DNA of 64,000 nt from an uncultured Dehalococcoidia bacterium (GTDB lineage: Bacteria; Chloroflexota; Dehalococcoidia; UBA6926), in NCBI GenBank assembly GCA_964653005.1, contig CAZZAN010000002.1, positions 213,975 through 277,974 of the forward strand. Reading direction: 5' to 3'. Made by a program: the position numbers and the translations under genes. This document shows positions 1 to 64,000 of this stretch, one piece after another (positions within the stretch are counted from its first letter, which is position 1; the number at the start of each line of letters is the position of its first letter). Under the pieces are notes generated by a model. The model was given only the letters and a program-made list of their open reading frames with translations. It ran no database searches and had not been told where the DNA came from.

Positions 1-264
1 GGCGGGCGCGTGACCCTTTCGGCGGACAGCGGCAACGGCTCCGTGTGGCTCCGCGTCAAAGACACGGGCATCGGGATCTCCCCGGACGACATTTCGATGC
101 TCATGGATCGCGTGGGACAGGGCGATGAGAGCGGGATGCGTGGGAGAGGACTGGGGCTCGCCATCGTGAGGCAGATCGTGGAGGCCCATGATGGTGAGGT
201 GCGCGTCGAGAGCGATGTCGGCGGAGGGTCTACGTTTTCGTTGCGGTTGCCTGTTGCGGGTTGA
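1..264 (+). CDS. sensor histidine kinase, C-terminal HATPase_c fragment (5-prime part outside window)
   Basis: Frame is open from position 1. Text DTGIGI...GRGLGLAIVRQIVEAHDGEVRVESDVGGGSTFSLRLP matches the ATP-lid boxes of histidine kinase catalytic domains. Confidence 0.8.
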   Translation, partial: GGRVTLSADSGNGSVWLRVKDTGIGISPDDISMLMDRVGQGDESGMRGRGLGLAIVRQIVEAHDGEVRVESDVGGGSTFSLRLPVAG

Positions 265-342
265 TGGGGGGAAGGGGAATGACGGCAAGAGAAAAATCCG
301 CTAGAATGGATGGTCTACGAAGACATGAGGTATTAAGTTGTC

Positions 343-1029
343 ATGGAAATCTCCGAACTGGGAACGTGGACTATCGGGTGGAACAGGGATAAAGCCCATC
401 TCTTTGTGGATGGCGAGACCGATGTGGCTCTCTGTGGCAATGCGATGCCACGGGTGAATGACCGCCGGTTGCTTGTGAATCCGAACTGGATGACGTTCGT
501 GTACCTAAACAATGAGGCCTTCTGCTTCCCCTGCGTCAAAGTGACACGGAGGCGCTTGGAAGTAAGGGTTGATGACTTCCAACTGCACTACGCAGATATG
601 TACGGCTGGTCTGACGATCCCAAGGACATCTCCATCATCACAGGGCCCGTTGACCTACGCCGCGGCCAAGATCACCACTACCATCCCCAAGCCGATTTGC
701 CACCCAACTATGTGGAAAAGTACCAGACTCCTGACGGAGTCGGATACTTCTGGACGATCTTTGAAAGGCCGCCAGTCCGGTACGTCGCTGTCGAGAACGT
801 GCCTTCTGACATGGAAGCCGACGCTCAGTGGAGAGAGACTCTAAGGTCTTCACGGGCCGCCGACCTGGGCGATAGCTTCACTGGCCATGCCTTCGAGGAG
901 ATTCCGCATACTGATCTCGCCAGACTCAACAAGGCACAGGCCCGCCAAGTGGACGTGATGCGCTGGCTCTCTTCCCATATGCCCATTTCCAAAACGAAGA
1001 CCGGAGGCAGCGGAAGGAACGGGGTTTAG
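343..1029 (+). CDS. hypothetical protein
   Basis: 228-aa ORF with no recognisable motif. It is convergent with the RM gene. Confidence 0.4.
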   Translation: MEISELGTWTIGWNRDKAHLFVDGETDVALCGNAMPRVNDRRLLVNPNWMTFVYLNNEAFCFPCVKVTRRRLEVRVDDFQLHYADMYGWSDDPKDISIITGPVDLRRGQDHHYHPQADLPPNYVEKYQTPDGVGYFWTIFERPPVRYVAVENVPSDMEADAQWRETLRSSRAADLGDSFTGHAFEEIPHTDLARLNKAQARQVDVMRWLSSHMPISKTKTGGSGRNGV

Positions 1030-1087
1030 CAGTAACCCTCACCCCGGCTTTCTCCTTAGAAGCAGGGGGGATTAGCGGGGTTGTGCT

Positions 1088-4000
1088 CTACCCGCCGCCC
1101 GTCAATAGTAAGATTGCTGCGATGCGGCGGACGGTGTTGGTGAAGTGTTGGACTTCGTCGGGTTTGAGTGAGCGGCCTAACACCTTGCTCTCGCGGTACG
1201 AGAGCCACTTCTTGAGGACCTGGTAGCCACCCAGTTTGTAGTTCCAGACGGCGTCGGGGACGTTGCGCCAGTAGGCGTCGTCGTTCAGGTAGACATCAAA
1301 GGCCTTCTTGCCGAGAGTGCTTGTGGTTTCACCTATCACGGCGCGTTCCTGAGCGGTGTAGTCGCGTTGTTCGACGCGGCCTTGCCCAGGCATAACGGCC
1401 CCTCCCTGCACCAAGTGTCCCCAGCCGGCCGTTACAAATCGGTCAGCCTCATTCATCTGGTTACCCGTGACAGCCGTAGGAACTCCGATGGCAGCTATCT
1501 CCGGGCGCAATGGAACTGTGGTAACGCCGTCGACGGAGGTGTCCGAGTCAAGCAGGACGGCAAGTTGTCGGCCTTTGGCGGCAGATTCCCTGAGTTTGTC
1601 TGCCGCACCATCCTCATCGCCGTCCGGCCAACCGGGCAGTGGGATACGCGGCCATTCCATCCGCAGCGCGCCAGCGTTTTGCTCTCGATAGGCAGGATCA
1701 TGGAGCACGGCGAGCGTGTGGTAAAAGAGGTCTTCGACGCCCATACCAAGCTTGTCGAGATAAGCCTGAGCCTCATGGGTCAGATTGGGTCGGGCAGGAG
1801 TCCCATTAATGTCATGTGTGCTGAGCATGTCGTCGCGGAGCCATAGTGGAAACATGCTAGAGCCCCACTCATTGAGATGAAGCGACGCGAGATGTGACGT
1901 AAGAGCAGACTGTGACTCAGCAGCGCTTCTCCTTATGCGAGGAACAGTTGAGAACCATATGTTGCCTTCAAAAGCATGAGGTTTATATTCGGGGCGCTTT
2001 TCATCAAGCAGTTTTGTCTCCGCTTCCCAGTAGAGCCAGCGATTATCAAAAGGCCGATAAGCGTAGGGAACAAGTCCTGACCTTGTTTGGGGGTTGCTAC
2101 GGCTATGCAGAGCCGAGCGTACACCTCGTGCGTCGAATCGTGATGCGTGCCGCATCACTGCCGGATAGCGACGCCCAATCTCTTCATCGCTTATCTCAGG
2201 ATCGAAGTACTCGGCGATTCGTTTACGCAGTTGATCTTCGTCAATATCTACCAAGAACGAATCACGGCTCGTCTTGACGCCAGGGAACGACTCCGAGAAC
2301 AACTCCGGCAACGCAGGCCAATTACTCCAATTGTCGCTGACGGTCATTGGGGCGAACGGTAGGCCAAGTGCCACATCCGGCTGGAAGTTGTCATACAGCT
2401 CGTCAGGTTCCGAGTCAGCCGTCTTTGTAAGTTCAGCAGGCTTGGCAACACCCCAGAGTTGGCGGATTCCGACTGTGTCCGTCGGCTTGTGGTCGCGCTT
2501 GCGGATGAGGGTGGCGACAGCCGTGCCAACCTGGATGCCGACCGGATCCTCAGGAGTGGAAAAGATGCTGGGGTCAGGTTTGCCATCCGGCGTCGTCTTG
2601 CCGGTCCTGAACTTGTCCCCGTTGAGGCTGTCAATGTGGATGGCATCAAAGGCCTCAAGGAATCTCTCTCTCATGCCGGTGAACGAGAGGCCGTCCAGCC
2701 ATGAATAGTTGGAGATGAAGCACACGACGCCCTGCCCTGTTTTCTCCGCGATGCGCCGCTCCGCCATGCGGAAGAAACGGACATAGAGCTCGTTCAGCCC
2801 CTGTCCTTCCGGACGCCGCACATTTTTGACGGTCCGGTAGGCGTTTGAAAGCTCGCGCTCCTCTCCCACGGCCATCCCGGCATAGCCGTTGTAGGGGGGA
2901 TTGCCGAGGATTACGAGGATCGGCGTCTCCTGTTTCACCGTGTCCGCGCGGTCGCGCTCCTCCTCCAGTTCCAGGAACGGCAATGGTTTCTTCTCTTCGG
3001 ACCTTGGCTCCCAGCCGGTGAGGGCGTTGGTGAGGAATATGCCAGTGCGCTCCGTTCCATCATCCGAGAATGGTGCTTCGAGATTTGACATGGTGAGGCC
3101 AACCTGCAAGTGGGCGACGACAAACGGGGCGGGCATGATCTCGAATCCGAAAACACGCTCCGTAGCAGCCTTTTTGACCAGAGCGCCAAGATTCGCGCCT
3201 ACGCCACGCCGTTTAAGGTTGGCATAGATGCGCCGCAGCACTTCCGCAACATATGCGCCCGTGCCACAGCACGGATCGAGCACGTAGACGTTGTCAGCAG
3301 CCAGGCCGTCCGCGATGCCAAGGTCATCCTTGAGGGCGCGATCCACACGGGCAACCATGTAGCGCACGACCTCCGGCGGGGTATACCAGACGCCAAGCTG
3401 CTTGCGGAGAGCGGGATCGAACTCCTGCAAGAACGGCTCATAGAAGTACTGGACGGCTTCGCCCTCGCTGAAACGGTCGAAGAACTCGTCTCGCCTCACA
3501 CGATTCAGCGCAGCGGCCGTCCAGTCCATTAGCTCGACAAGGCCGAGGCTCTGAAGCTGGCGGGGGTTAGAAAGCTGCTGGAATAGCGCTTGCAGCACGG
3601 GCACATGGAGCAGCCATCCGGTCTCGTGCCAATTGAAGGTTTCGTTGGGTCCCGGCGATCGGCGCGCCCAGATTACCCACGCGGAGAAGACTCCGTAGAA
3701 GAGGGTCTGAACCAACGTCGAGCGAAAGAAGGCCGCGCCCCGGTCTCCTTCGAAGCGTACACCCAGGGCATCCTCCAAGGCGGAACGCACGGCGCTGAGA
3801 GACGGCGCGTCTCCGGTGGCCTCAACTCTTGCTAGCCCATCCCTAGCATAGGAGGCAAGGAGGTGCGCAAGGTCCCGGGGTTCGGTAATCGAGGCGCGGT
3901 AGGAAAGTACGCGTATCAGATATTCCCCAAGACGAACCCCCATGCGGTTGGCGAAGGCGCGGGGCGTTTCGAGCAGCCGCTCAAATTCTTCTTGCGATTC

Positions 4001-4450
4001 GGCGAGTTGCAGGGATTCCAGTTCGACCGGCTCAACCCCACCATCTTCGTCGAGAAGGACAAATTCGCGCATGTTCGTGACAAGAACAAGGCGGAAGCGG
4101 TTCCAGTATTTGCTGACCTGCGCACTATCCGCAGTCAGCCATGCGTCATCCGTCCAGGGCTTGACCTCAACGACGCCGTGCTCCGGGATTTGTCCCCCAC
4201 GCGGTTTGCTGCGCTGAATCTGGTTTGCGGAGTAGAGGCCGAAATCGGGGTGGCCCGAGCCGTCCATATCCCTGATGTCCTGTACGGCGAAGACCTTTGG
4301 GCGCAGGGTTTTGCCGACGGCATTCAGCAGATTGTTGAGCGCCGTGTAGTATGAACGCTCCTTCGTCGCCCCGGGCGAGTCATGGATGTTGCGAAGGTTT
4401 GTGAAGTACAGCTCGGCGGCGGCACGGAGTTTGAGGGTGTCGGCAGGCAT
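1088..4450 (-). CDS. MmeI-family (type IIL/IIG) fused restriction endonuclease / N6-adenine DNA methyltransferase
   Basis: N-terminal PD...ExK pattern (GHPDFGLYS...GVVEVKPW, then FRLVLVTNMREF), arranged as in MmeI. Methylase motifs: GVWYTPPEVVRYMV, motif I VLDPCCGTGAY, motif IV LGNPPYNGY. C-terminal GGYQVLKKWLSYRE resembles type ISP/IIG specificity domains. No helicase domain. Confidence 0.8.
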   Translation of the reverse strand: MPADTLKLRAAAELYFTNLRNIHDSPGATKERSYYTALNNLLNAVGKTLRPKVFAVQDIRDMDGSGHPDFGLYSANQIQRSKPRGGQIPEHGVVEVKPWTDDAWLTADSAQVSKYWNRFRLVLVTNMREFVLLDEDGGVEPVELESLQLAESQEEFERLLETPRAFANRMGVRLGEYLIRVLSYRASITEPRDLAHLLASYARDGLARVEATGDAPSLSAVRSALEDALGVRFEGDRGAAFFRSTLVQTLFYGVFSAWVIWARRSPGPNETFNWHETGWLLHVPVLQALFQQLSNPRQLQSLGLVELMDWTAAALNRVRRDEFFDRFSEGEAVQYFYEPFLQEFDPALRKQLGVWYTPPEVVRYMVARVDRALKDDLGIADGLAADNVYVLDPCCGTGAYVAEVLRRIYANLKRRGVGANLGALVKKAATERVFGFEIMPAPFVVAHLQVGLTMSNLEAPFSDDGTERTGIFLTNALTGWEPRSEEKKPLPFLELEEERDRADTVKQETPILVILGNPPYNGYAGMAVGEERELSNAYRTVKNVRRPEGQGLNELYVRFFRMAERRIAEKTGQGVVCFISNYSWLDGLSFTGMRERFLEAFDAIHIDSLNGDKFRTGKTTPDGKPDPSIFSTPEDPVGIQVGTAVATLIRKRDHKPTDTVGIRQLWGVAKPAELTKTADSEPDELYDNFQPDVALGLPFAPMTVSDNWSNWPALPELFSESFPGVKTSRDSFLVDIDEDQLRKRIAEYFDPEISDEEIGRRYPAVMRHASRFDARGVRSALHSRSNPQTRSGLVPYAYRPFDNRWLYWEAETKLLDEKRPEYKPHAFEGNIWFSTVPRIRRSAAESQSALTSHLASLHLNEWGSSMFPLWLRDDMLSTHDINGTPARPNLTHEAQAYLDKLGMGVEDLFYHTLAVLHDPAYREQNAGALRMEWPRIPLPGWPDGDEDGAADKLRESAAKGRQLAVLLDSDTSVDGVTTVPLRPEIAAIGVPTAVTGNQMNEADRFVTAGWGHLVQGGAVMPGQGRVEQRDYTAQERAVIGETTSTLGKKAFDVYLNDDAYWRNVPDAVWNYKLGGYQVLKKWLSYRESKVLGRSLKPDEVQHFTNTVRRIAAILLLTGGG

Positions 4451-4506
4451 GGGTCTACGTTAGCAGTACAGGCAGTGGCTGTGTTCGAAGAGCGGTTGGC
4501 GAGTCC
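4448..4506. repeat. ~59-nt leader repeat, copy 1 (abuts the ATG of the RM gene)
   Basis: catgggTctacgttagcag...ggctgtg...agagcg.tt.gcgagt is about 80 percent identical to 17296-17354. Confidence 0.7.
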
Positions 4507-4508
4507 CT

Positions 4509-4994
4509 TCAGCCCTTAATGGCGTTGTTCAACAGACTTCCGCAACTGACTGCCTTTATTGGAACCTCTTGTGACCTATATCGCACCTTGCTGGCTCGGA
4601 GATCATTTATCTCCTTCCGATGACCGCCGCTGTGGGCAACAATTGGACGGAATGCAATCTCTCGACCCCGAGAGACTAAGCTGGACACGATCTCTGCGCC
4701 TGCTTGGAGTTGCCTTACCACGACGCTAGCGTCTAACCTGCCTGCCTTTAGTTCGATAGCCGCGACCCAATTCTTGTCAGCGAAGAATAGGAAGTCGCAT
4801 TTGGTGTCTTGAGGCCCTACTGGTGCACCCTCACGGTCTAGATCGAGAATCAGGCGTGATGCCGGCGCCGAATTTAGCCTTAGGGAGCACCCGCCCTTTC
4901 GGAGGCGTGTAACGAGACACGCAGACTGTCCGCGCAAGCGTAACTCATCGTTGACGTCTGCAACCAGATCAGCCATCCAACCCGATCTCGTCAA
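4509..4994 (-). CDS. small predicted PD-(D/E)xK nuclease-fold protein
   Basis: 161-aa ORF overlapping the ATPase stop by 26 nt (8 nt if the start is M7 at 4976). Pattern LILDLD...KCDFLFFADKNWVAAIELKAG resembles a D...D...ExK restriction-endonuclease core. Confidence 0.45.
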   Translation of the reverse strand: MTRSGWMADLVADVNDELRLRGQSACLVTRLRKGGCSLRLNSAPASRLILDLDREGAPVGPQDTKCDFLFFADKNWVAAIELKAGRLDASVVVRQLQAGAEIVSSLVSRGREIAFRPIVAHSGGHRKEINDLRASKVRYRSQEVPIKAVSCGSLLNNAIKG

Positions 4995-6564
4995 TTCGTT
5001 GGTTGATTGTCACCCAGCGGTCATAAAGATCCTCGGTCACAAGGCCATAGCCCGCCTGATATGAACCTCTCTGGATGTCCAGGGGCATTTCGGTCACGTG
5101 AGACCCACCTGCACCTGTACCAGGCTCAAAAAGCCACGCACCCACTTGTTCAGGGCTCAGTGCGGCCTCCGCTCCTAGGATTCCTTCACGACTCTCGTCT
5201 GAAAGTTCCGATAGACGAACGAGGTTTGCCAGTTCTTCCAATACCCACTCACTGTGGGTTGTGAGTATGATCCGGACGCCCTGCTTTACCGTTAGTGCCA
5301 GCTGACGCAGGAATTCCACCTGTATGGCCGGGTGTAAGTGGGCTTCCGGTTCCTCAATAATCAGGACCTCGCCTTGATGCACGACATTACGCAAATAGAG
5401 GACAATTGGTGCTAATTCTGCCACCATTGACGAAACCGACATCAATGGCAGGTCTCGTCTCCATCCGGTCGGTCTGTAGGAATAAACAGGATAGCCCGTC
5501 GTGGATTCCTCTCTTTGAACTGTGCCCCCAAGAATCTCTTTCTGTAGTTTGGCCGTCATCTTGGCTTGTGATTCGGAAAACGTTGCATCACGTCGACCGC
5601 CCTTCTGAGGAGGGGTATCTTCCATGTAGAGGAGTTCCTCAAGGAAATCCGCCAAGACACCCGACAAAGTCGGCAACGCAGCTTCCCTGTCTATTCCGCC
5701 GCGTGAGGCCCTTCTATAGAGAGAGCTGACAACCACACGATGGGCATGCATGACCCCAGCTCGGTCCGCAGGCAGATAGTATGCGTTCTGAGTAATGGGA
5801 TCAAATACACGCGACCCAACCATGTTGGTCAGCTCCGCCAAATAACGTCTCAACAGGATAGGGTTCTCTAAATCATCGTCTCGCCTCAAGCGTCTCAATG
5901 ACAGAGACTGGAAGGCTGGCGATTCGCTGAGGTCACTCGTTCCGAGGGGAGCTGGCATGCCGGACGGGGTGTCAGGCACTGATGCGGACATCTCAACGCT
6001 GTCATCTGATAGAACGATTTCGTAAGAGAATCCGTCATCAACTGCGTTCGAGTCCCAGAAGGAGCGCCTCACTTGAACTCGTGCATCCCCTTTGGCCCTG
6101 TGTCTCTTGAGATTACTTGCCTCGTCAACTCCAAAGACGCGGGCTACTTCCGCCTCAATCTCATCGCTCAGTATTGTCAAACGCTCCAAATTGGGCCGTA
6201 CCAGTGATCTGGCAACTCTCTCAGGGACAATGAGCTCCTCAACGTGAGATTCATCTTCGGAAAGCAGTTCCTTGATCATTCGGGAAAGGCCGGCGGTGTC
6301 AGCTATCTCATTAATCGGCGCGGTTCCAAAGATCGAAGACCTCCGAAACCCCGGATAAAGGATTCTCTTCTCAAATCCGCCGCTAAAGAACTTGTGGAGG
6401 GCATAAATCAGAATTGCCAGGTAGGACTTGCCGGTATTGCTTGGGCCAACGAAAACGGTCAAAGGACGTAGGTCAACATTCGCGTCCTCAATTGGGCCAA
6501 AGTCGGACACGTTAATCTCAAGATTCCTGAACTCTGTCGAATTCATCTCTCTCTCGATGCTCAT
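4969..6564 (-). CDS. ABC/OLD-type (AAA_15/AAA_21-like) ATPase
   Basis: Walker A VFVGPSNTGKSYL. Walker B/D-loop region LIIEEPEAHLHPAIQ...ILTTHSEWVLEEL is typical of OLD/PtuA/AriA-like ATPases. No TOPRIM-like C-terminus seen. Confidence 0.75.
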   Translation of the reverse strand: MSIEREMNSTEFRNLEINVSDFGPIEDANVDLRPLTVFVGPSNTGKSYLAILIYALHKFFSGGFEKRILYPGFRRSSIFGTAPINEIADTAGLSRMIKELLSEDESHVEELIVPERVARSLVRPNLERLTILSDEIEAEVARVFGVDEASNLKRHRAKGDARVQVRRSFWDSNAVDDGFSYEIVLSDDSVEMSASVPDTPSGMPAPLGTSDLSESPAFQSLSLRRLRRDDDLENPILLRRYLAELTNMVGSRVFDPITQNAYYLPADRAGVMHAHRVVVSSLYRRASRGGIDREAALPTLSGVLADFLEELLYMEDTPPQKGGRRDATFSESQAKMTAKLQKEILGGTVQREESTTGYPVYSYRPTGWRRDLPLMSVSSMVAELAPIVLYLRNVVHQGEVLIIEEPEAHLHPAIQVEFLRQLALTVKQGVRIILTTHSEWVLEELANLVRLSELSDESREGILGAEAALSPEQVGAWLFEPGTGAGGSHVTEMPLDIQRGSYQAGYGLVTEDLYDRWVTINQRIDEIGLDG

Positions 6565-6807
6565 GCGGTCATTATAGGGTAGCAGGCATACGCTCGACAG
6601 CTACGTTTCTCAGGTTGGGGAAGCGGGAGAATCGATTGCCGCAAGCCCTGTTATGCAGGTCTTGACTGGTGCATTGTGGAGTATCCCTACTCCCGTTGTG
6701 GAAAGGTCGCTCGTGCTTGTCGAGGTCAACGCGCTTGTCCTTTCGCCTTCAATAAGCGAAGCGCGGCCCACTGACGGAATCAGTGGGCCGCGCGCCGATG
6801 AAATGTC

Positions 6808-7173
6808 CTACGCCGCCGCGGCATCCCCCCGCTGCATCAGCAGTGCCGAGCAGTCCCGCTGGATGACGTGGTGGACGTAGGTCTGGCCGGAGCCATCGTA
6901 GCCTGTACGGTAGGCAAATTCTACGTTCGCGCCGTGCGGCATGCGGCCACCAATACGGGCGGTCTGGCCGTTGTTCTCGCGCACGACCATCCCGGTGCGC
7001 TCTCCCTTTCGCCAGCCCAACACCTTGACCTCGGCTGGCATCACGCGCAGCTCGGCCTTCGACGGCTGGAACAGCACGGCGTGCAGCTTCCTGAGCACCG
7101 TGGGCGACGCTCTGCGCTGGCCGGACACGATCTGCGACATGTGCGCCGTACTGATGCCAGCGCGTCGCGCCAC
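6808..7173 (-). CDS. short XRE-like paralog: partial HTH plus conserved C-terminal domain
   Basis: 121 aa with a GTG start. Nearly identical over ~110 aa to the C-terminal third of the 12320-13168 product. The HTH looks N-terminally truncated. Confidence 0.55.
   Translation of the reverse strand: MARRAGISTAHMSQIVSGQRRASPTVLRKLHAVLFQPSKAELRVMPAEVKVLGWRKGERTGMVVRENNGQTARIGGRMPHGANVEFAYRTGYDGSGQTYVHHVIQRDCSALLMQRGDAAAA
6832..7171. repeat. ~340-bp direct repeat, left copy (3-prime part of XRE gene)
   Basis: Aligns by eye with 12339-12677 at roughly 90 percent nucleotide identity. Confidence 0.85.
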
Positions 7174-7218
7174 TTCATTCTGGGCTGTGCTAGCGGGCTC
7201 TGGTGGTCTGGTAGCACA

Positions 7219-9486
7219 CTACTGGTCAGTTTGGACGATCCCGCGAAAGCTTATAGAGCTCAGAATAGGGGACTGCCTCCCTGACCAGAATAGCGACAAG
7301 TGATGCTTGGCCCTGGTTGTTGCCACATAGAGGAGCTTCTGATTGAAGAGGGTCTCACGAAACGTATCATTGACACCCATGACAATGACCGCATCGTATT
7401 CCAGACCCTTTGCGTCGGGGATTCGGCCCAACACTGTACGGGTCTCTGCACGGTAATCATCCCCCAGCCTCGTTATGTCGGTTATGTCCCTGGCCGCGCA
7501 AAAGCGCTCGAACCTGGTGAGCTGAGCACTGTCCCTAACAAGAATCGCGATGGTGGAGTCTTCTAAACCCTCCAATGATCGGACGCTCTCCAGATGGGCA
7601 ACTACAGCTCGATGCATCACGCCCTCGTTGGAGAGGGCGTGGTACTCGACACGGTGCCCCTCTCGATCGAATGGAATAGGAGCAGGGATGTTGCTGTCGA
7701 AGGTCCGGAGAAGCCGGTTGTTGAACCTTGTGATGTGGACGTTGGCCCTATAGGAGGTGCGCGCGTGTTGGACCTTGATGTCCGCGCGCCCAAAGACCCG
7801 GTCCAGTTCCCGCCAAGACCTGATTCCCCGATGCAGGCCCAACCGCTGAGCCGTGTCTCCTAGAACAGTGAACCAGTTGTTGGCCGATGCTATTGTCAAC
7901 AGCCTGAACTCAATTGGAGATATATCCTGGGCCTCGTCCACTACGATGTGTCGGTAGCTGTTGGCGATTGTCCCGTTTAGCTGGTGGTCTAGGTAGGCCA
8001 AGGGACCGAGGTCGGAGTCGTCAAACCCGTTCTTCTTCGCATGGGCTGCAGATTCGGCCAGGGCATTGGCATCCTCTTCTGATATCTGGCCCCGGGACAG
8101 ACGCACCATGCGGTCAGGGTCAGACAGCATGGCAATATACTCTTCTCGGAAGTCGATGTGTTCCCATGCAGCGTTGCACCAGGGGGCTACCGTGTCGTCT
8201 CGAACATCTTTTAGGAACCTGACAGTCTCCTCTCTTCCTATTTGAGGGTTGCGCCTGCTCGGAGGCCAGAGCGCCTCGACGACTCGGTTGATAAACTCCT
8301 CCCGTCGCTGGTTCATCCGATCCACTGATGTTCTCTGAGGGATCACGTCGTTGAGGATTTGGCTCATGCGGGACTCCGGCATAGTCAGTCCCGACACTTG
8401 ATGGACCGGGGCAGAGAGAGACCGTGTTCTCCTCTTGATATCGCTACTTAATTCTCCGACGTGACGGTCGATCGCATCGGCCATCAACATCGATCCCTTG
8501 AAGAGTTCCGCCTGCTCGTTGAATCGCAATCTCGTACCAGGGGCAAGGAGGTTCTTCCAAATCCTAGCCTCCCTCCGTGGACGTCGGGACATCTGGCCCA
8601 TCATCCACTCGCTGAACCTGGTTTGCTGGACACGATCACGTACGCCTAGCTGAGGAAGTATGTCAGCGGCGTAATCCAAAAAGGCTTGTGAGGGTCCGAG
8701 GAAGAGAGTGGTGCCCGGCGTTGGCCGGTCCCTTTCGGGGAGGTCGTTGAAGGGGGACAGCAGGTAAGCGATTCGGTGAAAGCCGATGTCACTCTTGCCA
8801 CTGCCGGCGGCCCCCTGGACCACCAACACTTTGTCACTGGTATTGGAGATGCTCTCGTACTGTTCTGGTTCGATTGTTTCAACGATGACCCGTAGATGCC
8901 CATCCCCTGCCCCGGTCTGGCTGAGAGCCTCGGTAAGCGCCTTGTTAGGGGCGGCAGACGGACCGGTCAACATGCGGCGAAAAATGTCGTTGATATCCTC
9001 TAACCTCTGTCCGCGTATCCGGAGATAGCGCTTCAGGTCAACGACAGCCGACACCGGCCCCGCCGGAGCACTGTAGCCGTCCTGACGGCTCGGCGTGTAC
9101 CAGAGCTTTGCCACAGGGGCAGTCCAACTAGAGATTCCCTTCTCTGGTATGCTGGTGACCCCCAGATACACCGTCATCAGGCCAGGTGTGGCGTCCTCGG
9201 TCTCGACGCCTCCTGAACCCTGGGGCACTTCGGAAGGCCCGTCTGTCACCACGAAATCAAGCCGACCGAAGTAGGGCTGCTCGAACGCGGAATTCAGGGA
9301 GTCCTGTCTCTCCTCTAGTATCTTCTGTATTTGGTTGGCGGTTTCCTGATGTGCAGCTGTGGCCGGCATCCCCTGCTGGATCCTACTCCGGTACTCCGCG
9401 ATAAATCGAAGGACGTCATCGAGCTTGAGTTGCTCTTCCTCGAATGCTGGATTACGGCCATCGTCGGGGTCAGAGAGATGTAGCAT
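7219..9486 (-). CDS. SF1 UvrD/Rep-family helicase, HelD (helicase IV)-like
   Basis: HelD-like N-terminus (QPYFGRLDF, SSWTAPVAKLWY). Walker A VVQGAAGSGKS, motif II HIVVDEAQD, GLEYDAVIV, LYVATTRAKHHL. RBS AGGAGG lies before the ATG. Confidence 0.85.
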   Translation of the reverse strand: MLHLSDPDDGRNPAFEEEQLKLDDVLRFIAEYRSRIQQGMPATAAHQETANQIQKILEERQDSLNSAFEQPYFGRLDFVVTDGPSEVPQGSGGVETEDATPGLMTVYLGVTSIPEKGISSWTAPVAKLWYTPSRQDGYSAPAGPVSAVVDLKRYLRIRGQRLEDINDIFRRMLTGPSAAPNKALTEALSQTGAGDGHLRVIVETIEPEQYESISNTSDKVLVVQGAAGSGKSDIGFHRIAYLLSPFNDLPERDRPTPGTTLFLGPSQAFLDYAADILPQLGVRDRVQQTRFSEWMMGQMSRRPRREARIWKNLLAPGTRLRFNEQAELFKGSMLMADAIDRHVGELSSDIKRRTRSLSAPVHQVSGLTMPESRMSQILNDVIPQRTSVDRMNQRREEFINRVVEALWPPSRRNPQIGREETVRFLKDVRDDTVAPWCNAAWEHIDFREEYIAMLSDPDRMVRLSRGQISEEDANALAESAAHAKKNGFDDSDLGPLAYLDHQLNGTIANSYRHIVVDEAQDISPIEFRLLTIASANNWFTVLGDTAQRLGLHRGIRSWRELDRVFGRADIKVQHARTSYRANVHITRFNNRLLRTFDSNIPAPIPFDREGHRVEYHALSNEGVMHRAVVAHLESVRSLEGLEDSTIAILVRDSAQLTRFERFCAARDITDITRLGDDYRAETRTVLGRIPDAKGLEYDAVIVMGVNDTFRETLFNQKLLYVATTRAKHHLSLFWSGRQSPILSSISFRGIVQTDQ

Positions 9487-9572
9487 GGCGTAGGTCCTCC
9501 TGTCAGCGTCCCAAAGCTGCCTGCATCGGCCTCAGTATGTGCCGTTTGCATTTACGTTGTACGTTAGTCGTG

Positions 9573-9601
9573 ATTTTAGACGTAATTTAAGTTCTTGTCA
9601 A
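9573..9601 (-). promoter_or_regulatory. sigma70-like promoter for the helicase operon
   Basis: Minus strand reads TTGACA, 17-nt spacer, TAAAAT. Confidence 0.55.
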
Positions 9602-9624
9602 TGATGTACAGTACGTGCTATATT
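9595..9624 (+). promoter_or_regulatory. sigma70-like promoter for the DGQHR gene pair
   Basis: Plus strand reads TTGTCA, 18-nt spacer, TATATT. Its -35 box overlaps the -35 box of the divergent promoter. Confidence 0.5.
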
Positions 9625-9654
9625 ACGCGCAAGTTAAGACGAGGAGGCCATGTA

Positions 9655-10791
9655 ATGGTTGAACTGCAAGACCTTCGAATCCCCGCGCATCGTTTCCGCC
9701 AGGGAGGCCGGGAAGTGTATGCCTGTGTGCTCGACCTGCCCAACCTCAATGCCAGGCTCCCGGACCGAATCGATGACCAGGTCGTAAAGGAATCCAACCG
9801 GCAGCTCACACCGTCCCACGCACGACGTATACAGGCGTACTTGGCGGAGAGGGACGACTGGCTGCTCAGCGCACTCATGCTTGGCGTTCCCGCCGACGCG
9901 GTGGAGTTCCGCCCTTATGTCGAAGGTGATGGTGCGCCGATGCATGTTGGCGAGCTGCGGATTCAGGGCGAGTCCCCCGCCTTGATGAAGATGTTCGACG
10001 GGCAGCACCGGCGTCGAGCTATCAAGGACGTGCTCGCAGAACTGGAAGGCACTGTCCGGCGGGCCAATAAACTCTCCGCCTTGGAGGCGTGCTCACTGCC
10101 GATAATGTTGTATGTCGAAGATGACATCGCCTCGCTTCGCCAAATGTTTGCCGATGCTGCCCACACCAAGTCCATCGAGGCCAACGTGGTGGCTCGCTTT
10201 GACCTGCGCGATCCGTTCAACCTCGCCGCTGTCTGGCTAAAGGAGAATAGTGACCTGTTTGCTGGTCGCGTCGAAGAGGAGCGCGCCTCCGTCCCCCGCA
10301 CCAGCGAGTGCATCATTGCCATCAATCAGTTGTCCGTTACCCTCAAGACTCTTGAGGTCGGCTACAGAGGTCGGGTCAGCAAGGACCTCAGTAGCCAGTA
10401 CATGCTAGCCCTAGATGACTTGAACGAGCGGTGCTGGACTTGGGCCGATGACTTTATGCCGGCAGCCCGGGAAGAATACGAATGGCTGGTTGCTGGCGAC
10501 ATCGACAATTCTGAGATCCCGATGAACCGCGCAACGTCCTTGGCCTACAACGCCACCGTCATTCGCCTTTTCGCTGGCTGCTACTACGAGTGGACCAAAG
10601 ACGGCACCCCTTGGGAGCCGCTAGCCCAGTTCATCCGCAGTGCTTCTCTTGAGCCGGCCAGCGGGCAAGGTGCCCTCTTGGTAGACGCTGGTTTGGTCGC
10701 CGAGGGTGGGATTACGCCGTTTGCACGCGCACAGTTGGTGGGCTCCGCGATAGACCACATCGTTCGACGGGCAAGATCTGCCTCTGGTTAG
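9655..10791 (+). CDS. DGQHR-domain (DndB-like, ParB/Srx-fold) protein, paralog 1
   Basis: Motif MFDGQHRRRAIKD. Length (~378 aa) is typical of DndB-like proteins. Start chosen at ATG 9655 after RBS GAGGAGG; the upstream extension would overlap the promoter. Confidence 0.8.
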   Translation: MVELQDLRIPAHRFRQGGREVYACVLDLPNLNARLPDRIDDQVVKESNRQLTPSHARRIQAYLAERDDWLLSALMLGVPADAVEFRPYVEGDGAPMHVGELRIQGESPALMKMFDGQHRRRAIKDVLAELEGTVRRANKLSALEACSLPIMLYVEDDIASLRQMFADAAHTKSIEANVVARFDLRDPFNLAAVWLKENSDLFAGRVEEERASVPRTSECIIAINQLSVTLKTLEVGYRGRVSKDLSSQYMLALDDLNERCWTWADDFMPAAREEYEWLVAGDIDNSEIPMNRATSLAYNATVIRLFAGCYYEWTKDGTPWEPLAQFIRSASLEPASGQGALLVDAGLVAEGGITPFARAQLVGSAIDHIVRRARSASG

Positions 10792-10840
10792 CGGGGCCCG
10801 CCGCACATCAAAATCGAGAAGAACACCAGGAGGTTATGAA

Positions 10841-12034
10841 ATGGCACCGAAGATATCTCTTTCCCCAAGCCGCTATCAAGCCCAGCTTCCGGCGCACCGG
10901 TTCAGACAAGGCAACCGGGACGTGTATTACTTTACCCTTGACCTGGCCGCTCTGGACGGCCTGCTTCCCCAGCGGGTCGACGACTCCATGGTCAGGGAAG
11001 CCAACCGGCGCCTAACCCCCAGCCATGCGCGGAATATCCAACAATACCTTGAGACTCGAGACGACTGGCTGCTGGGAGCGCTGCTGCTTGGTATAGCGCC
11101 CGACGCCTTGGAATTCGAGCCTTACCAAGATGAGGGCGGAATCGAGATTAGCCCAAACTTCGGCGAGTTAAGCATCCTGACCAGCCGGGCTAACACCATG
11201 AGAATATTCGATGGCCAGCACCGCCGCAGGGCTATCCAAGACACCCTCGACAGGCTCGGCCAGGGAGATGTGCAAAGCGAAAAGCTCGGAGAACTTCATG
11301 GGTCGTCAGTGCCGATTATCCTCTATGCGGAGGACGATGTCCGCGCCTTACGCCAGATGTTCACGGACGCGTCGAGAACCAAAAGGATCGAGGCCAACGT
11401 GGTGACCAGATTCGACAAACGCGACCCCTTCAACCTTGCAGCGATGCATCTAGTAGAGAAGAGCCAACTGTTTGGCGGACGGGTTGAGATGGACTCCACA
11501 ACCGTTTCACGCAGTAGTCTGGCTCTAATCTCAGTCAACCAGCTCGCACAGGCCCTGAGAGTCATGAAGGTCGGATACAGGAGCCGTGTGAGCCGCCAAC
11601 AAAGCCAACTCTATATGCAGGAACTAGATGCCCTATACGAGAGCTGTCTGGACTGGAGCGACAACTTTCTACCAGGCGCCCGCTGGGAGTATGAAGGACT
11701 TCTTTCGGGCAACATCAGGGACGCGGACATCCCTGCACAACGTGTCGAATCGCTAGCCTACAGCACCACCTTTATACGGATCCTTGCCGGGTGCTACCAC
11801 GACTGGATGGAGGATAGAGACGACTGGACACCACTGGCCAACTTCCTCAAGGACGCCCGGCTGGAAACGGGCGGCGGCCGTGGAACCCTTCTGGTCGATG
11901 GCGGTGCCATGCTGCCCGGGGACAACGCCCCCAGTGGCCGTCGTCAGGAAGTAGAGAGTGCGATCAAATACATCAACCAGCACGCTAGCCAGGCAGCCGA
12001 ATCGGATGGCGACGATGATGAATTGCCCTGGTGA
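10841..12034 (+). CDS. DGQHR-domain (DndB-like, ParB/Srx-fold) protein, paralog 2
   Basis: Motif IFDGQHRRRAIQD. Colinear with paralog 1 (PAHRFRQG.R.VY, LTPSHAR.IQ.YL, RQMF.DA..TK.IEANVV). RBS AGGAGG. Confidence 0.8.
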   Translation: MAPKISLSPSRYQAQLPAHRFRQGNRDVYYFTLDLAALDGLLPQRVDDSMVREANRRLTPSHARNIQQYLETRDDWLLGALLLGIAPDALEFEPYQDEGGIEISPNFGELSILTSRANTMRIFDGQHRRRAIQDTLDRLGQGDVQSEKLGELHGSSVPIILYAEDDVRALRQMFTDASRTKRIEANVVTRFDKRDPFNLAAMHLVEKSQLFGGRVEMDSTTVSRSSLALISVNQLAQALRVMKVGYRSRVSRQQSQLYMQELDALYESCLDWSDNFLPGARWEYEGLLSGNIRDADIPAQRVESLAYSTTFIRILAGCYHDWMEDRDDWTPLANFLKDARLETGGGRGTLLVDGGAMLPGDNAPSGRRQEVESAIKYINQHASQAAESDGDDDELPW

Positions 12035-12226
12035 CACCGCAATACAAGAAGCGTGGCCTACGGTTTGTACAGATTGGGGTCGGCGAAAACGGTTACGGAC
12101 GTACCGTTGTTGCGCCTGCCCACGATGTCAGGAGTCCGCCGCCAGGGCTTGAGGAGATGCACAAGCGCGGTGTGCCAAGGCCTAGCCCTGCGGTGTTCTC
12201 CAGCCCACAGGTGGATGGAGAAGAAG

Positions 12227-12267
12227 GGATCGCGGGTCCTGTAGTCTGACTACAGAGCCCGCGATCC
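12227..12267. terminator. strong hairpin between convergent genes (possible bidirectional terminator)
   Basis: GGATCGCGGGTCCTGTAGT ctg ACTACAGAGCCCGCGATCC; 17 of 19 stem positions pair. Confidence 0.5.
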
Positions 12268-12319
12268 TATGATCCAACCTGGCTTGGCGCGAGAGCCGTT
12301 AGGCTGGGCGGCCAAGCTC

Positions 12320-13168
12320 CTACATCGGTTCCTTCCGCCGCGTCAGCAGCGCCGAGCAGTCCCGCTGGATGACGTGGTGGACGTAGGTCTGACCCGAGCC
12401 GTCGTAGCCAGTGCGGTAGGCGAACTCGACGTTCGCTCCATGCGGCATCCGTCCGCCAACGCGGGCGGTCTGGCCGTTATCTTCGCGCACTACCATCCCG
12501 GTGCGCTCTCCCTTGCGCCAGCCCAGCACCTTGACCTCTGCAGGCATCACCCGCAGCTCGGCCTTCGACGGCTGGAACAGCACGGCATGCAGCTTTCTGA
12601 GCACCGTGGGCGACGCTCTGCGCTGGCCGGACACGATCTGCGACATGTGCGCCGTACTGATGCCTGCACGTCGCGCCGCCTCGCTCTGGTTGATGCCATG
12701 TGCGTCCAGGCGGTCCCAGAGTACATGGATGTTGGTTTCTGCGCGTTCCGCCGACGCTGCCGTCACGGGCGCTTCCAGCGCCGCCTCCAGCCGCGCCCGC
12801 ACATTCACGGTCATGATCCTGTGGCCCCGCGACACCTGCGAGACGTAGGACTGCGACAAACCCGCACGCGCCGCCACATCGCGAATCGTCAGTCCCAACT
12901 CGCGGGCCCGCTCGCGGATGTACGTGCTCTCGCCGTCGACCGACTCCTGCCGCACGCGAACCGTGCCCTGTCCGGGAACCTCGCCCAGGACGGCCATGAC
13001 CTTCGCGCGCATCTTGGGCGTCCACTTCCGGTGCCCGTTCGCGATCTGCGACAGGTACCCCTTCGTCACGCCCATCCTCGCCGCCAGGTCTTGCATCGTG
13101 AGGCCCTGCCGCCGCGCGGCGGCCTGCGTCTCGGTCTCTGTCCTCTCGATCATCTTCCTCGTGGACAT
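12320..13168 (-). CDS. XRE-family regulator with three tandem HTH domains and a C-terminal domain
   Basis: Three HTH units (LAARMGVTKGYLSQIANGHR, VAARAGLSQSYVSQVSRGHR, AARRAGISTAHMSQIVSGQR). Start set at ATG 13168 after RBS AGGAGG; the track ORF extends to 13279. Confidence 0.75.
   Translation of the reverse strand: MSTRKMIERTETETQAAARRQGLTMQDLAARMGVTKGYLSQIANGHRKWTPKMRAKVMAVLGEVPGQGTVRVRQESVDGESTYIRERARELGLTIRDVAARAGLSQSYVSQVSRGHRIMTVNVRARLEAALEAPVTAASAERAETNIHVLWDRLDAHGINQSEAARRAGISTAHMSQIVSGQRRASPTVLRKLHAVLFQPSKAELRVMPAEVKVLGWRKGERTGMVVREDNGQTARVGGRMPHGANVEFAYRTGYDGSGQTYVHHVIQRDCSALLTRRKEPM
12339..12677. repeat. ~340-bp direct repeat, right copy (3-prime part of XRE gene)
   Basis: Aligns with 6832-7171. 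Confidence 0.85.
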
Positions 13169-13540
13169 CTCGCTTCCTCCTGAAAAGGGCAAAGCGGGAC
13201 GCCCCCGGAGGAGACAGTCCCGCTTGCTAAAGCCCCGGTGTCCGGGACTGTCTCCGTTGGTTTCGTGGCCATGCGTCATGGCCGATGCGGCGTCGCGTAT
13301 ACGTCACGCCGCGCGCGGACCTGCCTAGGATTCGCTCCTAGGTGAGTCCACAGATGACTTGTGACCCACACCGGCATCCGGGCGCAGGTCGAGTGCGGTC
13401 AATCAGGGAATGTCAAAGCCCGCCGACGGCCGGATGCCATGCCGTCACGCGGGATGAAGAGGGATTCAAGGGACGCAGTCGAGGACGTCACCGCATGGAT
13501 GCACGTCGCCACTGCCGCCCGAAAAGGAAACGCCGACCTC

Positions 13541-14290
13541 GGCTCAAGCCGCAGACCGGCGTTGTATGAAAGCCCGCCCAGCTACGACCTACGTCGTTTC
13601 GGCGGGCACGTTGAATCAGCCGAACCGCGAGGGGCGTTCCGGCTGTTGCATGAAGGGATCAGGCCGCGTCAGGCAACCCGTCCGTCAATTCCCGCTGTTC
13701 GAGGTGGCTCGGTTGAGTGAGCACTCCCATTCCGATTCCGCCTCTCGCCCCGGGGAGCGATGATTCCGTGTTTGCGATGAGAATGGAGAGCAAGTCGATC
13801 CTTCCTCATCACTCGCCGCGGAGGCGATGGTCCCGATTTCGGTCGCTCGGAGAGAATTCAATCGATCCCCGTACGAAGCCAGGTCGTTCGGGACAACCCA
13901 TCCAGGTTTCTAAGGTTGGAAACGCTGGAAAGCCAAACAATGAAGCCATTCTTCACACGGTTGATGCCATAGGCAAGAGTTTTCGGGCATCCCAGCCCAA
14001 ATTGCTTACTCTTGTTCAACTATTGCTTGCAGGAGTTAACAGGACGTGCTCAGACGTGTTCAGTGGTCGTTCCCACCGTCGGGACCAGACGCCGCAGCTT
14101 CAGCAAATGCCCCACGCCTCAGCCCCACCACGCCCCGAATGTGGCCAGCCGCCGGGTCCAGCGCAACAACTTGCGACGCAGAATCCTCCTTCGCACCGCA
14201 CGCAGATCCCGGAGCCGCCACTCCGTCACATGCCGCCGCCACTGGCCGTCGATGGGGTGATCGTCCGGCGGCAGGGTCAGTCCGTGCTCG
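13541..14290. repeat. ~0.75-kb repeated element, copy 1 (mostly non-coding)
   Basis: Conserved blocks are shared with 17424-18195, e.g. ttgcatgaagg.atcaggccg, caacccgtccgtcaattcccgctgttcgag, gcctctcgccccggggagcgatg, gtgtttgcgatgagaatggagagcaagtcgatcc, cttgcaggagtta. Confidence 0.7.
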
Positions 14291-14631
14291 TTCAACAGCG
14301 CCAGCTCCACCGTCAGCAGCCGCCTCTGCCGCTCCATCCACGACAGGGTCCTCCCGTCGACGGGATGTCCGCGCCTGAGCATCCGCCACTCCCTGACCAG
14401 CGGCCATGCGCGTCCGTACACATACGAATCGTCATTGGCTGGTTCGACCGTCACGATCTCGTCGTAGTCCCTCCGCGGGAAGGTCGGCCTCGTGTGTCTT
14501 GCCGGAGCTTCGATTGCCAATAGCACGACACCTGCCCGTCCGGCTGTCGCTTTCTTGACAAGAGACTCGCCGCCTAGCCCCCGCTCCAGAGTCCGGTCCA
14601 TCATGTCTTGTTCAGCGCGGTGCGCATCCAA
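14119..14631 (-). CDS. hypothetical protein (its 3-prime end lies inside repeat copy 1)
   Basis: 170-aa ORF with protein-like composition. Its C-terminal RAVRRRILRRKLLRWTRRLATFGAWWG has a frame-disrupted homolog (RMVRGRLPRRKLPRWVRRAATFGA) in copy 2. Confidence 0.4.
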   Translation of the reverse strand: MDAHRAEQDMMDRTLERGLGGESLVKKATAGRAGVVLLAIEAPARHTRPTFPRRDYDEIVTVEPANDDSYVYGRAWPLVREWRMLRRGHPVDGRTLSWMERQRRLLTVELALLNEHGLTLPPDDHPIDGQWRRHVTEWRLRDLRAVRRRILRRKLLRWTRRLATFGAWWG

Positions 14632-14794
14632 AGACTTTCGCTCGCCGTCAGCAGCGACTGCCAGGTTCTCAACCGCGCCCTGAAGCCGTCCAGCCAGTGG
14701 TCCATCGCTGCGACATGAAAGACGTAACGTCCTCTGATTTCTCCTGAGACAATGCCTCCCGCACCTACCATTCCAGTAGGGTGAAGGTGCCCCG

Positions 14795-14968
14795 CTAGTT
14801 CCGTCCCGTCAGAGCGCGATTGCAGTCCACGCAGGCCTGCACTAGGTTGGCGAGGCGATCGCACCCGCCGCGTTAGAGCAGAATCACATGCTCCCAGTTG
14901 GGCTCGGGTCCAAAATGGGTGAACGCCTCGGCGCAGTACGCGCACTGCGCCCGTTCGCGCTCCATCAT
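14795..14968 (-). pseudogene. HNH endonuclease remnant with in-frame stops
   Basis: One frame reads MMERERAQCAYCAEAFTHFGPEPNWEHVILL*RGGCDRLANLVQACVDCNRALTGRN*. This fits the C.YC...EH...GG...NLV.AC..CN pattern, interrupted by TAA and ended by TAG. Confidence 0.5.
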
Positions 14969-15035
14969 GGCGACGGTTCCTCTCTCCCTCTCTGTACTCC
15001 CACTCTAAGGCTACTGACCCTGACTCAAATGCACA

Positions 15036-16322
15036 TCAGCGAACGCACCACATGGTTCTGTCTCCAGCTCCCCATGACCTTCGGCTAGGGAATACGTAAC
15101 TGGTCGCTCTTGTCGGGCACTGGGATTGGGCAATTCTAGCGAGCCTAGTGTCGCTCGGATAGCTCGCTGCTGCCGGGAAATCATACTTACCAACGATGAA
15201 TATAGAGTTCGAAGTGCTACATGGTGCGCCATTCAGCGTTATGGGATCCAGGCACCCACCAACCCTGGGGGCCGGGGTCGGTGTTCGCGTTGCAAACGGA
15301 GTTGATGTGGCTTGAGAAACACTGGTTGGGGCTCTAGCCGGGACGGGGGTGTCATCGGGCGCAGTAGCGAGTCTGCACAAAGAGCCAAGCAAGACTACGA
15401 TGCCAATCATAATGATGGTGCCAATTATGTTGGCTACACATCCACTGCCAGCACCTCTTGACGGAGACCCAACTCCACCGCTGTTAGGTGTCCTACCTAC
15501 ACGGCGTCCAATGTCCTCTGCGTATAGCCGCAACACTCTATTAGCTTCCCGCCCTGCGGCATCGACAACAGAATCGATAAAGCGCTTGTCACGAAGCACC
15601 TGTGGCGTAACCACACCCCCGTGCGCGCGAATAGACCTATTCACTGACTGCCTTATCGCTCCGTACGCGTGATTCCACGCCGGTCCCGGCAGGCTCTCTT
15701 GAATTCTCTGACGCCCCAAAGCGAAGCCGATGACAGCGGCAACGGAGCCGAGAATATTTACTGCAATGTCTACCGCAAAACTCTCGGTAAAGGTCTGTGC
15801 CCGTTCTGCTAGTGCGTGACGGTACGCCAATCTCGCCGATTCAAACTGCACGGCGCTCCAAGCGGCATCCAAAGCCGCCTGCCGTATTTCGGATTCACGC
15901 CTCCCTGTGAGCGCTAATTCCAGAGCAACTTCATAACCAGCGTGCCAAACACCAGTAGGGATGTCTTCAATTCGGCGGATTCTCTCGGCCCAGTGATTAG
16001 ACATGCGTGTCGCGATATTAAAACCTAGACTGAAAGCCATCTGGCCTAAGACCATAACCGCCATCGCCTTGGCGCGGTCTAGTTCTTCAGCTGACACTCC
16101 AAGAGTCTGGTGCGCCCGGTCATACGCCGCCCTTTGTTCATCATCCCGCAGAACTTCATACGCCTCGTTGATCTCCTGCATCCGATCAACGGCGTCCGGG
16201 CTCTTATTGACATCGGGGTGGAACTCTCGCGCCCGCTGACGAAACGCAGTGCGGATGTCCTCGAATGAGGCGTCCTCAGAGACGCCAAGAATCTCGTAGT
16301 ACGTCTGGTTCTGGGAGGTCAT
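15036..16322 (-). CDS. J-domain (DnaJ-like) membrane protein
   Basis: N-terminal J domain ([33 protein letters not shown], with HPD). A central helical region is followed by one TM segment ([20 protein letters not shown]) and a Pro/Thr/Cys-containing C-terminal tail. Confidence 0.8.
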
Positions 16323-16353
16323 CTGTGAACGACCGGATACAGCGGATACTTAT

Positions 16354-17046
16354 CTATCGCCTGAAGAGTCCCCAGAGGCGGGACAGCCCGCCCTTGTTAT
16401 GAGTCTCTACTCCAGTCTCCTCAGCAGTTTTTGTTACGGCATTCACTGTGATGCTCAATGGGGCAATGGCTTCCGCAGCCTTTTGTGCCGCCATGGTCTT
16501 CATCGACTGGAAGAATTCGTCAACAATTATCTGGCCGTCCTGGAGCTCTTTGGCTTTCATTCTCCCTCCCAGCATTGCTCCGTCACGCGCGGCCTCAAAT
16601 ACGTCAACCCAAACGGATGCTTCCGGCATCCACGTGGAACGTGCAGCCCCAAGCTTTCTCCCTATCAGAGACGCCCAAGCTCCCAGGCTTGTGGCTGCAA
16701 GTTCTATCGCCAGTGACTGAACCATTCGGTCCGGGATTCTTAGGTGGAATTCCTCCCGGATTTGATCTCGTTGTGCTTTATCAGTCAAGAGTTCCGGTAA
16801 TTCCCGCGCGATTGCATCCACGACATTATCGATACTTCCATCAATAATGACCGATCGCAGAGCAATGTCATAAATGACAAACCAAATGTCATGGTTCTCC
16901 TCATCCAGGATAGCTCTGCCGGCAGGTGTCCCACCGGTGCGCGAGTTCATTTCGTGGCCCTGGCCGGTCGAGAACGCAAGTACCCCAAGCGCCGCCACAG
17001 CGTGTTGATGCGGGGTTATTCCAGTTTCGTCGCTATACGAATCCAT
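16354..17046 (-). CDS. hypothetical protein related to the central region of the J-domain protein
   Basis: 230-aa ORF with RBS AAGGAG. Segments AVAALGVLAFSTG and SLAIELAATSLGAWASLIGRKLG parallel [15 protein letters not shown] and [23 protein letters not shown] in the downstream protein. Confidence 0.6.
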   Translation of the reverse strand: MDSYSDETGITPHQHAVAALGVLAFSTGQGHEMNSRTGGTPAGRAILDEENHDIWFVIYDIALRSVIIDGSIDNVVDAIARELPELLTDKAQRDQIREEFHLRIPDRMVQSLAIELAATSLGAWASLIGRKLGAARSTWMPEASVWVDVFEAARDGAMLGGRMKAKELQDGQIIVDEFFQSMKTMAAQKAAEAIAPLSITVNAVTKTAEETGVETHNKGGLSRLWGLFRR

Positions 17047-17083
17047 CTTTCCCCGCTGCCTAATGAATCTCCTTGATTAACTA

Positions 17084-17298
17084 CTACCTCGGTAAGCCCA
17101 GCCCTCGTTGCGCGATGATGTTGCGCTGGATCTCCTTGGTGCCGCCCCCGAACGTCCTGCTCGTCGAGAGGTAGTGGTTCGCGCCGATGTAGCCGCCGAG
17201 CGGCGACCATCGAGCCGGGCCCGCGAGGAGGTGCTCTCGCTTTCCTTGTCGATGAGGAAATAGGGAATCCCACGGTGCTTGGCAAAGTCAATAAGCAT
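17084..17298 (-). pseudogene. acyl-CoA dehydrogenase remnant (internally deleted, frameshifted)
   Basis: The first frame gives MLIDFAKHRGIPYFLIDKES. A second frame gives GGYIGANHYLSTSRTFGGGTKEIQRNIIAQRGLGLPR*, a typical ACAD C-terminus. Confidence 0.6.
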
Positions 17299-17354
17299 GG
17301 GGCTACGTTAGCAGAATCGGACAGTTGGCTGTGGTAGGAGAGCGCTTAGCGAGT
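17296..17354. repeat. ~59-nt leader repeat, copy 2 (abuts the ATG of the ACAD remnant)
   Basis: About 80 percent identical to 4448-4506. Confidence 0.7.
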
Positions 17355-17423
17355 GACCACAACTCTAGAAAACACTATCCCCTGACGAATAACGCCGCCA
17401 CCTCCGCCCGACATGGAGACATC

Positions 17424-18195
17424 GGCCTCAAGTACCGTTGCAGGCCGTCGATGTGTGAGAGGCCCGCTCAGCTGCAATCGAGGTCGTTCAGGCCGTTGCA
17501 TGAAGGAATCAGGCCGTGCTCGGCAACCCGTCCGTCAATTCCCGCTGTTCGAGTCGGCTTGGCCGAGAGAGTACTCACAACCGTGATCCGCCTCTCGCCC
17601 CGGGGAGCGATGTTTCGGTGTTTGCGATGAGAATGGAGAGCAAGTCGATCCTCTCTCATCACTCGCCGCGGAGGGCGATGTCCCGTGTCTGCGAGCCGGC
17701 GACGGGGAAACGAGGTCTCGACCCGGCACTGACTCTCTCGCCGCGGGGGGGGCGATTGTTCCGTTCGACACGCCCTGGGGGAGAACTGAGCTCGATCCCT
17801 TCGGACGGTCAGGGTCGGGAACAACCCTCCAGGTTTCTGAGGCATGAAACGCTGGAAAAGCCTGATAACTCAGCCATTCTTCACGCGCGGCGCCTATGTG
17901 GCAAGAGTTTCTGGGCTTGCCGGCACGGATTGCTTGCTCTCGTTCGACTGTTTCTTGCAGGAGTTAGCGGACCGTGCCCAAGGGTCGTTCCCGCGTCGGG
18001 GCCACAGGCGGCAGTTGCCACCCGTTCGATGCCATCCCTCGCCCCTGTCACGCCCCGAACGTCGCCGCCCGTCTCACCCACCGCGGCAGCTTGCGACGAG
18101 GAAGCCGTCCGCGCACCATGCGCTCTCAGCAGGAACATCAGCGACGTCCCGTCGTCGGTCGCAGCGTTCTGTTCGTGATCTGTCATCAGAAAATC
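17424..18195. repeat. ~0.75-kb repeated element, copy 2 (about 70 nt longer, coding part decayed)
   Basis: Same conserved blocks and order as 13541-14290, in the same orientation. Confidence 0.7.
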
Positions 18196-18980
18196 GTCAT
18201 CCACCCATCACCGCCGTCCCAAGTCCGTTTTCGGTGTCGATCGTATCTACGCACTGGACACGCCCATCCGCCGGCGTCTTGGAAAAAACGGAGTCCCCAG
18301 ATTGGCCAACTGGACAGGTGACGTACACTTCGACCTAAACTCCAGATTCCCCAGATTGCTAGGCCTCCCACACCCGTTTTCCGCGTCACGACGCCGTAAA
18401 CAGCCGCTGCCTCTCCTTCCTCTTACACCCACAATCTCTGTACACCCCGCGGTCCCTGAAACACCGCCACGGGCAGCCGAAGGCACGAGGGAGGGATTTC
18501 AGCGGAACGACTCGGCAGCTGCGCACGATCTAAGGATCGCCCGCGTCGATTATCCCGGCAGTGAAAGAAACTCAATCCTTCCTTCCTGAGAGGTAAATCC
18601 GAGGGCGGCCAATGCCGACGCAATTCTCTCAATCGCCAGATACACCGACTTCAATCACAGGAGGGACTCAGCGCCGAACCCGAGATTCTTGCTGCGGTTA
18701 GCTGCGATAGCCCGTTTCACGCATCACGACGTGCTAAACACCACTTCAATCATCGATGCTCACAACCCTTAATCCCTGTACAGCCCCCGGACTGCACGAG
18801 GCCGAATTCGTGTTCAGCGTCTCCAGACTGCCCCAGCCGGAAGGTGCATACCATGTCCTGGAGGGGGGGCTCGTTGCCGGGCCTCCCAATGTACTTCGCC
18901 AATTGCGATCAACTCTGCCCACATCCCATACTTAGTGGAAAATCCGGCAATTCACTGCTGCCATCACGGAGGAGGCCAAG

Positions 18981-20729
18981 TTGTACCAGACCGGAGCGAC
19001 CATCAAGAACACACTCGACCAGATCCACCGGCATGACCTTGTGCTTCCCGCGATTCAACGTGAGTTCGTTTGGCAATCGGAGCAGATTTGTCGCTTGTTC
19101 GATAGCCTGATGCAGGGCTATCCCTTCGGCACTTTTCTCTTCTGGCGCGTTGAGGCTGAGAACAGTGAGAGTTTCAAGTTCTTCGACTTCGTCCTCGATT
19201 ATCACCAGCGTGACAACCCCCACTGCCCACCGCTCCCTCCGATTGTGAACCAGCGAGTAACCGCAGTACTCGATGGCCAACAACGGCTGACCGCGCTCAA
19301 CATCGGGTTGAGGGGTTCGTTGGCGAGAAAGCTACGCTACCGGTGGTGGAACAGTCCGGACGCATTCCCAAAGCGACGACTTTACCTGGATCTGCTCTGG
19401 CAGGCTGACCCGGACGATGAAGAGGGATTGGTCTATCGATTCAGTTTCCTCACAGACGAACAGGTCAGGGTGTCACAGCCCGGAGCGTGTTGGTATCCGG
19501 TCAGGGACATCCTCACTATGCGGGACGCCGGCCCCGCTATGACCGAGTGGCTCATTCCCAGGCTGCAACCAGATCAAGTACCTATCGCGCATAAGGCGCT
19601 TTTTGAACTCTACCAAGTCGTGCACCATAAGCCGTTGGTGGCCTACTACGAGGAATTGGGCCAGGAACTCGACAGAGCGCTGCAGATCTTCATTCGCATG
19701 AACGACGGTGGGACGCCGCTTTCTCACTCTGACCTGTTGTTGTCGATAGCCGTAGCCCAGTGGACCGACCACGATGCCCGTGACGAAATCAATGACTTGG
19801 TGGACGAACTGAATCGCGTTGGCAATGGGTTTACGTTTTCCAAGGACTTGGTTCTCAAAGCAGGGCTCATGCTGAGCGACATCGGCAGCGTCGGATTCAA
19901 GGTAGACAACTTCAATCGGGCCAACATGAGTACGTTTGAGAGCAAGTGGGAGGAGATCAAGCGCGCCCTTACGCTGACGGTTAGCCTCGTTTCGACATTT
20001 GGATTCTCAGCCAGCAATTTAACCGCTCATAACTCTATCCTACCCATCGCCTACTACCTCTTCCAGAGAGACCCCGGCGAGGCATACCTCACACACAACA
20101 GCTTTGAAGAGGACAGGAGAAACGTCCGGGAATGGCTTGTCAGGAGCCTTCTGAAGTCTGGTGTGTGGGGCAGTGGCTTGGACAGCCTGCTCACTGAGCT
20201 ACGGCGGATTGTCCGGGAGCACGGCGCCACGACCTTCCCGGTAACCGAGATCTACAGTGCTATGGCTTCAAGAGGTCGTGAGCTCACGTTCAACGATGAG
20301 GAGATTGAAGACTTGGCGGACATGAGGTACGGCGACCGACTAACGTTTGCCCTGCTGGCTACGCTCTTTCCGTTCGTCGACCTCCGCAATCAATTCCATG
20401 TGGATCACATTTTTCCTGCGGCGCGCTTCACGCGGCGCCAGTTGCTTGATGCGGGTGTACCAGAGGAGAAGATAGACACGTTCCTTGCCAATAGGGATCG
20501 TCTCGCCAATCTCCAGTTGCTCCAGGGCGCTATGAACACCGAAAAAAGCGCCAAGATGCCAGCCGCTTGGCTTGAGGAGACGTATCCTAATCAAGCAGCC
20601 AGAGACGGATACTCAGACAGCCATCTTCTCGGGGCTGTTCCTGACTCAATCGCAGAATTCGAAACCTTCTGCGCAGCAAGGCGCGAGCGGTTGAAGGAGA
20701 GGATCGCGGGGCTGCTGGGTAGGCCATGA
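18981..20729 (+). CDS. GmrSD/SspE-like DUF262 (ParB-like NTPase) + DUF1524-type HNH nuclease
   Basis: N-terminal IQREFVWQSEQICRLFDSLMQGYPFGTFLFW and LDGQQRLTAL. C-terminal FHVDHIFP...NLQLLQGAMNTEKS. TTG start after RBS GGAGGAGG. Confidence 0.85.
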   Translation: MYQTGATIKNTLDQIHRHDLVLPAIQREFVWQSEQICRLFDSLMQGYPFGTFLFWRVEAENSESFKFFDFVLDYHQRDNPHCPPLPPIVNQRVTAVLDGQQRLTALNIGLRGSLARKLRYRWWNSPDAFPKRRLYLDLLWQADPDDEEGLVYRFSFLTDEQVRVSQPGACWYPVRDILTMRDAGPAMTEWLIPRLQPDQVPIAHKALFELYQVVHHKPLVAYYEELGQELDRALQIFIRMNDGGTPLSHSDLLLSIAVAQWTDHDARDEINDLVDELNRVGNGFTFSKDLVLKAGLMLSDIGSVGFKVDNFNRANMSTFESKWEEIKRALTLTVSLVSTFGFSASNLTAHNSILPIAYYLFQRDPGEAYLTHNSFEEDRRNVREWLVRSLLKSGVWGSGLDSLLTELRRIVREHGATTFPVTEIYSAMASRGRELTFNDEEIEDLADMRYGDRLTFALLATLFPFVDLRNQFHVDHIFPAARFTRRQLLDAGVPEEKIDTFLANRDRLANLQLLQGAMNTEKSAKMPAAWLEETYPNQAARDGYSDSHLLGAVPDSIAEFETFCAARRERLKERIAGLLGRP

Positions 20730-20816
20730 ATTTGTTTGGCCCCGCTTCCTCGCGGGTTCAGCAATAACTCATGTGTCACGAAATGGCCTACGTGTTGGTG
20801 GCTTGCCAAATAGACA

Positions 20817-21068
20817 CTATTTGCCGAGACGCCGCTCCGGTTCGTCCCCTTGCAACGGCAGCCCCTGCGCACCTCCTTGGCAGTACGGACATTTCCGTTG
20901 CCAGATGTCGCTGCCGTTAGCTCCGTAGTTGACATCGCACTTGGGGCAGTGCATTACGTAGACGAACTGACCGTGGTCGGTGCCGGCTCTAGGGGGATCA
21001 GTCCGCCCAAAGTTAATCTGGCCTTTCCGGTTCTCGCGGCCCGCTTCAGTCCATCCTTTGCCAGCCAT
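20817..21068 (-). CDS. small zinc-ribbon protein
   Basis: 83-aa ORF with CPKC...(17 aa)...CPYC. Confidence 0.45.
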   Translation of the reverse strand: MAGKGWTEAGRENRKGQINFGRTDPPRAGTDHGQFVYVMHCPKCDVNYGANGSDIWQRKCPYCQGGAQGLPLQGDEPERRLGK

Positions 21069-21293
21069 TCAGTATTCCTTTAGTTCCGAGTACAAGACTG
21101 TGAGTTTGCCTCAGTCTACTGCCGGCCGTCGCCGCAAGCATCTGGAACGATCCGGCAAGCAAAAGTCTGCCTCTGGTAAGCACTTTCTCCAGCCATGCAC
21201 TCAGACCTCTTGACGCCTCTCGTATAGTTATGACAAGTATCGATGAGGTCTAATTTTCCTCGCCATCACCTGCGAATCGAAGGAGGTCCAACA

Positions 21294-22949
21294 ATGACAG
21301 CAAAACACGAAAAAGAAGCACATACAGCCGTGGCGCTCTATGCTCGCGTCTCCAGTGACCGCCAGGATGTCGATCTGTCTGTCGCTGCTCAGTTGCGGGC
21401 GCTGCGGGACTATGCCAACAAGAACGGCTATCTCATCGCCCGGGAGTACATCGACGAAGCGGAGAGCGGCCGTATCGCCGACCGGCCCCAGTTCCGCAAG
21501 ATGATCGATGCCGCCACCGCGACGGACGCGCCCTTCAGGGAGATCCTTGTCTGGAAATTCTCGCGGTTCACCCGCAAGCGCGAGCACGCCGTCGCCTTCA
21601 AGTCCATGCTTCGTCGCAAGGGTGTCCGTGTCGTCTCCATCACCGAACACGCCGACGACACGCCGACCGGCAAGCTCATGGAGGCCATCATCGAGAGCGT
21701 CGATGAGTTCTACTCGGAGAACCTCGCGCAAGAGGTCACGCGCGGCATGCGTGAGGCCGCCTCACGCGGCTTCTGGGTGACGTCCGGCTCTCCCTTCGGG
21801 TATCAGCGAGTCTACATCCAGGACGGGGCGAAGAAGCGCCCACGTCTGGAGCTCGATCCGCCTGCCGATGCCGTCGTCCGCCGCATTTTCGACATGGTGC
21901 TCACGGGGCAGTCCCTCATGGACGTGACCAAGACCCTCAACGCAGAGGGCGTCGCCACATCGACAAGTAAGAAGTGGCGCATCACGTCCGTCCACAAGAT
22001 CCTCGTCAACGAGGCATATACCGGGACTCTCGTCTGGGGCACCAATGCCAAGGACGGCTCACCACCGGTCCGCGTAGAAAACGCCTTCCCTGCCATCGTC
22101 AACGTGCGGGAGTTCCGGCGCGTCGGGAGACTGCTCGCGGCCCGTTCACCAAAGACAGTCCATCCCCGCCGCGCGTCTAGCCCGTACTTGCTCAGCGGGC
22201 TCGCCATGTGCGCCCTGTGCGGCAAGATGCTCACGGCCGCCGAGGCCAAGAGCGGCAAGTACACCTACTATGTCTGCCAGTCCATCCTCAAGTCAGGCAG
22301 CGGCTCGTGCGAGACGCCGCGCATCAATGCCAAGTCGTTTGAGGAGACGATCATCCGCAACCTCCGCGAGAACGTCCTCAGCGAGGGGAACATTCGCGGC
22401 CTTGTCCAAGCCCTCGATGAGGAGATGGATGGACTCGCGCACGAGCAGCGCGGGCGATTGGAATCCATCGAGAGCGAGCTGGAGGACGTGAAGCGACGGC
22501 TGGCGCGCATCTGGAACATCATCGAGACCACGGACATGGAGATGGCCGACGCCGCCGAGCGCGTCAGGGAACTCCGAGAATGGAAGGAAAAGCTGGAGCA
22601 GGCTGCTGACGAGGCTCGGGCAGTGGTGGCGGAGCGGAGGGCGTTTCTGGATCGGGCGGAGACCATCGCGGCCTTCGCCGCCGACATGAGCGAATTTCTA
22701 CGCACCAGCCAACTGACCGAGACGCGATCATTCATCCGCTCGTTCGTCAACGAGATTCAGATCGGGCCCGGCAAGGCATCCATCGTCTACACGATTCCGA
22801 TGCCGGAGGACAGTCCCATAGGCCCGGCAGATAGCTCTGAACTCGCACTGAGTGGTGAAGTTCGCAGTACTTTCCGGGGTGGTGGGCCGCCCGGGGGTCG
22901 AACCCGGAACCTTGGGATTAAAAGTCCCCTGCTCTGCCGATTGAGCTAA
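21294..22949 (+). CDS. large serine recombinase (integrase)
   Basis: Resolvase catalytic domain VALYARVSSDRQDV. Also a recombinase domain, Cys-rich zinc ribbon (CALCGKML...YYVCQS...GSC) and a coiled-coil region. RBS GGAGG before ATG 21294. The last ~23 codons overlap tRNA-Lys antisense. Confidence 0.85.
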   Translation: MTAKHEKEAHTAVALYARVSSDRQDVDLSVAAQLRALRDYANKNGYLIAREYIDEAESGRIADRPQFRKMIDAATATDAPFREILVWKFSRFTRKREHAVAFKSMLRRKGVRVVSITEHADDTPTGKLMEAIIESVDEFYSENLAQEVTRGMREAASRGFWVTSGSPFGYQRVYIQDGAKKRPRLELDPPADAVVRRIFDMVLTGQSLMDVTKTLNAEGVATSTSKKWRITSVHKILVNEAYTGTLVWGTNAKDGSPPVRVENAFPAIVNVREFRRVGRLLAARSPKTVHPRRASSPYLLSGLAMCALCGKMLTAAEAKSGKYTYYVCQSILKSGSGSCETPRINAKSFEETIIRNLRENVLSEGNIRGLVQALDEEMDGLAHEQRGRLESIESELEDVKRRLARIWNIIETTDMEMADAAERVRELREWKEKLEQAADEARAVVAERRAFLDRAETIAAFAADMSEFLRTSQLTETRSFIRSFVNEIQIGPGKASIVYTIPMPEDSPIGPADSSELALSGEVRSTFRGGGPPGGRTRNLGIKSPLLCRLS

Positions 22950-22955
22950 CGGCCC
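22880..22955 (-). tRNA. tRNA-Lys (anticodon UUU)
   Basis: 76-nt cloverleaf: acceptor GGGCCGT/GCGGCCC, D arm GCTC/GAGC, anticodon loop CTTTTAA, T arm CCGGG-TTCGACC-CCCGG, encoded CCA. Close to the E. coli lysT layout. Confidence 0.9.
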
Positions 22956-23049
22956 GCACGTCCATCCATGATACGGGGTGATTGTCTCGCGCCCTAGTCT
23001 TCCCCCACGATGGGGGGCGTTACGAGGTCCGGCTGCAGTCCGAGTTGCA

Positions 23050-23075
23050 GATTCCCGCTTTCGCGGGAATGACGG
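23050..23075. repeat. hairpin repeat family C (GATTCCCGC-TTTC-GCGGGAATGACGG)
   Basis: Stem-loop followed by a GAATGAC tail, shared with 30081, 33024, 51769 and 63190. Confidence 0.7.
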
Positions 23076-23082
23076 TGCAGGG

Positions 23083-23775
23083 TTAGGGGGTGTAGGTCTG
23101 TGTCTGGTGGGGGGAGGGGCCGATTTTGTCCGGCGGCCAGTATGTGAGCAGGGCCTTGCCGACAATGTCATCGCGTCCAATCGTTCCCCACTGGCGGGAA
23201 TCCTGACTGGAGCGGCGGTTGTCGCCCATGACAAAGTATTCGTCTTCGCCAAGCGTGACATCCTGTCCTCTCGTCCGTTGGTCATCGGACAGCCACGTTT
23301 CAGCGATCTCCACGCCGTTGACACGTATCGGGCCGCCGCGGCTGTCAAACTCGATGGTGTCTCCGGGGAGTCCGACAATGCGCTTGATCAGGTCAAGGTT
23401 GTCGCCTTCCGGTGAGTTGAGGACAATCACCTCGCCCCGCTCAGGCGGGTGGAACAGGTAGACGTCGTCGCCATCCGGCAGATCGAAGAACGGCACGAGG
23501 TTATCCACGCTTTCCCTGTTGAGGCTGAAGTAGACGGCCTTGTTGACGATGATGAGTTCGTTGTCTTCGATGGACGGCGCCATGCTGCCGCCGGTGACGA
23601 CGTAGTTCTGGACGAGCGCCTGCACGATGAGAAAGAGGAGCACAGCAAGGCCCAGGGTCTCCGCTATGTCCAGGAGGGAGCGGCGGACAGGGTGCTCATC
23701 CGGGAGCGCAAGGACTCCCTCCGGCAGGTAATCGTCCTGCGGATCGTCGGTGGGAGTTACCGGCACATATCTCAT
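23083..23775 (-). CDS. lepB: signal peptidase I
   Basis: GGSMAPSI catalytic Ser box, an N-terminal TM segment, and GDNRRSSQDSRQWG. Confidence 0.85.
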   Translation of the reverse strand: MRYVPVTPTDDPQDDYLPEGVLALPDEHPVRRSLLDIAETLGLAVLLFLIVQALVQNYVVTGGSMAPSIEDNELIIVNKAVYFSLNRESVDNLVPFFDLPDGDDVYLFHPPERGEVIVLNSPEGDNLDLIKRIVGLPGDTIEFDSRGGPIRVNGVEIAETWLSDDQRTRGQDVTLGEDEYFVMGDNRRSSQDSRQWGTIGRDDIVGKALLTYWPPDKIGPSPHQTQTYTP

Positions 23776-23810
23776 GGGTGTTCGTCCATTATAGGTTCGG
23801 CGTTGTTATG

Positions 23811-23845
23811 CCCGTTCACCCTTCGACAAGCTCAGGGCGAACGGG
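23811..23845. repeat. hairpin repeat family A (CCGTTCACCCTTCGACAGGCTCAGGGTGAACGG type)
   Basis: cccgttcaccct tcgacaagctc agggcgaacggg. Confidence 0.75.
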
Positions 23846-23966
23846 GCGGCGCTTAGGTGAATACGGGGCGGTGCTATCTCGGTGCGGGGGCGGCGCGTTT
23901 CCTGCATCATGGAGAGGCAGCGTGCTTCCGAGGCGCGCGGTGTTTGAGGCGCAAGGAGAACCCCCC

Positions 23967-24770
23967 ATGACTTTCGACAATATCTTCCGACGAACCCGCG
24001 TGCCGGCGGCACTGGTTCTTGTTCTGCTGGCCCTAGCGGTGGCGGTGTCTGCGGCGTGCGGGTCGGACAACGACAACGATGAACGAGATGACGACTATGG
24101 AGCCACGGTGGTCCTGGATCGGTCGACGGATGGAATCTGGGTGACAGGGGCGGGACGGGTGTCCGTGACGCCGGATATCGCCACGCTGCGAATCGGCGTG
24201 GAGACCAGTGACGAGACGGTGGGCGATGCGATGTCCGAGGCCGCGGCCTCCATGCAGGCAGTCGTCAACAGCCTGACGGCAGCGGGAATCGATGAGGACG
24301 ATATCCAAACGCTCACGTTCAATGTCTCGCCGCGCTATGAGTGGAATGACACGCTCCGCCGCAGCGAGATGGTGGGGTTCACGGTGACGAACACAGTTCG
24401 CGCGACGGTGCGGACTCTGGACACGATTGCAGATGTGATTGACGGCGCGGTGCAGGCCGGCGGGGACAACGCGCGAGTGGACGGGCTGTCATTCTCCGTG
24501 GACGACACGGAGGACGCCGAGCGCGAGGCGCGTGGGCTAGCAATGGAGGCGGCGCGAGAGCAGGCGGGGCAGTTGGCGTCGCTGGCGGGCGTGGAGTTGG
24601 GCAGCCCATTCTTTGTCTCGGAGTCCGGGGCCGCGCCGATTGGGCAGGATACACCTGAGATGATGCGGACTACTGCTATGTTCGCGGATGAGGAGGCGGC
24701 GTCCACGCTGATCCTCACGGGCGAGAGTGATGTTGTCATCTATGTACGTGTCGGGTACGGGATTGGGTGA
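23967..24770 (+). CDS. SIMPL/DUF541 family periplasmic lipoprotein
   Basis: Lipoprotein-like signal (LLALAVAVSAACGS). VTGAGRVSVTPDIATLRIGVE matches the SIMPL domain start. ATG 23967 avoids an extension across the family A repeat. Confidence 0.7.
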   Translation: MTFDNIFRRTRVPAALVLVLLALAVAVSAACGSDNDNDERDDDYGATVVLDRSTDGIWVTGAGRVSVTPDIATLRIGVETSDETVGDAMSEAAASMQAVVNSLTAAGIDEDDIQTLTFNVSPRYEWNDTLRRSEMVGFTVTNTVRATVRTLDTIADVIDGAVQAGGDNARVDGLSFSVDDTEDAEREARGLAMEAAREQAGQLASLAGVELGSPFFVSESGAAPIGQDTPEMMRTTAMFADEEAASTLILTGESDVVIYVRVGYGIG

Positions 24771-24771
24771 G

Positions 24772-24803
24772 GTTCACCCTTTGACAGGCTCAGGGTGAAC
24801 GGG
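24772..24803. repeat. hairpin repeat family A
   Basis: gttcaccct ttgacaggctc agggtgaac. Confidence 0.75.
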
Positions 24804-24893
24804 TAGCTGCCCTAAGGCTTAAGTTCGCGCTCTTGCCTTGTCTCAAGAAGAAGTAGGTTTGCCGCGTTCCGGCGCGCCTACCCGATGAGCCTA

Positions 24894-24921
24894 GATTCCT
24901 CGACTGCGCTCGGAATGACAA
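24894..24921. repeat. repeat family B (GATTCYTCGACTGCGCTCRGAATGACA)
   Basis: gattcctcgactgcgctcggaatgacaa. Same word at 29224 and 32910. Confidence 0.75.
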
Positions 24922-25015
24922 GTGGGGTGCTCAGCCTTTCGACAGAACGGGTGGGGCGTGTGGGATTTGCGCTATAGTGTTTGCACTGTAGTTGTATCTG
25001 GGGGAGGGGCCATCA

Positions 25016-25588
25016 ATGGTCCTCAATGACGGCGAAATCCACGCTGAGATCAAGAACGGCCGCATCATCATCGATCCCCTCGACCTTGGGGACGTGCAGC
25101 CGGCAAGCGTCGACGTGCATTTGAGCGACAAGGTTCTGGTCTTCCGGAACTCTCGCCGGCCCTACATCGACATCCGGCAGGATGTAAGCGATCTGACGGA
25201 GATGGTGGATATCCGCGATGACTCGCCGTTTATCCTGCACCCCGGCGAGTTCGTGCTGGGCAGCACGATCGAGGACATTGGCCTGCCGGACGACCTTGTG
25301 GCGCGGCTGGAGGGTAAGAGCTCTCTCGGGCGCATCGGCCTGCTGATCCACTCGACGGCTGGGTACGTGGACCCCGGCTGGCGCGGGCGTCTGACACTTG
25401 AACTCAGCAACGTGAATAATCTACCCATCACCCTGTACAGCGGAATGCCCATCGGCCAAATCTCATTTACTCGGCTGTCCGGGCCGGCGCAACGGCCCTA
25501 CGGCTCCGAGCGGCTCGGCAGCAAGTACCAGGGGCAATCTGAACCGACGCCGAGCCGGGCGTTCCGCGATTTCCAGGCCCCACAGTGA
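25016..25588 (+). CDS. dcd: dCTP deaminase
   Basis: LNDGEI...IIIDPL...VDVHL...[43 protein letters not shown] before ATG 25016. Confidence 0.9.
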
Positions 25589-26703
25589 CAAACGGCTCCG
25601 CTACGCCCATGGCCCGCGCCCTGGAGCTGGGACAGCGGGCGCTGGGGTTTTCAAGTCCCAATCCCGCGGTTGGCGCAGTTATCGTGCGCGACGGGGAGAT
25701 CGTTGGAGAGGGTTTCACACAGCCGCCCGGCGGGCCGCACGCCGAAATCGTCGCGCTGCAACAGGCGGGAGAACGGGCGCGCGGCGCGACCATGTACACA
25801 ACCCTAGAGCCGTGTTCACACCACGGGCGGACGCCGCCATGCGCGGAGGCGATGATCGCAGCGGGGCTGGGGGCGGTCGAGATTGCAGTGCTGGATCCCC
25901 ACCCACCCGTGAACGGATCCGGTCGGCGGCTGTTGGAGGAGAACGGCATCACGACCCGCGTCGGTGATTGCGCAGAGGAAGCCACGCTGCACTTCCAGGG
26001 ATATTTCAAGCGCGAGGAAACGGGTATACCGCTCGTCATCGCCAAATACGCAATGAGCCTCGACGGCAAGATTGCAAGTCGGACGGGTGATTCACGGTGG
26101 ATTACGGGAGAGGCGGCGCGGGCGCGCGTCCACGAGTTGCGCTCACACGTCGACGCGATCATCACTGCGGCAGGGACAGTGATTTCTGATGACCCGCAGC
26201 TGACGGCTCGGGACACATCAGGCAATCCCCTGCCCAGTCAACCGCTGCGGGTCATCGCTGACAGCAACGGCCGCACACCACCAACGGCACGGCTGTTCAG
26301 CGAGCCGGGCAAGACATTGGTCGCGACGGCGTCCACGGCAGCGTGCGCGCCCTTCCAGGGCCTGGGGGACAACGTAACAACAGCAGCTTTCCCCGCAGAC
26401 CATGGCCGGGTGGATTTGACCACGCTCCTACAACACCTGGGGCATCTTGGCGCGGTGCAGGTGATGACGGAGGCCGGCGAGCAACTGCTCGGCGCGTTCT
26501 TCGATGAGGGACTCGTCGATCAGGCAGAGATTTCCGTCGCGCCAGTGGTCATTGGTGGAGGTGATGCGCCGGGGCCGGTAGGCGGCGATGGCGTGGAACT
26601 CGTGAGGAACGCGCATCGATTCGTGAGGACGGATGTTGACCGCGTCGGAGAGGATATCGTTGTGCGCGGCATCCTGCGGTATTGGGAGGGAGGAACGGAC
26701 TAG
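25585..26703 (+). CDS. ribD: bifunctional riboflavin biosynthesis deaminase/reductase
   Basis: [31 protein letters not shown], and a C-terminal reductase domain. GTG 25585 overlaps the dcd stop; an alternative ATG is at 25609. Confidence 0.9.
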
Positions 26704-26753
26704 CCACGCGGGCGTATAATCATGGGCATCCCGAAGGGATAGGTTGAGGAGAA

Positions 26754-27377
26754 ATGTTCACAGGGATCGTTGAAGAGGTGGGGCGGATTGTCGCCATCGG
26801 CGAGGGCGGCCTGATCGTCGAGGCCGACGTAACGTTGGGTGAAACACGCATCGGCGACAGCCTGTCCGTCAACGGGGCATGCCTGACAGTGACGGAGATG
26901 GCGGAGACGCGGGTGAGCTTCGACGTAATGCCGGAGACGCTGCGGCGAACGGCGATGAACGTGCTCAAGCCCGGCAGCCCCATCAACCTGGAACGCGCCG
27001 TCACGTTCAACAGCCGTCTCGGCGGCCACCTTGTGCAGGGGCACGTGGACGGCACGGGGACGGTGGCGGAAATCACTCCGGAGGCAGACGCGCGGCTAGT
27101 GCGGATATCCGCGCCGCCGGAAGTTATGCGCTACCTTGTCGAGAAGGCGTTCATCGCGGTGAACGGCATCAGCCTGACGATCATGGCCCTGGACGATGAA
27201 TCATTCACTGTGTCGCTGGTGCGGCACACGTATGAGAACACGGACCTGGGCGAGGCATATGTGGGGATGCCGGTCAATCTTGAGACGGATATCTTTGCCA
27301 AGTACGCGGAGAAGCTGCTGCAGGGGGACCGCGAGGGGATCACCGCCCTGAGCGGCGAGGTGGAGGCAAACAAATGA
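26754..27377 (+). CDS. ribE: riboflavin synthase alpha chain
   Basis: MFTGIVEEVG and duplicated lumazine-binding repeats (SLSVNGACLTV / FIAVNGISLTI). Confidence 0.9.
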   Translation: MFTGIVEEVGRIVAIGEGGLIVEADVTLGETRIGDSLSVNGACLTVTEMAETRVSFDVMPETLRRTAMNVLKPGSPINLERAVTFNSRLGGHLVQGHVDGTGTVAEITPEADARLVRISAPPEVMRYLVEKAFIAVNGISLTIMALDDESFTVSLVRHTYENTDLGEAYVGMPVNLETDIFAKYAEKLLQGDREGITALSGEVEANK

Positions 27378-28627
27378 GCATTATCGACGTCGAGGGCGCC
27401 GCTGCGCGGATGCGGCGAGGTGAATTTGTCATCATTGTCGACGATGCCGAACGGGAGAATGAGGGCGACCTGGCTATTGCCGCGGACATGGTGACGCCGG
27501 AGATGGTCAACTTCATGGTGACGCACGCCCGGGGCCTTGTCTGCGTGCCTCTCCTCGGCGAGCGGCTCGACGAACTGGGCATCCCCATGATGGCTCAGAA
27601 GAATACATCACCGCTTTCCACGGCATTCACAGAGTCCGTGGACGCCAAGGCGGGAGTGACGACAGGGATATCAGCAGGGGATCGCGCAGCGACGATCCGC
27701 GCGCTGGTGCATCCGGAGACGCGGTCAGGGGACCTGATGCGTCCCGGCCACATGTTCCCGCTCCGCTACAAAGACGGCGGCGTGCTTGTTCGGACAGGAC
27801 ACACGGAGGCGGTGATCGACCTCGCCCGCGCGGCGGGACTGTATCCGGCGGGCGTTATCTGCGAAATCATGAACGAGGACGGCACGATGGCGCGGATGCC
27901 TCAGTTGGAAGCGCTCTCAGCCAAGTGGGACATCCCCATCATCACTATCGCGCAAATCATCGAGTACCGGCGTCAACGGGAAACGATGGTGGAGCGCAAG
28001 GGCGTTGCGGACATGCCTACTCGGCACGGTGTTTTCCGCGCGTACGGGTACTCGAGCGCAATCGACGCAAAAGAGCACGTTGCGCTGGTAATGGGCGACA
28101 TCACTTCCGATAAGCCTGTACTGACACGGGTCCACAGTGAGTGTGTGACGGGCGACGTGTTCAGTTCCATGCGGTGCGACTGCGGCGAACAGCTTGACCT
28201 GGCATTGGAGCACATTGCCGCAGAGGGATCAGGCGTCTTCCTGTACATGCGGCAGGAGGGCCGCGGCGTGGGTCTGCACAACAAGCTGCGGGCGTATGCG
28301 CTGCAAGACACGGGGCTCGATACGGTTGAGGCCAACGTGCAGATGGGCTTCCCTCCGGATCTGCGGGATTATGGCATCGGGGCGCAGATCCTCGTGGATT
28401 TGGGAGTGCGGAAGCTCAAGCTGATGACGAATAACCCGCGCAAGGTTGTGGGGCTTGACGCGTTCGGCCTAGAGCTTGTGGAGCGTGTGCCGATCGAAGT
28501 GCAGCCGAACGACCACAATCGCCGCTACTTGCAGACGAAGCGCGACAAGATGGGTCATATCCTCACTGGAGTGGAGACCGTTCCCGAAGAAGACCAGTCC
28601 ACCGCGGACACAGAGCAGCAGTCCTAG
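27374..28627 (+). CDS. ribBA: bifunctional DHBP synthase / GTP cyclohydrolase II
   Basis: DDAERENEGDL and HTEA (RibB half). HSECVTGDVFSSMRCDCGEQL (RibA half). Confidence 0.9.
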   Translation: MSIIDVEGAAARMRRGEFVIIVDDAERENEGDLAIAADMVTPEMVNFMVTHARGLVCVPLLGERLDELGIPMMAQKNTSPLSTAFTESVDAKAGVTTGISAGDRAATIRALVHPETRSGDLMRPGHMFPLRYKDGGVLVRTGHTEAVIDLARAAGLYPAGVICEIMNEDGTMARMPQLEALSAKWDIPIITIAQIIEYRRQRETMVERKGVADMPTRHGVFRAYGYSSAIDAKEHVALVMGDITSDKPVLTRVHSECVTGDVFSSMRCDCGEQLDLALEHIAAEGSGVFLYMRQEGRGVGLHNKLRAYALQDTGLDTVEANVQMGFPPDLRDYGIGAQILVDLGVRKLKLMTNNPRKVVGLDAFGLELVERVPIEVQPNDHNRRYLQTKRDKMGHILTGVETVPEEDQSTADTEQQS

Positions 28628-28660
28628 TCAGCGGCCATTGTCGGGCGGAGAACATTCAAC

Positions 28661-29161
28661 GTGCCACCCAACATCATCGAGCCGCTCCCCTGGGATGAGG
28701 GGCGCGAGCCGGGCAGCGTACGCATCGGCATCGTCGTCGCCCGTTTCAATGACCTGATCACGAACCGGATGCTCGAGGGCGCGCTTTCGGCGCTGAGCGA
28801 GAATGGCGTGCCGGACGAGTCCATCGATCTGGCTTATGTGCCGGGATCGTTTGAGATTGGCGCGGCGGCGCAGGCGATGGCGGAATCGAATCGCTATGCG
28901 GCCGTCATCTGCATCGGCGCGGTGATCCGCGGCGAGACGGCTCATTTCGACTATGTGTCAATGGCCGTGACGCAGGCAGTGACGCGTGTTTCACTGGATA
29001 CAGGAGTACCCTGCCTGTTCGGCGTGCTAACAACGGATACGATGGAGCAGGCGCTGGCGCGCTCAGGAGGGCCGGGGAGCAACCGAGGCTACGACGCGGC
29101 AGTCGCCGCGCTGGAAATGGCCGGACTGATTACGCGAATAGAGTCAGCCGGGCAAGAGTAG
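28661..29161 (+). CDS. ribH: 6,7-dimethyl-8-ribityllumazine synthase
   Basis: IGIVVARFN, VPGSFEI, GAVIRGETAHFDYV. Confidence 0.9.
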   Translation: MPPNIIEPLPWDEGREPGSVRIGIVVARFNDLITNRMLEGALSALSENGVPDESIDLAYVPGSFEIGAAAQAMAESNRYAAVICIGAVIRGETAHFDYVSMAVTQAVTRVSLDTGVPCLFGVLTTDTMEQALARSGGPGSNRGYDAAVAALEMAGLITRIESAGQE

Positions 29162-29223
29162 ATCTCGTGTATGTGCGTGGCAGTAAGCCCAACCACGCAC
29201 TTGACCAACAGAACGCCCCTTGA

Positions 29224-29251
29224 GATTCTTCGCTGCGCTCAGAATGACAAG
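29224..29251. repeat. repeat family B
   Basis: gattcttcgctgcgctcagaatgacaag. Confidence 0.75.
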
Positions 29252-29281
29252 AGGCGTTCAGGCCGAGTCGCTTGACTGAGG

Positions 29282-29314
29282 AAAAGCGCGGCGCGCGGCC
29301 GATGCGCGCCGCGC
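29282..29314 (-). terminator. rho-independent terminator of hup
   Basis: Perfect 11-bp GC stem GCGCGGCGCGC / GCGCGCCGCGC with a 7-nt loop, followed on the minus strand by TTTT. It lies 8 nt after the hup stop. Confidence 0.7.
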
Positions 29315-29321
29315 CTTCAGA

Positions 29322-29627
29322 TTAGGCGCCGTTACTCTTGACGGCCTTGGCGAGCTCCGTGCCGGGGGAGAATCCAACCCGGTCATGCGCCGCCACCTTG
29401 GTGGGCTGTCCGGCATTGGGGCCGCGGAGGGGGCGCACGGTGCGCTCCTTGATCTGGCGAACCTCAAAGCTACCGAAACCCGTGATGACCACGCGATCGC
29501 CGCGTGTCAGGGATTCCTGAATGGCGCCAGTGACGGCATTCAGCGCGGCCTCACCATTCGACCGGGTTCCGCCCATGCGCTGCGCCACTATCCCGGCCAG
29601 GTCACCCTTGTGCAGAGTCTGCGTCAT
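29322..29627 (-). CDS. hup: HU-family DNA-binding protein
   Basis: KGDLAGIVAQ...ITGFGSFEVRQIKERTVRP...P, the typical HU/IHF fold signature. Confidence 0.9.
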   Translation of the reverse strand: MTQTLHKGDLAGIVAQRMGGTRSNGEAALNAVTGAIQESLTRGDRVVITGFGSFEVRQIKERTVRPLRGPNAGQPTKVAAHDRVGFSPGTELAKAVKSNGA

Positions 29628-30000
29628 AATGCACCTCCTATTTTGCGTGGCGGCCTACCCTCATCCACCACGCACCTCATAGTGTGTCGAGCGCCATACT
29701 ACCATAATGTCAAGCGGTCAACAAGCCCTTTTTCTGCGCCCCTACGCGGTAGCGTAACACGAAGTACGTGGGCACGCGCAATAGGAACGCGCATCGCGAG
29801 GGCTAGGGATTGAGAAGGTCAAGAGATTGACGTATTCGGCATAAGCGGGCTTTATGTGCGTTTTCATGCCGTCAGAACGCATATGCTCCGCAACATACAG
29901 GATTAATGGGGAGTTAATGCGACAGAGATGCTGCATTTTGATGTCTATGGCGTGAACTGGCGGCATAAAGGTTGTCAAGTTAGGGAAAAGGAGACACGAG

Positions 30001-30030
30001 GAGCCCTTCAGCAGGCTCAGGGTGACCGGG
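30001..30030. repeat. hairpin repeat family A (partial)
   Basis: cccttcagcaggctcagggtgaccgg. Confidence 0.6.
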
Positions 30031-30080
30031 AGTGTGCTCAAAGTGAGCGAGGATGATGTGGCCCTTGGAGGCGACGCGGT

Positions 30081-30107
30081 GGATTCCGGCCTTCGCCGGA
30101 ATGACGG
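30081..30107. repeat. hairpin repeat family C
   Basis: ggattccggccttcgccggaatgacgg, identical to 51769-51795. Confidence 0.8.
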
Positions 30108-30139
30108 GAGAGGCGCGGGGATGACGGATGAAGTTGGAA

Positions 30140-30163
30140 CCCTTCCCCATCAAGGGAGAAGGG
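30140..30163. repeat. hairpin repeat family D (CCCTTCCCC-loop-GGGAGRRGGG)
   Basis: cccttccccatcaagggagaaggg; compare 32996-33018. Confidence 0.6.
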
Positions 30164-30174
30164 ACTTAGGGAAA

Positions 30175-30513
30175 TTAGCCGGAGTTGTCCGAGGTTAGGC
30201 GGGTGTAGAACGGTGTCCAGAAGAGTGGGTGGACATACTCGAAGTTGACTTCCTCAGAGAGCTTGTCGTCCCCATCGTTGTCGCTGATGTAGACGGGACG
30301 ATCGTCAGGGTGGGCCTCAAGGGCATCGAGGAGGTTTTTCTTGCGATCGACGCTCAGGAACTCAGGAAAGCCGGCGTCTTTGGGCCGCAGCGGGGACGGA
30401 GAGACGATGACGACCTCGTGTCCCATACCTTCCAGGTCATGCAGGACGGACACGGGAATGGGTCCGTCACCGGTGTCGAGAGTTCCGTCAACATCGAAGC
30501 AAAGAAGTGCCAT
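30175..30513 (-). CDS. small HAD-superfamily-like protein
   Basis: N-terminal LLCFDVDGTLD (DxDGT motif). 112 aa. Confidence 0.5.
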   Translation of the reverse strand: MALLCFDVDGTLDTGDGPIPVSVLHDLEGMGHEVVIVSPSPLRPKDAGFPEFLSVDRKKNLLDALEAHPDDRPVYISDNDGDDKLSEEVNFEYVHPLFWTPFYTRLTSDNSG

Positions 30514-30663
30514 CTCTCAATTCTCTCCTGACTCGGCCACAGCGGAATGAACGCCCAGTGTGTCCCGGGTATCTACGTCTGCCGTCATCGTACCGTATCG
30601 ATAGACATTCCGCCGCGCGCGGTGTGTGGGCTATGCTTGCGACAGCTTGCGGCACAAGTAGCA

Positions 30664-31416
30664 ATGGAGGGCTGCAGCATCTTGTCCGTATCCAATGATT
30701 CGACACACAACGTAGATGCAGGGGCGGCGCGAGCCGGCTCACGGTGGTTCCTGGCCGTCGTGGCGGCGTTTATTGCGGCGCTTTTGACTTCAAACATCAT
30801 TGCGGTTCGGATTGTGACGTTGGGGGATGCGCCCGTCTTTGGGGAGCTCATCGTCACGTCGGCAATCGTCGTTTTTCCCCTGAGCTACATCGTTGGCGAC
30901 GTGCTGACGGAGGTGTACGGATACGCGGTCGCGCGGCGGGTCATCTGGGCCGGGTTCGGCGCGAATCTCGTGATGGTTATCGCGATCTATCTGGGCGGTA
31001 TGCTGCCCTCCGCCGCCGAGTGGGAACACCAGGATGCTTACGACACGATTCTCGGATTCACGGGGCGTCTGCTCGTGGCCTCGTTCATCGCATACGTAAT
31101 CGGCTCGTTCACGAATGCCATCATCCTGGCTCGACTGAAGGTGATGACGGAGGGACGGATGCTGTGGCTGCGGACAATCTCGTCAACGATCGGCGGGCAA
31201 GGGCTGGACTCGTTCTTCTTCACGTTCATTGCCTTCTTTGGCGTGTATTCGACCGGTGACGTGTGGCGAATCTTCTTCGTCGAGTGGTTCACGAAGGTGC
31301 TGTACGAGACCGTCGCCACGCCGCTCACCTATGCCGTTGTAACGTTCCTCAAGAAACAGGAGGGCATTGACGTGTACGACGAGCAGACGAATCTGAACCC
31401 GCTGGCCGTTCGTTAG
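30664..31416 (+). CDS. yhhQ: queuosine precursor transporter (YhhQ/DUF165 family)
   Basis: Multi-TM protein with FPLSYIVGDVLTEVYGY and LWLRTISSTIGGQGLDS. Start set at ATG 30664. Confidence 0.75.
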   Translation: MEGCSILSVSNDSTHNVDAGAARAGSRWFLAVVAAFIAALLTSNIIAVRIVTLGDAPVFGELIVTSAIVVFPLSYIVGDVLTEVYGYAVARRVIWAGFGANLVMVIAIYLGGMLPSAAEWEHQDAYDTILGFTGRLLVASFIAYVIGSFTNAIILARLKVMTEGRMLWLRTISSTIGGQGLDSFFFTFIAFFGVYSTGDVWRIFFVEWFTKVLYETVATPLTYAVVTFLKKQEGIDVYDEQTNLNPLAVR

Positions 31417-31495
31417 CGTGCCCTACTGCTCAAGCGTCTGTAGTTGTACACTGGACTGAATATAGTGAAGCTGGGTATTCCAGTGGGGGACGGTG

Positions 31496-32785
31496 ATGGC
31501 CTCGGAGTCTCTGAAAGTAACAGACAACCGGACCGGCAAAGAGTATGAATTGCCGATAACCGATGGGGCAGTCCGCGCAGCTGATCTGCGTCAGATCAAG
31601 ACCTCTGACGACGATTTTGGCCTTCTCAGCTACGATCCATCCCTGCTGAACACGGCGACCGTTCGCAGTTCAGTCACGTACATCGATGGCGAGGCAGGCA
31701 TCCTGCGGTATCGGGGATACCCGATTGAGCAGTTAGCGGAGTATTCAACATACCTGGAGGTTGTCTACCTGCTCCTAAACGGCGAGCTTCCCAACGCTGA
31801 CCAGCTGCTGGAGTTCGAGGAAGACGTCCGCTACCGCACGATGGTGCTTGAGACCGTGCGGGAGCAGATGGAGACCTATCGATATGACGCGCATCCGATG
31901 GGGATGCTGCTCGGGTCGATGGCCACGATGAGCACGTATTATCCGGCGGCCAGGGACGTCACGGACCCGGAGTCGCGCAAGATTCAGACGGTGCGCGCCA
32001 TCAGCAAGGTCGCGACCGTCGCCGCGTGGTGTTACCGCCACACGCTGAGCTATCCGTTCATCTATCCCGACAACGACCTGACGTATGCGGGCAATTTCCT
32101 GAACATGCTGTTCCGCATGGTGGAGCCCAAGTACGTGCCGAATCCCGCTATCGAGCGTGCCATCGACGTGCTGTTCATCCTGCACGCGGACCATGAGCAG
32201 AACGCGAGCGCGAACGCGATGCGAGCGATTGCGAGTTCGCAGGCGGATCCGTACTCGGCTCTTGCCGGAGCGATCGGCTCGCTGTCCGGGCCGCTGCATG
32301 GCGGGGCGAACGAGGCCGTCATCCGGATGCTTCAGTTCATCGGCAAAAAGGAAAACGTGCCGGAGTTCATCAAGAACGTGAAGGACGGTGTGAGCGGCCG
32401 TCTGATGGGGTTCGGGCATCGCGTCTACAAGAACTATGACCCGCGCGCCCGCATCATCAAGACGATGGCGGATAAAGTCTTCGAGGTGACGGGCGTCAAT
32501 CCGCTGCTGGAGATTGCGCTGGAGTTGGAGCGGATCGCGCTGGAGGACGATTTCTTCGTTTCCCGGCAGCTCTATCCGAACGTGGACTTCTACTCAGGGC
32601 TGATCTACCAGGCGATGGGGTTCCCGGTTGAAATGTTCCCCGTGCTGTTCGCCGTGCCGCGCACGTCCGGCTGGATGGCGCAGTGGAACGAGGGGGTGAC
32701 GGATCGGGAGCAGCGCATCGTACGTCCGCGGCAGATCTACGTGGGCGAGGGCGAGCGGGAGTACGTGCCGATCAACCAGCGGTAA
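31496..32785 (+). CDS. gltA: citrate synthase
   Basis: GILRYRGYPIEQLAE, LHADHEQNAS, GPLHGGANE, GFGHRVYKNYDPRA. Confidence 0.9.
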   Translation: MASESLKVTDNRTGKEYELPITDGAVRAADLRQIKTSDDDFGLLSYDPSLLNTATVRSSVTYIDGEAGILRYRGYPIEQLAEYSTYLEVVYLLLNGELPNADQLLEFEEDVRYRTMVLETVREQMETYRYDAHPMGMLLGSMATMSTYYPAARDVTDPESRKIQTVRAISKVATVAAWCYRHTLSYPFIYPDNDLTYAGNFLNMLFRMVEPKYVPNPAIERAIDVLFILHADHEQNASANAMRAIASSQADPYSALAGAIGSLSGPLHGGANEAVIRMLQFIGKKENVPEFIKNVKDGVSGRLMGFGHRVYKNYDPRARIIKTMADKVFEVTGVNPLLEIALELERIALEDDFFVSRQLYPNVDFYSGLIYQAMGFPVEMFPVLFAVPRTSGWMAQWNEGVTDREQRIVRPRQIYVGEGEREYVPINQR

Positions 32786-32802
32786 CTAACTGCGTTAGGG
32801 CT

Positions 32803-32885
32803 CTCGGTTCGCGGTAGCTGCGCTACGGCTCTCGGTTCGCGATCTGGCTTTGGTTCTTAAATGAGGCGATCCGCCGCGTTCCGGC
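32803..32885. repeat. short-word repeat family E (2x CTCGGTTCGCG, 1x CCGCGTTCCGGC)
   Basis: CTCGGTTCGCG at 32803 and 32831; CCGCGTTCCGGC at 32874. The same words recur at 24862, 51684, 51727 and 63009. Confidence 0.65.
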
Positions 32886-32909
32886 TTTGACTGCTACTGC
32901 CGCGTTTTA

Positions 32910-32937
32910 GATTCTTCGACTGCGCTCAGAATGACAG
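32910..32937. repeat. repeat family B
   Basis: gattcttcgactgcgctcagaatgacag. Confidence 0.75.
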
Positions 32938-32944
32938 GTGGACG

Positions 32945-32974
32945 CTCGCCCTTCGACAGGCTCAGGGTGAGTGG
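32945..32974. repeat. hairpin repeat family A
   Basis: ctcgcccttcgacaggctcagggtgagtgg. Confidence 0.75.
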
Positions 32975-32995
32975 ATGGGAACGCCCCCACCCTAG

Positions 32996-33018
32996 CCCTT
33001 CCCCTTGATGGGGAGGGG
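32996..33018. repeat. hairpin repeat family D
   Basis: cccttccccttgatggggagggg. Confidence 0.6.
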
Positions 33019-33023
33019 ATGCT

Positions 33024-33073
33024 GGATTCCCGTGTCAAGCACGGGAATGACGGAGGGGCGCTCGGAATGACGG
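33024..33073. repeat. hairpin repeat family C plus an extra GAATGACGG tail
   Basis: ggattcccgtgtcaagcacgggaatgacgg, then gcgctcggaatgacgg. Confidence 0.7.
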
Positions 33074-33082
33074 AGGGAATTG

Positions 33083-33820
33083 CTACTCGTTGTTGCGCCA
33101 CTTGGGTAGGCCGCGCATGCCTTGCATGAGGTAGGAGGCGGCGAGTGCGCCAATGCCGGCTCCAATCAAGGGGCCGATCCAGTAGATGTAGTGGTTCGTC
33201 CAGTAGCCGGAGATGAGGGCCGGGGCGAAAGAGCGCGCGGGATTTAGGGACGCGCCCGTCAGCGGGCCACCCATCAGCGCGGCGAGGGTGATTGTCATGC
33301 CGATGGCAATGGGAGCGATGGTGGATGGGCCGTTTTCGTCAATAGCCACCTGGAAGATGACGAATACGAGGATGAAAGTCAATGCAGCCTCGATGAGGAT
33401 GCCGATGGCGGGGGACACATCACCGTGGAGGGCCGTCGCGCCGAGGTTGGTTGACTCCGCGGCGTTGGCCAGATCTGTCAGGTCGCCCGCGCCGGAGAAG
33501 ACGGCACTCAGGATGAGGACGCCAACGATGCCGCCGAGCAGCTGGGAGCCCCAATAGGCGAGGGCGGTCAGCGGTCGAATCTTGCCGGCGATGAGGAATC
33601 CAAAGGTGACGGCGGGGTTGAAGTGCGCGCCGGAGATGTGGCCGACGGCTGAGACGCCGATGAAGATAGCAAAGCCATGCGCGAAAGCGATCACGATGAG
33701 GTTGTCGCCGCCGGGGTTTGTCGCCGTGGCGGTGAGAATCGAGCCTGCTCCGATGAAGAGCAGAACGAAGGCTCCAAATGCCTCAGCCAGTGATAGCTTG
33801 ACGATCTCCGGTATCTGCAC
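33083..33820 (-). CDS. MIP-family aquaporin/glycerol facilitator
   Basis: Two NPA boxes (HFNPAVTF, LNPARSF) and six predicted TM segments. Confidence 0.85.
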   Translation of the reverse strand: MQIPEIVKLSLAEAFGAFVLLFIGAGSILTATATNPGGDNLIVIAFAHGFAIFIGVSAVGHISGAHFNPAVTFGFLIAGKIRPLTALAYWGSQLLGGIVGVLILSAVFSGAGDLTDLANAAESTNLGATALHGDVSPAIGILIEAALTFILVFVIFQVAIDENGPSTIAPIAIGMTITLAALMGGPLTGASLNPARSFAPALISGYWTNHYIYWIGPLIGAGIGALAASYLMQGMRGLPKWRNNE

Positions 33821-33856
33821 AGCCGCCTCCCGATTACCCCTAGGTCGATTGGCTTC

Positions 33857-34894
33857 CTAGGTTGTCAGGATGATCTTGCCGAAAAAGTCGCGCGATTCCA
33901 TCAAACGGTGCGCGTCCGCCGTTTCCGAGAGCGGGAACACGCGCCCGACCGTGCCTTTGAGCTTGCCCTGGTGCGTGAGCTGCATGATTCGCTCGAAGTC
34001 GGACGTTCTGAATCCGCCGATACCCATAATCTCCAGCCCTCGCAGGAAGACCTGGCCGAGGTGGAGTGAGACGCGATGGCCGGCGGTGACACCGCACGTA
34101 ACAAAACGCCCCTGTCGCGCCATGACGCGGAAGCTGCCGTCCCAGAGCGGCGCGCCGACATTGTCGATGACCGCGTCAACACCCTCGTTCTCCGTGAGGG
34201 CTATGACGATCTCCGGCCACGTCTCGCCGTCCTCGTAGCTGACGGTTTCGTCCGCGCCCATCTCGCGGGCGCGATCAAGTTTCCAGTCGGAACCGGCAGT
34301 TGCGATGACGCGGCAGCCGAGCAGTTTCGCAATCTGCAAGGCGGCGGTTCCGACTCCGCTGCCAATCGCATGGATGAGCACGGTTTCGCCGGGTTGGACC
34401 CGCGCTTTGGCGGTCAACATTCGCCATGCGGTCTTGTAGACGATGGGCATGGCGGCGGCTTCTTCAAATGAGAGTTCATCAGGAATGACGTGGACAGCGC
34501 GGGTGGGGACGGCGATCATCTCGGCATAGGTGCCGTGCAGGCGTGAGCCGAGGTCATAGCGGTTCATGCAGTCTTCATCACGGCCAAGCCGGCAATAGTG
34601 GCACAACTGGCAGGGCATCCGCGGGTCTGCGACAACGCGCATGCCGGGTACGATTCCTGCCTCAATGGCCACCATGCCCACGTTCTCGACCTCTCCGGCC
34701 ATATCTAGGCCGAGGATGCGCGGGAGGTTGACCATGACGCCGTTCTCGCCGGCGCGGGCGTTCAGATCGAAGCGGTTGACGGAGGCGGCGCGGACGCGGA
34801 TAAGCACCTGGTCGTCGGCCATCTCCGGGTCCGGCATATCGCCGTAGACGAGGTTCTCAGGCCCGCCGCGTTCCTCGATATAGACGGCTTTCAT
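33857..34894 (-). CDS. zinc-type alcohol dehydrogenase / MDR-family oxidoreductase
   Basis: MKAVYIEERGGPENL, structural-zinc Cys cluster CQLCHYCRLGRDEDC, Rossmann GSGVGTAA. Confidence 0.8.
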   Translation of the reverse strand: MKAVYIEERGGPENLVYGDMPDPEMADDQVLIRVRAASVNRFDLNARAGENGVMVNLPRILGLDMAGEVENVGMVAIEAGIVPGMRVVADPRMPCQLCHYCRLGRDEDCMNRYDLGSRLHGTYAEMIAVPTRAVHVIPDELSFEEAAAMPIVYKTAWRMLTAKARVQPGETVLIHAIGSGVGTAALQIAKLLGCRVIATAGSDWKLDRAREMGADETVSYEDGETWPEIVIALTENEGVDAVIDNVGAPLWDGSFRVMARQGRFVTCGVTAGHRVSLHLGQVFLRGLEIMGIGGFRTSDFERIMQLTHQGKLKGTVGRVFPLSETADAHRLMESRDFFGKIILTT

Positions 34895-34912
34895 GGCCGC
34901 TCTCCTTCAGGG

Positions 34913-35074
34913 CTAACTGCCCTCGGCGGACTCGGAGCCGGGCATGCCCTCCGGCTCGCGAATCTTGCTGTGCATTGCGATGTAGAGCGTCGGCACGACG
35001 AGTACAACCACAAAGCCCAGCAGGACCATCGGCCCCAGGATCATCAGGGCTACCACCGTCGGAATGGCCCACAT
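34913..35074 (-). CDS. small hydrophobic membrane protein (53 aa; below the ORF-track cutoff)
   Basis: ATG 35074 lies 16 nt after the pdxA stop, preceded by RBS GGGAGGAAG. Translates to MWAIPTVVALMILGPMVLLGFVVVLVVPTLYIAMHSKIREPEGMPGSESAEGS. Confidence 0.45.
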   Translation of the reverse strand: MWAIPTVVALMILGPMVLLGFVVVLVVPTLYIAMHSKIREPEGMPGSESAEGS

Positions 35075-35090
35075 AGCTTCCTCCCTTACC

Positions 35091-36173
35091 CTAGACGCGA
35101 GCGGGCGCTTGATGCGCCTCCTGCTCGATGTTAGCGGTGTCCAAGCCGCGTCCGGTTGCGAGCAGGGCTGCGGTGCGGATGGCGGCGCTCATGCTGACGG
35201 CCTCCGCCGCGCCCGTACCCGCAATATCATATGCCGTGCCGTGATCAACGGACGTGCGCACGAACGGCAGGCCCAGGTTGACGCTAACACTGCCGTGAAA
35301 GTCGTGCATCTTGACGGCGATGTGCCCCTGATCGTGATAGAGGGCGATGACGGCGTCGTAGTGTCCGGCAGCGGCGGAAAGGAACACAGAGTCCGCGGGC
35401 AGCGGTCCTTCGGCCACGATGCCCTCTACGACGGCCTGCTCAACGGCGGGGCCGATCTCCTCGATCTCTTCACGCCCAAGCAGGCCGGCGTCGCCTCCGT
35501 GCGGATTGAGGGCCGCGACGGCGATGCGCGGCTGGGCGACACCCCACTTTCTGAATTCGCGGTCGGTGAGGCGCAGTCGGGCAAGAATGCGGTCTTTGGT
35601 GACGTACTTGTAGGCATCGCGGAACGGAACGTGGGTAGTGAGGTGGACGGCGCGGAGTCGGTGCGCCATGAGCATGGTGGCAATCTCCGTGATGCCCGCC
35701 ATGCGCGCAAGCACTTCCTGATGACCGATCTCCTGGTAGCCGGCCAGATGCACGGCTTCCTTGTTGATGGGTGCGGTGGAGATGGCCTGGATGCGGTTTT
35801 CGAGGGCAAGGTTGGCAGCGAGTTCGATGGATGAGATAGATACAACGCCGCCCGCGATGGTCGGTTCGCCGTAGGGGATTTCGCTTGCGCCGGGCGTGTC
35901 GATGTTCCAGACGGGCACCGTTGCGCCGTCCCACTCAACGTCCGCCAACTGCTCGCGGGAATCGACATGCATGAGCGGCAGGCCACCGGCGAACCGCTTG
36001 GCAGACATCTCCGCCACGGCGTAGCTGCCGACTATGAGCGGCCTGCAGAGGCCGAGGCGCAGATCATCGTTGGCGGCAAGCGCCTTAACGACGACCTCAG
36101 GGCCGATGCCCGCCGGATCGCCAAGCGTGATGGCGACGATGGGCGGGTCTGCGTTGGCACCGTTGGTTGTCAT
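35091..36173 (-). CDS. pdxA: 4-hydroxythreonine-4-phosphate dehydrogenase
   Basis: ITLGDPAGIGPEVV, ALNPHGGDAG, YHDQGHIAVK, TSVDHGTAYDIAGTG. Confidence 0.9.
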   Translation of the reverse strand: MTTNGANADPPIVAITLGDPAGIGPEVVVKALAANDDLRLGLCRPLIVGSYAVAEMSAKRFAGGLPLMHVDSREQLADVEWDGATVPVWNIDTPGASEIPYGEPTIAGGVVSISSIELAANLALENRIQAISTAPINKEAVHLAGYQEIGHQEVLARMAGITEIATMLMAHRLRAVHLTTHVPFRDAYKYVTKDRILARLRLTDREFRKWGVAQPRIAVAALNPHGGDAGLLGREEIEEIGPAVEQAVVEGIVAEGPLPADSVFLSAAAGHYDAVIALYHDQGHIAVKMHDFHGSVSVNLGLPFVRTSVDHGTAYDIAGTGAAEAVSMSAAIRTAALLATGRGLDTANIEQEAHQAPARV

Positions 36174-36194
36174 AGCGTGTCCATTGTACGCCTT

Positions 36195-36223
36195 GCCGTT
36201 CGACAGGCTCAGGGTGAGCGGGG
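36195..36223. repeat. hairpin repeat family A (partial)
   Basis: gccgttcgacaggctcagggtgagcgggg. Confidence 0.65.
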
Positions 36224-37087
36224 TTAGTAGCCCTTGAATTCTGAGGGGCGCTTTTCTATGAAGGAGCGGACGCCCTCGTCGTAGTCGTGGGTTTCGCGGG
36301 TGTGCTGGTGGGCGGCGTCGATGTACTTCCAGTGCTCGCCGTAGCCTTTGGTGTGGATCTCCCGCACCATGTGCTTGACCAGCTGTTGCGTGACGGCAGG
36401 GCCCTGCGCCATCTTGCGTCCCAGCTCCTGCGCGGCGGGCATCAATTCATCCGGCTCATAGACGCGGTTGACGAGGCCGAACCGGTGCGCGTCTTCGGCG
36501 CTGAGCGCCTCCCCGGCGAGGAGCATCTCCATCGCGATGCCATGGGGCAGGAGATAGGGGGCCCAGTATGCTCCGCCATCAAGGGGAACCAGGCTGCGGC
36601 GCACATAGACCTCAATGAAGCGGGCGTTGGTGCTGGCGAGTCGGATATCGCAGGCGAGGGCAAGATCACAGCCCGCGCCCGCCGCGACGCCGTTGACCGC
36701 GGCGATGGTCGGCTTATCCAGTTCCCAGACCTGCATGTGGATGCGGCGTCCGTTGAGGGTCTCGTTCTTCAAGCGCTCTTCGGCGGACATGGTGGGCACG
36801 TTCCAGCCGCCGCGCTGGCGGTTTTCCTTCTCCTTCATGAAGTGCGGCATGGGGCGGTCGCCGCCTGCGCCCGCCATGGGGCCGACGTCGCCGCCGGCGG
36901 AGAATGAGCGTCCTGAGCCGGTGAAGATGACGACGCGGTCGTCGGGGTTCGCCGCGATGAGATCCAGCTCGACGGTCATCTCCTCCATGAGGGGAATCAG
37001 CCAGGGATTCAGCGCCTCCGGCACGTTGAACGTGATCGTCACAACACCCAGATCGTCGCGTTCGACGGTGATGTATTGATGCTCCAT
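36224..37087 (-). CDS. enoyl-CoA hydratase/isomerase (crotonase) family protein
   Basis: VTITFNVPEALN, FSAGGD, AAVNGVAAGAGCDLALACD. Confidence 0.85.
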   Translation of the reverse strand: MEHQYITVERDDLGVVTITFNVPEALNPWLIPLMEEMTVELDLIAANPDDRVVIFTGSGRSFSAGGDVGPMAGAGGDRPMPHFMKEKENRQRGGWNVPTMSAEERLKNETLNGRRIHMQVWELDKPTIAAVNGVAAGAGCDLALACDIRLASTNARFIEVYVRRSLVPLDGGAYWAPYLLPHGIAMEMLLAGEALSAEDAHRFGLVNRVYEPDELMPAAQELGRKMAQGPAVTQQLVKHMVREIHTKGYGEHWKYIDAAHQHTRETHDYDEGVRSFIEKRPSEFKGY

Positions 37088-37148
37088 TTGACCCCACTCC
37101 CCTGTTTGCTTGGCCTGCGTGCCCTGATTGTACGCCTTGCGGTGTTGG

Positions 37149-37949
37149 CTACGAGAGGCCGGTCAGGATGAGGCGGATGCCGACGACGCCGAGGCCGATT
37201 GCAAGGATGCGGACGATCCACGGGGCGGAGATCTTGCGGGAGACGCGCGCGCCGACCTGCGCGCCGATGATGGCTCCGATGCCGAGCAGGGCTATGGGCA
37301 GGATTTTGTCCAGCAACGGCGATTCGGCGATGTGGACGGCGATTGCAGCGGGGCTTGTGATCAGGATGACGAGTTGCGACGTTGCGGTGGCGAGATGGGC
37401 GGGGAAGACGAATGCCTGCACGATGATGGGGACCATGGCGATGCCGCCGCCGACGCCGAGCAGGCCACCCATCGTGCCCGTCGCGAGGCCGACGATGCCG
37501 AGCATGATTGTACGCTTGCGAGTCAGCGGGACACGGGCTTCTTCTGCCTCTTCCAGCGTGCGCGCCGCGCCGCGACCGCGGATGGGTCTGATAAGCAGAT
37601 AGGTCATGAGGATAAGGGCTGCGACGCCGAACACGGTTTGAAACGCGCCGCGCTCGAGCTGCTCAACGATGTACGCGCCGATGGCCATACCAAACAGGCC
37701 GGTGACGGCCATGACGGCGGCCCAACGATACTCGATGCGCTTCTGCCGGACATAGGCGACGGTGGAGGAGAGGGATGTCATCAGCACCATCGATTGCGAC
37801 ATGCCGGTGATAATGCCGGGTGTTTCATCGGGCAGGACAATGAGGAGGATGGGGACGGCGATAAAGCCGCCGCCCGCGCCGATGAGCGCGCCGACGGTTC
37901 CGGCCACAAAGCCGAGAAATGGCATCAGCCACAGGATGAAGTCTTCCAT
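37149..37949 (-). CDS. TauE/SafE-family anion exporter
   Basis: Glycine-rich multi-TM protein with internal duplication (GALIGAGGGFIAVP / GGLLGVGGGIAMVP). Start set at ATG 37949 (MEDFILWLMPF). Confidence 0.7.
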   Translation of the reverse strand: MEDFILWLMPFLGFVAGTVGALIGAGGGFIAVPILLIVLPDETPGIITGMSQSMVLMTSLSSTVAYVRQKRIEYRWAAVMAVTGLFGMAIGAYIVEQLERGAFQTVFGVAALILMTYLLIRPIRGRGAARTLEEAEEARVPLTRKRTIMLGIVGLATGTMGGLLGVGGGIAMVPIIVQAFVFPAHLATATSQLVILITSPAAIAVHIAESPLLDKILPIALLGIGAIIGAQVGARVSRKISAPWIVRILAIGLGVVGIRLILTGLS

Positions 37950-38022
37950 GCTGTCACTATGGCACGGATGGGGTGTGGAGAGTCTTGGGATGGCGGGGAT
38001 AATAATCTGTAAGGGAGGGCAG

Positions 38023-38439
38023 ATGAGAAACGGAGGGGTTCGTTTTCTAGCGCTCGGCCTCTTGGCCCTTGTAGGTCTACTTCTGTTCGCTGTGCTGTCG
38101 ACATTTTTGGGCAGCTCAACCAGTCTGCGGGGGGAGATCACACTTCAGGGGGCGGACGGCGAGATTGAGATTCCGGTGGCGCGGGTTGTGGTCCGGCTTT
38201 CGGATGTTTCGTACGCGGATGCCTCCTCTGTGACTATTGCCGAGGCGGAGTACTCCGATGTGACATCTCTCCCACTGGCATACAAGCTGGAGTGGGACGA
38301 GCCCCTCAGTGACAGGAATCGGTACTCCGTCGGGGCACGTTTCTACAACAGCGCCGGCGAACTCATTTACATCAATGACACATCCTGGGCGGTCGAACGC
38401 GGCGACAGGAGAGTGGACTTCTTCGTGATTAGAGTCTGA
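38023..38439 (+). CDS. exported hypothetical protein
   Basis: N-terminal signal/TM (FLALGLLALVGLLLFAVL). RBS AAGGGAGGG before ATG 38023. The track extension 37762-38022 is antisense to the TauE gene. Confidence 0.55.
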   Translation: MRNGGVRFLALGLLALVGLLLFAVLSTFLGSSTSLRGEITLQGADGEIEIPVARVVVRLSDVSYADASSVTIAEAEYSDVTSLPLAYKLEWDEPLSDRNRYSVGARFYNSAGELIYINDTSWAVERGDRRVDFFVIRV

Positions 38440-38532
38440 ACGCGGGCCTCCCGCTTGCCACCCTCTACTTCTCGCTCACACAATCTAGCTATCGGGTCAT
38501 TAACCGGATGCTGATCTCAGGGGGAAATTCGA

Positions 38533-39309
38533 ATGAGGCTTGAGGGGAAGACGGTTCTGGTTTCGGGAGCGGGGCCTGGGATGGGACGGGCCACTGCCCT
38601 GCTGTGCGTTCAGGAGGGGGCGACGGTAATCCTCGTGGCACGGCGGCAAGAGCACCTAGATGAGACACTGCAGATCATTCGGCGTCTGGGGACGCCTGCG
38701 GCGGAGGCGGCCGTCGCGATTACCGGAAACGTTGCCGATGGTGCGGACGCGGAACGAATCGTGCTTGCGGCGCGGGATGCAGGCGGCGGACAACTCGATG
38801 TGCTCTACAGCGGTGGGGGCGGGTTCTTTGATCCGTCCGTGACGTTGAGCGAGGTGGAGCCAAGCTTCTGGCGGGAGGCCATCGGGAACACGATGGAGGG
38901 GCCGTCAAACCTAGCGCGGGCCGCGCAGCCGGTGATGAAACGGCAAGGCGGCGGTTCGATCATCTTCATCACGGCGAGCGAGAGCGTGCAGCGCGGATCA
39001 AACGTTGCGTACGGCGCGGCGAAGGCCGGGGTTATCGGGCTGGCGCGCAACCTCGCACGGGAGCTGTGGCAGGACAATATCCGGGTGAACGTGGTTGCGC
39101 CGGGGTTGATTCGCCAACGGCTTGGCGCGGACGCGGAGGGCATCGACGTGCCGGAGCAGGCGCTGTCGCGGCGCGGTCATGTGTCGGATGTTGCACACGC
39201 GGCGCTGTATTTTGCATCGGACGAGTCGGCGTGGGTGACGGGGCAGATTCTTTCCGTGGACGGCGGCGTGGACGCGGGCGGCCGGGGACTGTGGGATTTG
39301 GAGCGGTAA
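38533..39309 (+). CDS. short-chain dehydrogenase/reductase
   Basis: VSGAGPGMGRA (TGxxxGxG-like), catalytic YGAAKAG, PGLI. Confidence 0.85.
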   Translation: MRLEGKTVLVSGAGPGMGRATALLCVQEGATVILVARRQEHLDETLQIIRRLGTPAAEAAVAITGNVADGADAERIVLAARDAGGGQLDVLYSGGGGFFDPSVTLSEVEPSFWREAIGNTMEGPSNLARAAQPVMKRQGGGSIIFITASESVQRGSNVAYGAAKAGVIGLARNLARELWQDNIRVNVVAPGLIRQRLGADAEGIDVPEQALSRRGHVSDVAHAALYFASDESAWVTGQILSVDGGVDAGGRGLWDLER

Positions 39310-39391
39310 CTGCGTTACGGCTTAAGGCTTTCGCGGCGGGGCGGCAAATGCCATAATGCGGCATCCACGGGGGAGGATGGGTGGCGAGTCC

Positions 39392-40645
39392 ATGACAAGC
39401 CAACAAGACACTGAGCGGCGGGGGGCCGCCGTCTTGCCGTTGACCGGCCTGCGGGTCATCGATTTAACGTGGCACGCTGCGGGGCCGTTTAGCACACGGC
39501 GTCTCGCAGATTGGGGCGCTGACGTTATCAAGATCGAGCGGCCTGAGGTCGGCGATCCCGCGCGGGATATGCCGCCGTTCTATAAGGACGAACCCGGCCT
39601 CGAGCGCAGTGGGCTGTTCATGTACATCAACCTCGGCAAGCGCTCCATGACGCTCAATCTCAAGTCGGAGCGCGGGCGGCAGATTGTTCTCGATCTCGCG
39701 AAGGACGCGGACGTGCTGGTTGAGAGCTTCAGCCCTCGCGTGATGCCGTCGCTGGGGCTGGACTACGAGACGCTGCGTGAGGTTAACCCGCGCCTCCTTG
39801 TGACATCCATCAGCAACTATGGACAAACGGGCCCGTACCGCGACTGGAAGGCGACGGACATAACGAGCTACGCGATGGGCGGGGCGATGATCAATACCGG
39901 CCACCCCGAGCGTGAGCCCCTGCACTTCGGCGGTCGCGTGGCGGCGTTCCAGGTTGGCGCAATGGCGGCAGCGGCAACGTCGATGCACCTGCTGGGCGTT
40001 GAGGCGACCGGCGAGGGCGACCACCTGGACGTGGGCGCGTTCCCAGTGTGGATGGGAGCCATCGATCGTCGGCAGAGCTACTTGATGGGCTACCAGTACG
40101 GCGGCGGAAACTCAACGCGCCCGTGGCCCGCAGGGGCAATCGGCTCCGGGACGTGGATCTGCCAGGACGGGTATTTCATGACGACGGCGGGGCCGGCGAT
40201 GTTCCCGCGGATGATGCAGATGGTGGGCATGGGCGATCTTCTCTCAACTCCGGAGTGGTCGACGCCCCTCGCGCGTTCGGCTCCGGAGCGGCTGGACGAG
40301 TCCCTGGCAGTTATCGTGCCGTGGATGCTGGAGCGCACCAAGAAGGAAATCCGCGCCGAGTGCCAGCAGTACGGCGTGCTTGGCGGCCCAATCAATTCAT
40401 TTGAAGACCTGCATACCGATGAGCACCTCAAACACCGGGAATTCTTCCAGGAGATCGATCATCCGACAACGGGGCCGATCGCCTACCCGGGATATCACGT
40501 GAAGCTGCACTTTGTGGACGGCAGTGGCCTGCCTGCTCGGAAACGCGCTCCCCTGCTGGGCGAGCATACGGATGAGATTCTTCGCGACGTGTTGGGACGC
40601 GACGAGGCAGAGATTGCCAGTCTGCGCTCGGAGGGGGTGGTGTAG
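39392..40645 (+). CDS. family III CoA-transferase (CaiB/BaiF), type A, copy 1
   Basis: LTGLRVIDLTWHAAGPF...ADWGADVIKIERPEVGDP...GKRSMTLNLKSERGR. Start uncertain (39356, 39377 or 39392). Confidence 0.85.
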   Translation: MTSQQDTERRGAAVLPLTGLRVIDLTWHAAGPFSTRRLADWGADVIKIERPEVGDPARDMPPFYKDEPGLERSGLFMYINLGKRSMTLNLKSERGRQIVLDLAKDADVLVESFSPRVMPSLGLDYETLREVNPRLLVTSISNYGQTGPYRDWKATDITSYAMGGAMINTGHPEREPLHFGGRVAAFQVGAMAAAATSMHLLGVEATGEGDHLDVGAFPVWMGAIDRRQSYLMGYQYGGGNSTRPWPAGAIGSGTWICQDGYFMTTAGPAMFPRMMQMVGMGDLLSTPEWSTPLARSAPERLDESLAVIVPWMLERTKKEIRAECQQYGVLGGPINSFEDLHTDEHLKHREFFQEIDHPTTGPIAYPGYHVKLHFVDGSGLPARKRAPLLGEHTDEILRDVLGRDEAEIASLRSEGVV

Positions 40646-40647
40646 GT

Positions 40648-41967
40648 ATGGTTAGCACCGGATCACGTCGGCTGCCGCTGGAGGGTGTGCGCATCCTGGA
40701 TATCACCGTCGTCTGGGCGGGGCCGTACGGCACGCAGCTACTCGCGGACTGGGGCGCGGAGATCATTCGCATCGAGTCCATCAAGCACTTCCCACCAACG
40801 ACGCGCGGCATGATGCCCTACCCGGACAGGAATATGCCGAGTTTGGGAGGCGGATCGGCGCAGTTCCCGGAGCATGAGCCCGGCAAGAGGCCGTGGAATC
40901 GCTGGGCGTCGTTCAACGCGCACGCCCGCAACAAGCGGAGCATGACCGTCGACCTAAGGCGTCCCGAGGGACAGGAGATCTTCGACCGCCTTCTGCAGAT
41001 ATCCGACGGAGTTATGGAAAACAATGTGCCCATCAGCATGGAGCGCGTGAACGTGACGTGGGAGCGCGTTCACAAGGTGAATCCGCGCGCTATCATGATC
41101 CGCCAACCGGCGTTCGGCATCGACGGCCCCTACAAGAACTACCGCACGTTCGGCAGCCATATGGCGGCGGTCGTGGGACATTACTCGTTCATGGGATACC
41201 GTGGCGAGAGTCCTGATATGACCGGCAATACGTTGACCGCGGACGCGGCGGGCGGAGCGGCGGGGGCGTTGGCGTTCTCCGCGGGGCTGCGCTACCGCGA
41301 CAAGACGGGCGAGGGACTATTCATCGAGCTGTCGACTGCCGAGAATTTCATGACGTACCTCGGAGATCAATTCATGGACTATTCCATGAACGGCCTCCGC
41401 ACCGAACACCAGGGGAATCGAGACCCTCAGTACGCGCCGCAGGGCGTGTATCCGTGCGTGGGTGACGACCGCTGGATCGCCATCAGCGTCCAGTCGGACG
41501 AGGCGTGGCGGGCGTTGACCGGAACAGTGATGCAGCGCCCTGATTTAGCATCTGACGACCGATTCGCGACACTTGCGGGCCGACAGCAGCACCACGACGA
41601 ATTAGACGTGGAACTGATGACATGGACGGTGACGCAGGATGCCATCGAGGCGATGAATGTACTGCAGGCGCACGGCATCGCTGCGGGCACGGTGATGGCG
41701 GAATCGGACGCCTTCTCAGACCCGCACCTTCAAGAACGCGGTTACTGGGAGGAGTTGACGGCCGAGGAGGTCGGGACGCACCTGTACACCGGAACGCTGT
41801 GGACGGCCAAGAACACGCCGCGACGTCACCGATGGGGGCCGCCGCGGATGGGAGAGGACAACGAGTACGTGTACAAGGAGCTGCTCGGATTCTCGGACAA
41901 GGAGTACGCCGAGTACGAAAAGGCGGGGCATATCGGCATGGACTACGACCTGGATCCGGCGGACTAG
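40648..41967 (+). CDS. family III CoA-transferase, type B, copy 1
   Basis: LEGVRILDITVVWAGPYGTQLLADWGAEIIRIES, with a long insertion before NKRSMTVDLRRPEGQ. Starts 2 nt after the upstream stop. Confidence 0.85.
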   Translation: MVSTGSRRLPLEGVRILDITVVWAGPYGTQLLADWGAEIIRIESIKHFPPTTRGMMPYPDRNMPSLGGGSAQFPEHEPGKRPWNRWASFNAHARNKRSMTVDLRRPEGQEIFDRLLQISDGVMENNVPISMERVNVTWERVHKVNPRAIMIRQPAFGIDGPYKNYRTFGSHMAAVVGHYSFMGYRGESPDMTGNTLTADAAGGAAGALAFSAGLRYRDKTGEGLFIELSTAENFMTYLGDQFMDYSMNGLRTEHQGNRDPQYAPQGVYPCVGDDRWIAISVQSDEAWRALTGTVMQRPDLASDDRFATLAGRQQHHDELDVELMTWTVTQDAIEAMNVLQAHGIAAGTVMAESDAFSDPHLQERGYWEELTAEEVGTHLYTGTLWTAKNTPRRHRWGPPRMGEDNEYVYKELLGFSDKEYAEYEKAGHIGMDYDLDPAD

Positions 41968-42003
41968 TCTGTATCCGGTGATTGGAATGGTGGGGGCACG
42001 CTG

Positions 42004-43236
42004 ATGACACTCGAACCAACCACAATCATGCCGCTGGATGATGTGCGGGTCATCGATCTGACGCACATGACATCCGGTCCGTTCGGGACACGCATCCTGG
42101 GCGATTATGGCGCGGACGTCATCAAGATCGAGCGGCCCGAGACCGGCGATCCAACGCGCGGGATGCCCCCGTTCTATCAAGATAAGCCGGGATTGGAGCG
42201 GAGCGGCCTGTTCATGTTCCTGAATACCAACAAGCGCTCCATCACGCTCGATCTCAAGTCGGAGCGCGGGCGGGAGATTGTGAAAGAACTCGTGAAGGGC
42301 GCGCAGATCGTGGTTGAAAGTTTTTCGCCCGGAACGATGGACGCGCTCGGTCTCGGCTATGAGGAACTTAAGAAGATCAATCCCAAGCTGGTCATGACGT
42401 CCATCTCAAATTACGGTCAGGACGGGCCGTATCGGGACTATATCGGCATTGAGCTGAACCTGTATTCGATGGGCGGGAGCATGATCAGCTCCGGCGATAT
42501 TGACAACGAGCCGCTCAAGACGGCCGGCCGCATGGTCAGCTACCACGCGGGCTATGCCGCCGCGCTGGCCTCCGCGCTGGGCCTGTTCCAAGTAGAGTTT
42601 CGCGACGCGGACGGCGATTACATGGACGTGAGCGTCTTTGAGACGGCCATGCACTCCATCGATATGCGGCTTGGCCGCCTGATGGGCTATCAATACACCG
42701 GGCATCTTGGGACGCGGCCGGGGCGCGCGGTGGCGGTGGGGGGCGGCGTGCACCCGTGCTCGGACGGCTATTTCCTGATGACGGGCGGGCCTCGGTTCAT
42801 CCCCAACATCATCCGGATGATCGGGATGGAGGAGCTTCTTGAGACGCCGGAATGGGGGACGGCGGAGGGCCGCGCGGACCCGGACCGCATCGACGAGTTT
42901 TTGGCGCACATCATTCCGTGGACATTGGACCGGACCAAAGAAGAGGTGCGCGCAGCGTGCGAGGAGTTCGCGGTGCTGGGCGGGCCGCTCAACACCATCG
43001 AAGACCTTGTTAACAATCCGCAGTTCGTCGCTCGCAACTATTTCCAGGAAATCGACCACCCGACAACAGGGCCTATCAAGTATCCGGGCTATCACAACAG
43101 GATGCACCGCGAGGGCGCGGAGATGCCGAAACGGCGGCGCGCCCCCCTGCTTGGAGAGCACACTGACGAGGTTTTGAGCGAACTTGGGCTGAGCGCTGAG
43201 GATGTTGCGGCGCTGCGCAAGGACGGGGTCGTTTAG
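42004..43236 (+). CDS. family III CoA-transferase, type A, copy 2
   Basis: Colinear with 39392-40645 (VRVIDLTHMTSGPFGTRILGDYGADVIKIERPETGDP...). Confidence 0.85.
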   Translation: MTLEPTTIMPLDDVRVIDLTHMTSGPFGTRILGDYGADVIKIERPETGDPTRGMPPFYQDKPGLERSGLFMFLNTNKRSITLDLKSERGREIVKELVKGAQIVVESFSPGTMDALGLGYEELKKINPKLVMTSISNYGQDGPYRDYIGIELNLYSMGGSMISSGDIDNEPLKTAGRMVSYHAGYAAALASALGLFQVEFRDADGDYMDVSVFETAMHSIDMRLGRLMGYQYTGHLGTRPGRAVAVGGGVHPCSDGYFLMTGGPRFIPNIIRMIGMEELLETPEWGTAEGRADPDRIDEFLAHIIPWTLDRTKEEVRAACEEFAVLGGPLNTIEDLVNNPQFVARNYFQEIDHPTTGPIKYPGYHNRMHREGAEMPKRRRAPLLGEHTDEVLSELGLSAEDVAALRKDGVV

Positions 43237-43253
43237 GAACGGAGCAAACAGCC

Positions 43254-44624
43254 ATGACTGCGGATAATTCAAGCGTGAATACTCTCGGTTCGCCGAATCC
43301 GGGGAATCCGACGCAGCCGGATCCAGACCTGCCGCTGGCGGGGCTGCGAATCATCGACTTCACGGTCGTGTTCGCCGGTCCGTACGGGACGATGCAGTTG
43401 GCGGACTGGGGCGCAGAGGTTATACGGGTCGAGTCGACGACGCATTTTGCGTCCACGACGCGGGGGATGCTGGCGCGTCCGGCATTGGCCACGGTTCAGG
43501 CGCAGACCGGTATGGGCATGGGGATGCCGGACAGCGTACCGGGAGAGCGCCCGTGGAATCGCAGCGCCGTTTTCAACGCGCATGGCCGCAACAAGCTGTC
43601 GATGACCGTGAATCTTCGGACGGAAGAAGGGCAGGAGGCGCTGGAGCGCCTCGTTGCCGTTTCGGACGGGCTGGTTGAGAACAACCTGCCGCAGAGCATG
43701 GAGCGGCAGGGCATCACATGGGAGCGACTCTCCAAGATTAACCCGAAGCTGATCATGATCCGGATGCCGGCGTTCGGGCTGGACGGGCCGTACAAGGGCT
43801 ATCGCACGTGGGGCAACCACATGGAGGCCATCTCAGGGCATCCGCTGATCCGGACGTATCCCGACCTGTCGCCGGAGTATGCGCCGGCGGGCGTGCCGTC
43901 GGACGCGGCGAGCGGCATCGGCTCCACGCTCGCGTTCCTGATGGGCAAGCGGTATCTCAAGCGCACCGGCAAGGGGCTGCTCATCGAGGCGCCGACGGCG
44001 GAGAACTTTGTGCCGCTGCTCGGCGATTTCATCATGGACTACAGCATGAACGGGCGCGTGTGGACGCAGATGGGCAACAACCACTTCTATCTGGCGCCGC
44101 ACAACGTGTATCGGACACAGGGTGAGGACCAGTGGGTGACGATCGCGTGCCAGAACGAGGAGCAGTGGCAGGCGCTATGCAAGAGGATGCATCAGCCGGA
44201 GCTTGTAGATGATCCACGCTTCAAGGACAACGAAGCACGCTTTGAGAACAGGGCGGAGTTGGACGCCATCATCGGGGCATGGACGGCAGACAAGCACGCC
44301 TCATGGGTCATGGATCAACTGCAGATAGTTGGGGTGCCGTCCGGCGCGGTGATGAACGAACGCGACGCCATTGAGGACCGGCACCTGGAGCACCGGGGCT
44401 TCTTCAAGCATATGACGCATCCGGAAGCCGGGACGCACAAGACGCCGATGACTCCGTTCAAGTCGACGAACAACCCCGGGGTGGGGCCTCGCAGACATTC
44501 CCCACGCCTTGGCGAGGACAACGAGTACATCTACAAGTCTGTGTTGGGCTACTCAGACGAGGAGTACGCGGAGTTCGACAAGAAGGGCCACATCGGCATG
44601 GACTACGATCCGTCGATTCCGTGA
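43254..44624 (+). CDS. family III CoA-transferase, type B, copy 2
   Basis: Colinear with 40648-41967 (LAGLRIIDFTVVFAGPYGTMQLADWGAEVIRVES...). Confidence 0.85.
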   Translation: MTADNSSVNTLGSPNPGNPTQPDPDLPLAGLRIIDFTVVFAGPYGTMQLADWGAEVIRVESTTHFASTTRGMLARPALATVQAQTGMGMGMPDSVPGERPWNRSAVFNAHGRNKLSMTVNLRTEEGQEALERLVAVSDGLVENNLPQSMERQGITWERLSKINPKLIMIRMPAFGLDGPYKGYRTWGNHMEAISGHPLIRTYPDLSPEYAPAGVPSDAASGIGSTLAFLMGKRYLKRTGKGLLIEAPTAENFVPLLGDFIMDYSMNGRVWTQMGNNHFYLAPHNVYRTQGEDQWVTIACQNEEQWQALCKRMHQPELVDDPRFKDNEARFENRAELDAIIGAWTADKHASWVMDQLQIVGVPSGAVMNERDAIEDRHLEHRGFFKHMTHPEAGTHKTPMTPFKSTNNPGVGPRRHSPRLGEDNEYIYKSVLGYSDEEYAEFDKKGHIGMDYDPSIP

Positions 44625-44631
44625 CGCGGAA

Positions 44632-45342
44632 CTAAACGCCCAACAAGAGATTTCTTAGTTCAATTACCGAGTTCGCTACGTGGTCCGGTTGCGCGCCTCG
44701 CAGTTCCTCGTTGTTGCCGAAGCCGTAGGTGACGGCGATTGAGGCGATTCCGTTGGCCTTTGCGCCCAGGATATCGAGGGCGTGGTCGCCGACCATGACG
44801 ATGCGGGGGGCGTCCTCACCCTGAACCTCTCCCGGGGGGAGATGGGCGAGGCTGAGGGCGGAGAGCGCGGCGGCGACGAGTTCAGGTTTACGTATCATCG
44901 TGCCCTCGCGGTCGCTGCCGATGACGGCTTCGAGGAACGGCATGAAGTCGGCGTTGAGGGCGATCTCACGGGCAAAGACCTCGTCCTTGGTCGTGGCGAT
45001 GGCCATCCGGACGCCGCTGGCTCGCAGGAGCCACAGCATCTCCGGCACGCCCTCGTAGATATCAAAGCCCTTGATGCCCTCTTCGGCAAAGTAGTCTTTG
45101 TAGACGGCGACCGCGCGTTCGGCATCCACCTCGTTCATACCGGCGATGGTCTGAAACGAATCGATGAGCGGCGGGCCGATGAATCGGGAGAGCAACTCTT
45201 GGTCGACTGTAGCAACTCCCATCTCCTTGAGGGTGTGGACGACGGAGGAATGGATGCCGATGCGGGAATCGATGAGGGTGCCGTCGAGATCAAAGATGAC
45301 GACGTCGTAGTTGGCGCTGGCGGTGGATGTGCTTCTTGTCAT
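44632..45342 (-). CDS. HAD-family hydrolase (phosphoglycolate phosphatase-like)
   Basis: VIFDLDGTLIDS, ATTK, VMVGDHALDILGA. Confidence 0.8.
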   Translation of the reverse strand: MTRSTSTASANYDVVIFDLDGTLIDSRIGIHSSVVHTLKEMGVATVDQELLSRFIGPPLIDSFQTIAGMNEVDAERAVAVYKDYFAEEGIKGFDIYEGVPEMLWLLRASGVRMAIATTKDEVFAREIALNADFMPFLEAVIGSDREGTMIRKPELVAAALSALSLAHLPPGEVQGEDAPRIVMVGDHALDILGAKANGIASIAVTYGFGNNEELRGAQPDHVANSVIELRNLLLGV

Positions 45343-45698
45343 TTTCGGAACGAGGAACCCATCAGGCCGCCAAGTAGCGACATACCGAATACATAGATGG
45401 CCGCAAACAGGGCGACGAGCATGAGCACCCCGACGCCGAAGTCTCTCTCTTCGTCGCCGACGTTGGCCGCGACCGTGAGGCCGATGGCGGTGAAAGCCGT
45501 GATGGTTACGGTCAGGACAACCGTCATCACTGCCGCCATACCCGCGATGGTTGCGAGCGACGGCCTGCGGCCGGGCAGCTGCATCCCACCCACGAAGCCG
45601 CCGATGGCAGGGCTGAGCGGCCCGGTGATGAAGTGGATGATCGGCGGGAGAAAGCAGAGGAGCGCGACGCCGACCCCGATAAAGGCTGCGCGTGACAT
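45339..45698 (-). CDS. hypothetical membrane protein
   Basis: 119-aa ORF with about 4 hydrophobic segments. 4-nt overlap with the downstream HAD gene. Confidence 0.5.
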   Translation of the reverse strand: MSRAAFIGVGVALLCFLPPIIHFITGPLSPAIGGFVGGMQLPGRRPSLATIAGMAAVMTVVLTVTITAFTAIGLTVAANVGDEERDFGVGVLMLVALFAAIYVFGMSLLGGLMGSSFRK

Positions 45699-45770
45699 GT
45701 CCCCTTGATTGTAGCGGGCATAATATCAGCCTTGTCTCAAGCCGCCGCCCAACCCTAGACTGAAAACGAC

Positions 45771-46604
45771 ATGGACATGACCCAATTCGCCGAACTCTTT
45801 CCCGTCCCTCGCCCTTTGATCGGGATGGTGCATCTTGCGCCTCTGCCTGGAACGCCGCGGTGGGCGGGCAACATCGATGACGTCATCAAGCGGGCGATGG
45901 ACGACGCGAGGATTTTGGCCGAAGAGGGAATCGACGGCATTATCGTGGAGAACTTTGGCGATTCGCCATATCCGGCGGGGCGCGTCCACCCCGCCACGAT
46001 TTCGGCTATGACCATCGGTGTTTTGGCCGTTCACGGCGTGGTGCGCGAGGTTGACCAGGAGTCGCGCATCCGCGTGGGCATCAACGTGCTGCGGGCCGAC
46101 GTGATTGCCGCGCTGTCGATTGCGGCGTCGACGGGCGCGGCATTCGTTCGCACCAACGTCCTGACGGGCGCGCTGGTGACGGACCAGGGAATCATTGAAG
46201 GCACTGCGTACGAGGCTTTGAGAGAGCGCAGGCTCCTCGGCATCGGTACGCCAATCTTTGCCGACGTGATGAGCAAGCACGCCTACCCCGTTGGCGCGGG
46301 CGTGGTCATGGAGCTGGAGGCGCGGTCGACGGCGTATCGCGGGCTGGCAGACGCGCTGATTGTGACGGGCGATGAGACGGGCGCAGCCACGTCCGCGGAT
46401 GATCTACGGCGAGCTCGCGCGGCGGTGCCGGACAGGCCGATCCTTATCGGCAGTGGTCTTGACGCTGGGAATGCGGGCGAACTGCTGCCTCTCTCGGACG
46501 GGGCGATTCTCGGAACGGCGCTCAAGGTGGACGGCGTCACAGAAGCGCCAGTTGACCGTGACCGCGTGCGGGAGATGGTCGGACTGGCGCGGACGCTTCA
46601 GTAA
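45771..46604 (+). CDS. BtpA/SgcQ-family TIM-barrel protein
   Basis: LIGMVHLAPLPGTPRW...IIVENFGDSPY...NVLR, characteristic of the BtpA family. Confidence 0.75.
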   Translation: MDMTQFAELFPVPRPLIGMVHLAPLPGTPRWAGNIDDVIKRAMDDARILAEEGIDGIIVENFGDSPYPAGRVHPATISAMTIGVLAVHGVVREVDQESRIRVGINVLRADVIAALSIAASTGAAFVRTNVLTGALVTDQGIIEGTAYEALRERRLLGIGTPIFADVMSKHAYPVGAGVVMELEARSTAYRGLADALIVTGDETGAATSADDLRRARAAVPDRPILIGSGLDAGNAGELLPLSDGAILGTALKVDGVTEAPVDRDRVREMVGLARTLQ

Positions 46605-46691
46605 CCGACGCTGCCTGCCCGTTCCGCGCCAATCGGCGCGTCTATACTGTTTATGACGGCGCCAGAAGCGCCGTTTATGCAGGCTTTTGTG

Positions 46692-47804
46692 ATGACTACT
46701 CAATCAAACGGCAATTCACCGCTGGGAAATCCGGCTATCATCGGTCCGCTTGAGACCCTTGAAAACAGGTTCGAGGAACTCGAGGCCGAGATGGCCCAGC
46801 CGGACGTGGCCGCCGACTACAAGAAACTGGAAGGCTTGTCACGCCAACGGGCGTCAATCGAGCCGACCGTCCAGGCATTTCATCGTTACAGGAAGGTCCT
46901 CGACGATCTGCAACAGGCGCGCGAGGTGCTGGCGTCCGGCGATAAGGATATGGCCGAGCTTGCCGCCGCCGAGGCTGAGGAGCTGGCGGCGACGGCGCAG
47001 GACCTTGAACATGAACTTCGCCTTGCGTTGACGCCGCGCGACCCGCTTGATGACCGCGACATCATCGTGGAGATCCGCGCCGGGGCCGGCGGTGATGAGG
47101 CGGCGCTTTTCGCGGGAGATCTCTTCCGCATGTACACGCGGTATGCTCAGTCGCGCGGATGGTCGACGGACCTGATGAACACAAACGAGACGGGCGGCGG
47201 GGGTCTCAAGGAGGTCACGTTCGGCGTGCAGGGCGCGTCGGCGTACGCGTGGCTCAAGCATGAGTCCGGTGTGCATCGTGTCCAGCGTGTGCCGGAGACG
47301 GAATCACAGGGGCGTATTCACACCTCAACTGCCACGGTGGCTGTGCTGCCGGTGGCAGAAGAGGTGGACGTTGACCTCAATATGAACGACGTACGGGTGG
47401 ATGTGTTCCATGCGGGCGGCGCGGGCGGCCAGAATGTGAACAAAGTAGCGACGGCCATACGGATGACGCACGCGCCGACGGGCATCGTCGTAACGTGCCA
47501 GGATGAACGTTCTCAGCTACAAAATCGTACGAAGGCCATAGCGATTCTACGGGCGCGCCTGCTGGAAATCGAAACGCAGAAGCAGGAGCAGGAACTGGCG
47601 AGCACGAGGCGATCGCAGGTGGGGACCGGGGATAGGTCGGAGAAGATCCGCACGTACAACTTCCCGCAGAACCGCGTGACGGATCACCGCATCGGTTTGA
47701 CGCTTCATTCACTTGAGAGGCTGACCGACGGCGAGCTTGATCCACTGCTGGATGCGCTGCGCGAGGCGGAGCAGGAACGGCTGCTGGCCGAATCCGTCTC
47801 TTGA
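46692..47804 (+). CDS. prfA: peptide chain release factor 1
   Basis: PET tripeptide (VQRVPETESQGRIHTS) and GGQ motif (HAGGAGGQNVNKV). Start uncertain (46653, 46677 or 46692). Confidence 0.9.
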   Translation: MTTQSNGNSPLGNPAIIGPLETLENRFEELEAEMAQPDVAADYKKLEGLSRQRASIEPTVQAFHRYRKVLDDLQQAREVLASGDKDMAELAAAEAEELAATAQDLEHELRLALTPRDPLDDRDIIVEIRAGAGGDEAALFAGDLFRMYTRYAQSRGWSTDLMNTNETGGGGLKEVTFGVQGASAYAWLKHESGVHRVQRVPETESQGRIHTSTATVAVLPVAEEVDVDLNMNDVRVDVFHAGGAGGQNVNKVATAIRMTHAPTGIVVTCQDERSQLQNRTKAIAILRARLLEIETQKQEQELASTRRSQVGTGDRSEKIRTYNFPQNRVTDHRIGLTLHSLERLTDGELDPLLDALREAEQERLLAESVS

Positions 47805-48682
47805 GTCCAACCCCTGCCCGCGCTCTGCTCACCGAAGCTCGCGCCCTACTGCAGGCGGCAGGAGTTGATTCTGCGGCGCTTGAAGCACGGCTACTATTGG
47901 CCCACGCACTTAATGCGGTGCCGGAATCGCTGCTTGCCGAGCCAGAGCAGGCGGTCTCAGAAGACCAAGAGGCACGGTTCCGTGAGGCGCTCGGACGGCG
48001 GCTGAAGCGTGAGCCGCTCTTCTACATCACCGGCGAGCGTGAGTTCTATGGACTGGCCTTCTACGTGGACGCGCGGGCGCTGATACCACGACCGGAGACC
48101 GAGCTACTAGTGGAAGAGGCTATCGCGGCAGTTGCGGACATGGGAGAGGAACACGAAAACGGCGCGGGGCTGCTGATCGCTGATATCGGCACCGGTTCCG
48201 GCTGCATCGTTGTGGCGACGGCGACTGTGCTTACGAAGGCGCGATTCATGGCATCAGATATCTCGGCAGAGGCGGTGGAGGTTGCGCAGGCCAACGCTGA
48301 GCGACACGGCGTGGCGGATCGGATCATGTTCGCCGTTGGCGATCTGCTTGAGCCGCTGCCCGGGCCGGTGGACATCATCATCGCCAACCCACCGTACATC
48401 CCGGCGGAGAACCTTGCTGAACTGCAAGCGGAGATACGCGATCACGAGCCGCGCGTTGCCGTGGATGGCGGCGCGGGCGGTATGACAATCGCGGAAAGGC
48501 TGGTTCGCGGCGCTCCCAACTATCTGAAACCCGGCGGGCGGCTGCTGATGGAAGTCGGGTACGGGCAGGCGCCGTTGATGGTGGACGTTGCCAAAGAGGT
48601 TTTCCCATCACGCACAGAGGTGGATATGGCGCTTGACCTGGCGGGGATACCGCGCGTCGTGCGGGTCCAGTTGTCCAGGTGA
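47801..48682 (+). CDS. prmC: release factor glutamine N5-methyltransferase
   Basis: DIGTGSGCI SAM motif and IIANPPYIP. 4-nt overlap with prfA. Confidence 0.9.
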   Translation: MSPTPARALLTEARALLQAAGVDSAALEARLLLAHALNAVPESLLAEPEQAVSEDQEARFREALGRRLKREPLFYITGEREFYGLAFYVDARALIPRPETELLVEEAIAAVADMGEEHENGAGLLIADIGTGSGCIVVATATVLTKARFMASDISAEAVEVAQANAERHGVADRIMFAVGDLLEPLPGPVDIIIANPPYIPAENLAELQAEIRDHEPRVAVDGGAGGMTIAERLVRGAPNYLKPGGRLLMEVGYGQAPLMVDVAKEVFPSRTEVDMALDLAGIPRVVRVQLSR

Positions 48683-48686
48683 CCCT

Positions 48687-48720
48687 CCCGTTCACCCTTC
48701 GACAGGCTCAGGACGAACGG
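48687..48720. repeat. hairpin repeat family A
   Basis: cccgttcacccttcgacaggctcaggacgaacgg. Confidence 0.75.
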
Positions 48721-48810
48721 AGGAGACTTGTAGCCCCTCATTGACCAATAGGCTACACTTATTTCCCCACCACGCGGAGTAAATGCGCGGAACATACTCT
48801 CAGACAGGAA

Positions 48811-49293
48811 GTGACTGCGGAAATGACATTGACGGAAGCGACCATCTCCGGTGTACAGGCTCAATTCAACACGGTGCTGAACGATCTGCGGCAGGCGCTG
48901 GACGGGCTGGAGGGTGAGGCCCTGAATTGGCGTCCGGTCGGCGATGAGAGCAGTTCGATCTACATGCTCGTTTCACACATGATGGGCATGGCAGGCGGGA
49001 TGTGCGCTGTTGCGCGGGGCGAGGAGCCGCAGCGTGACCGGGCAGCGGAGTTCGCCGCAGCCGGAACAAAGTCAGAGGACCTTCTCAAGTTGATTGACGA
49101 GACGCAGGCGAAGGTTGAGCAGGCGCTCTCAACGACAACGGAGGAGATGCTGACCAGCAAGCGCACCTTTGTCGGGAATGAGTCGACGGGAGCGGGGATG
49201 CTGGCGGTGATGGTTCGGCACCTCGGGGAGCACCTGGGGCACGTGGCGCTCACACGGCAGCTGTGGGAGCAGTTGGAGGCGGCGAGCGGTTAG
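48811..49293 (+). CDS. DinB-like four-helix-bundle protein
   Basis: 160 aa, with His-containing helices (HMMGMAG, RHLGEHLGH) as in the DinB_2 family. Start is GTG 48811 or ATG 48823. Confidence 0.55.
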   Translation: MTAEMTLTEATISGVQAQFNTVLNDLRQALDGLEGEALNWRPVGDESSSIYMLVSHMMGMAGGMCAVARGEEPQRDRAAEFAAAGTKSEDLLKLIDETQAKVEQALSTTTEEMLTSKRTFVGNESTGAGMLAVMVRHLGEHLGHVALTRQLWEQLEAASG

Positions 49294-50546
49294 ATTTGGC
49301 GGAGGCGCGGGGTTGTCATCGTGAGGATGATGACGAAGACGACCAGCATGAGGCCGTTGAAGACGATGGCGAATTGCGGGCTTGTGAAATCGGAAAGCGA
49401 GCCCACCTCCAGGTGGCCGACGGGACCCGCTCCCACACCCATGACCCAGATACCCATCGCCCTGCCCCTCTGATCACTGCCGACGGCGAGTTGAAGAGCA
49501 GCCTGCTGGAACAGGTCGAATATCGAGGCCATCGCTCCTGCCACACCGAGGAAGAACAGCGCAGTGACGAGCCACGGCTGCGTACCAAATGCGGCGAGGC
49601 TGAGGCCGAACAGGGCGCTCGCTACAAGCAGCGTCTTGCCCTTGGGTAGGCGGTCGCCGATGGAGGCGAGACCAACGACTCCGATAACAGAGCCGACTGC
49701 GCGAGCGGCGACCATGATGCCGAATCCCTCCGGGCCAATCTCCAGAATGTCACGGGCGAAGATGGAAATCATGACGATGTGGGAGAAGGCGAATATCTCC
49801 GTCGCGACGGACAGGATCAACAGGGCGCGGACGGATCGGTTCCGGCCGACAAGCACGAGTGCCTCGGTGAAGGACTGTCGCACGGATGGCTGCTCAGGAG
49901 TGCCGAACCCGGGCCGGGATGACGTGCGGGTGAAGAGCAGGATGGTCAGCGCCGTCGCGTAGCCTGCCGCCATGACAAGGAACGTGCCGCCAATACCAAG
50001 GACGGCGAGGAGCACCCCACCCAAGAGTCCGCCAAAGACGCCCATCAGACGCTGGGCGGTCTGGTTGAGGGCCAAGCCGTTGACGACATAGCGGCTGCCG
50101 ACGATGTCATGGACGTAGGCCTGCAGCGTTGGCATGAGAAAGGCGTTGACGGTTCCGTAGAGGAATGCGGCGACGATGGCGATGGGGACGCTGAGCATCC
50201 CGTTCAGTTCCAGCGCGCCAAGGATGACGCTGAGCACAATGTTGCAGGTGACGATGACACGGAGGAGGATACGTCGTTCGAGCCGATCCGCGAGAGTGCC
50301 GGCGACGAGGCCGAAGAGGAGGAACGGGGCGAGGCGGGCAGCCTCCGCGACGCCAACCAGGAACGCGGAGTCTGAGATCTCGAGCACCAGCCACCCGAGG
50401 GTGAGCTGCTGCATCCAGAAGCCCATGGACATCGCCATGGTTGCGCCCCACAGGACTCTGAAATCCCGGAATTGAAGTGTTCGGAGCGGCCCCGCAAGCA
50501 GGGGGTGAACGGATGACCCTGAGGGCCCGTCAGTAGGAGCTGCCAT
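49290..50546 (-). CDS. MFS transporter
   Basis: About 12 TM segments, with an MFS-like loop motif (GTLADRLERRILL). Confidence 0.75.
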   Translation of the reverse strand: MAAPTDGPSGSSVHPLLAGPLRTLQFRDFRVLWGATMAMSMGFWMQQLTLGWLVLEISDSAFLVGVAEAARLAPFLLFGLVAGTLADRLERRILLRVIVTCNIVLSVILGALELNGMLSVPIAIVAAFLYGTVNAFLMPTLQAYVHDIVGSRYVVNGLALNQTAQRLMGVFGGLLGGVLLAVLGIGGTFLVMAAGYATALTILLFTRTSSRPGFGTPEQPSVRQSFTEALVLVGRNRSVRALLILSVATEIFAFSHIVMISIFARDILEIGPEGFGIMVAARAVGSVIGVVGLASIGDRLPKGKTLLVASALFGLSLAAFGTQPWLVTALFFLGVAGAMASIFDLFQQAALQLAVGSDQRGRAMGIWVMGVGAGPVGHLEVGSLSDFTSPQFAIVFNGLMLVVFVIILTMTTPRLRQI

Positions 50547-50554
50547 GGCGCACG

Positions 50555-51598
50555 TTAAGCGCCTGCAGTAGTGGTTTCGTTGGCACCGTCAAACACGGTT
50601 CCCGGACCGACTTCCGCGCCATCCGGCATGATGGCGTTTTGGGCAATAATTGCACCGCGCACAGTCGCGCCTGTGTTGATACGCGCGCCGGCAAGGATGA
50701 CGCTGTCTTCCACAAGCGCTGAGTCGCCGATAACGACACCATCGCCAAGCACGACAGGGCCGATGACGCGGGAATTCGCGCCGACGGACACGCCGTCGCC
50801 GCAACTGATCGGGCCTTCCATGTGAGCGGATTCGTGAATTGTGGGGGCGGTTGCGGGTTCAGCGAGTGGGCGTCGCGTTGGGGCGGCTCCCGTTAGGACA
50901 TCACGATTGAGTTGCAAAAAACTCTCCGGCGTGCCCATGTCCATGAAGTAGCCGTCCCAAGGGAACGTGCCGATCTCAACGCCAGACATGAGAGCAGTGG
51001 GAAACAGGTCTTTCTCAAACATGGAGAAGCCGTTACCGATGAAATTGAACATCTCCGGCTCCAGCGCATAGACGCCGCTGTTGACGGTGTGGGCGGGGAA
51101 ACGGGGAGCGGGCGGCTTTTCAACGAAGCGATTGACATAGCCAATGCCGTCAATGACGACGACGCCGTAGCGCGAGGGGTCATCAACGGTATGGACGGCA
51201 AGCGTGGCATACTCCCGACGCTCCACGTGCTGCTCCACCATGGCGGCGATGTCGATCTCCGTTACACAGTCGCCATTGAGGACGAGAAAGGTCTCCTTGA
51301 GTTCCGGCAGGAGAGCGCGGACCGCGCCGGACGTACCGAGTGGTTTATCTTCAACAACGTAGTCGATCATCAGGCCATAGGCGCTGCCGTCACCGAAACT
51401 TTCAATCAGCGGTTCGGCGCGATACCCGAGCGCCATGATGACGCGCGTGACGCCCGCTTCCCTGAGGTGGTCGAGCATGTACTCAAAGAAGGGACGGTTG
51501 GCGACGGGGAGAACGGGCTTGGGGAGGTCATTGGTGAGGGGGCGTAGGCGCGTGCCCTCGCCGCCTGCAAGAACGACTGCGGTAAGGCCGCTCAGCAT
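50555..51598 (-). CDS. NDP-sugar pyrophosphorylase with C-terminal left-handed beta-helix
   Basis: VVLAGGEGTRLRPLTNDLPKPVLPV. C-terminal hexapeptide repeats. Confidence 0.85.
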   Translation of the reverse strand: MLSGLTAVVLAGGEGTRLRPLTNDLPKPVLPVANRPFFEYMLDHLREAGVTRVIMALGYRAEPLIESFGDGSAYGLMIDYVVEDKPLGTSGAVRALLPELKETFLVLNGDCVTEIDIAAMVEQHVERREYATLAVHTVDDPSRYGVVVIDGIGYVNRFVEKPPAPRFPAHTVNSGVYALEPEMFNFIGNGFSMFEKDLFPTALMSGVEIGTFPWDGYFMDMGTPESFLQLNRDVLTGAAPTRRPLAEPATAPTIHESAHMEGPISCGDGVSVGANSRVIGPVVLGDGVVIGDSALVEDSVILAGARINTGATVRGAIIAQNAIMPDGAEVGPGTVFDGANETTTAGA

Positions 51599-51604
51599 TT
51601 TTTT

Positions 51605-51738
51605 CCCGGTTCGCGATCAACGTTCATTGACCGATGACCTTCGCATTGCGCCTTCCGGCCAGTCTTGCCGTTCCAATTCTTCTCTCGGTTCGCGGTCAAG
51701 GTTGCACTGCTTATGGAATTAGCCTTCCGCGTTCCGGC
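51605..51738. repeat. short-word repeat family E cluster
   Basis: cccggttcgcg (51605), ctcggttcgcg (51684), ccgcgttccggc (51727). Confidence 0.6.
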
Positions 51739-51768
51739 GTAGGTTGCAGCCTGTGCAGGCCACGCGAT

Positions 51769-51795
51769 GGATTCCGGCCTTCGCCGGAATGACGG
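51769..51795. repeat. hairpin repeat family C
   Basis: ggattccggccttcgccggaatgacgg. Confidence 0.8.
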
Positions 51796-51811
51796 TTGAC
51801 GTCCACGGTGA

Positions 51812-53077
51812 TTAGTCTTCAGGATCGGGGAGGCCGGCTTCCTTGCGGAGAGTATCGGCCTTATCCGTGCGCTCCCAGGGGACTTCAATGTGAGTTCCGT
51901 CGGTACGATTGATGTGGTTCCGCCCGAAGTGGCCATACGCCGCAACCCGACGATATCGGGGCCGTCGCCCGGCATCCCTGCTCATGAGATCCAGTTGGGT
52001 GATGATTGCGCCCGGAGTCATGTCGAAGTTCTCGCGGACAAGTTCCTCAATCCTGTCATTGGGGATTGTTCCGGTGCCAAATGTCTCAATGGACACGGAC
52101 GCCGGTTCGCGCCGTCCGATGACGTAAGCGAGTTGGATCTCACAACGCTCCGCGAGTCCGGCCGCGACCACGTTCTTGGCTACATAGCGAGCGTAGTACG
52201 CGCCGGAGCGGTCGACCTTCGTTGGGTCCTTTCCGGAGAAAGCGCCGCCGCCATGCTTGTAGCCTGCGCCGTAGGTGTCCACGAGAATCTTGCGGCCAGT
52301 GAGCCCCGCGTCCGCCATGGGCCCGCCAATCACAAAACGACCGGAGGAGTTGATGTGGAGCTTCGTGTCCCTGTCCATCAGGTCGTGCGGCACGACTTCC
52401 CGAATGACCAACTCATTGAGGTCGCGTCGAAGCGCTTCATTGCTAACTTCCGGGTCATGCTGGGCGGCCAGTGTGATGCTGTCGATGCGTCGAACCTTGC
52501 CGTCTTCGTATTCGACGGTGACCTGGGATTTTCCGTCAGGCCTGAGATACGGGAGTTGGCCGTTCTTGCGGACTTCGGCCAGCTTCTCCGCCAGTCTGTG
52601 TGACAGATAGATGGGCAAAGGCATGAAGATGTTGTTCGTTCCGAGGGCATCTTCGGTCTCACGGCAGGCATAACCCACCATCGACCCCTGGTCTCCCGCT
52701 CCGAGGTTCGCAATGGCATCTGCAGCTCCCTCGCCGCGAATTTCCTCGGCTTCATCCACGCCACTCTTGATGTCCGGCGACTGCTCGTTGATAGAGACGA
52801 TGACCCCGCAGGTATTGGCGTCAAATCCGTAATCGGAATTGGTATAACCCACTTCCCTGACGGTATTCCGAACGATGGCCTGGATATCGACATACGAACT
52901 CGTGGTTATCTCGCCAGTCACAAAGACAAGGCCCCTGGTGACGAGGGTTTCACACGCGACGCGAGCGGTGGGATCATCCGCAAAGATTGCGTCAAGTACC
53001 GCGTCGGAGATTTGGTCACACAGTTTATCCGGGTGACCCTCAGTCACTGATTCGCTCGTTTGCAGGAACGTGGTCAT
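51812..53077 (-). CDS. metK: S-adenosylmethionine synthase
   Basis: [33 protein letters not shown]-like [25 protein letters not shown]. Confidence 0.95.
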
Positions 53078-53080
53078 CTA

Positions 53081-53653
53081 TCAGTTTCCTCCCTGGGCCT
53101 TGCCCTGCCTGTCGCCGTTCGGCTCGGTGGTCAGCGGAAGCAGGCCGTATTCCTGCTCCTGTTTGGGTGTGAGGAGCAGGAGAGTGGCCTCCGCGTTGGC
53201 AATCTTCTCATTTTCGAGGGTTGTAACACGTGCTTCTATGGTAAGCATGCGCCGTGTGTCTTTCACAAGGGCTGCGGTCACGCGCAGCGGTATATCAAGC
53301 GGCGCGGCGCGGCTGTAACGGACGTTGAGCCGCGCCGTGGCAGCGTGTTGGCCGCGCGCATATGCGACGTAGGCAGCCGCCTCATCCAGCAGCGTGGCGA
53401 CGATGCCGCCATGCAGAACGTTCGGCCATCCTTGATACCGTTCCTGCGGAACGTAGAGAGCAGTGACGGTGCCATCGTCAAGCGCCTCAAACTCAAGATT
53501 GAGGCCGGATTCATTCGCGGCGCCGCATGCAAAGCAGTGACCGTATCGCTCCTGCTCCTCAAGAGACGCCGTCGCACGGATCGACACTGCTCCAGTCTTG
53601 CCCGCTGTGTTGGGCGGGGTTGTCGTCGGTTGATTCAGGTGCCCATCTCCCAA
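53081..53653 (-). CDS. PaaI/hotdog-fold thioesterase
   Basis: CFACGAANESGLNLEF...GWPNVLHGGIVATLLDEA, typical of PaaI-like thioesterases. Confidence 0.7.
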   Translation of the reverse strand: MGDGHLNQPTTTPPNTAGKTGAVSIRATASLEEQERYGHCFACGAANESGLNLEFEALDDGTVTALYVPQERYQGWPNVLHGGIVATLLDEAAAYVAYARGQHAATARLNVRYSRAAPLDIPLRVTAALVKDTRRMLTIEARVTTLENEKIANAEATLLLLTPKQEQEYGLLPLTTEPNGDRQGKAQGGN

Positions 53654-54918
53654 CTGCCGAGGTACTTCGTCTGTTCTTCGGTTGGGCTGTCGATGGAAAT
53701 GCCGACGGAGTGCAGCTTGAGCCTTGCGACTTCTGCGTCGAGTTCTCGCGGGAGCGTGTGGACATCGTTGGAAAGGTCTGAGCCTTCACTGCCGGACAGA
53801 TACTCGGCGGCGAGCGCCTGATCAGCGAAGGAGAGGTCCATGACGGCGGACGGGTGCCCTTCGGCCGCGGCCAGGTTGATAAGTCGGCCTTCAGCCAGGA
53901 GATTGACCGTGCGGCCGTCTTTCATGGCGTAGGCCATGACGTTCGGCCTGAGTTCACGAGAGCTGTTGCTGGCCTCTTCAAGCGCCGGTATGTCGATCTC
54001 AACGTTGAAATGCCCCGAGTTGGTCAGCACGACGCCGTCCTTGAGCAAGGGGATATGGCTGCGACCAATGGCGTGGATGTCCCCCGTGACGGTGATGATG
54101 ACATCGGCCTGCGGAACGGCATCGGCAGTTGTCATCACACGGTTGCCATCCATCAGTGCTTCCAGGGCGCGGATGGGGTCGATCTCACTCACGATGACCT
54201 GCGCGCCCATGCCCCGTGCCCGCATAGCAACGCCGCGCCCGCACCAGCCGTATCCGGCAACGAGCACCGTCTTGCCAGCCCACAGGATGTTGGTGGCGCG
54301 CGTGATGCCGTCCAGCGTGCTCTGGCCGGTGCCGTAGCGATTGTCAAAGAGGTGCTTGGTGTCCGCATCATTGACGGCCACGACGGGATACATGAGCTTG
54401 CCCTGCTGGGCGAGGCTGCGGAGACGGATGACGCCGGTGGTCGTTTCCTCGCTCCCACCCCGGAGCCCCTCGATAAGGTCCTGCCGCTCGCCGTGGATGG
54501 TTGCCACGAGGTCTGCGCCGTCGTCCATCGTGATGGTGGGGTTGCCGTCAAGCGCCTGGTTGATGTGCTTGTAATACGTCTCCGTGTCCTCACCATGGAT
54601 AGCAAAGACGGAGATGCCGTGATTGGCGACGAGTGCCGCTGCGACTTCGTCCTGCGTGGAGAGGGGGTTAGAGGCACACAGACGCACTTCCGCGCCACCC
54701 TCTTTGAGGGCGAGCATGAGGTTGGCTGTTTCGGACGTGACGTGCAGGCAGGCGGCAATGCGCTGCCCCTCAAGCGGCCGTTCCTCGCGGAAGCGCTCCT
54801 GTATCAGTTTGACGACGGGCATTTCCCGCGCGGCCCACTCAATGCGGCGCTGGCCACTATCAGCGAGAGCCAGGTTGGCTATGTCATGGGCGGTATCAGT
54901 AACGGTCATTGGCGGCAC
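53635..54918 (-). CDS. ahcY: adenosylhomocysteinase
   Basis: LHVTSETANL, DDGADL, NAD site VAGYGWCGRGVA, and the C-terminal tail. Confidence 0.95.
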   Translation of the reverse strand: MPPMTVTDTAHDIANLALADSGQRRIEWAAREMPVVKLIQERFREERPLEGQRIAACLHVTSETANLMLALKEGGAEVRLCASNPLSTQDEVAAALVANHGISVFAIHGEDTETYYKHINQALDGNPTITMDDGADLVATIHGERQDLIEGLRGGSEETTTGVIRLRSLAQQGKLMYPVVAVNDADTKHLFDNRYGTGQSTLDGITRATNILWAGKTVLVAGYGWCGRGVAMRARGMGAQVIVSEIDPIRALEALMDGNRVMTTADAVPQADVIITVTGDIHAIGRSHIPLLKDGVVLTNSGHFNVEIDIPALEEASNSSRELRPNVMAYAMKDGRTVNLLAEGRLINLAAAEGHPSAVMDLSFADQALAAEYLSGSEGSDLSNDVHTLPRELDAEVARLKLHSVGISIDSPTEEQTKYLGSWEMGT

Positions 54919-54956
54919 GTTCTCCTATTGATTGATGGTGGCGGCAGGGACAGTGT

Positions 54957-56570
54957 TCATTCTATCGTGTCAGCGTCCAAACGCGAGACAAGGGTATCAA
55001 CGACAGTTTCGGGCGGCTCGGAGGTGTCAAGGCGTATGACGGTATCGGCGGGAAGTTCCGCCGGCGGCTGGAATGAGTCGCGCTGGGCCGCGTAGATTTC
55101 CCAGCGGCCGTCCGTGGGGACGCCGCGCTCCTCGACACGGGCATCAAGGCGTTGACGAGTTTCCTCTTCAGGGAGTTCGCAGAGAACCATGAGGAGCGGG
55201 ACGCCTGTGGTGTTCGAAAGGTCCGTGAAGCGTTGGCGCTGCCGGGCGTTGGAGAATGAGGCGTCAACGACGACGGAGCGGCCCTGCGAGAGGGCCTCGG
55301 CGGCGAGACGAGCGGTCTCATCGTAGGTTCGCTCCGTCATCTCAGGCGAATAAATCTCGGTATTCCACTCAACGAAGTGGCGTTCATCCTCCGGGACGCC
55401 TGCAAGCTGCTTCCGGACGACATCGCTGGAGAAATAGGCATGTCCGCGCTCCCGCGCGAGTCCCTCTGCCAGCGTGCTCTTTCCGGTTCCCATGAGGCCG
55501 CCTATAAGGACGATGTTGGGGCCAATCATCGTGCGGGCGTATTGCTCTGCAAGACGGAAATAAGCCTCCGCACGCTCCCTGACTTCTGTTGCCTCCTGGT
55601 CGCTGAGGCCGGGCTGATCCAGCCGAAAACCTTCAACTTTGCCGCGGACGTAGGCGCGGTAGCACTGATAGAAGGGCAACAGTTCAGGCATTCCGGGATC
55701 ATCAGCCTTTTCCAAGTAGCCATCAACAAAGGCGCGGGCAAGGTTTGCGTGGCCGCGGGCTTCGAGGTCCATCGCCATGAATCCAACGTCCCACGCGACA
55801 TCCCCGTATCTGAATCGTTCGTTGAAATCGATGCAGTCGAGGACATGGATTCGTCCGTCGGCTTCAATGCAGATCTGCTGGACGTGGAGATCTCCGTGTG
55901 TGTCACGGACAAAACCGTTCAGTGAGCGGGAGTGGAACAGAGCTTCACGTTGCTTCATGAAACGGCGGGCGTATCGGGAGACGGCGTCGTACGTTTCCTG
56001 GGAAATAGTGCGGCCGATATACGCCTCCGTCTGCTCAAAGTTCTCTTCAATATTGAAGCGGACGCCTTCGAGATCGCCTGCGGCGGCAATCTTATCGCTT
56101 GTCGGCTCATGAGCGTGGACATTAGCGACAATGCGGCCAAGTTCAGCCATCATCTCCGGAGTAACCTCGCCGCGCTCTAACCGAGCATCCAGCATCATGT
56201 CTTCCGGCAGGCGAACCATCTGGACGAGGTATTCAACGGCCGCAGGGTTCTCCTCCGCGACGATGCGATAGCCGCCTCGTCCATTCGGTATAACGGCGCG
56301 GACTTCGCGGTAAATGTCCGGGGCGGCGCGCTGGTTGAGAAAGAGTTCCTGATAGCAGAAGTGGCGGCGCTTTTGGAGGGTGGTGAAATCCAGAAAGCCG
56401 TAATCGACAGCTTTCTTCATCTTGTAAGCGCGGCTGCCGGCGAGGAAGACGACGGCGGAGTGGGTTTCACGAACTTCGACGGTGTCGACACCATCGCGAG
56501 GGGGATAGGTTGCAGGGGAACTGAGGGCGTCGATTATGGGACGCTGGGCTTCGTACGGGTCAGTAGTCAC
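54957..56570 (-). CDS. fusion of phosphotransferase (APH-like) domain and P-loop kinase domain
   Basis: APH-like HGDLHVQQI...LDCIDFNERFRYGDVAWD. C-terminal P-loop LIGGLMGTGKST. Confidence 0.7.
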   Translation of the reverse strand: MTTDPYEAQRPIIDALSSPATYPPRDGVDTVEVRETHSAVVFLAGSRAYKMKKAVDYGFLDFTTLQKRRHFCYQELFLNQRAAPDIYREVRAVIPNGRGGYRIVAEENPAAVEYLVQMVRLPEDMMLDARLERGEVTPEMMAELGRIVANVHAHEPTSDKIAAAGDLEGVRFNIEENFEQTEAYIGRTISQETYDAVSRYARRFMKQREALFHSRSLNGFVRDTHGDLHVQQICIEADGRIHVLDCIDFNERFRYGDVAWDVGFMAMDLEARGHANLARAFVDGYLEKADDPGMPELLPFYQCYRAYVRGKVEGFRLDQPGLSDQEATEVRERAEAYFRLAEQYARTMIGPNIVLIGGLMGTGKSTLAEGLARERGHAYFSSDVVRKQLAGVPEDERHFVEWNTEIYSPEMTERTYDETARLAAEALSQGRSVVVDASFSNARQRQRFTDLSNTTGVPLLMVLCELPEEETRQRLDARVEERGVPTDGRWEIYAAQRDSFQPPAELPADTVIRLDTSEPPETVVDTLVSRLDADTIE

Positions 56571-56584
56571 CGGATGGCGCAGGC

Positions 56585-56926
56585 TCAGTCCTGCGCGGTG
56601 GGGTGGCCGGCCTTTTTCCAGGCGTCGAAGCCGCCCTCCATGCTGTAGAGCGGACCGGCGACACCGACGGAGGCGGCAAGTTCCGAGGCCAAGGCGGATC
56701 GGACACCGGCGGCGCAGTAGAAGACGATGGGTTGATCCTTGGGCAAATCATCGACGGCGCTCATGTTGATGATGTCGTTCACGGAGATGCGGGTTGCGCC
56801 TTCGATGTACCCCTCGTCCCATTCCTCTTGCTCACGAACATCAATTAGCGCAATGTCGCCGCTGTCGATAAGCTCTCTTGCCTTATTGATGTCAACTCGC
56901 TCAAAGGGCTCTGCCGGAGATGTCAT
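56585..56926 (-). CDS. rhodanese-domain sulfurtransferase
   Basis: Active-site loop FYCAAGVRS; 113 aa. Confidence 0.8.
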   Translation of the reverse strand: MTSPAEPFERVDINKARELIDSGDIALIDVREQEEWDEGYIEGATRISVNDIINMSAVDDLPKDQPIVFYCAAGVRSALASELAASVGVAGPLYSMEGGFDAWKKAGHPTAQD

Positions 56927-57078
56927 CGTTGCCTGTCTCCCATTCGTCAGAAAGATTCATCGTCCCTACAAACTATAGGGATTTTTGAGACGCGGTGATA
57001 GGGGGAGGCATCAAAAAAGGCGAATCTGCGGCGGGCGCTGCCCGCCGCAGATTCGTCCCCCACTCGCCTTTCTCCCCG

Positions 57079-57432
57079 TCAGATGGCCGCCTCGCCGGTT
57101 TCACCCGTCCGAACGCGGATGACATCCTCCACAGGAGTGACAAAGATCTTGCCATCGCCAACCTCACCATCGCCCGGGCTGCGAGCGCCACGGATGATGG
57201 CATTGATCACGTCATCTTTCATACCGTCTTCGATGACGGCCCGGACAATGGTCCTTGGCCGCTCATGGCGACGGGTCATCTGCCCCGCGCGGCCAACGAA
57301 CACTTCAACCCCGCCCTGTCGACCCGTGCCGGTGACGTTGGCGTAGTAGAACTTGCGGCAGCCGACTGCCTCCAATTCCCCTACGACGTCCTCAATTGTT
57401 TCAGGCCTGATAATCGCCTCTATACTCAGCAT
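57079..57432 (-). CDS. glnK: P-II nitrogen regulatory protein
   Basis: IEAIIRPE...VTGTGRQGG (T-loop)...GDGKIFV. Sits downstream of amtB. Confidence 0.85.
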   Translation of the reverse strand: MLSIEAIIRPETIEDVVGELEAVGCRKFYYANVTGTGRQGGVEVFVGRAGQMTRRHERPRTIVRAVIEDGMKDDVINAIIRGARSPGDGEVGDGKIFVTPVEDVIRVRTGETGEAAI

Positions 57433-57541
57433 CGTCGTCTCCTATTCCTTCTGCGCGGCCCGGCGGTGTTGGTCCACCGGGCCGCGGGATCGCTCCCCGC
57501 TCGTGCGCTGCTCCCGATTCTAGTCATTCCTGCGCGCAGGT

Positions 57542-58768
57542 CTAGTCCGCGCCGTCTGCGACGTATGCGCGCTCACCATGCGCGGCCAAGTCAAGACCCT
57601 CATCTTCGGCAGGCTCCGGCTCCCTGAGTCCGAGTCCGGGGATCAGGTCCAGCACCTTCAGGATGACGAAGGTGGCGACACCGGAGTAGGCGAGTGTAGC
57701 GACAACACCGACCACCTGCACTCCCATCTGCTCCGGGTTGCCTTCAAGCAGTCCTGCCGTGCCGCCAATGGCCTCAACGGCGAAGATTCCTGTACCAAGC
57801 GCGCCCCAGATTCCGGCGACACCGTGTACACCGAAGACGTCAAGCGCATCATCAAAGCCCATTCGCGGCCTGTAGAGCACGAAGAAGTACGGGATGATCC
57901 CGGCGCCGATGCCAAGGACAAGCGCGCCCATGACATTGACGAATCCGGCTGCCGGGGTGATGGCGACCAGGCCGGCCACCGCGCCCGTGGCGATGCCGAC
58001 GGCACTTATGCGCTTGGTCTGGATGTAGGAGAGGATGCCCCACGTCAGCGCAGCTGCAGCAGCAGCCGTGTTGGTAACGAGCAGCGCGTTTGCGCCCTGT
58101 CCATTGGCCGCCAGGCCGGAACCGGCGTTGAAGCCGAACCAGCCGAACCAGAGGATGCCCGCGCCCAGCACGACATAGGGGACGTTGTGCGGCTCAAGAG
58201 CCGGCCTGCGCCTGCGTCCCACAAGGACGGCGGCAATGAGGGCCGCAACGCCCGCGTTGATGTGAACAACGGTGCCGCCCGCGAAGTCAAGCGCGCCCAT
58301 GTCAAAGAGCCAGCCGCCCTCGGCCCAGACCCAGTGACAAATGGGGGCGTAAACGAGGGTCAGCCAGAGGACAAGGAAGATGATGTACGTGGTGAACTTG
58401 AACCTCTCTACGATCGCGCCCGTGATAAGGGCGGGTGTGATGATGGCGAACATCATCTGGAATGCAACGAAGAGAAGGTCAGGTATGTTGCCTCCGTCAT
58501 CGATGCCGATGCCGGAGAGGCCAATGTAGGAGAAATCACCTACGAATGCGTTAAGGTCACCGCCGTCGCCAAAGGCCAGGCTGTATCCCCAAAGCACCCA
58601 GACAATGCTGGCCACTGCCATCGACACAAAGCTAAGTGAAATGGTGCTGATGGCGTTTCGCCCACGCACCAGTCCGCCATAGAAGAAAGCGAGGCCCGGT
58701 GTCATGAACAGCACAAGTGCTGTTGACATCAACATCCAGGCAGTATCGCCGCTATTGAACTCGCCCAT
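57542..58768 (-). CDS. amtB: ammonium transporter
   Basis: DTAWMLMSTALVLFMTPGLAFFYGG, DFAGGTVVHINAG, VHGVAGIWG. ATG 58768 is preceded by RBS GGAGG. Confidence 0.9.
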   Translation of the reverse strand: MGEFNSGDTAWMLMSTALVLFMTPGLAFFYGGLVRGRNAISTISLSFVSMAVASIVWVLWGYSLAFGDGGDLNAFVGDFSYIGLSGIGIDDGGNIPDLLFVAFQMMFAIITPALITGAIVERFKFTTYIIFLVLWLTLVYAPICHWVWAEGGWLFDMGALDFAGGTVVHINAGVAALIAAVLVGRRRRPALEPHNVPYVVLGAGILWFGWFGFNAGSGLAANGQGANALLVTNTAAAAAALTWGILSYIQTKRISAVGIATGAVAGLVAITPAAGFVNVMGALVLGIGAGIIPYFFVLYRPRMGFDDALDVFGVHGVAGIWGALGTGIFAVEAIGGTAGLLEGNPEQMGVQVVGVVATLAYSGVATFVILKVLDLIPGLGLREPEPAEDEGLDLAAHGERAYVADGAD

Positions 58769-58850
58769 CCTGTCCTCCTTCCAGAACAACGAACGACACG
58801 GCTTTGGCCGCGTATCACCATCAATCCTGTGGTCGTTCTGTGACGCCTCA

Positions 58851-58877
58851 GTTACACGAGGGTTACAATCGTGTTAC
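58851..58877. promoter_or_regulatory. three GTTAC direct repeats with 11-nt phasing upstream of amtB
   Basis: GTTAC at 58851, 58862 and 58873, which is 83-109 nt upstream of the amtB ATG. Confidence 0.35.
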
Positions 58878-58903
58878 GCGGCATGGACAGCCGCGCAGCA
58901 TAC

Positions 58904-59722
58904 ATGAGCACCAACGATCCGATAACACTTCGGCCTGAGGGCCGCCAGCTCACTGCCGTTCTCAGTCGCCCTCCTGATAACTTCATCGACCGCGCAATGG
59001 CTTCCTCTTTGAAAGAGCTATGCGCGACGCTGCGCGAGGACAGCCCGTTCGATGTACTGATCATCACCGGCGATCAGGCGGCGGCGGGACAGAGCGAGAG
59101 GGACACGGCTGCTTTCTCGCGAGGGACAGGCGAGGCTTTCCTTTCTGAATCGGCGGAGGCCTCATCAGGAAACGCGACTCAAGCGCTGTCCGACAGCTAT
59201 CGATGCGCGAGCGCCATAGCCTCTCTGCCGTTTCCCGTTATCGCCGCCATTAATGGAGACGCTTACGACCAGGGGCTTGAGCTGGCACTGGCAGCGGATA
59301 TCCGCGTGGCGGCCGAGACTGCTCAGTTCCGGATGGGCCAGGCGCTGCAGGGAATCATTCCGTGGGACGGCGGCACGCAGCGATTGCCTCGCATCGTTGG
59401 GCCCGCCCATGCGACGGATCTCCTGCTGACCGGCCGAACCATAGGAGCCGAAGAGGCTCTGGGCATGGGGCTGATCAATCGAGTTGTGCCATCTACCGAC
59501 GTCCTCAACACCGTGCAGGAGATAGCGGAACAGATACTTGCCGGCGGGCCAATCGCGGCGCGTTATGCGAAGGAGGTTATCCTGTCGGGCTCTGAGATGA
59601 CGCTTGACCAGGGCATCCTATTGGAGACCGACCTGACCATGATCCTCCAGACTACGAAGGATCGCGACGAGGGAATTCGGTCATTTCTTGAACGGCGGGA
59701 TCCGGAGTTCACGGGAGAGTAG
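58904..59722 (+). CDS. enoyl-CoA hydratase/isomerase family protein
   Basis: AAINGDAYDQGLELALAADIR, plus a crotonase-fold C-terminus. ATG 58904 is preferred over GTG 58871, which overlaps the GTTAC repeats. Confidence 0.8.
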   Translation: MSTNDPITLRPEGRQLTAVLSRPPDNFIDRAMASSLKELCATLREDSPFDVLIITGDQAAAGQSERDTAAFSRGTGEAFLSESAEASSGNATQALSDSYRCASAIASLPFPVIAAINGDAYDQGLELALAADIRVAAETAQFRMGQALQGIIPWDGGTQRLPRIVGPAHATDLLLTGRTIGAEEALGMGLINRVVPSTDVLNTVQEIAEQILAGGPIAARYAKEVILSGSEMTLDQGILLETDLTMILQTTKDRDEGIRSFLERRDPEFTGE

Positions 59723-59792
59723 CAGCTTCTTTGACGCTCTCCTTTGCTACCCCCACAATTGGCGGTGTTGGTTGAGTAGAGCGGAGTGTGCC

Positions 59793-60296
59793 ATGACGCA
59801 GGGTGAGATGGATCGGCCCGAGGACGAATCCGAGGGGCAAGAGCGCCGTACGGAGGAAGGTCAACACGCGAATTACGTGCCGGGCTCCGCAGCTGATCCG
59901 AGGATGAGGCAACAGGCCGGATCAGACACGGACGGCGGGGCATATTACGGGCCTGTGAGCAACCCTGAAGAACGCAGTTGGTCGACGCTCATTCACCTCA
60001 GCGCCCTGAGTGGCATCATCTTCCCGTTTGCAAACATCATCGCTCCACTAGTCGTCTGGCTCTTGTTTCGAGCCCGGTCGGACATGGTCGACTACCATGG
60101 CAAGCGAGCTCTGAACTTCCAGATCAGCTTCTTCATTTACAGCATTGTGTCGGCCCTGCTGATGTTGGTCGTGATTGGTTTCGCGTTGTTCCCGATTGTC
60201 GTTGTCATATGGCTCATCTGGACGATTGTGGCCGGAGTAAGGGCGAGTCGGGGTGATCCGCCGGGGTACATCCTGTCCATCGGTTTCCTGAAGTAG
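59793..60296 (+). CDS. DUF4870-like membrane protein, paralog 1
   Basis: ERSWSTLIHLSALSG...PLVVWLLFRARSDMVDYHGKRALNFQISF...RASRGDPPGY. Confidence 0.75.
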   Translation: MTQGEMDRPEDESEGQERRTEEGQHANYVPGSAADPRMRQQAGSDTDGGAYYGPVSNPEERSWSTLIHLSALSGIIFPFANIIAPLVVWLLFRARSDMVDYHGKRALNFQISFFIYSIVSALLMLVVIGFALFPIVVVIWLIWTIVAGVRASRGDPPGYILSIGFLK

Positions 60297-60377
60297 GCAC
60301 CCGGCTTCGCAATACTGAGGGAGTTTCTCCTGTTACCGGGATAGACTGTTCCTGTAGAGGGTTCATCGGAGGACGCC

Positions 60378-60851
60378 ATGGAGAACGAATCGCCTGCGCC
60401 TGAAAGGCCAAACGGGCCGGTCTATGGCGATCTCTGGAGTCCGGAAGAGCGCAACTGGTCGATGCTGGTGCACCTCTCGGCCCTAAGTTCGCTGGTGACG
60501 TCCGGACTTGGCGGCATCCTGGGGCCGCTAATCGTTTGGCTCATCTTCCGGGGGAGGTCGGACATGGTGAACTTCCATGGCAAGAAGGCCCTCAATTTCA
60601 ATATCAGTTTCCTCATCTACTACATCATCCTGATCGCGCTGATGATCCCGTTCTTTGTCATCGGGACTATTGCCGATATCGAGCAGGAAATCGTCGCAGG
60701 ATTCTGGGAAACGCTTGCGTTGTTGGGCGTGTCGTTGTTCCTCATGCTCATCCTGGGCATCACCTGGATCATTTGGACGATAGTCGCTGCCGTTCGGGCC
60801 AGTCGGGGAGACCCGCCGGGGTATGTTCTGGCAATTCCGTTTTTGAAGTGA
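60378..60851 (+). CDS. DUF4870-like membrane protein, paralog 2
   Basis: ERNWSMLVHLSALSS...PLIVWLIFRGRSDMVNFHGKKALNFNISF...RASRGDPPGY. Confidence 0.75.
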   Translation: MENESPAPERPNGPVYGDLWSPEERNWSMLVHLSALSSLVTSGLGGILGPLIVWLIFRGRSDMVNFHGKKALNFNISFLIYYIILIALMIPFFVIGTIADIEQEIVAGFWETLALLGVSLFLMLILGITWIIWTIVAAVRASRGDPPGYVLAIPFLK

Positions 60852-60864
60852 GGAGGGCAATACT

Positions 60865-61377
60865 ATGCAGCCGAATCAGGAAGGATTGCCCCCGGAAGAC
60901 ATAGCAAATCAGCAGCAGGAAACAACTCGTGGGGATCAGACCACTTGGGCCGTCCTCATTCACCTGAGCGGCTTTGCGGGGCTATTCTTCTTTGGCCTGC
61001 AGATCGTTGCGCCGCTTATTCTATGGCTTGTCAGCCGATCAAACCGGGAGATGGTGAACGCCCACGGCAAGGCGGCTCTCAACTTTCAGATCAGCATAAT
61101 CCTCTACCAGATCGTATTTGCCATCGCTATGGTGATCTTTTTCATTGCCGTAGCTGCAGCGAATTCCGAGCGTCTCGCTGATCTAGCGGAAGGCACGATG
61201 ACCGACGAAGAGCAGTTTTCGGAAATCCTCAGCGTCTTCCTGCGTCCCATTCTTATTGCAGTCGGATTAGGAATAGTCGGCTTCCTGTTCTGGGCAATCA
61301 TGATGATTCGCGCTGCAGTGCGCGCCGGTGGCGGCAAGACCGCAGGCTACATCCTCGCGATTCCGTTTTTTAGGTGA
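60865..61377 (+). CDS. DUF4870-like membrane protein, paralog 3
   Basis: QTTWAVLIHLSGFAG...PLILWLVSRSNREMVNAHGKAALNFQISI...RAGGGKTAGY. Confidence 0.75.
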   Translation: MQPNQEGLPPEDIANQQQETTRGDQTTWAVLIHLSGFAGLFFFGLQIVAPLILWLVSRSNREMVNAHGKAALNFQISIILYQIVFAIAMVIFFIAVAAANSERLADLAEGTMTDEEQFSEILSVFLRPILIAVGLGIVGFLFWAIMMIRAAVRAGGGKTAGYILAIPFFR

Positions 61378-61389
61378 GGTGGCTGCGGC

Positions 61390-62112
61390 GTGGCGCAAGA
61401 AAGCGGAGCTGCGGCGCTGTGCGAGGTGGACGAGTCCGGCCTCGCGCGGATTACGCTCAACCGACCTACGCAACTGAACGCGTTCAATGTGCAGATGCGG
61501 GATGACCTGTTCGCCATTTTGACAGAGCTGCACGCGCATCCTGATCTGGATGCGGTGCTCATCACAGGGGCCGGAGAAAGGGCCTTCTGCTCCGGGGCGG
61601 ACCTGACCGAGTTCGGCAGCACGCCATCACGCGTCATTGCTCGCGAGGCTCGTTATCTGCGCGATGTGTGGTCGCTGCTTCGGTCGCTGCCCGTGCCGAC
61701 TGTTGCGGCTATGCACGGGTTCTCAATCGGCTCAGGGTTGGAGATGGCGCTGTGCTGCGATTTCCGCATTGCCGCTGACAACACGCGATTCCGCCTGCCG
61801 GAGGTGGCACTGGGGATGATTCCGTTCGCAACAGGCAGTCAGTCCTTGCCCCGTGTAATCAGACGAGCATGGGCGCTGGATCTTCTGCTGACGAGCCGTT
61901 GGTTTGATGCGAAAGAGGCGCTGCGAATGGGCGTAGTCAATCGAGTAGTTCCCACAGAGCGCCTGGCAGAAGAGGTCCATACCTTGCTGGCAGAGACACG
62001 GCGGCTGCCTCGTGGGGCACGTGAGGCGATGAAAGCGGCATTGCGGCGGGGAGCGGACGTCACCTTGGCAGAGGGTTTGCGGATAGAGACAGCGCTGGCG
62101 GCAACTCTTTAG
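61390..62112 (+). CDS. enoyl-CoA hydratase/isomerase family protein
   Basis: ITLNRPTQLNAF, FCSGADL, AAMHGFSIGSGLEMALCCD. Confidence 0.85.
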   Translation: MAQESGAAALCEVDESGLARITLNRPTQLNAFNVQMRDDLFAILTELHAHPDLDAVLITGAGERAFCSGADLTEFGSTPSRVIAREARYLRDVWSLLRSLPVPTVAAMHGFSIGSGLEMALCCDFRIAADNTRFRLPEVALGMIPFATGSQSLPRVIRRAWALDLLLTSRWFDAKEALRMGVVNRVVPTERLAEEVHTLLAETRRLPRGAREAMKAALRRGADVTLAEGLRIETALAATL

Positions 62113-62130
62113 ATTCCTGCTCTCACGCCC

Positions 62131-62961
62131 GTGGGCTTTGGACTCACCTTAGACTGGTTACATGTCCCTTACGTATTAGGGGCAGGAAAGGTCTTATACG
62201 TGAAGAATAGAAGTCTGGTAATCAGCGCTATAGGAATTGTATTTGTCGCGGGCATTCTGTTGTTTGCCGCGGCGTGCGAGGGGGAGCCGACTCCCACACC
62301 AACGCCCGAGCCTACGGCGACACCAACACACACGCCAACTCCCACCCCTCCGACGGTGACGCCAACCCCTGTCCCCATCGATATCAATGAACTCGCGCTC
62401 ACCGATACAACTACGGTCGGTGAATTGCTTGCTGCCTTCTCGCCTGACGAGGTCGATTGCATTCGAAGCACCATTGGCTCCGAGGCCGTTGACATGATGT
62501 ACAACGTTCCGTTCCAGTCACTTCAGGGAGAGGTCTCGGATTTCCCGATTCACTGCCTCTCCACCGAGAACAGCATTGGGCTTACCGTCGCTTTCATGTC
62601 CTCCGAGGCAGGTGGCCTCAGCACGGAGACCCGCAGTTGCATTACCGATATCGGGATTGCGAATCCGAGCATTCTCGGCATGGGCCCGCCACCGGAGAAT
62701 CCAGCAGCCCTGTTCGCAGGCGCAATTCAGATGCAGCTGTGCCTGACCGATGAAGAGGCTGAGGCATTTGCCGCCATGCAGGGAACCGAACTGCCGTCGC
62801 CTTCGGCACTGCGGTGTCTTGAAGAACAGTTCGGCGGACAGGAAGCATTCATGGCGTCACTGACTGACCCGGAGGCCGGGGAAGAAGCAATACTCGGTAT
62901 CTTTGCGGCAGCCATGGCTTGCGGTGAGGTTATCCAACCGGAGGGGACGCCAACCGGCTGA
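62131..62961 (+). CDS. lipoprotein with Pro/Thr-rich linker
   Basis: Signal ending LLFAAACEG, then a (PTPT)n linker and a Cys-containing domain. The start may be GTG 62200. Confidence 0.6.
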   Translation: MGFGLTLDWLHVPYVLGAGKVLYVKNRSLVISAIGIVFVAGILLFAAACEGEPTPTPTPEPTATPTHTPTPTPPTVTPTPVPIDINELALTDTTTVGELLAAFSPDEVDCIRSTIGSEAVDMMYNVPFQSLQGEVSDFPIHCLSTENSIGLTVAFMSSEAGGLSTETRSCITDIGIANPSILGMGPPPENPAALFAGAIQMQLCLTDEEAEAFAAMQGTELPSPSALRCLEEQFGGQEAFMASLTDPEAGEEAILGIFAAAMACGEVIQPEGTPTG

Positions 62962-63189
62962 TTTTCCCGCTTCGCGTTCCGCACTAAATGGCCTGTGCTC
63001 TTTGGCTTCCGCGTTCCGGCGCTGACGGTCACCATCACCAGTGCGCTTGCTGATGCTCGTCTTTCATGCGAAAGGCGAGCATGCGGCTGGGCATGACAGT
63101 ATTCAAAAATGGTGACATTAAGGCGGCGCTCTGCTAGTATCTGCTGGCTACACTCGCCGATGTGGTGGGGCATTTTTGAGGGGGCTCCG

Positions 63190-63235
63190 GTTTCCGTTTT
63201 CGCGGGAATGACAGGGGTTTCGTGTCAATGACGGG
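63190..63235. repeat. hairpin repeat family C (two degenerate units)
   Basis: tttccgttttcgcgggaatgacagg and tttcgtgtcaatgacgg. Confidence 0.6.
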
Positions 63236-63250
63236 GAGGGGATTTCACGG

Positions 63251-64000
63251 ATGAACACTGCTGAGTTTCTGACAATCGCGAACCTGGTCTCGCCGGATAA
63301 AGAGGCCATCGTTTTCGAAGACAAGCGATACACCTACGGTGAACTGGATCAGCGCGTGAACCAGTTGGCGAACCGGCTGGCATCATGGGGTGTTACGCAG
63401 GGCGACCGCGTGGGCATCATGCAGGTCAACTGCAACGAGGTCATCGAGACCTACTTTGCCAGCGCCAAACTCGGCGCGATTTTCGTGCCGCTGAGCTTCC
63501 GTGGCCGCGCCGAAGAGATTCGACACATGGTCAACGCCTCCGAGTCCAAGGTAGTCATCGCAGGCTCGCGTTACCTGGGCATGGTGGATGAGCTTCGGCC
63601 CTCGCTGAACACAGTGGAGCACTATGTCTCGCTTGAGGGGACGGGTGACGGCTGGGAGCCGTATGAGGACGTCATCGCCGATCAGTCCACTGAGTTTGAC
63701 GTGGCCGTCGTTGATGACGAGGACACCACAATCCTGATGTTTACGGCAGGCACGACCGGCCTGCCCAAAGGCGTGATGCTCACGTTCGGCAGCGTCAGCA
63801 GCTATAGCCTGAACAACGTCTCGCAGCTTGATCCCGACGAGATTGAGAAGAACATTCTCACGGTACCGCTGTATCACGTGGCGGGAATGCAGGCCGTGAT
63901 CTCCGCGGTCTGGGGCTTCCGCACGCTGGTCATCCAGCGGCAGTTCGAGGCGGAGTCATGGATGAAGCTGGTGCAGGATGAGCAAGTCTCGCGCGCCATG
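63251..64000 (+). CDS. AMP-dependent acyl-CoA synthetase/ligase (3-prime end outside window)
   Basis: Open frame from ATG 63251 to the window end; absent from the ORF track. MNTAEFL...YTYGELDQRVNQLANRL...MFTAGTTGLPKGVM (AMP-binding motif I). Confidence 0.85.
   Translation, partial: MNTAEFLTIANLVSPDKEAIVFEDKRYTYGELDQRVNQLANRLASWGVTQGDRVGIMQVNCNEVIETYFASAKLGAIFVPLSFRGRAEEIRHMVNASESKVVIAGSRYLGMVDELRPSLNTVEHYVSLEGTGDGWEPYEDVIADQSTEFDVAVVDDEDTTILMFTAGTTGLPKGVMLTFGSVSSYSLNNVSQLDPDEIEKNILTVPLYHVAGMQAVISAVWGFRTLVIQRQFEAESWMKLVQDEQVSRAM

Follow-up and report, generated by a model that had tools for sequence, protein, structure and literature searches.

A mobile cassette of a HelD-like ATPase and two DGQHR paralogues as a candidate undescribed defence-type module in uncultured bacteria

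Does a helicase gene lying back to back with two tandem DGQHR genes define a single functional entity and, if so, is that entity a defence system that has eluded description? The question arises from a 64,000-nucleotide stretch of DNA from an uncultured Dehalococcoidia bacterium (henceforth the window), for which a first-pass annotation had proposed such a module, placed it under XRE control and noted restriction-modification (RM) and GmrSD genes nearby. The helicase and both DGQHR genes, with all the features ascribed to them, are present at the positions given (Table 1).

Table 1. Features of the cassette and its surroundings in the window.
Feature	Position	Strand	Basis or remark
Type IIG/ISP restriction-methylase	1088-4450
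AAA_15 ATPase	4969-6564
Truncated relic of the triple-HTH gene's second allele, 121-aa ORF	6808-7173	-	half of last HTH + C-terminal domain
Direct repeat (~360 bp), left copy	about 6823-7183	.	repeat search + alignment
HelD-like SF1 ATPase, 755 aa	7219-9486	-	Pfam UvrD domains, NCBIfam HelD_BACSU, PDB 6wvk_H, Foldseek
Divergent control region, 168 bp	9487-9654	.	back-to-back sigma-70-like promoters; promoter-like site scan + alignment
DG1, first-position DGQHR (DndB-like, ParB/Srx-fold), 378 aa, without HEPN	9655-10791	+	PF14072, TIGR03187
DG2, second-position DGQHR paralogue, 397 aa	10841-12034	+	PF14072, TIGR03187
Intact triple-HTH XRE-family gene, convergent with DG2	12320-13279	-	three HTH_3 stretches (Pfam)
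Direct repeat (~360 bp), right copy	12329-12689	.	repeat search + alignment
GmrSD_N protein	18981-20729
Large serine recombinase	21243-22949		abuts tRNA-Lys
tRNA-Lys	22880-22955

Three genes with common boundaries

The HelD-like assignment of the helicase is borne out by profile searches: the ORF carries Pfam UvrD-helicase, UvrD_C and AAA_19 matches, scores 204.9 bits against NCBIfam HelD_BACSU and finds its best PDB sequence match in B. subtilis HelD (6wvk_H, E 2e-38). The top seven Foldseek matches are all HelD–RNA polymerase complexes (best E 6e-25), and in both sequence and structure matches HelD proteins bound to RNA polymerase surpass UvrD, PcrA and Rep by ∼10 orders of magnitude. Both Walker motifs are intact (A, GAAGSGKS; B, VVDEAQD). 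At the N terminus a helical hairpin is predicted, followed by a PYFGRLD motif, with model confidence low across residues 66-205 of the N-terminal region. The cassette HelD may bind RNA polymerase.

DG1 and DG2 both match Pfam DndB PF14072 (122 and 141 bits) and exceed the cut-off of 58.85 for TIGR03187 DGQHR (89.9 and 104.8 bits), in line with their original naming. Aligned over 372 residues they share 52% identity (E 1e-126) – more than 50 percent had been estimated by eye. They contain MFDGQHRRRAIKD and IFDGQHRRRAIQD, and both retain an invariant, putatively nucleotide-binding DGQHRRR motif. The mechanical DG1 ORF starts at TTG 9595; the likely start, however, is ATG 9655, as judged from an upstream GAGGAGG Shine-Dalgarno sequence, from orthologues of 378 aa and from the alignment with DG2, which begins there. 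Orthologues of DG1 fall into more than 120 clusters at ≥66% identity. The AF2 model of DG2 has a pLDDT of 78.7, with a confident C-terminal helical domain; no PDB structural neighbour was found for it, so that the argument for a ParB-like switch is one of family assignment only. No effector domain (nuclease or HEPN) is recognisable in the window's version of the cassette.

The unit formed by the minus-strand helicase gene and the two plus-strand DGQHR genes (7219-12037) is not peculiar to this genome. All six relatives sampled from the helicase side at ≥70% identity contain the same three-gene cassette, and one further locus was reached from the DGQHR side; the arrangement, a HelD of 754-755 aa divergent from a DG1 of 378-379 aa and a DG2 of 397 aa, is thus found in the window and at seven other loci (L001, L069, L085, L089, L090, L091 and L092), the carriers being uncultured genome bins only. 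DNA similarity to the window starts at 7206-7262 and runs to 12034-12159, its limits coinciding with the stop codons of helD and DG2. The flanks are different at every locus and abound in genes of mobile elements and of restriction, among them resolvases, Tn3 and DDE transposases, integrases, RM, Mrr and Vsr. In a helicase tree the cassette helicases form a single monophyletic clade, every member of which adjoins a DGQHR pair at the loci examined. The three genes are inherited and transferred jointly: the cassette is self-contained and horizontally mobile, and HelD, DG1 and DG2 very probably constitute one functional unit.

Expression is predicted to proceed from overlapping divergent promoters, TTGTCA-18-TATATT on the plus strand towards DG1 and TTGACA-17-TAAAAT on the minus strand towards helD, which have in common a palindromic −35 element (CTTGTCAAT, 9594-9602). 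These are the two best promoter-like sites between 6600 and 13500 (11/12 and 10/12 matches). Three elements are conserved in the eight cassette loci: the CTTGTCAAG core, the −10 element and a Shine-Dalgarno sequence, whose GAGGAGG precedes the DG1 ATG.

The surrounding island

Two paralogous XRE-type genes had been described as bracketing the module and controlling it. Both are present, but one is a truncated copy that forms part of a direct DNA repeat: the two ∼360-bp copies are ∼90% identical, bracket the cassette and are spaced 5506 bp apart. The 121-aa product is 95% identical to residues 202-317 of the triple-HTH protein (26 of the differing codons are synonymous and six non-synonymous), and the ORF is 5′-truncated, beginning in the middle of the third HTH (Pfam HTH_3 match from profile position 16). 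No XRE homologue occurs at the other seven divergent-cassette loci or at four loci in which a DGQHR pair and helD share a strand; the only triple-HTH homologue in 93 loci (L063) lies ∼4 kb from a distant DGQHR gene, beside an orf268 homologue. With one copy truncated, the intact gene convergent with DG2 and no XRE gene at these loci, XRE control is not supported, and the XRE genes belong to the backbone of the surrounding integrative island rather than to the cassette.

Otherwise the neighbourhood is as first depicted, with restriction, abortive-infection and mobile-element genes around the unit. The reported lack of dndA/C/D/E, ssp, dpd and PAPS-reductase-like genes also held: tblastn with Salmonella DndC, DndD and DndE (E ≤ 0.01) returned no match in the whole 64 kb, and no PAPS-reductase, TGT or Ssp was found among the island ORFs scanned with Pfam, NCBIfam and PADLOC. 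DndC/D/E are likewise missing within 7-10 kb in 93 loci, and neither TGT nor PAPS-reductase families occur among the annotated neighbours. The cassette is independent of dnd and dpd genes and bears no relation to clusters for phosphorothioation or deazaguanine modification. No PADLOC system matches the cassette and we found no described system in the literature that does, in keeping with the annotation's view that no named defence system has this composition; it is credible that the HelD and DGQHR-pair cassette is an undescribed defence-type module.

DGQHR pairs with and without HelD

Tandem DGQHR pairs in fixed gene order were found at 39 loci, mostly in Dehalococcoidia genome bins, whereas viral contigs, phage records and plasmid records are essentially devoid of the family. 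In a tree the first- and second-position genes split into two clades whose subtrees broadly agree, the window's DG1 and DG2 falling into the first and second respectively, which indicates that they are old, co-inherited paralogues. In 24 of the 39 pairs the first gene also encodes HEPN at the N terminus, its RNxxxH motif being intact (aRNxvxHP is conserved across these 24 long DG1 proteins), and some pairs include Mrr_N. A genome scan detected no helicase within 10 kb of 34 of 38 pairs, from which it follows that the pair can work without HelD in cis. The proposal of a three-gene module therefore needs qualification: the unit is conserved, but the family is built around the DGQHR pair, most often with HEPN.

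HelD joins the pair only sometimes, yet it does so repeatedly and in two different layouts. In the second layout pair and helD share a strand, the pair coming immediately before helD (L017, L038, L043 and L084; DG1 bears HEPN in all except L017). These helD genes belong to a sister helicase clade in which they are interleaved with stand-alone helD genes and, given the separate clades, the association arose more than once. A replacement event also speaks for the link: L017 and L088 agree in gene order to either side, and exactly at the start of helD a 4.7-kb segment (IS transposase, DG1 and DG2) takes the place of one of 1.3 kb. In a census of Pfam and PADLOC families among 150 genes flanking 38 pairs, UvrD/HelD tied with DDE transposase and AAA_22 as the commonest neighbour (four loci each) and was alone among them in recurring at a fixed position beside the pair. 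For a single-copy gene this is, on a rough estimate, far above chance (binomial P ∼1e-7 at p = 0.001 per locus).

Could the DGQHR pair alone be the system, a sensor usually equipped with a HEPN effector, and HelD a loose accessory or passenger? The helD site might tolerate or attract insertions, one such accident having been fixed as the divergent cassette. Besides the preponderance of pairs lacking HelD in cis, DG1 of the closest pairs without HelD (L002-L005) is 67-80% identical to that of the window, and in L017 the pair arrived with an IS transposase, so that part of the linkage to helD could be due to insertion-site effects. We nonetheless consider this reading unlikely: the window and seven other loci have retained both the shared promoters and the exact boundaries over a helicase divergence of 70-85%, linkage occurs in two layouts in separate helicase lineages, and a passenger would not survive in every copy across differing flanks.

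The best explanation, towards which we lean by a little, is a mobile three-gene cassette in which an NTP-gated DGQHR heteromer and a dedicated HelD take part in conflict with invading DNA. DG1 and DG2 would probably form a heteromeric DNA-binding switch of the ParB/Srx type, gated by NTP. The ancient paralogy and fixed gene order fit the heteromer suggested at the outset, while the sensor-plus-motor mechanism is something that we infer. In most relatives the effector may be the HEPN RNase on the first paralogue; in the window's lineage the pair would act instead with its dedicated HelD paralogue. HelD, an ATPase, inserts itself into RNA polymerase and strips the enzyme from nucleic acids. Recognition by the heteromer of invader DNA (phage or plasmid), or of a nucleotide signal, might thus be coupled by HelD to RNA polymerase, either evicting polymerase from marked DNA or reporting polymerase that is stalled or hijacked. 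We regard a role in defence or mobile-element conflict as an even call and this specific RNA-polymerase-directed mechanism as doubtful. The association with defence islands is not universal, as HelD-free pairs are often flanked on both sides by housekeeping genes (clpC, ffh and nuo, for example).

HelR removes rifamycins from RNA polymerase. The cassette could, by analogy, be a polymerase rescue or resistance module, its HelD displacing antibiotics or inhibitor proteins and the DGQHR pair repressing the shared promoter in response to NTP. The HelD family assignment, the relatedness of the helicase to NCBIfam HelR (an RNA polymerase recycling motor), the palindrome at the shared −35 and the precedent of DndB, a described ATP-modulated repressor (PMC4507180; PMC10853773), are all consistent with this. 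However, for most pairs there would be no helD to regulate, an apparently active HEPN RNase is present in many and Mrr_N in some, and two paralogues of 380-400 aa make an unusually heavy regulator; the idea is distinctly improbable. Still less probable is a toxin-antitoxin-like addiction module, in which one paralogue would neutralise the other, a HEPN or ParB-fold toxin, and so stabilise islands without an immune role: two genes kept in fixed order on mobile elements, HEPN in most first-position genes and frequent transposase neighbours would suit it, but both paralogues retain the same invariant motifs, the window's DG1 has no HEPN and the dedicated HelD is left unexplained. That the pair serves a dnd, dpd or ssp-like modification system encoded elsewhere, as DndB and DpdB do in cis, is suggested by its DGQHR domain and by the requirement for DpdB in base insertion (PMC12839542), but is very improbable given the lack of DndC/D/E within 7-10 kb in 93 loci and in the window's 64 kb, the lack of TGT and PAPS-reductase families among annotated neighbours, scores far under both equivalog cut-offs and a pair that travels alone across phyla.

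Comparison with known systems

DndB, the regulator/ATPase of dndABCDE, shares the DGQHR (PF14072) domain of a ParB/Srx-fold nucleotide-binding protein, and the DG proteins are about 26-31% identical to Salmonella and plasmid DndB over ∼230-280 residues. They differ in falling short of the equivalog cut-off of 328 (with 53.8 and 63.8 bits), in matching just positions 1-217/245 of a 338-position profile, and in being a fixed paralogue pair without dndC/D/E, linked to HelD or HEPN. The dpd system, which modifies DNA with 7-deazaguanine, has a ParB-like ATPase in DpdB, likewise a member of the DGQHR-domain proteins and one whose ATPase serves a system directed at DNA (PMC12839542); DG1 and DG2 reach only 20 and 29 bits against its cut-off of 300, and neither DpdA (TGT) nor DpdC was seen among neighbours.

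The type IV restriction enzymes GmrSD, SspE and BrxU (DUF262 ParB-like NTPase plus DUF1524 HNH) also place a ParB-fold NTPase sensor module in defence islands, a GmrSD_N protein lies in the same island as the cassette, and DUF262 and DGQHR have been treated as related families (PMC4619093; PMC3632139). The cassette, in contrast, has no HNH or other nuclease domain and comprises separate paralogues rather than a fusion; profile comparison with the island's GmrSD_N protein gave no signal. Gabija (GajA OLD-family nuclease and GajB UvrD-like helicase) was considered on account of partial PADLOC matches between the helicase core and GajB models (E 6e-14) and the AAA_15 ATPase 650 bp from the helicase, and was rejected: the matches span shared SF1 motifs only, and the AAA_15 gene, absent from other cassette loci, pairs with its own 161-aa partner, both occurring together also in L060.

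The Swt1-like HEPN-ParB fusions listed by Anantharaman et al. 2013 (PMC3710099) have exactly the architecture of the common DG1 form in relatives, RNxxxH motif included; that listing is of the domain fusion only, with neither paralogue pair nor HelD link, and the window's DG1 is without HEPN. Finally, HelD and HelR (B. subtilis HelD, M. smegmatis HelD and Streptomyces HelR) are the best sequence and structure matches of the cassette helicase and have in common with it length, SF1 core, predicted N-terminal hairpin and PYFGRLD motif. The cassette helicase nevertheless scores below equivalog cut-offs (204.9 versus 419), and its clade stands apart: 49-58% identical to other Dehalococcoidia HelD genes and, at the loci examined, always divergent from a DGQHR pair and on mobile DNA.

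Components of the cassette and its transfer as a unit

The first-pass annotation had proposed a previously undescribed system in which a HelD-like helicase is divergent from two tandem DGQHR paralogues under XRE control. The open reading frames are present as it described them (see table), and profile searches with DndB, TIGR03187 and HelD models bear out the identities, that of the helicase in a broad sense. The DGQHR proteins, here DG1 and DG2, pass the cut-offs of both TIGR03187 (89.9 and 104.8 bits; cut-off 58.85) and Pfam DndB PF14072 (122 and 141 bits; cut-off 29.1), and are 52% identical to each other over 372 residues. The stretch FDGQHRRRA is invariant among 76 DGQHR sequences, and the same invariant residues, DGQHRR-A included, are kept in first- and second-position paralogues alike. 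An AlphaFold model of DG2 (pLDDT 78.7) had no match with E < 0.5 in a search of PDB structures. A HEPN-like Rx6H motif (RILAGCYH) in the C-terminal domain of DG2 was considered and dropped: DG1 has Y at that site and the motif is not conserved.

Against the HelD_BACSU equivalog (NF041464) the helicase scores 204.9 bits in two stretches, below the curated cut-off of 419; the NCBIfam HelR and mycobacterial HelD models score lower still, and those for PcrA, UvrD, Rep and helicase IV reach just 35–46 bits. By sequence its best PDB match is Bacillus subtilis HelD (6wvk_H, E 2e-38, residues 57–306 and 471–745); Mycobacterium smegmatis HelD (6yxu_H) matches at E 4e-24 and UvrD at E 1e-5. The AlphaFold2 model has a mean pLDDT of 67 and is poor at residues 66–205 (below 35), yet the top seven Foldseek matches to it are all HelD–RNA polymerase complexes (best E 6e-25, TM ∼0.5), with UvrD, PcrA and Rep next at 1e-14 or worse (6e-15 is also given for UvrD). 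The ATPase motifs are intact (Walker A GAAGSGKS, Walker B VVDEAQD). An N-terminal helical hairpin (residues 13–38 and 47–68), a possible counterpart of the coiled-coil arm that in HelD reaches into the secondary channel of RNA polymerase, is predicted at pLDDT 42–60; the alignment with B. subtilis HelD starts at residue 57. The cassette helicase is a member of the HelD family in the broad sense, nearer to RNA-polymerase-bound HelD than to UvrD, Rep or PcrA. HelD, according to the titles of PDB entries 6wvk and 6yxu, inserts into RNA polymerase and releases nucleic acids.

Features of the window and of related loci from other genomes or records (L handles)
Feature	Position	Strand	Remarks
AAA_15 ATPase, 531 aa, and downstream 161-aa partner	4509-6564	minus	best PADLOC match PD-T4-4_A, E 5e-33
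121-aa ORF	6808-7173		
∼360-bp direct repeat, two copies	about 6823-7183 and 12329-12689		∼90% identical, 5506 bp apart
HelD-like SF1 ATPase, 755 aa	7219-9486	minus	UvrD-type Pfam domains, NCBIfam HelD_BACSU
DG1, DGQHR protein, 378 aa	9655-10791 (ATG start)	plus	TIGR03187, Pfam DndB PF14072
DG2, DGQHR protein, 397 aa	10841-12034	plus	TIGR03187, Pfam DndB PF14072
Triple-HTH protein	12320-13279		
Second direct repeat, two copies	13632-14052 and 17482-17980		78-85% identical, spacing ∼3.85-3.93 kb
268-aa ORF (orf268)	13717-14523		start within second repeat
428-aa protein with N-terminal DnaJ domain only, then 230-aa ORF	15036-17046	minus	inside defence island
220-aa ORF	17516-18178		start within second repeat; paralogue of orf268
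Large serine recombinase, 568 aa	21243-22949		3′ end overlaps tRNA-Lys(UUU), opposite strand
tRNA-Lys(UUU)	22880-22955		where G+C rises
L060, AAA_15 gene and adjacent partner	14881-16961		39% and 31% identity
L083, small genes and stand-alone helD	5911-9241		
L086, same	∼6669-9262		
L087, same	6216-9241		
L088, same	6159-9349		
L046, L047, L050, L058, loci of distant lone DGQHR genes with following gene	∼11220-13520		35-47% identity (DGQHR)
L059, L060, L062-L064, loci of distant lone DGQHR genes with following genes	∼11050-13620 and the next gene		35-47% identity (DGQHR)
L094, 544-aa "DndB" (Stutzerimonas stutzeri plasmid NZ_CP073106.1)	8503-10137		
L095, second DGQHR-domain gene and GmrSD gene (Salmonella Infantis)	14182-17065		

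The three-gene module holds beyond this genome. All six helicases looked up at 70% identity or more are divergent from a DGQHR pair of 378 or 379 and 397 residues (loci L069, L085, L089, L090, L091 and L092), and a further locus reached from the DGQHR side (L001) has the same divergent cassette. Similarity at the DNA level runs from the helD stop to the DG2 stop: L069 corresponds to positions 7219–12037 of the window at 86% nucleotide identity, L089 to positions 7206–12035. The flanks, by contrast, are unlike in every locus and include resolvases, Tn3 and DDE transposase genes, an integrase, type I and type III-like restriction-modification genes, Mrr, Vsr and DUF1156/DUF499. Within the 168-bp spacer stand, back to back, the two sites of the region that best resemble sigma-70-like promoters; both predicted divergent promoters use one palindromic −35 element (consensus CTTGTCAAG), which is kept, with the −10 element and a GAGGAGG ribosome-binding site, in eight loci. 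These comparisons show the three genes to be co-inherited and transferred together, with a common architecture of predicted promoters. That one helicase cluster carries an NCBI name from a Truepera genome bin suggests transfer across phyla. A metagenome scan with the helicase alignment returned one close locus (L069), the other 13 being ordinary HelD at 25–33% identity.

The DGQHR pair and its association with helD

Scanning one genome per species for relatives of DG2 gave 68 loci, nearly all in genome bins of Dehalococcoidia, other Chloroflexota, Latescibacterota, Binatia, Nitrospinota and Thermodesulfobacteriota; several isolate names among them we take to resemble sponge-metagenome bins. 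Clustering of the ORFs from all loci yielded 39 tandem pairs, that of the window counted, and here the first-pass interpretation needs revision, for the core of the family is the pair, not the trio. In a neighbour-joining tree all first-position genes group in a single clade and all second-position genes in a second one, and the subtrees of the two clades broadly match. The duplication is thus old and both genes have been inherited together, a pattern to be expected of an obligate heteromer. The family is small, its profile matching 922 clusters at E ≤ 1e-3 and 135 at E ≤ 1e-30 among 1.84 billion representative proteins. Second-position proteins at 59–62% identity to DG2 (P0098, P0100–P0102, P0104 and P0111) carry a C-terminal Mrr_N winged-helix domain, a domain tied to DNA recognition in Mrr-type restriction enzymes.

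The first gene is ∼525–590 codons long in 24 of the 39 pairs, owing to an N-terminal Swt1-like HEPN domain; its RNxxxH motif is kept in these relatives, and in most of the family the domain is apparently active. This HEPN–DGQHR fusion was listed by Anantharaman et al. 2013, with no system described (PMC3710099). A monophyletic HEPN-free branch includes the DG1 of the window, in whose 378 residues Pfam finds no N-terminal HEPN domain of the Rx4-6H type.

A helicase lies next door in 4 of the 38 other pairs of the genome scan, divergent in L001 and downstream of the pair on the same strand in L017, L038 and L043. Among 150 flanking genes HelD ties with DDE transposase and AAA_22 as the commonest family (four loci each), and of these three it alone holds a fixed position beside the pair; for a single-copy gene such adjacency is far beyond chance. 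All-against-all clustering of 1432 flanking ORFs found no conserved partner beside the pair other than HelD. In the helicase tree the dedicated cassette clade has a sister clade, 49–58% identical to it, in which stand-alone helD genes (L083, L086, L087 and L088) are mixed with helD genes that have DG1–DG2 directly upstream (L017, L038, L043 and L084). DG1 bears HEPN in L038, L043 and L084; that of L017 has 411 residues and no HEPN. Between loci L017 and L088 synteny is kept on either side, and a 4.7-kb segment (IS transposase, DG1, DG2) stands in the former in place of a 1.3-kb segment with two small genes, exactly at the start of helD.

The pair has thus joined helD several times and in two layouts, which argues for a functional link between them. 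The best-surviving rival is that the pair is autonomous and HelD a passenger: on its side are the HelD-free pairs, many of which sit among housekeeping genes, and against it the repeated joining. The pattern is also consistent with HelD-free pairs drawing on a resident HelD supplied in trans; one genome holds both a pair (L016) and a stand-alone helD (L083).

Ahead of the stand-alone helD genes in Dehalococcoidia lie two small genes that are conserved. One encodes a protein of ∼145–240 residues whose HARE-HTH match is borderline and whose C-terminal tail is strongly acidic, features that recall the delta subunit of RNA polymerase; the other encodes a Cys/His-rich protein of ∼91–102 residues. 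Exactly these genes are swapped for the DGQHR pair in L017.

Other DGQHR genes turned up in different company. Each of the distant lone DGQHR genes is followed on the same strand by a gene for a ∼760–860-aa protein without Pfam match, of two separate families; in the second group (L059, L060 and L062–L064) a SPPY-motif DNA methylase comes next. These sets may be further undescribed DGQHR-based systems. The plasmid-borne "DndB" gene of L094 has no dnd genes nearby, its neighbourhood including parA and a gene for a cytosine methylase; with similar matches on 22 Pseudomonas plasmids, orphan "DndB" is common on plasmids of cultured bacteria too. In L095 the second DGQHR-domain gene directly follows dndBCDE and precedes a full GmrSD (DUF262 + DUF1524) gene.

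The surrounding island and its repeats

The cassette lies in a region of G+C 0.55–0.59 that extends from position 1 to ∼22.9 kb (one 2-kb bin at 0.64), against mostly 0.60–0.64 in the rest of the window. The serine recombinase/tRNA-Lys site is probably the integration end of this island; the other end was not found within the window. Besides the cassette the island holds a type IIG/ISP restriction-methylase, the AAA_15 ATPase with its 161-aa partner, the DnaJ-domain protein and a GmrSD_N protein. Neither the 161-aa partner nor the 230-aa ORF has a family match, and tRNA-Lys is the only non-coding RNA or tandem repeat found in positions 1–24000. The AAA_15 gene and its partner are adjacent again in L060, and so form a separate conserved two-gene module.

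The proposed XRE control does not stand. The 121-aa ORF matches the final 116 residues of the triple-HTH protein at 95% identity, and its Pfam HTH_3 match starts at profile position 16, inside the third HTH; it is thus a 5′-truncated relic. In the DNA this resemblance takes the form of the ∼360-bp direct repeat, whose copies bracket the three genes. No homologue of the triple-HTH gene occurs at any other cassette locus. Its sole relative, in L063, is separated by ∼4 kb from a distant DGQHR gene and adjoins a homologue of orf268, the divergent neighbour of the triple-HTH gene in the window, which marks the latter as island backbone. The two copies of the ∼360-bp repeat differ in 32 codons, 26 synonymously and six non-synonymously; each must hence have evolved as a functional gene in its own lineage before recombination brought the two together, which rules out a fresh target-site duplication. 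The truncated left copy thus stems from another allele of the triple-HTH gene, functional at one time, and this suggests that variants of the island have recombined. A 5.5-kb circle could be excised if the two copies recombined with each other.

A second pair of direct repeats spans the starts of orf268 and its 220-aa paralogue, neither of which has a Pfam, NCBIfam or PADLOC match; it is a homologue of these that adjoins the XRE homologue in L063.

Possible function and comparison with known systems

Proteins of the ParB/Srx fold bind NTPs and serve as switches, nickases or NTPases. Among relatives of DG1 and DG2, a DndB-like protein binds ATP and GTP (bioRxiv 10.1101/2025.10.10.680097) and DpdB is an ATPase (PMC12839542). 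The reading we prefer is that DG1 and DG2 form an NTP-gated heteromer for the recognition of foreign DNA or of a nucleotide signal. The output would be the HEPN RNase in most lineages, and in that of the window a dedicated HelD that acts on RNA polymerase. A speculative proposal, which we consider rather improbable, is that of an immunity or conflict system acting via RNA polymerase: a ParB/Srx-fold heterodimer of DG1 and DG2 would sense invading DNA or a nucleotide alarm, and the dedicated HelD paralogue would strip or trap host polymerase there, silencing that DNA.

Were it true, this would be the first case of a defence module centred on a motor that binds polymerase, and orphan DGQHR proteins would gain a role beyond DNA modification. 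To our knowledge DGQHR/DndB-like proteins have been described solely as accessory parts of DNA-modification systems, and HelD solely as a factor that serves RNA polymerase in housekeeping or in antibiotic resistance. A cassette in which HelD and DGQHR proteins are repeatedly brought together, and which crosses phyla and sits in defence islands, would offer a testable role for orphan pairs, the HEPN-fused majority included, and would suggest that the sensing or silencing of invading DNA has a hub in RNA polymerase. At just 4.8 kb and with its own predicted promoters, it can be synthesised and tested directly.

In the next rival the pair would regulate a module that, like HelR, serves polymerase rescue or resistance; the likeness of the helicase to polymerase-bound HelD accords with it. 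The pair might also be an addiction module, a reading that its fixed gene order on mobile DNA would suit and that leaves the dedicated HelD unexplained. Weakest is service to modification genes encoded elsewhere, which the DndB-like domain recalls and the neighbourhoods do not favour, PAPS-reductase families being absent among annotated neighbours of related loci.

The asserted independence from dnd genes is upheld: tblastn with Salmonella DndC, DndD and DndE gave no hits in the 64-kb window and 93 related loci, and DG1 and DG2 score 53.8 and 63.8 bits against the DndB equivalog TIGR03233 (cut-off 328). Membership of dpd was likewise rejected on scores and gene context, with 20 and 29 bits against DpdB (NF041060, cut-off 300) and no TGT or DUF328 family among island ORFs and the annotated neighbours of 10 related loci. 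PADLOC returned for the cassette weak DndB and DpdB and partial GajB matches only. Gabija was set aside, the helicase matching only the GajB core in part and a GajA-type partner being absent: the nearby AAA_15 protein, best matched by PD-T4-4_A, has no TOPRIM domain in Pfam, has its own partner and is not conserved with the cassette. Type IV restriction of the GmrSD type was rejected as well, DG1 and DG2 having no GmrSD_N or GmrSD_C hits in Pfam; hhalign of the DGQHR alignment, itself of low diversity, against the island GmrSD_N protein gave no signal (probability 0.1). A phage or plasmid origin was discarded, since phage and plasmid collections held canonical DndB only, at no more than 28% identity, and viral contigs one distant hit to the family.

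Full-text literature searches found no description of HelD with a DGQHR pair, in keeping with the first-pass view that no named defence system has this composition; as far as we found, it is undescribed. The HEPN-ParB architecture, a Swt1-like HEPN domain fused to DGQHR, was compared as well: 24 of 39 first-position genes are such fusions, and the DG1 of the window has no HEPN.
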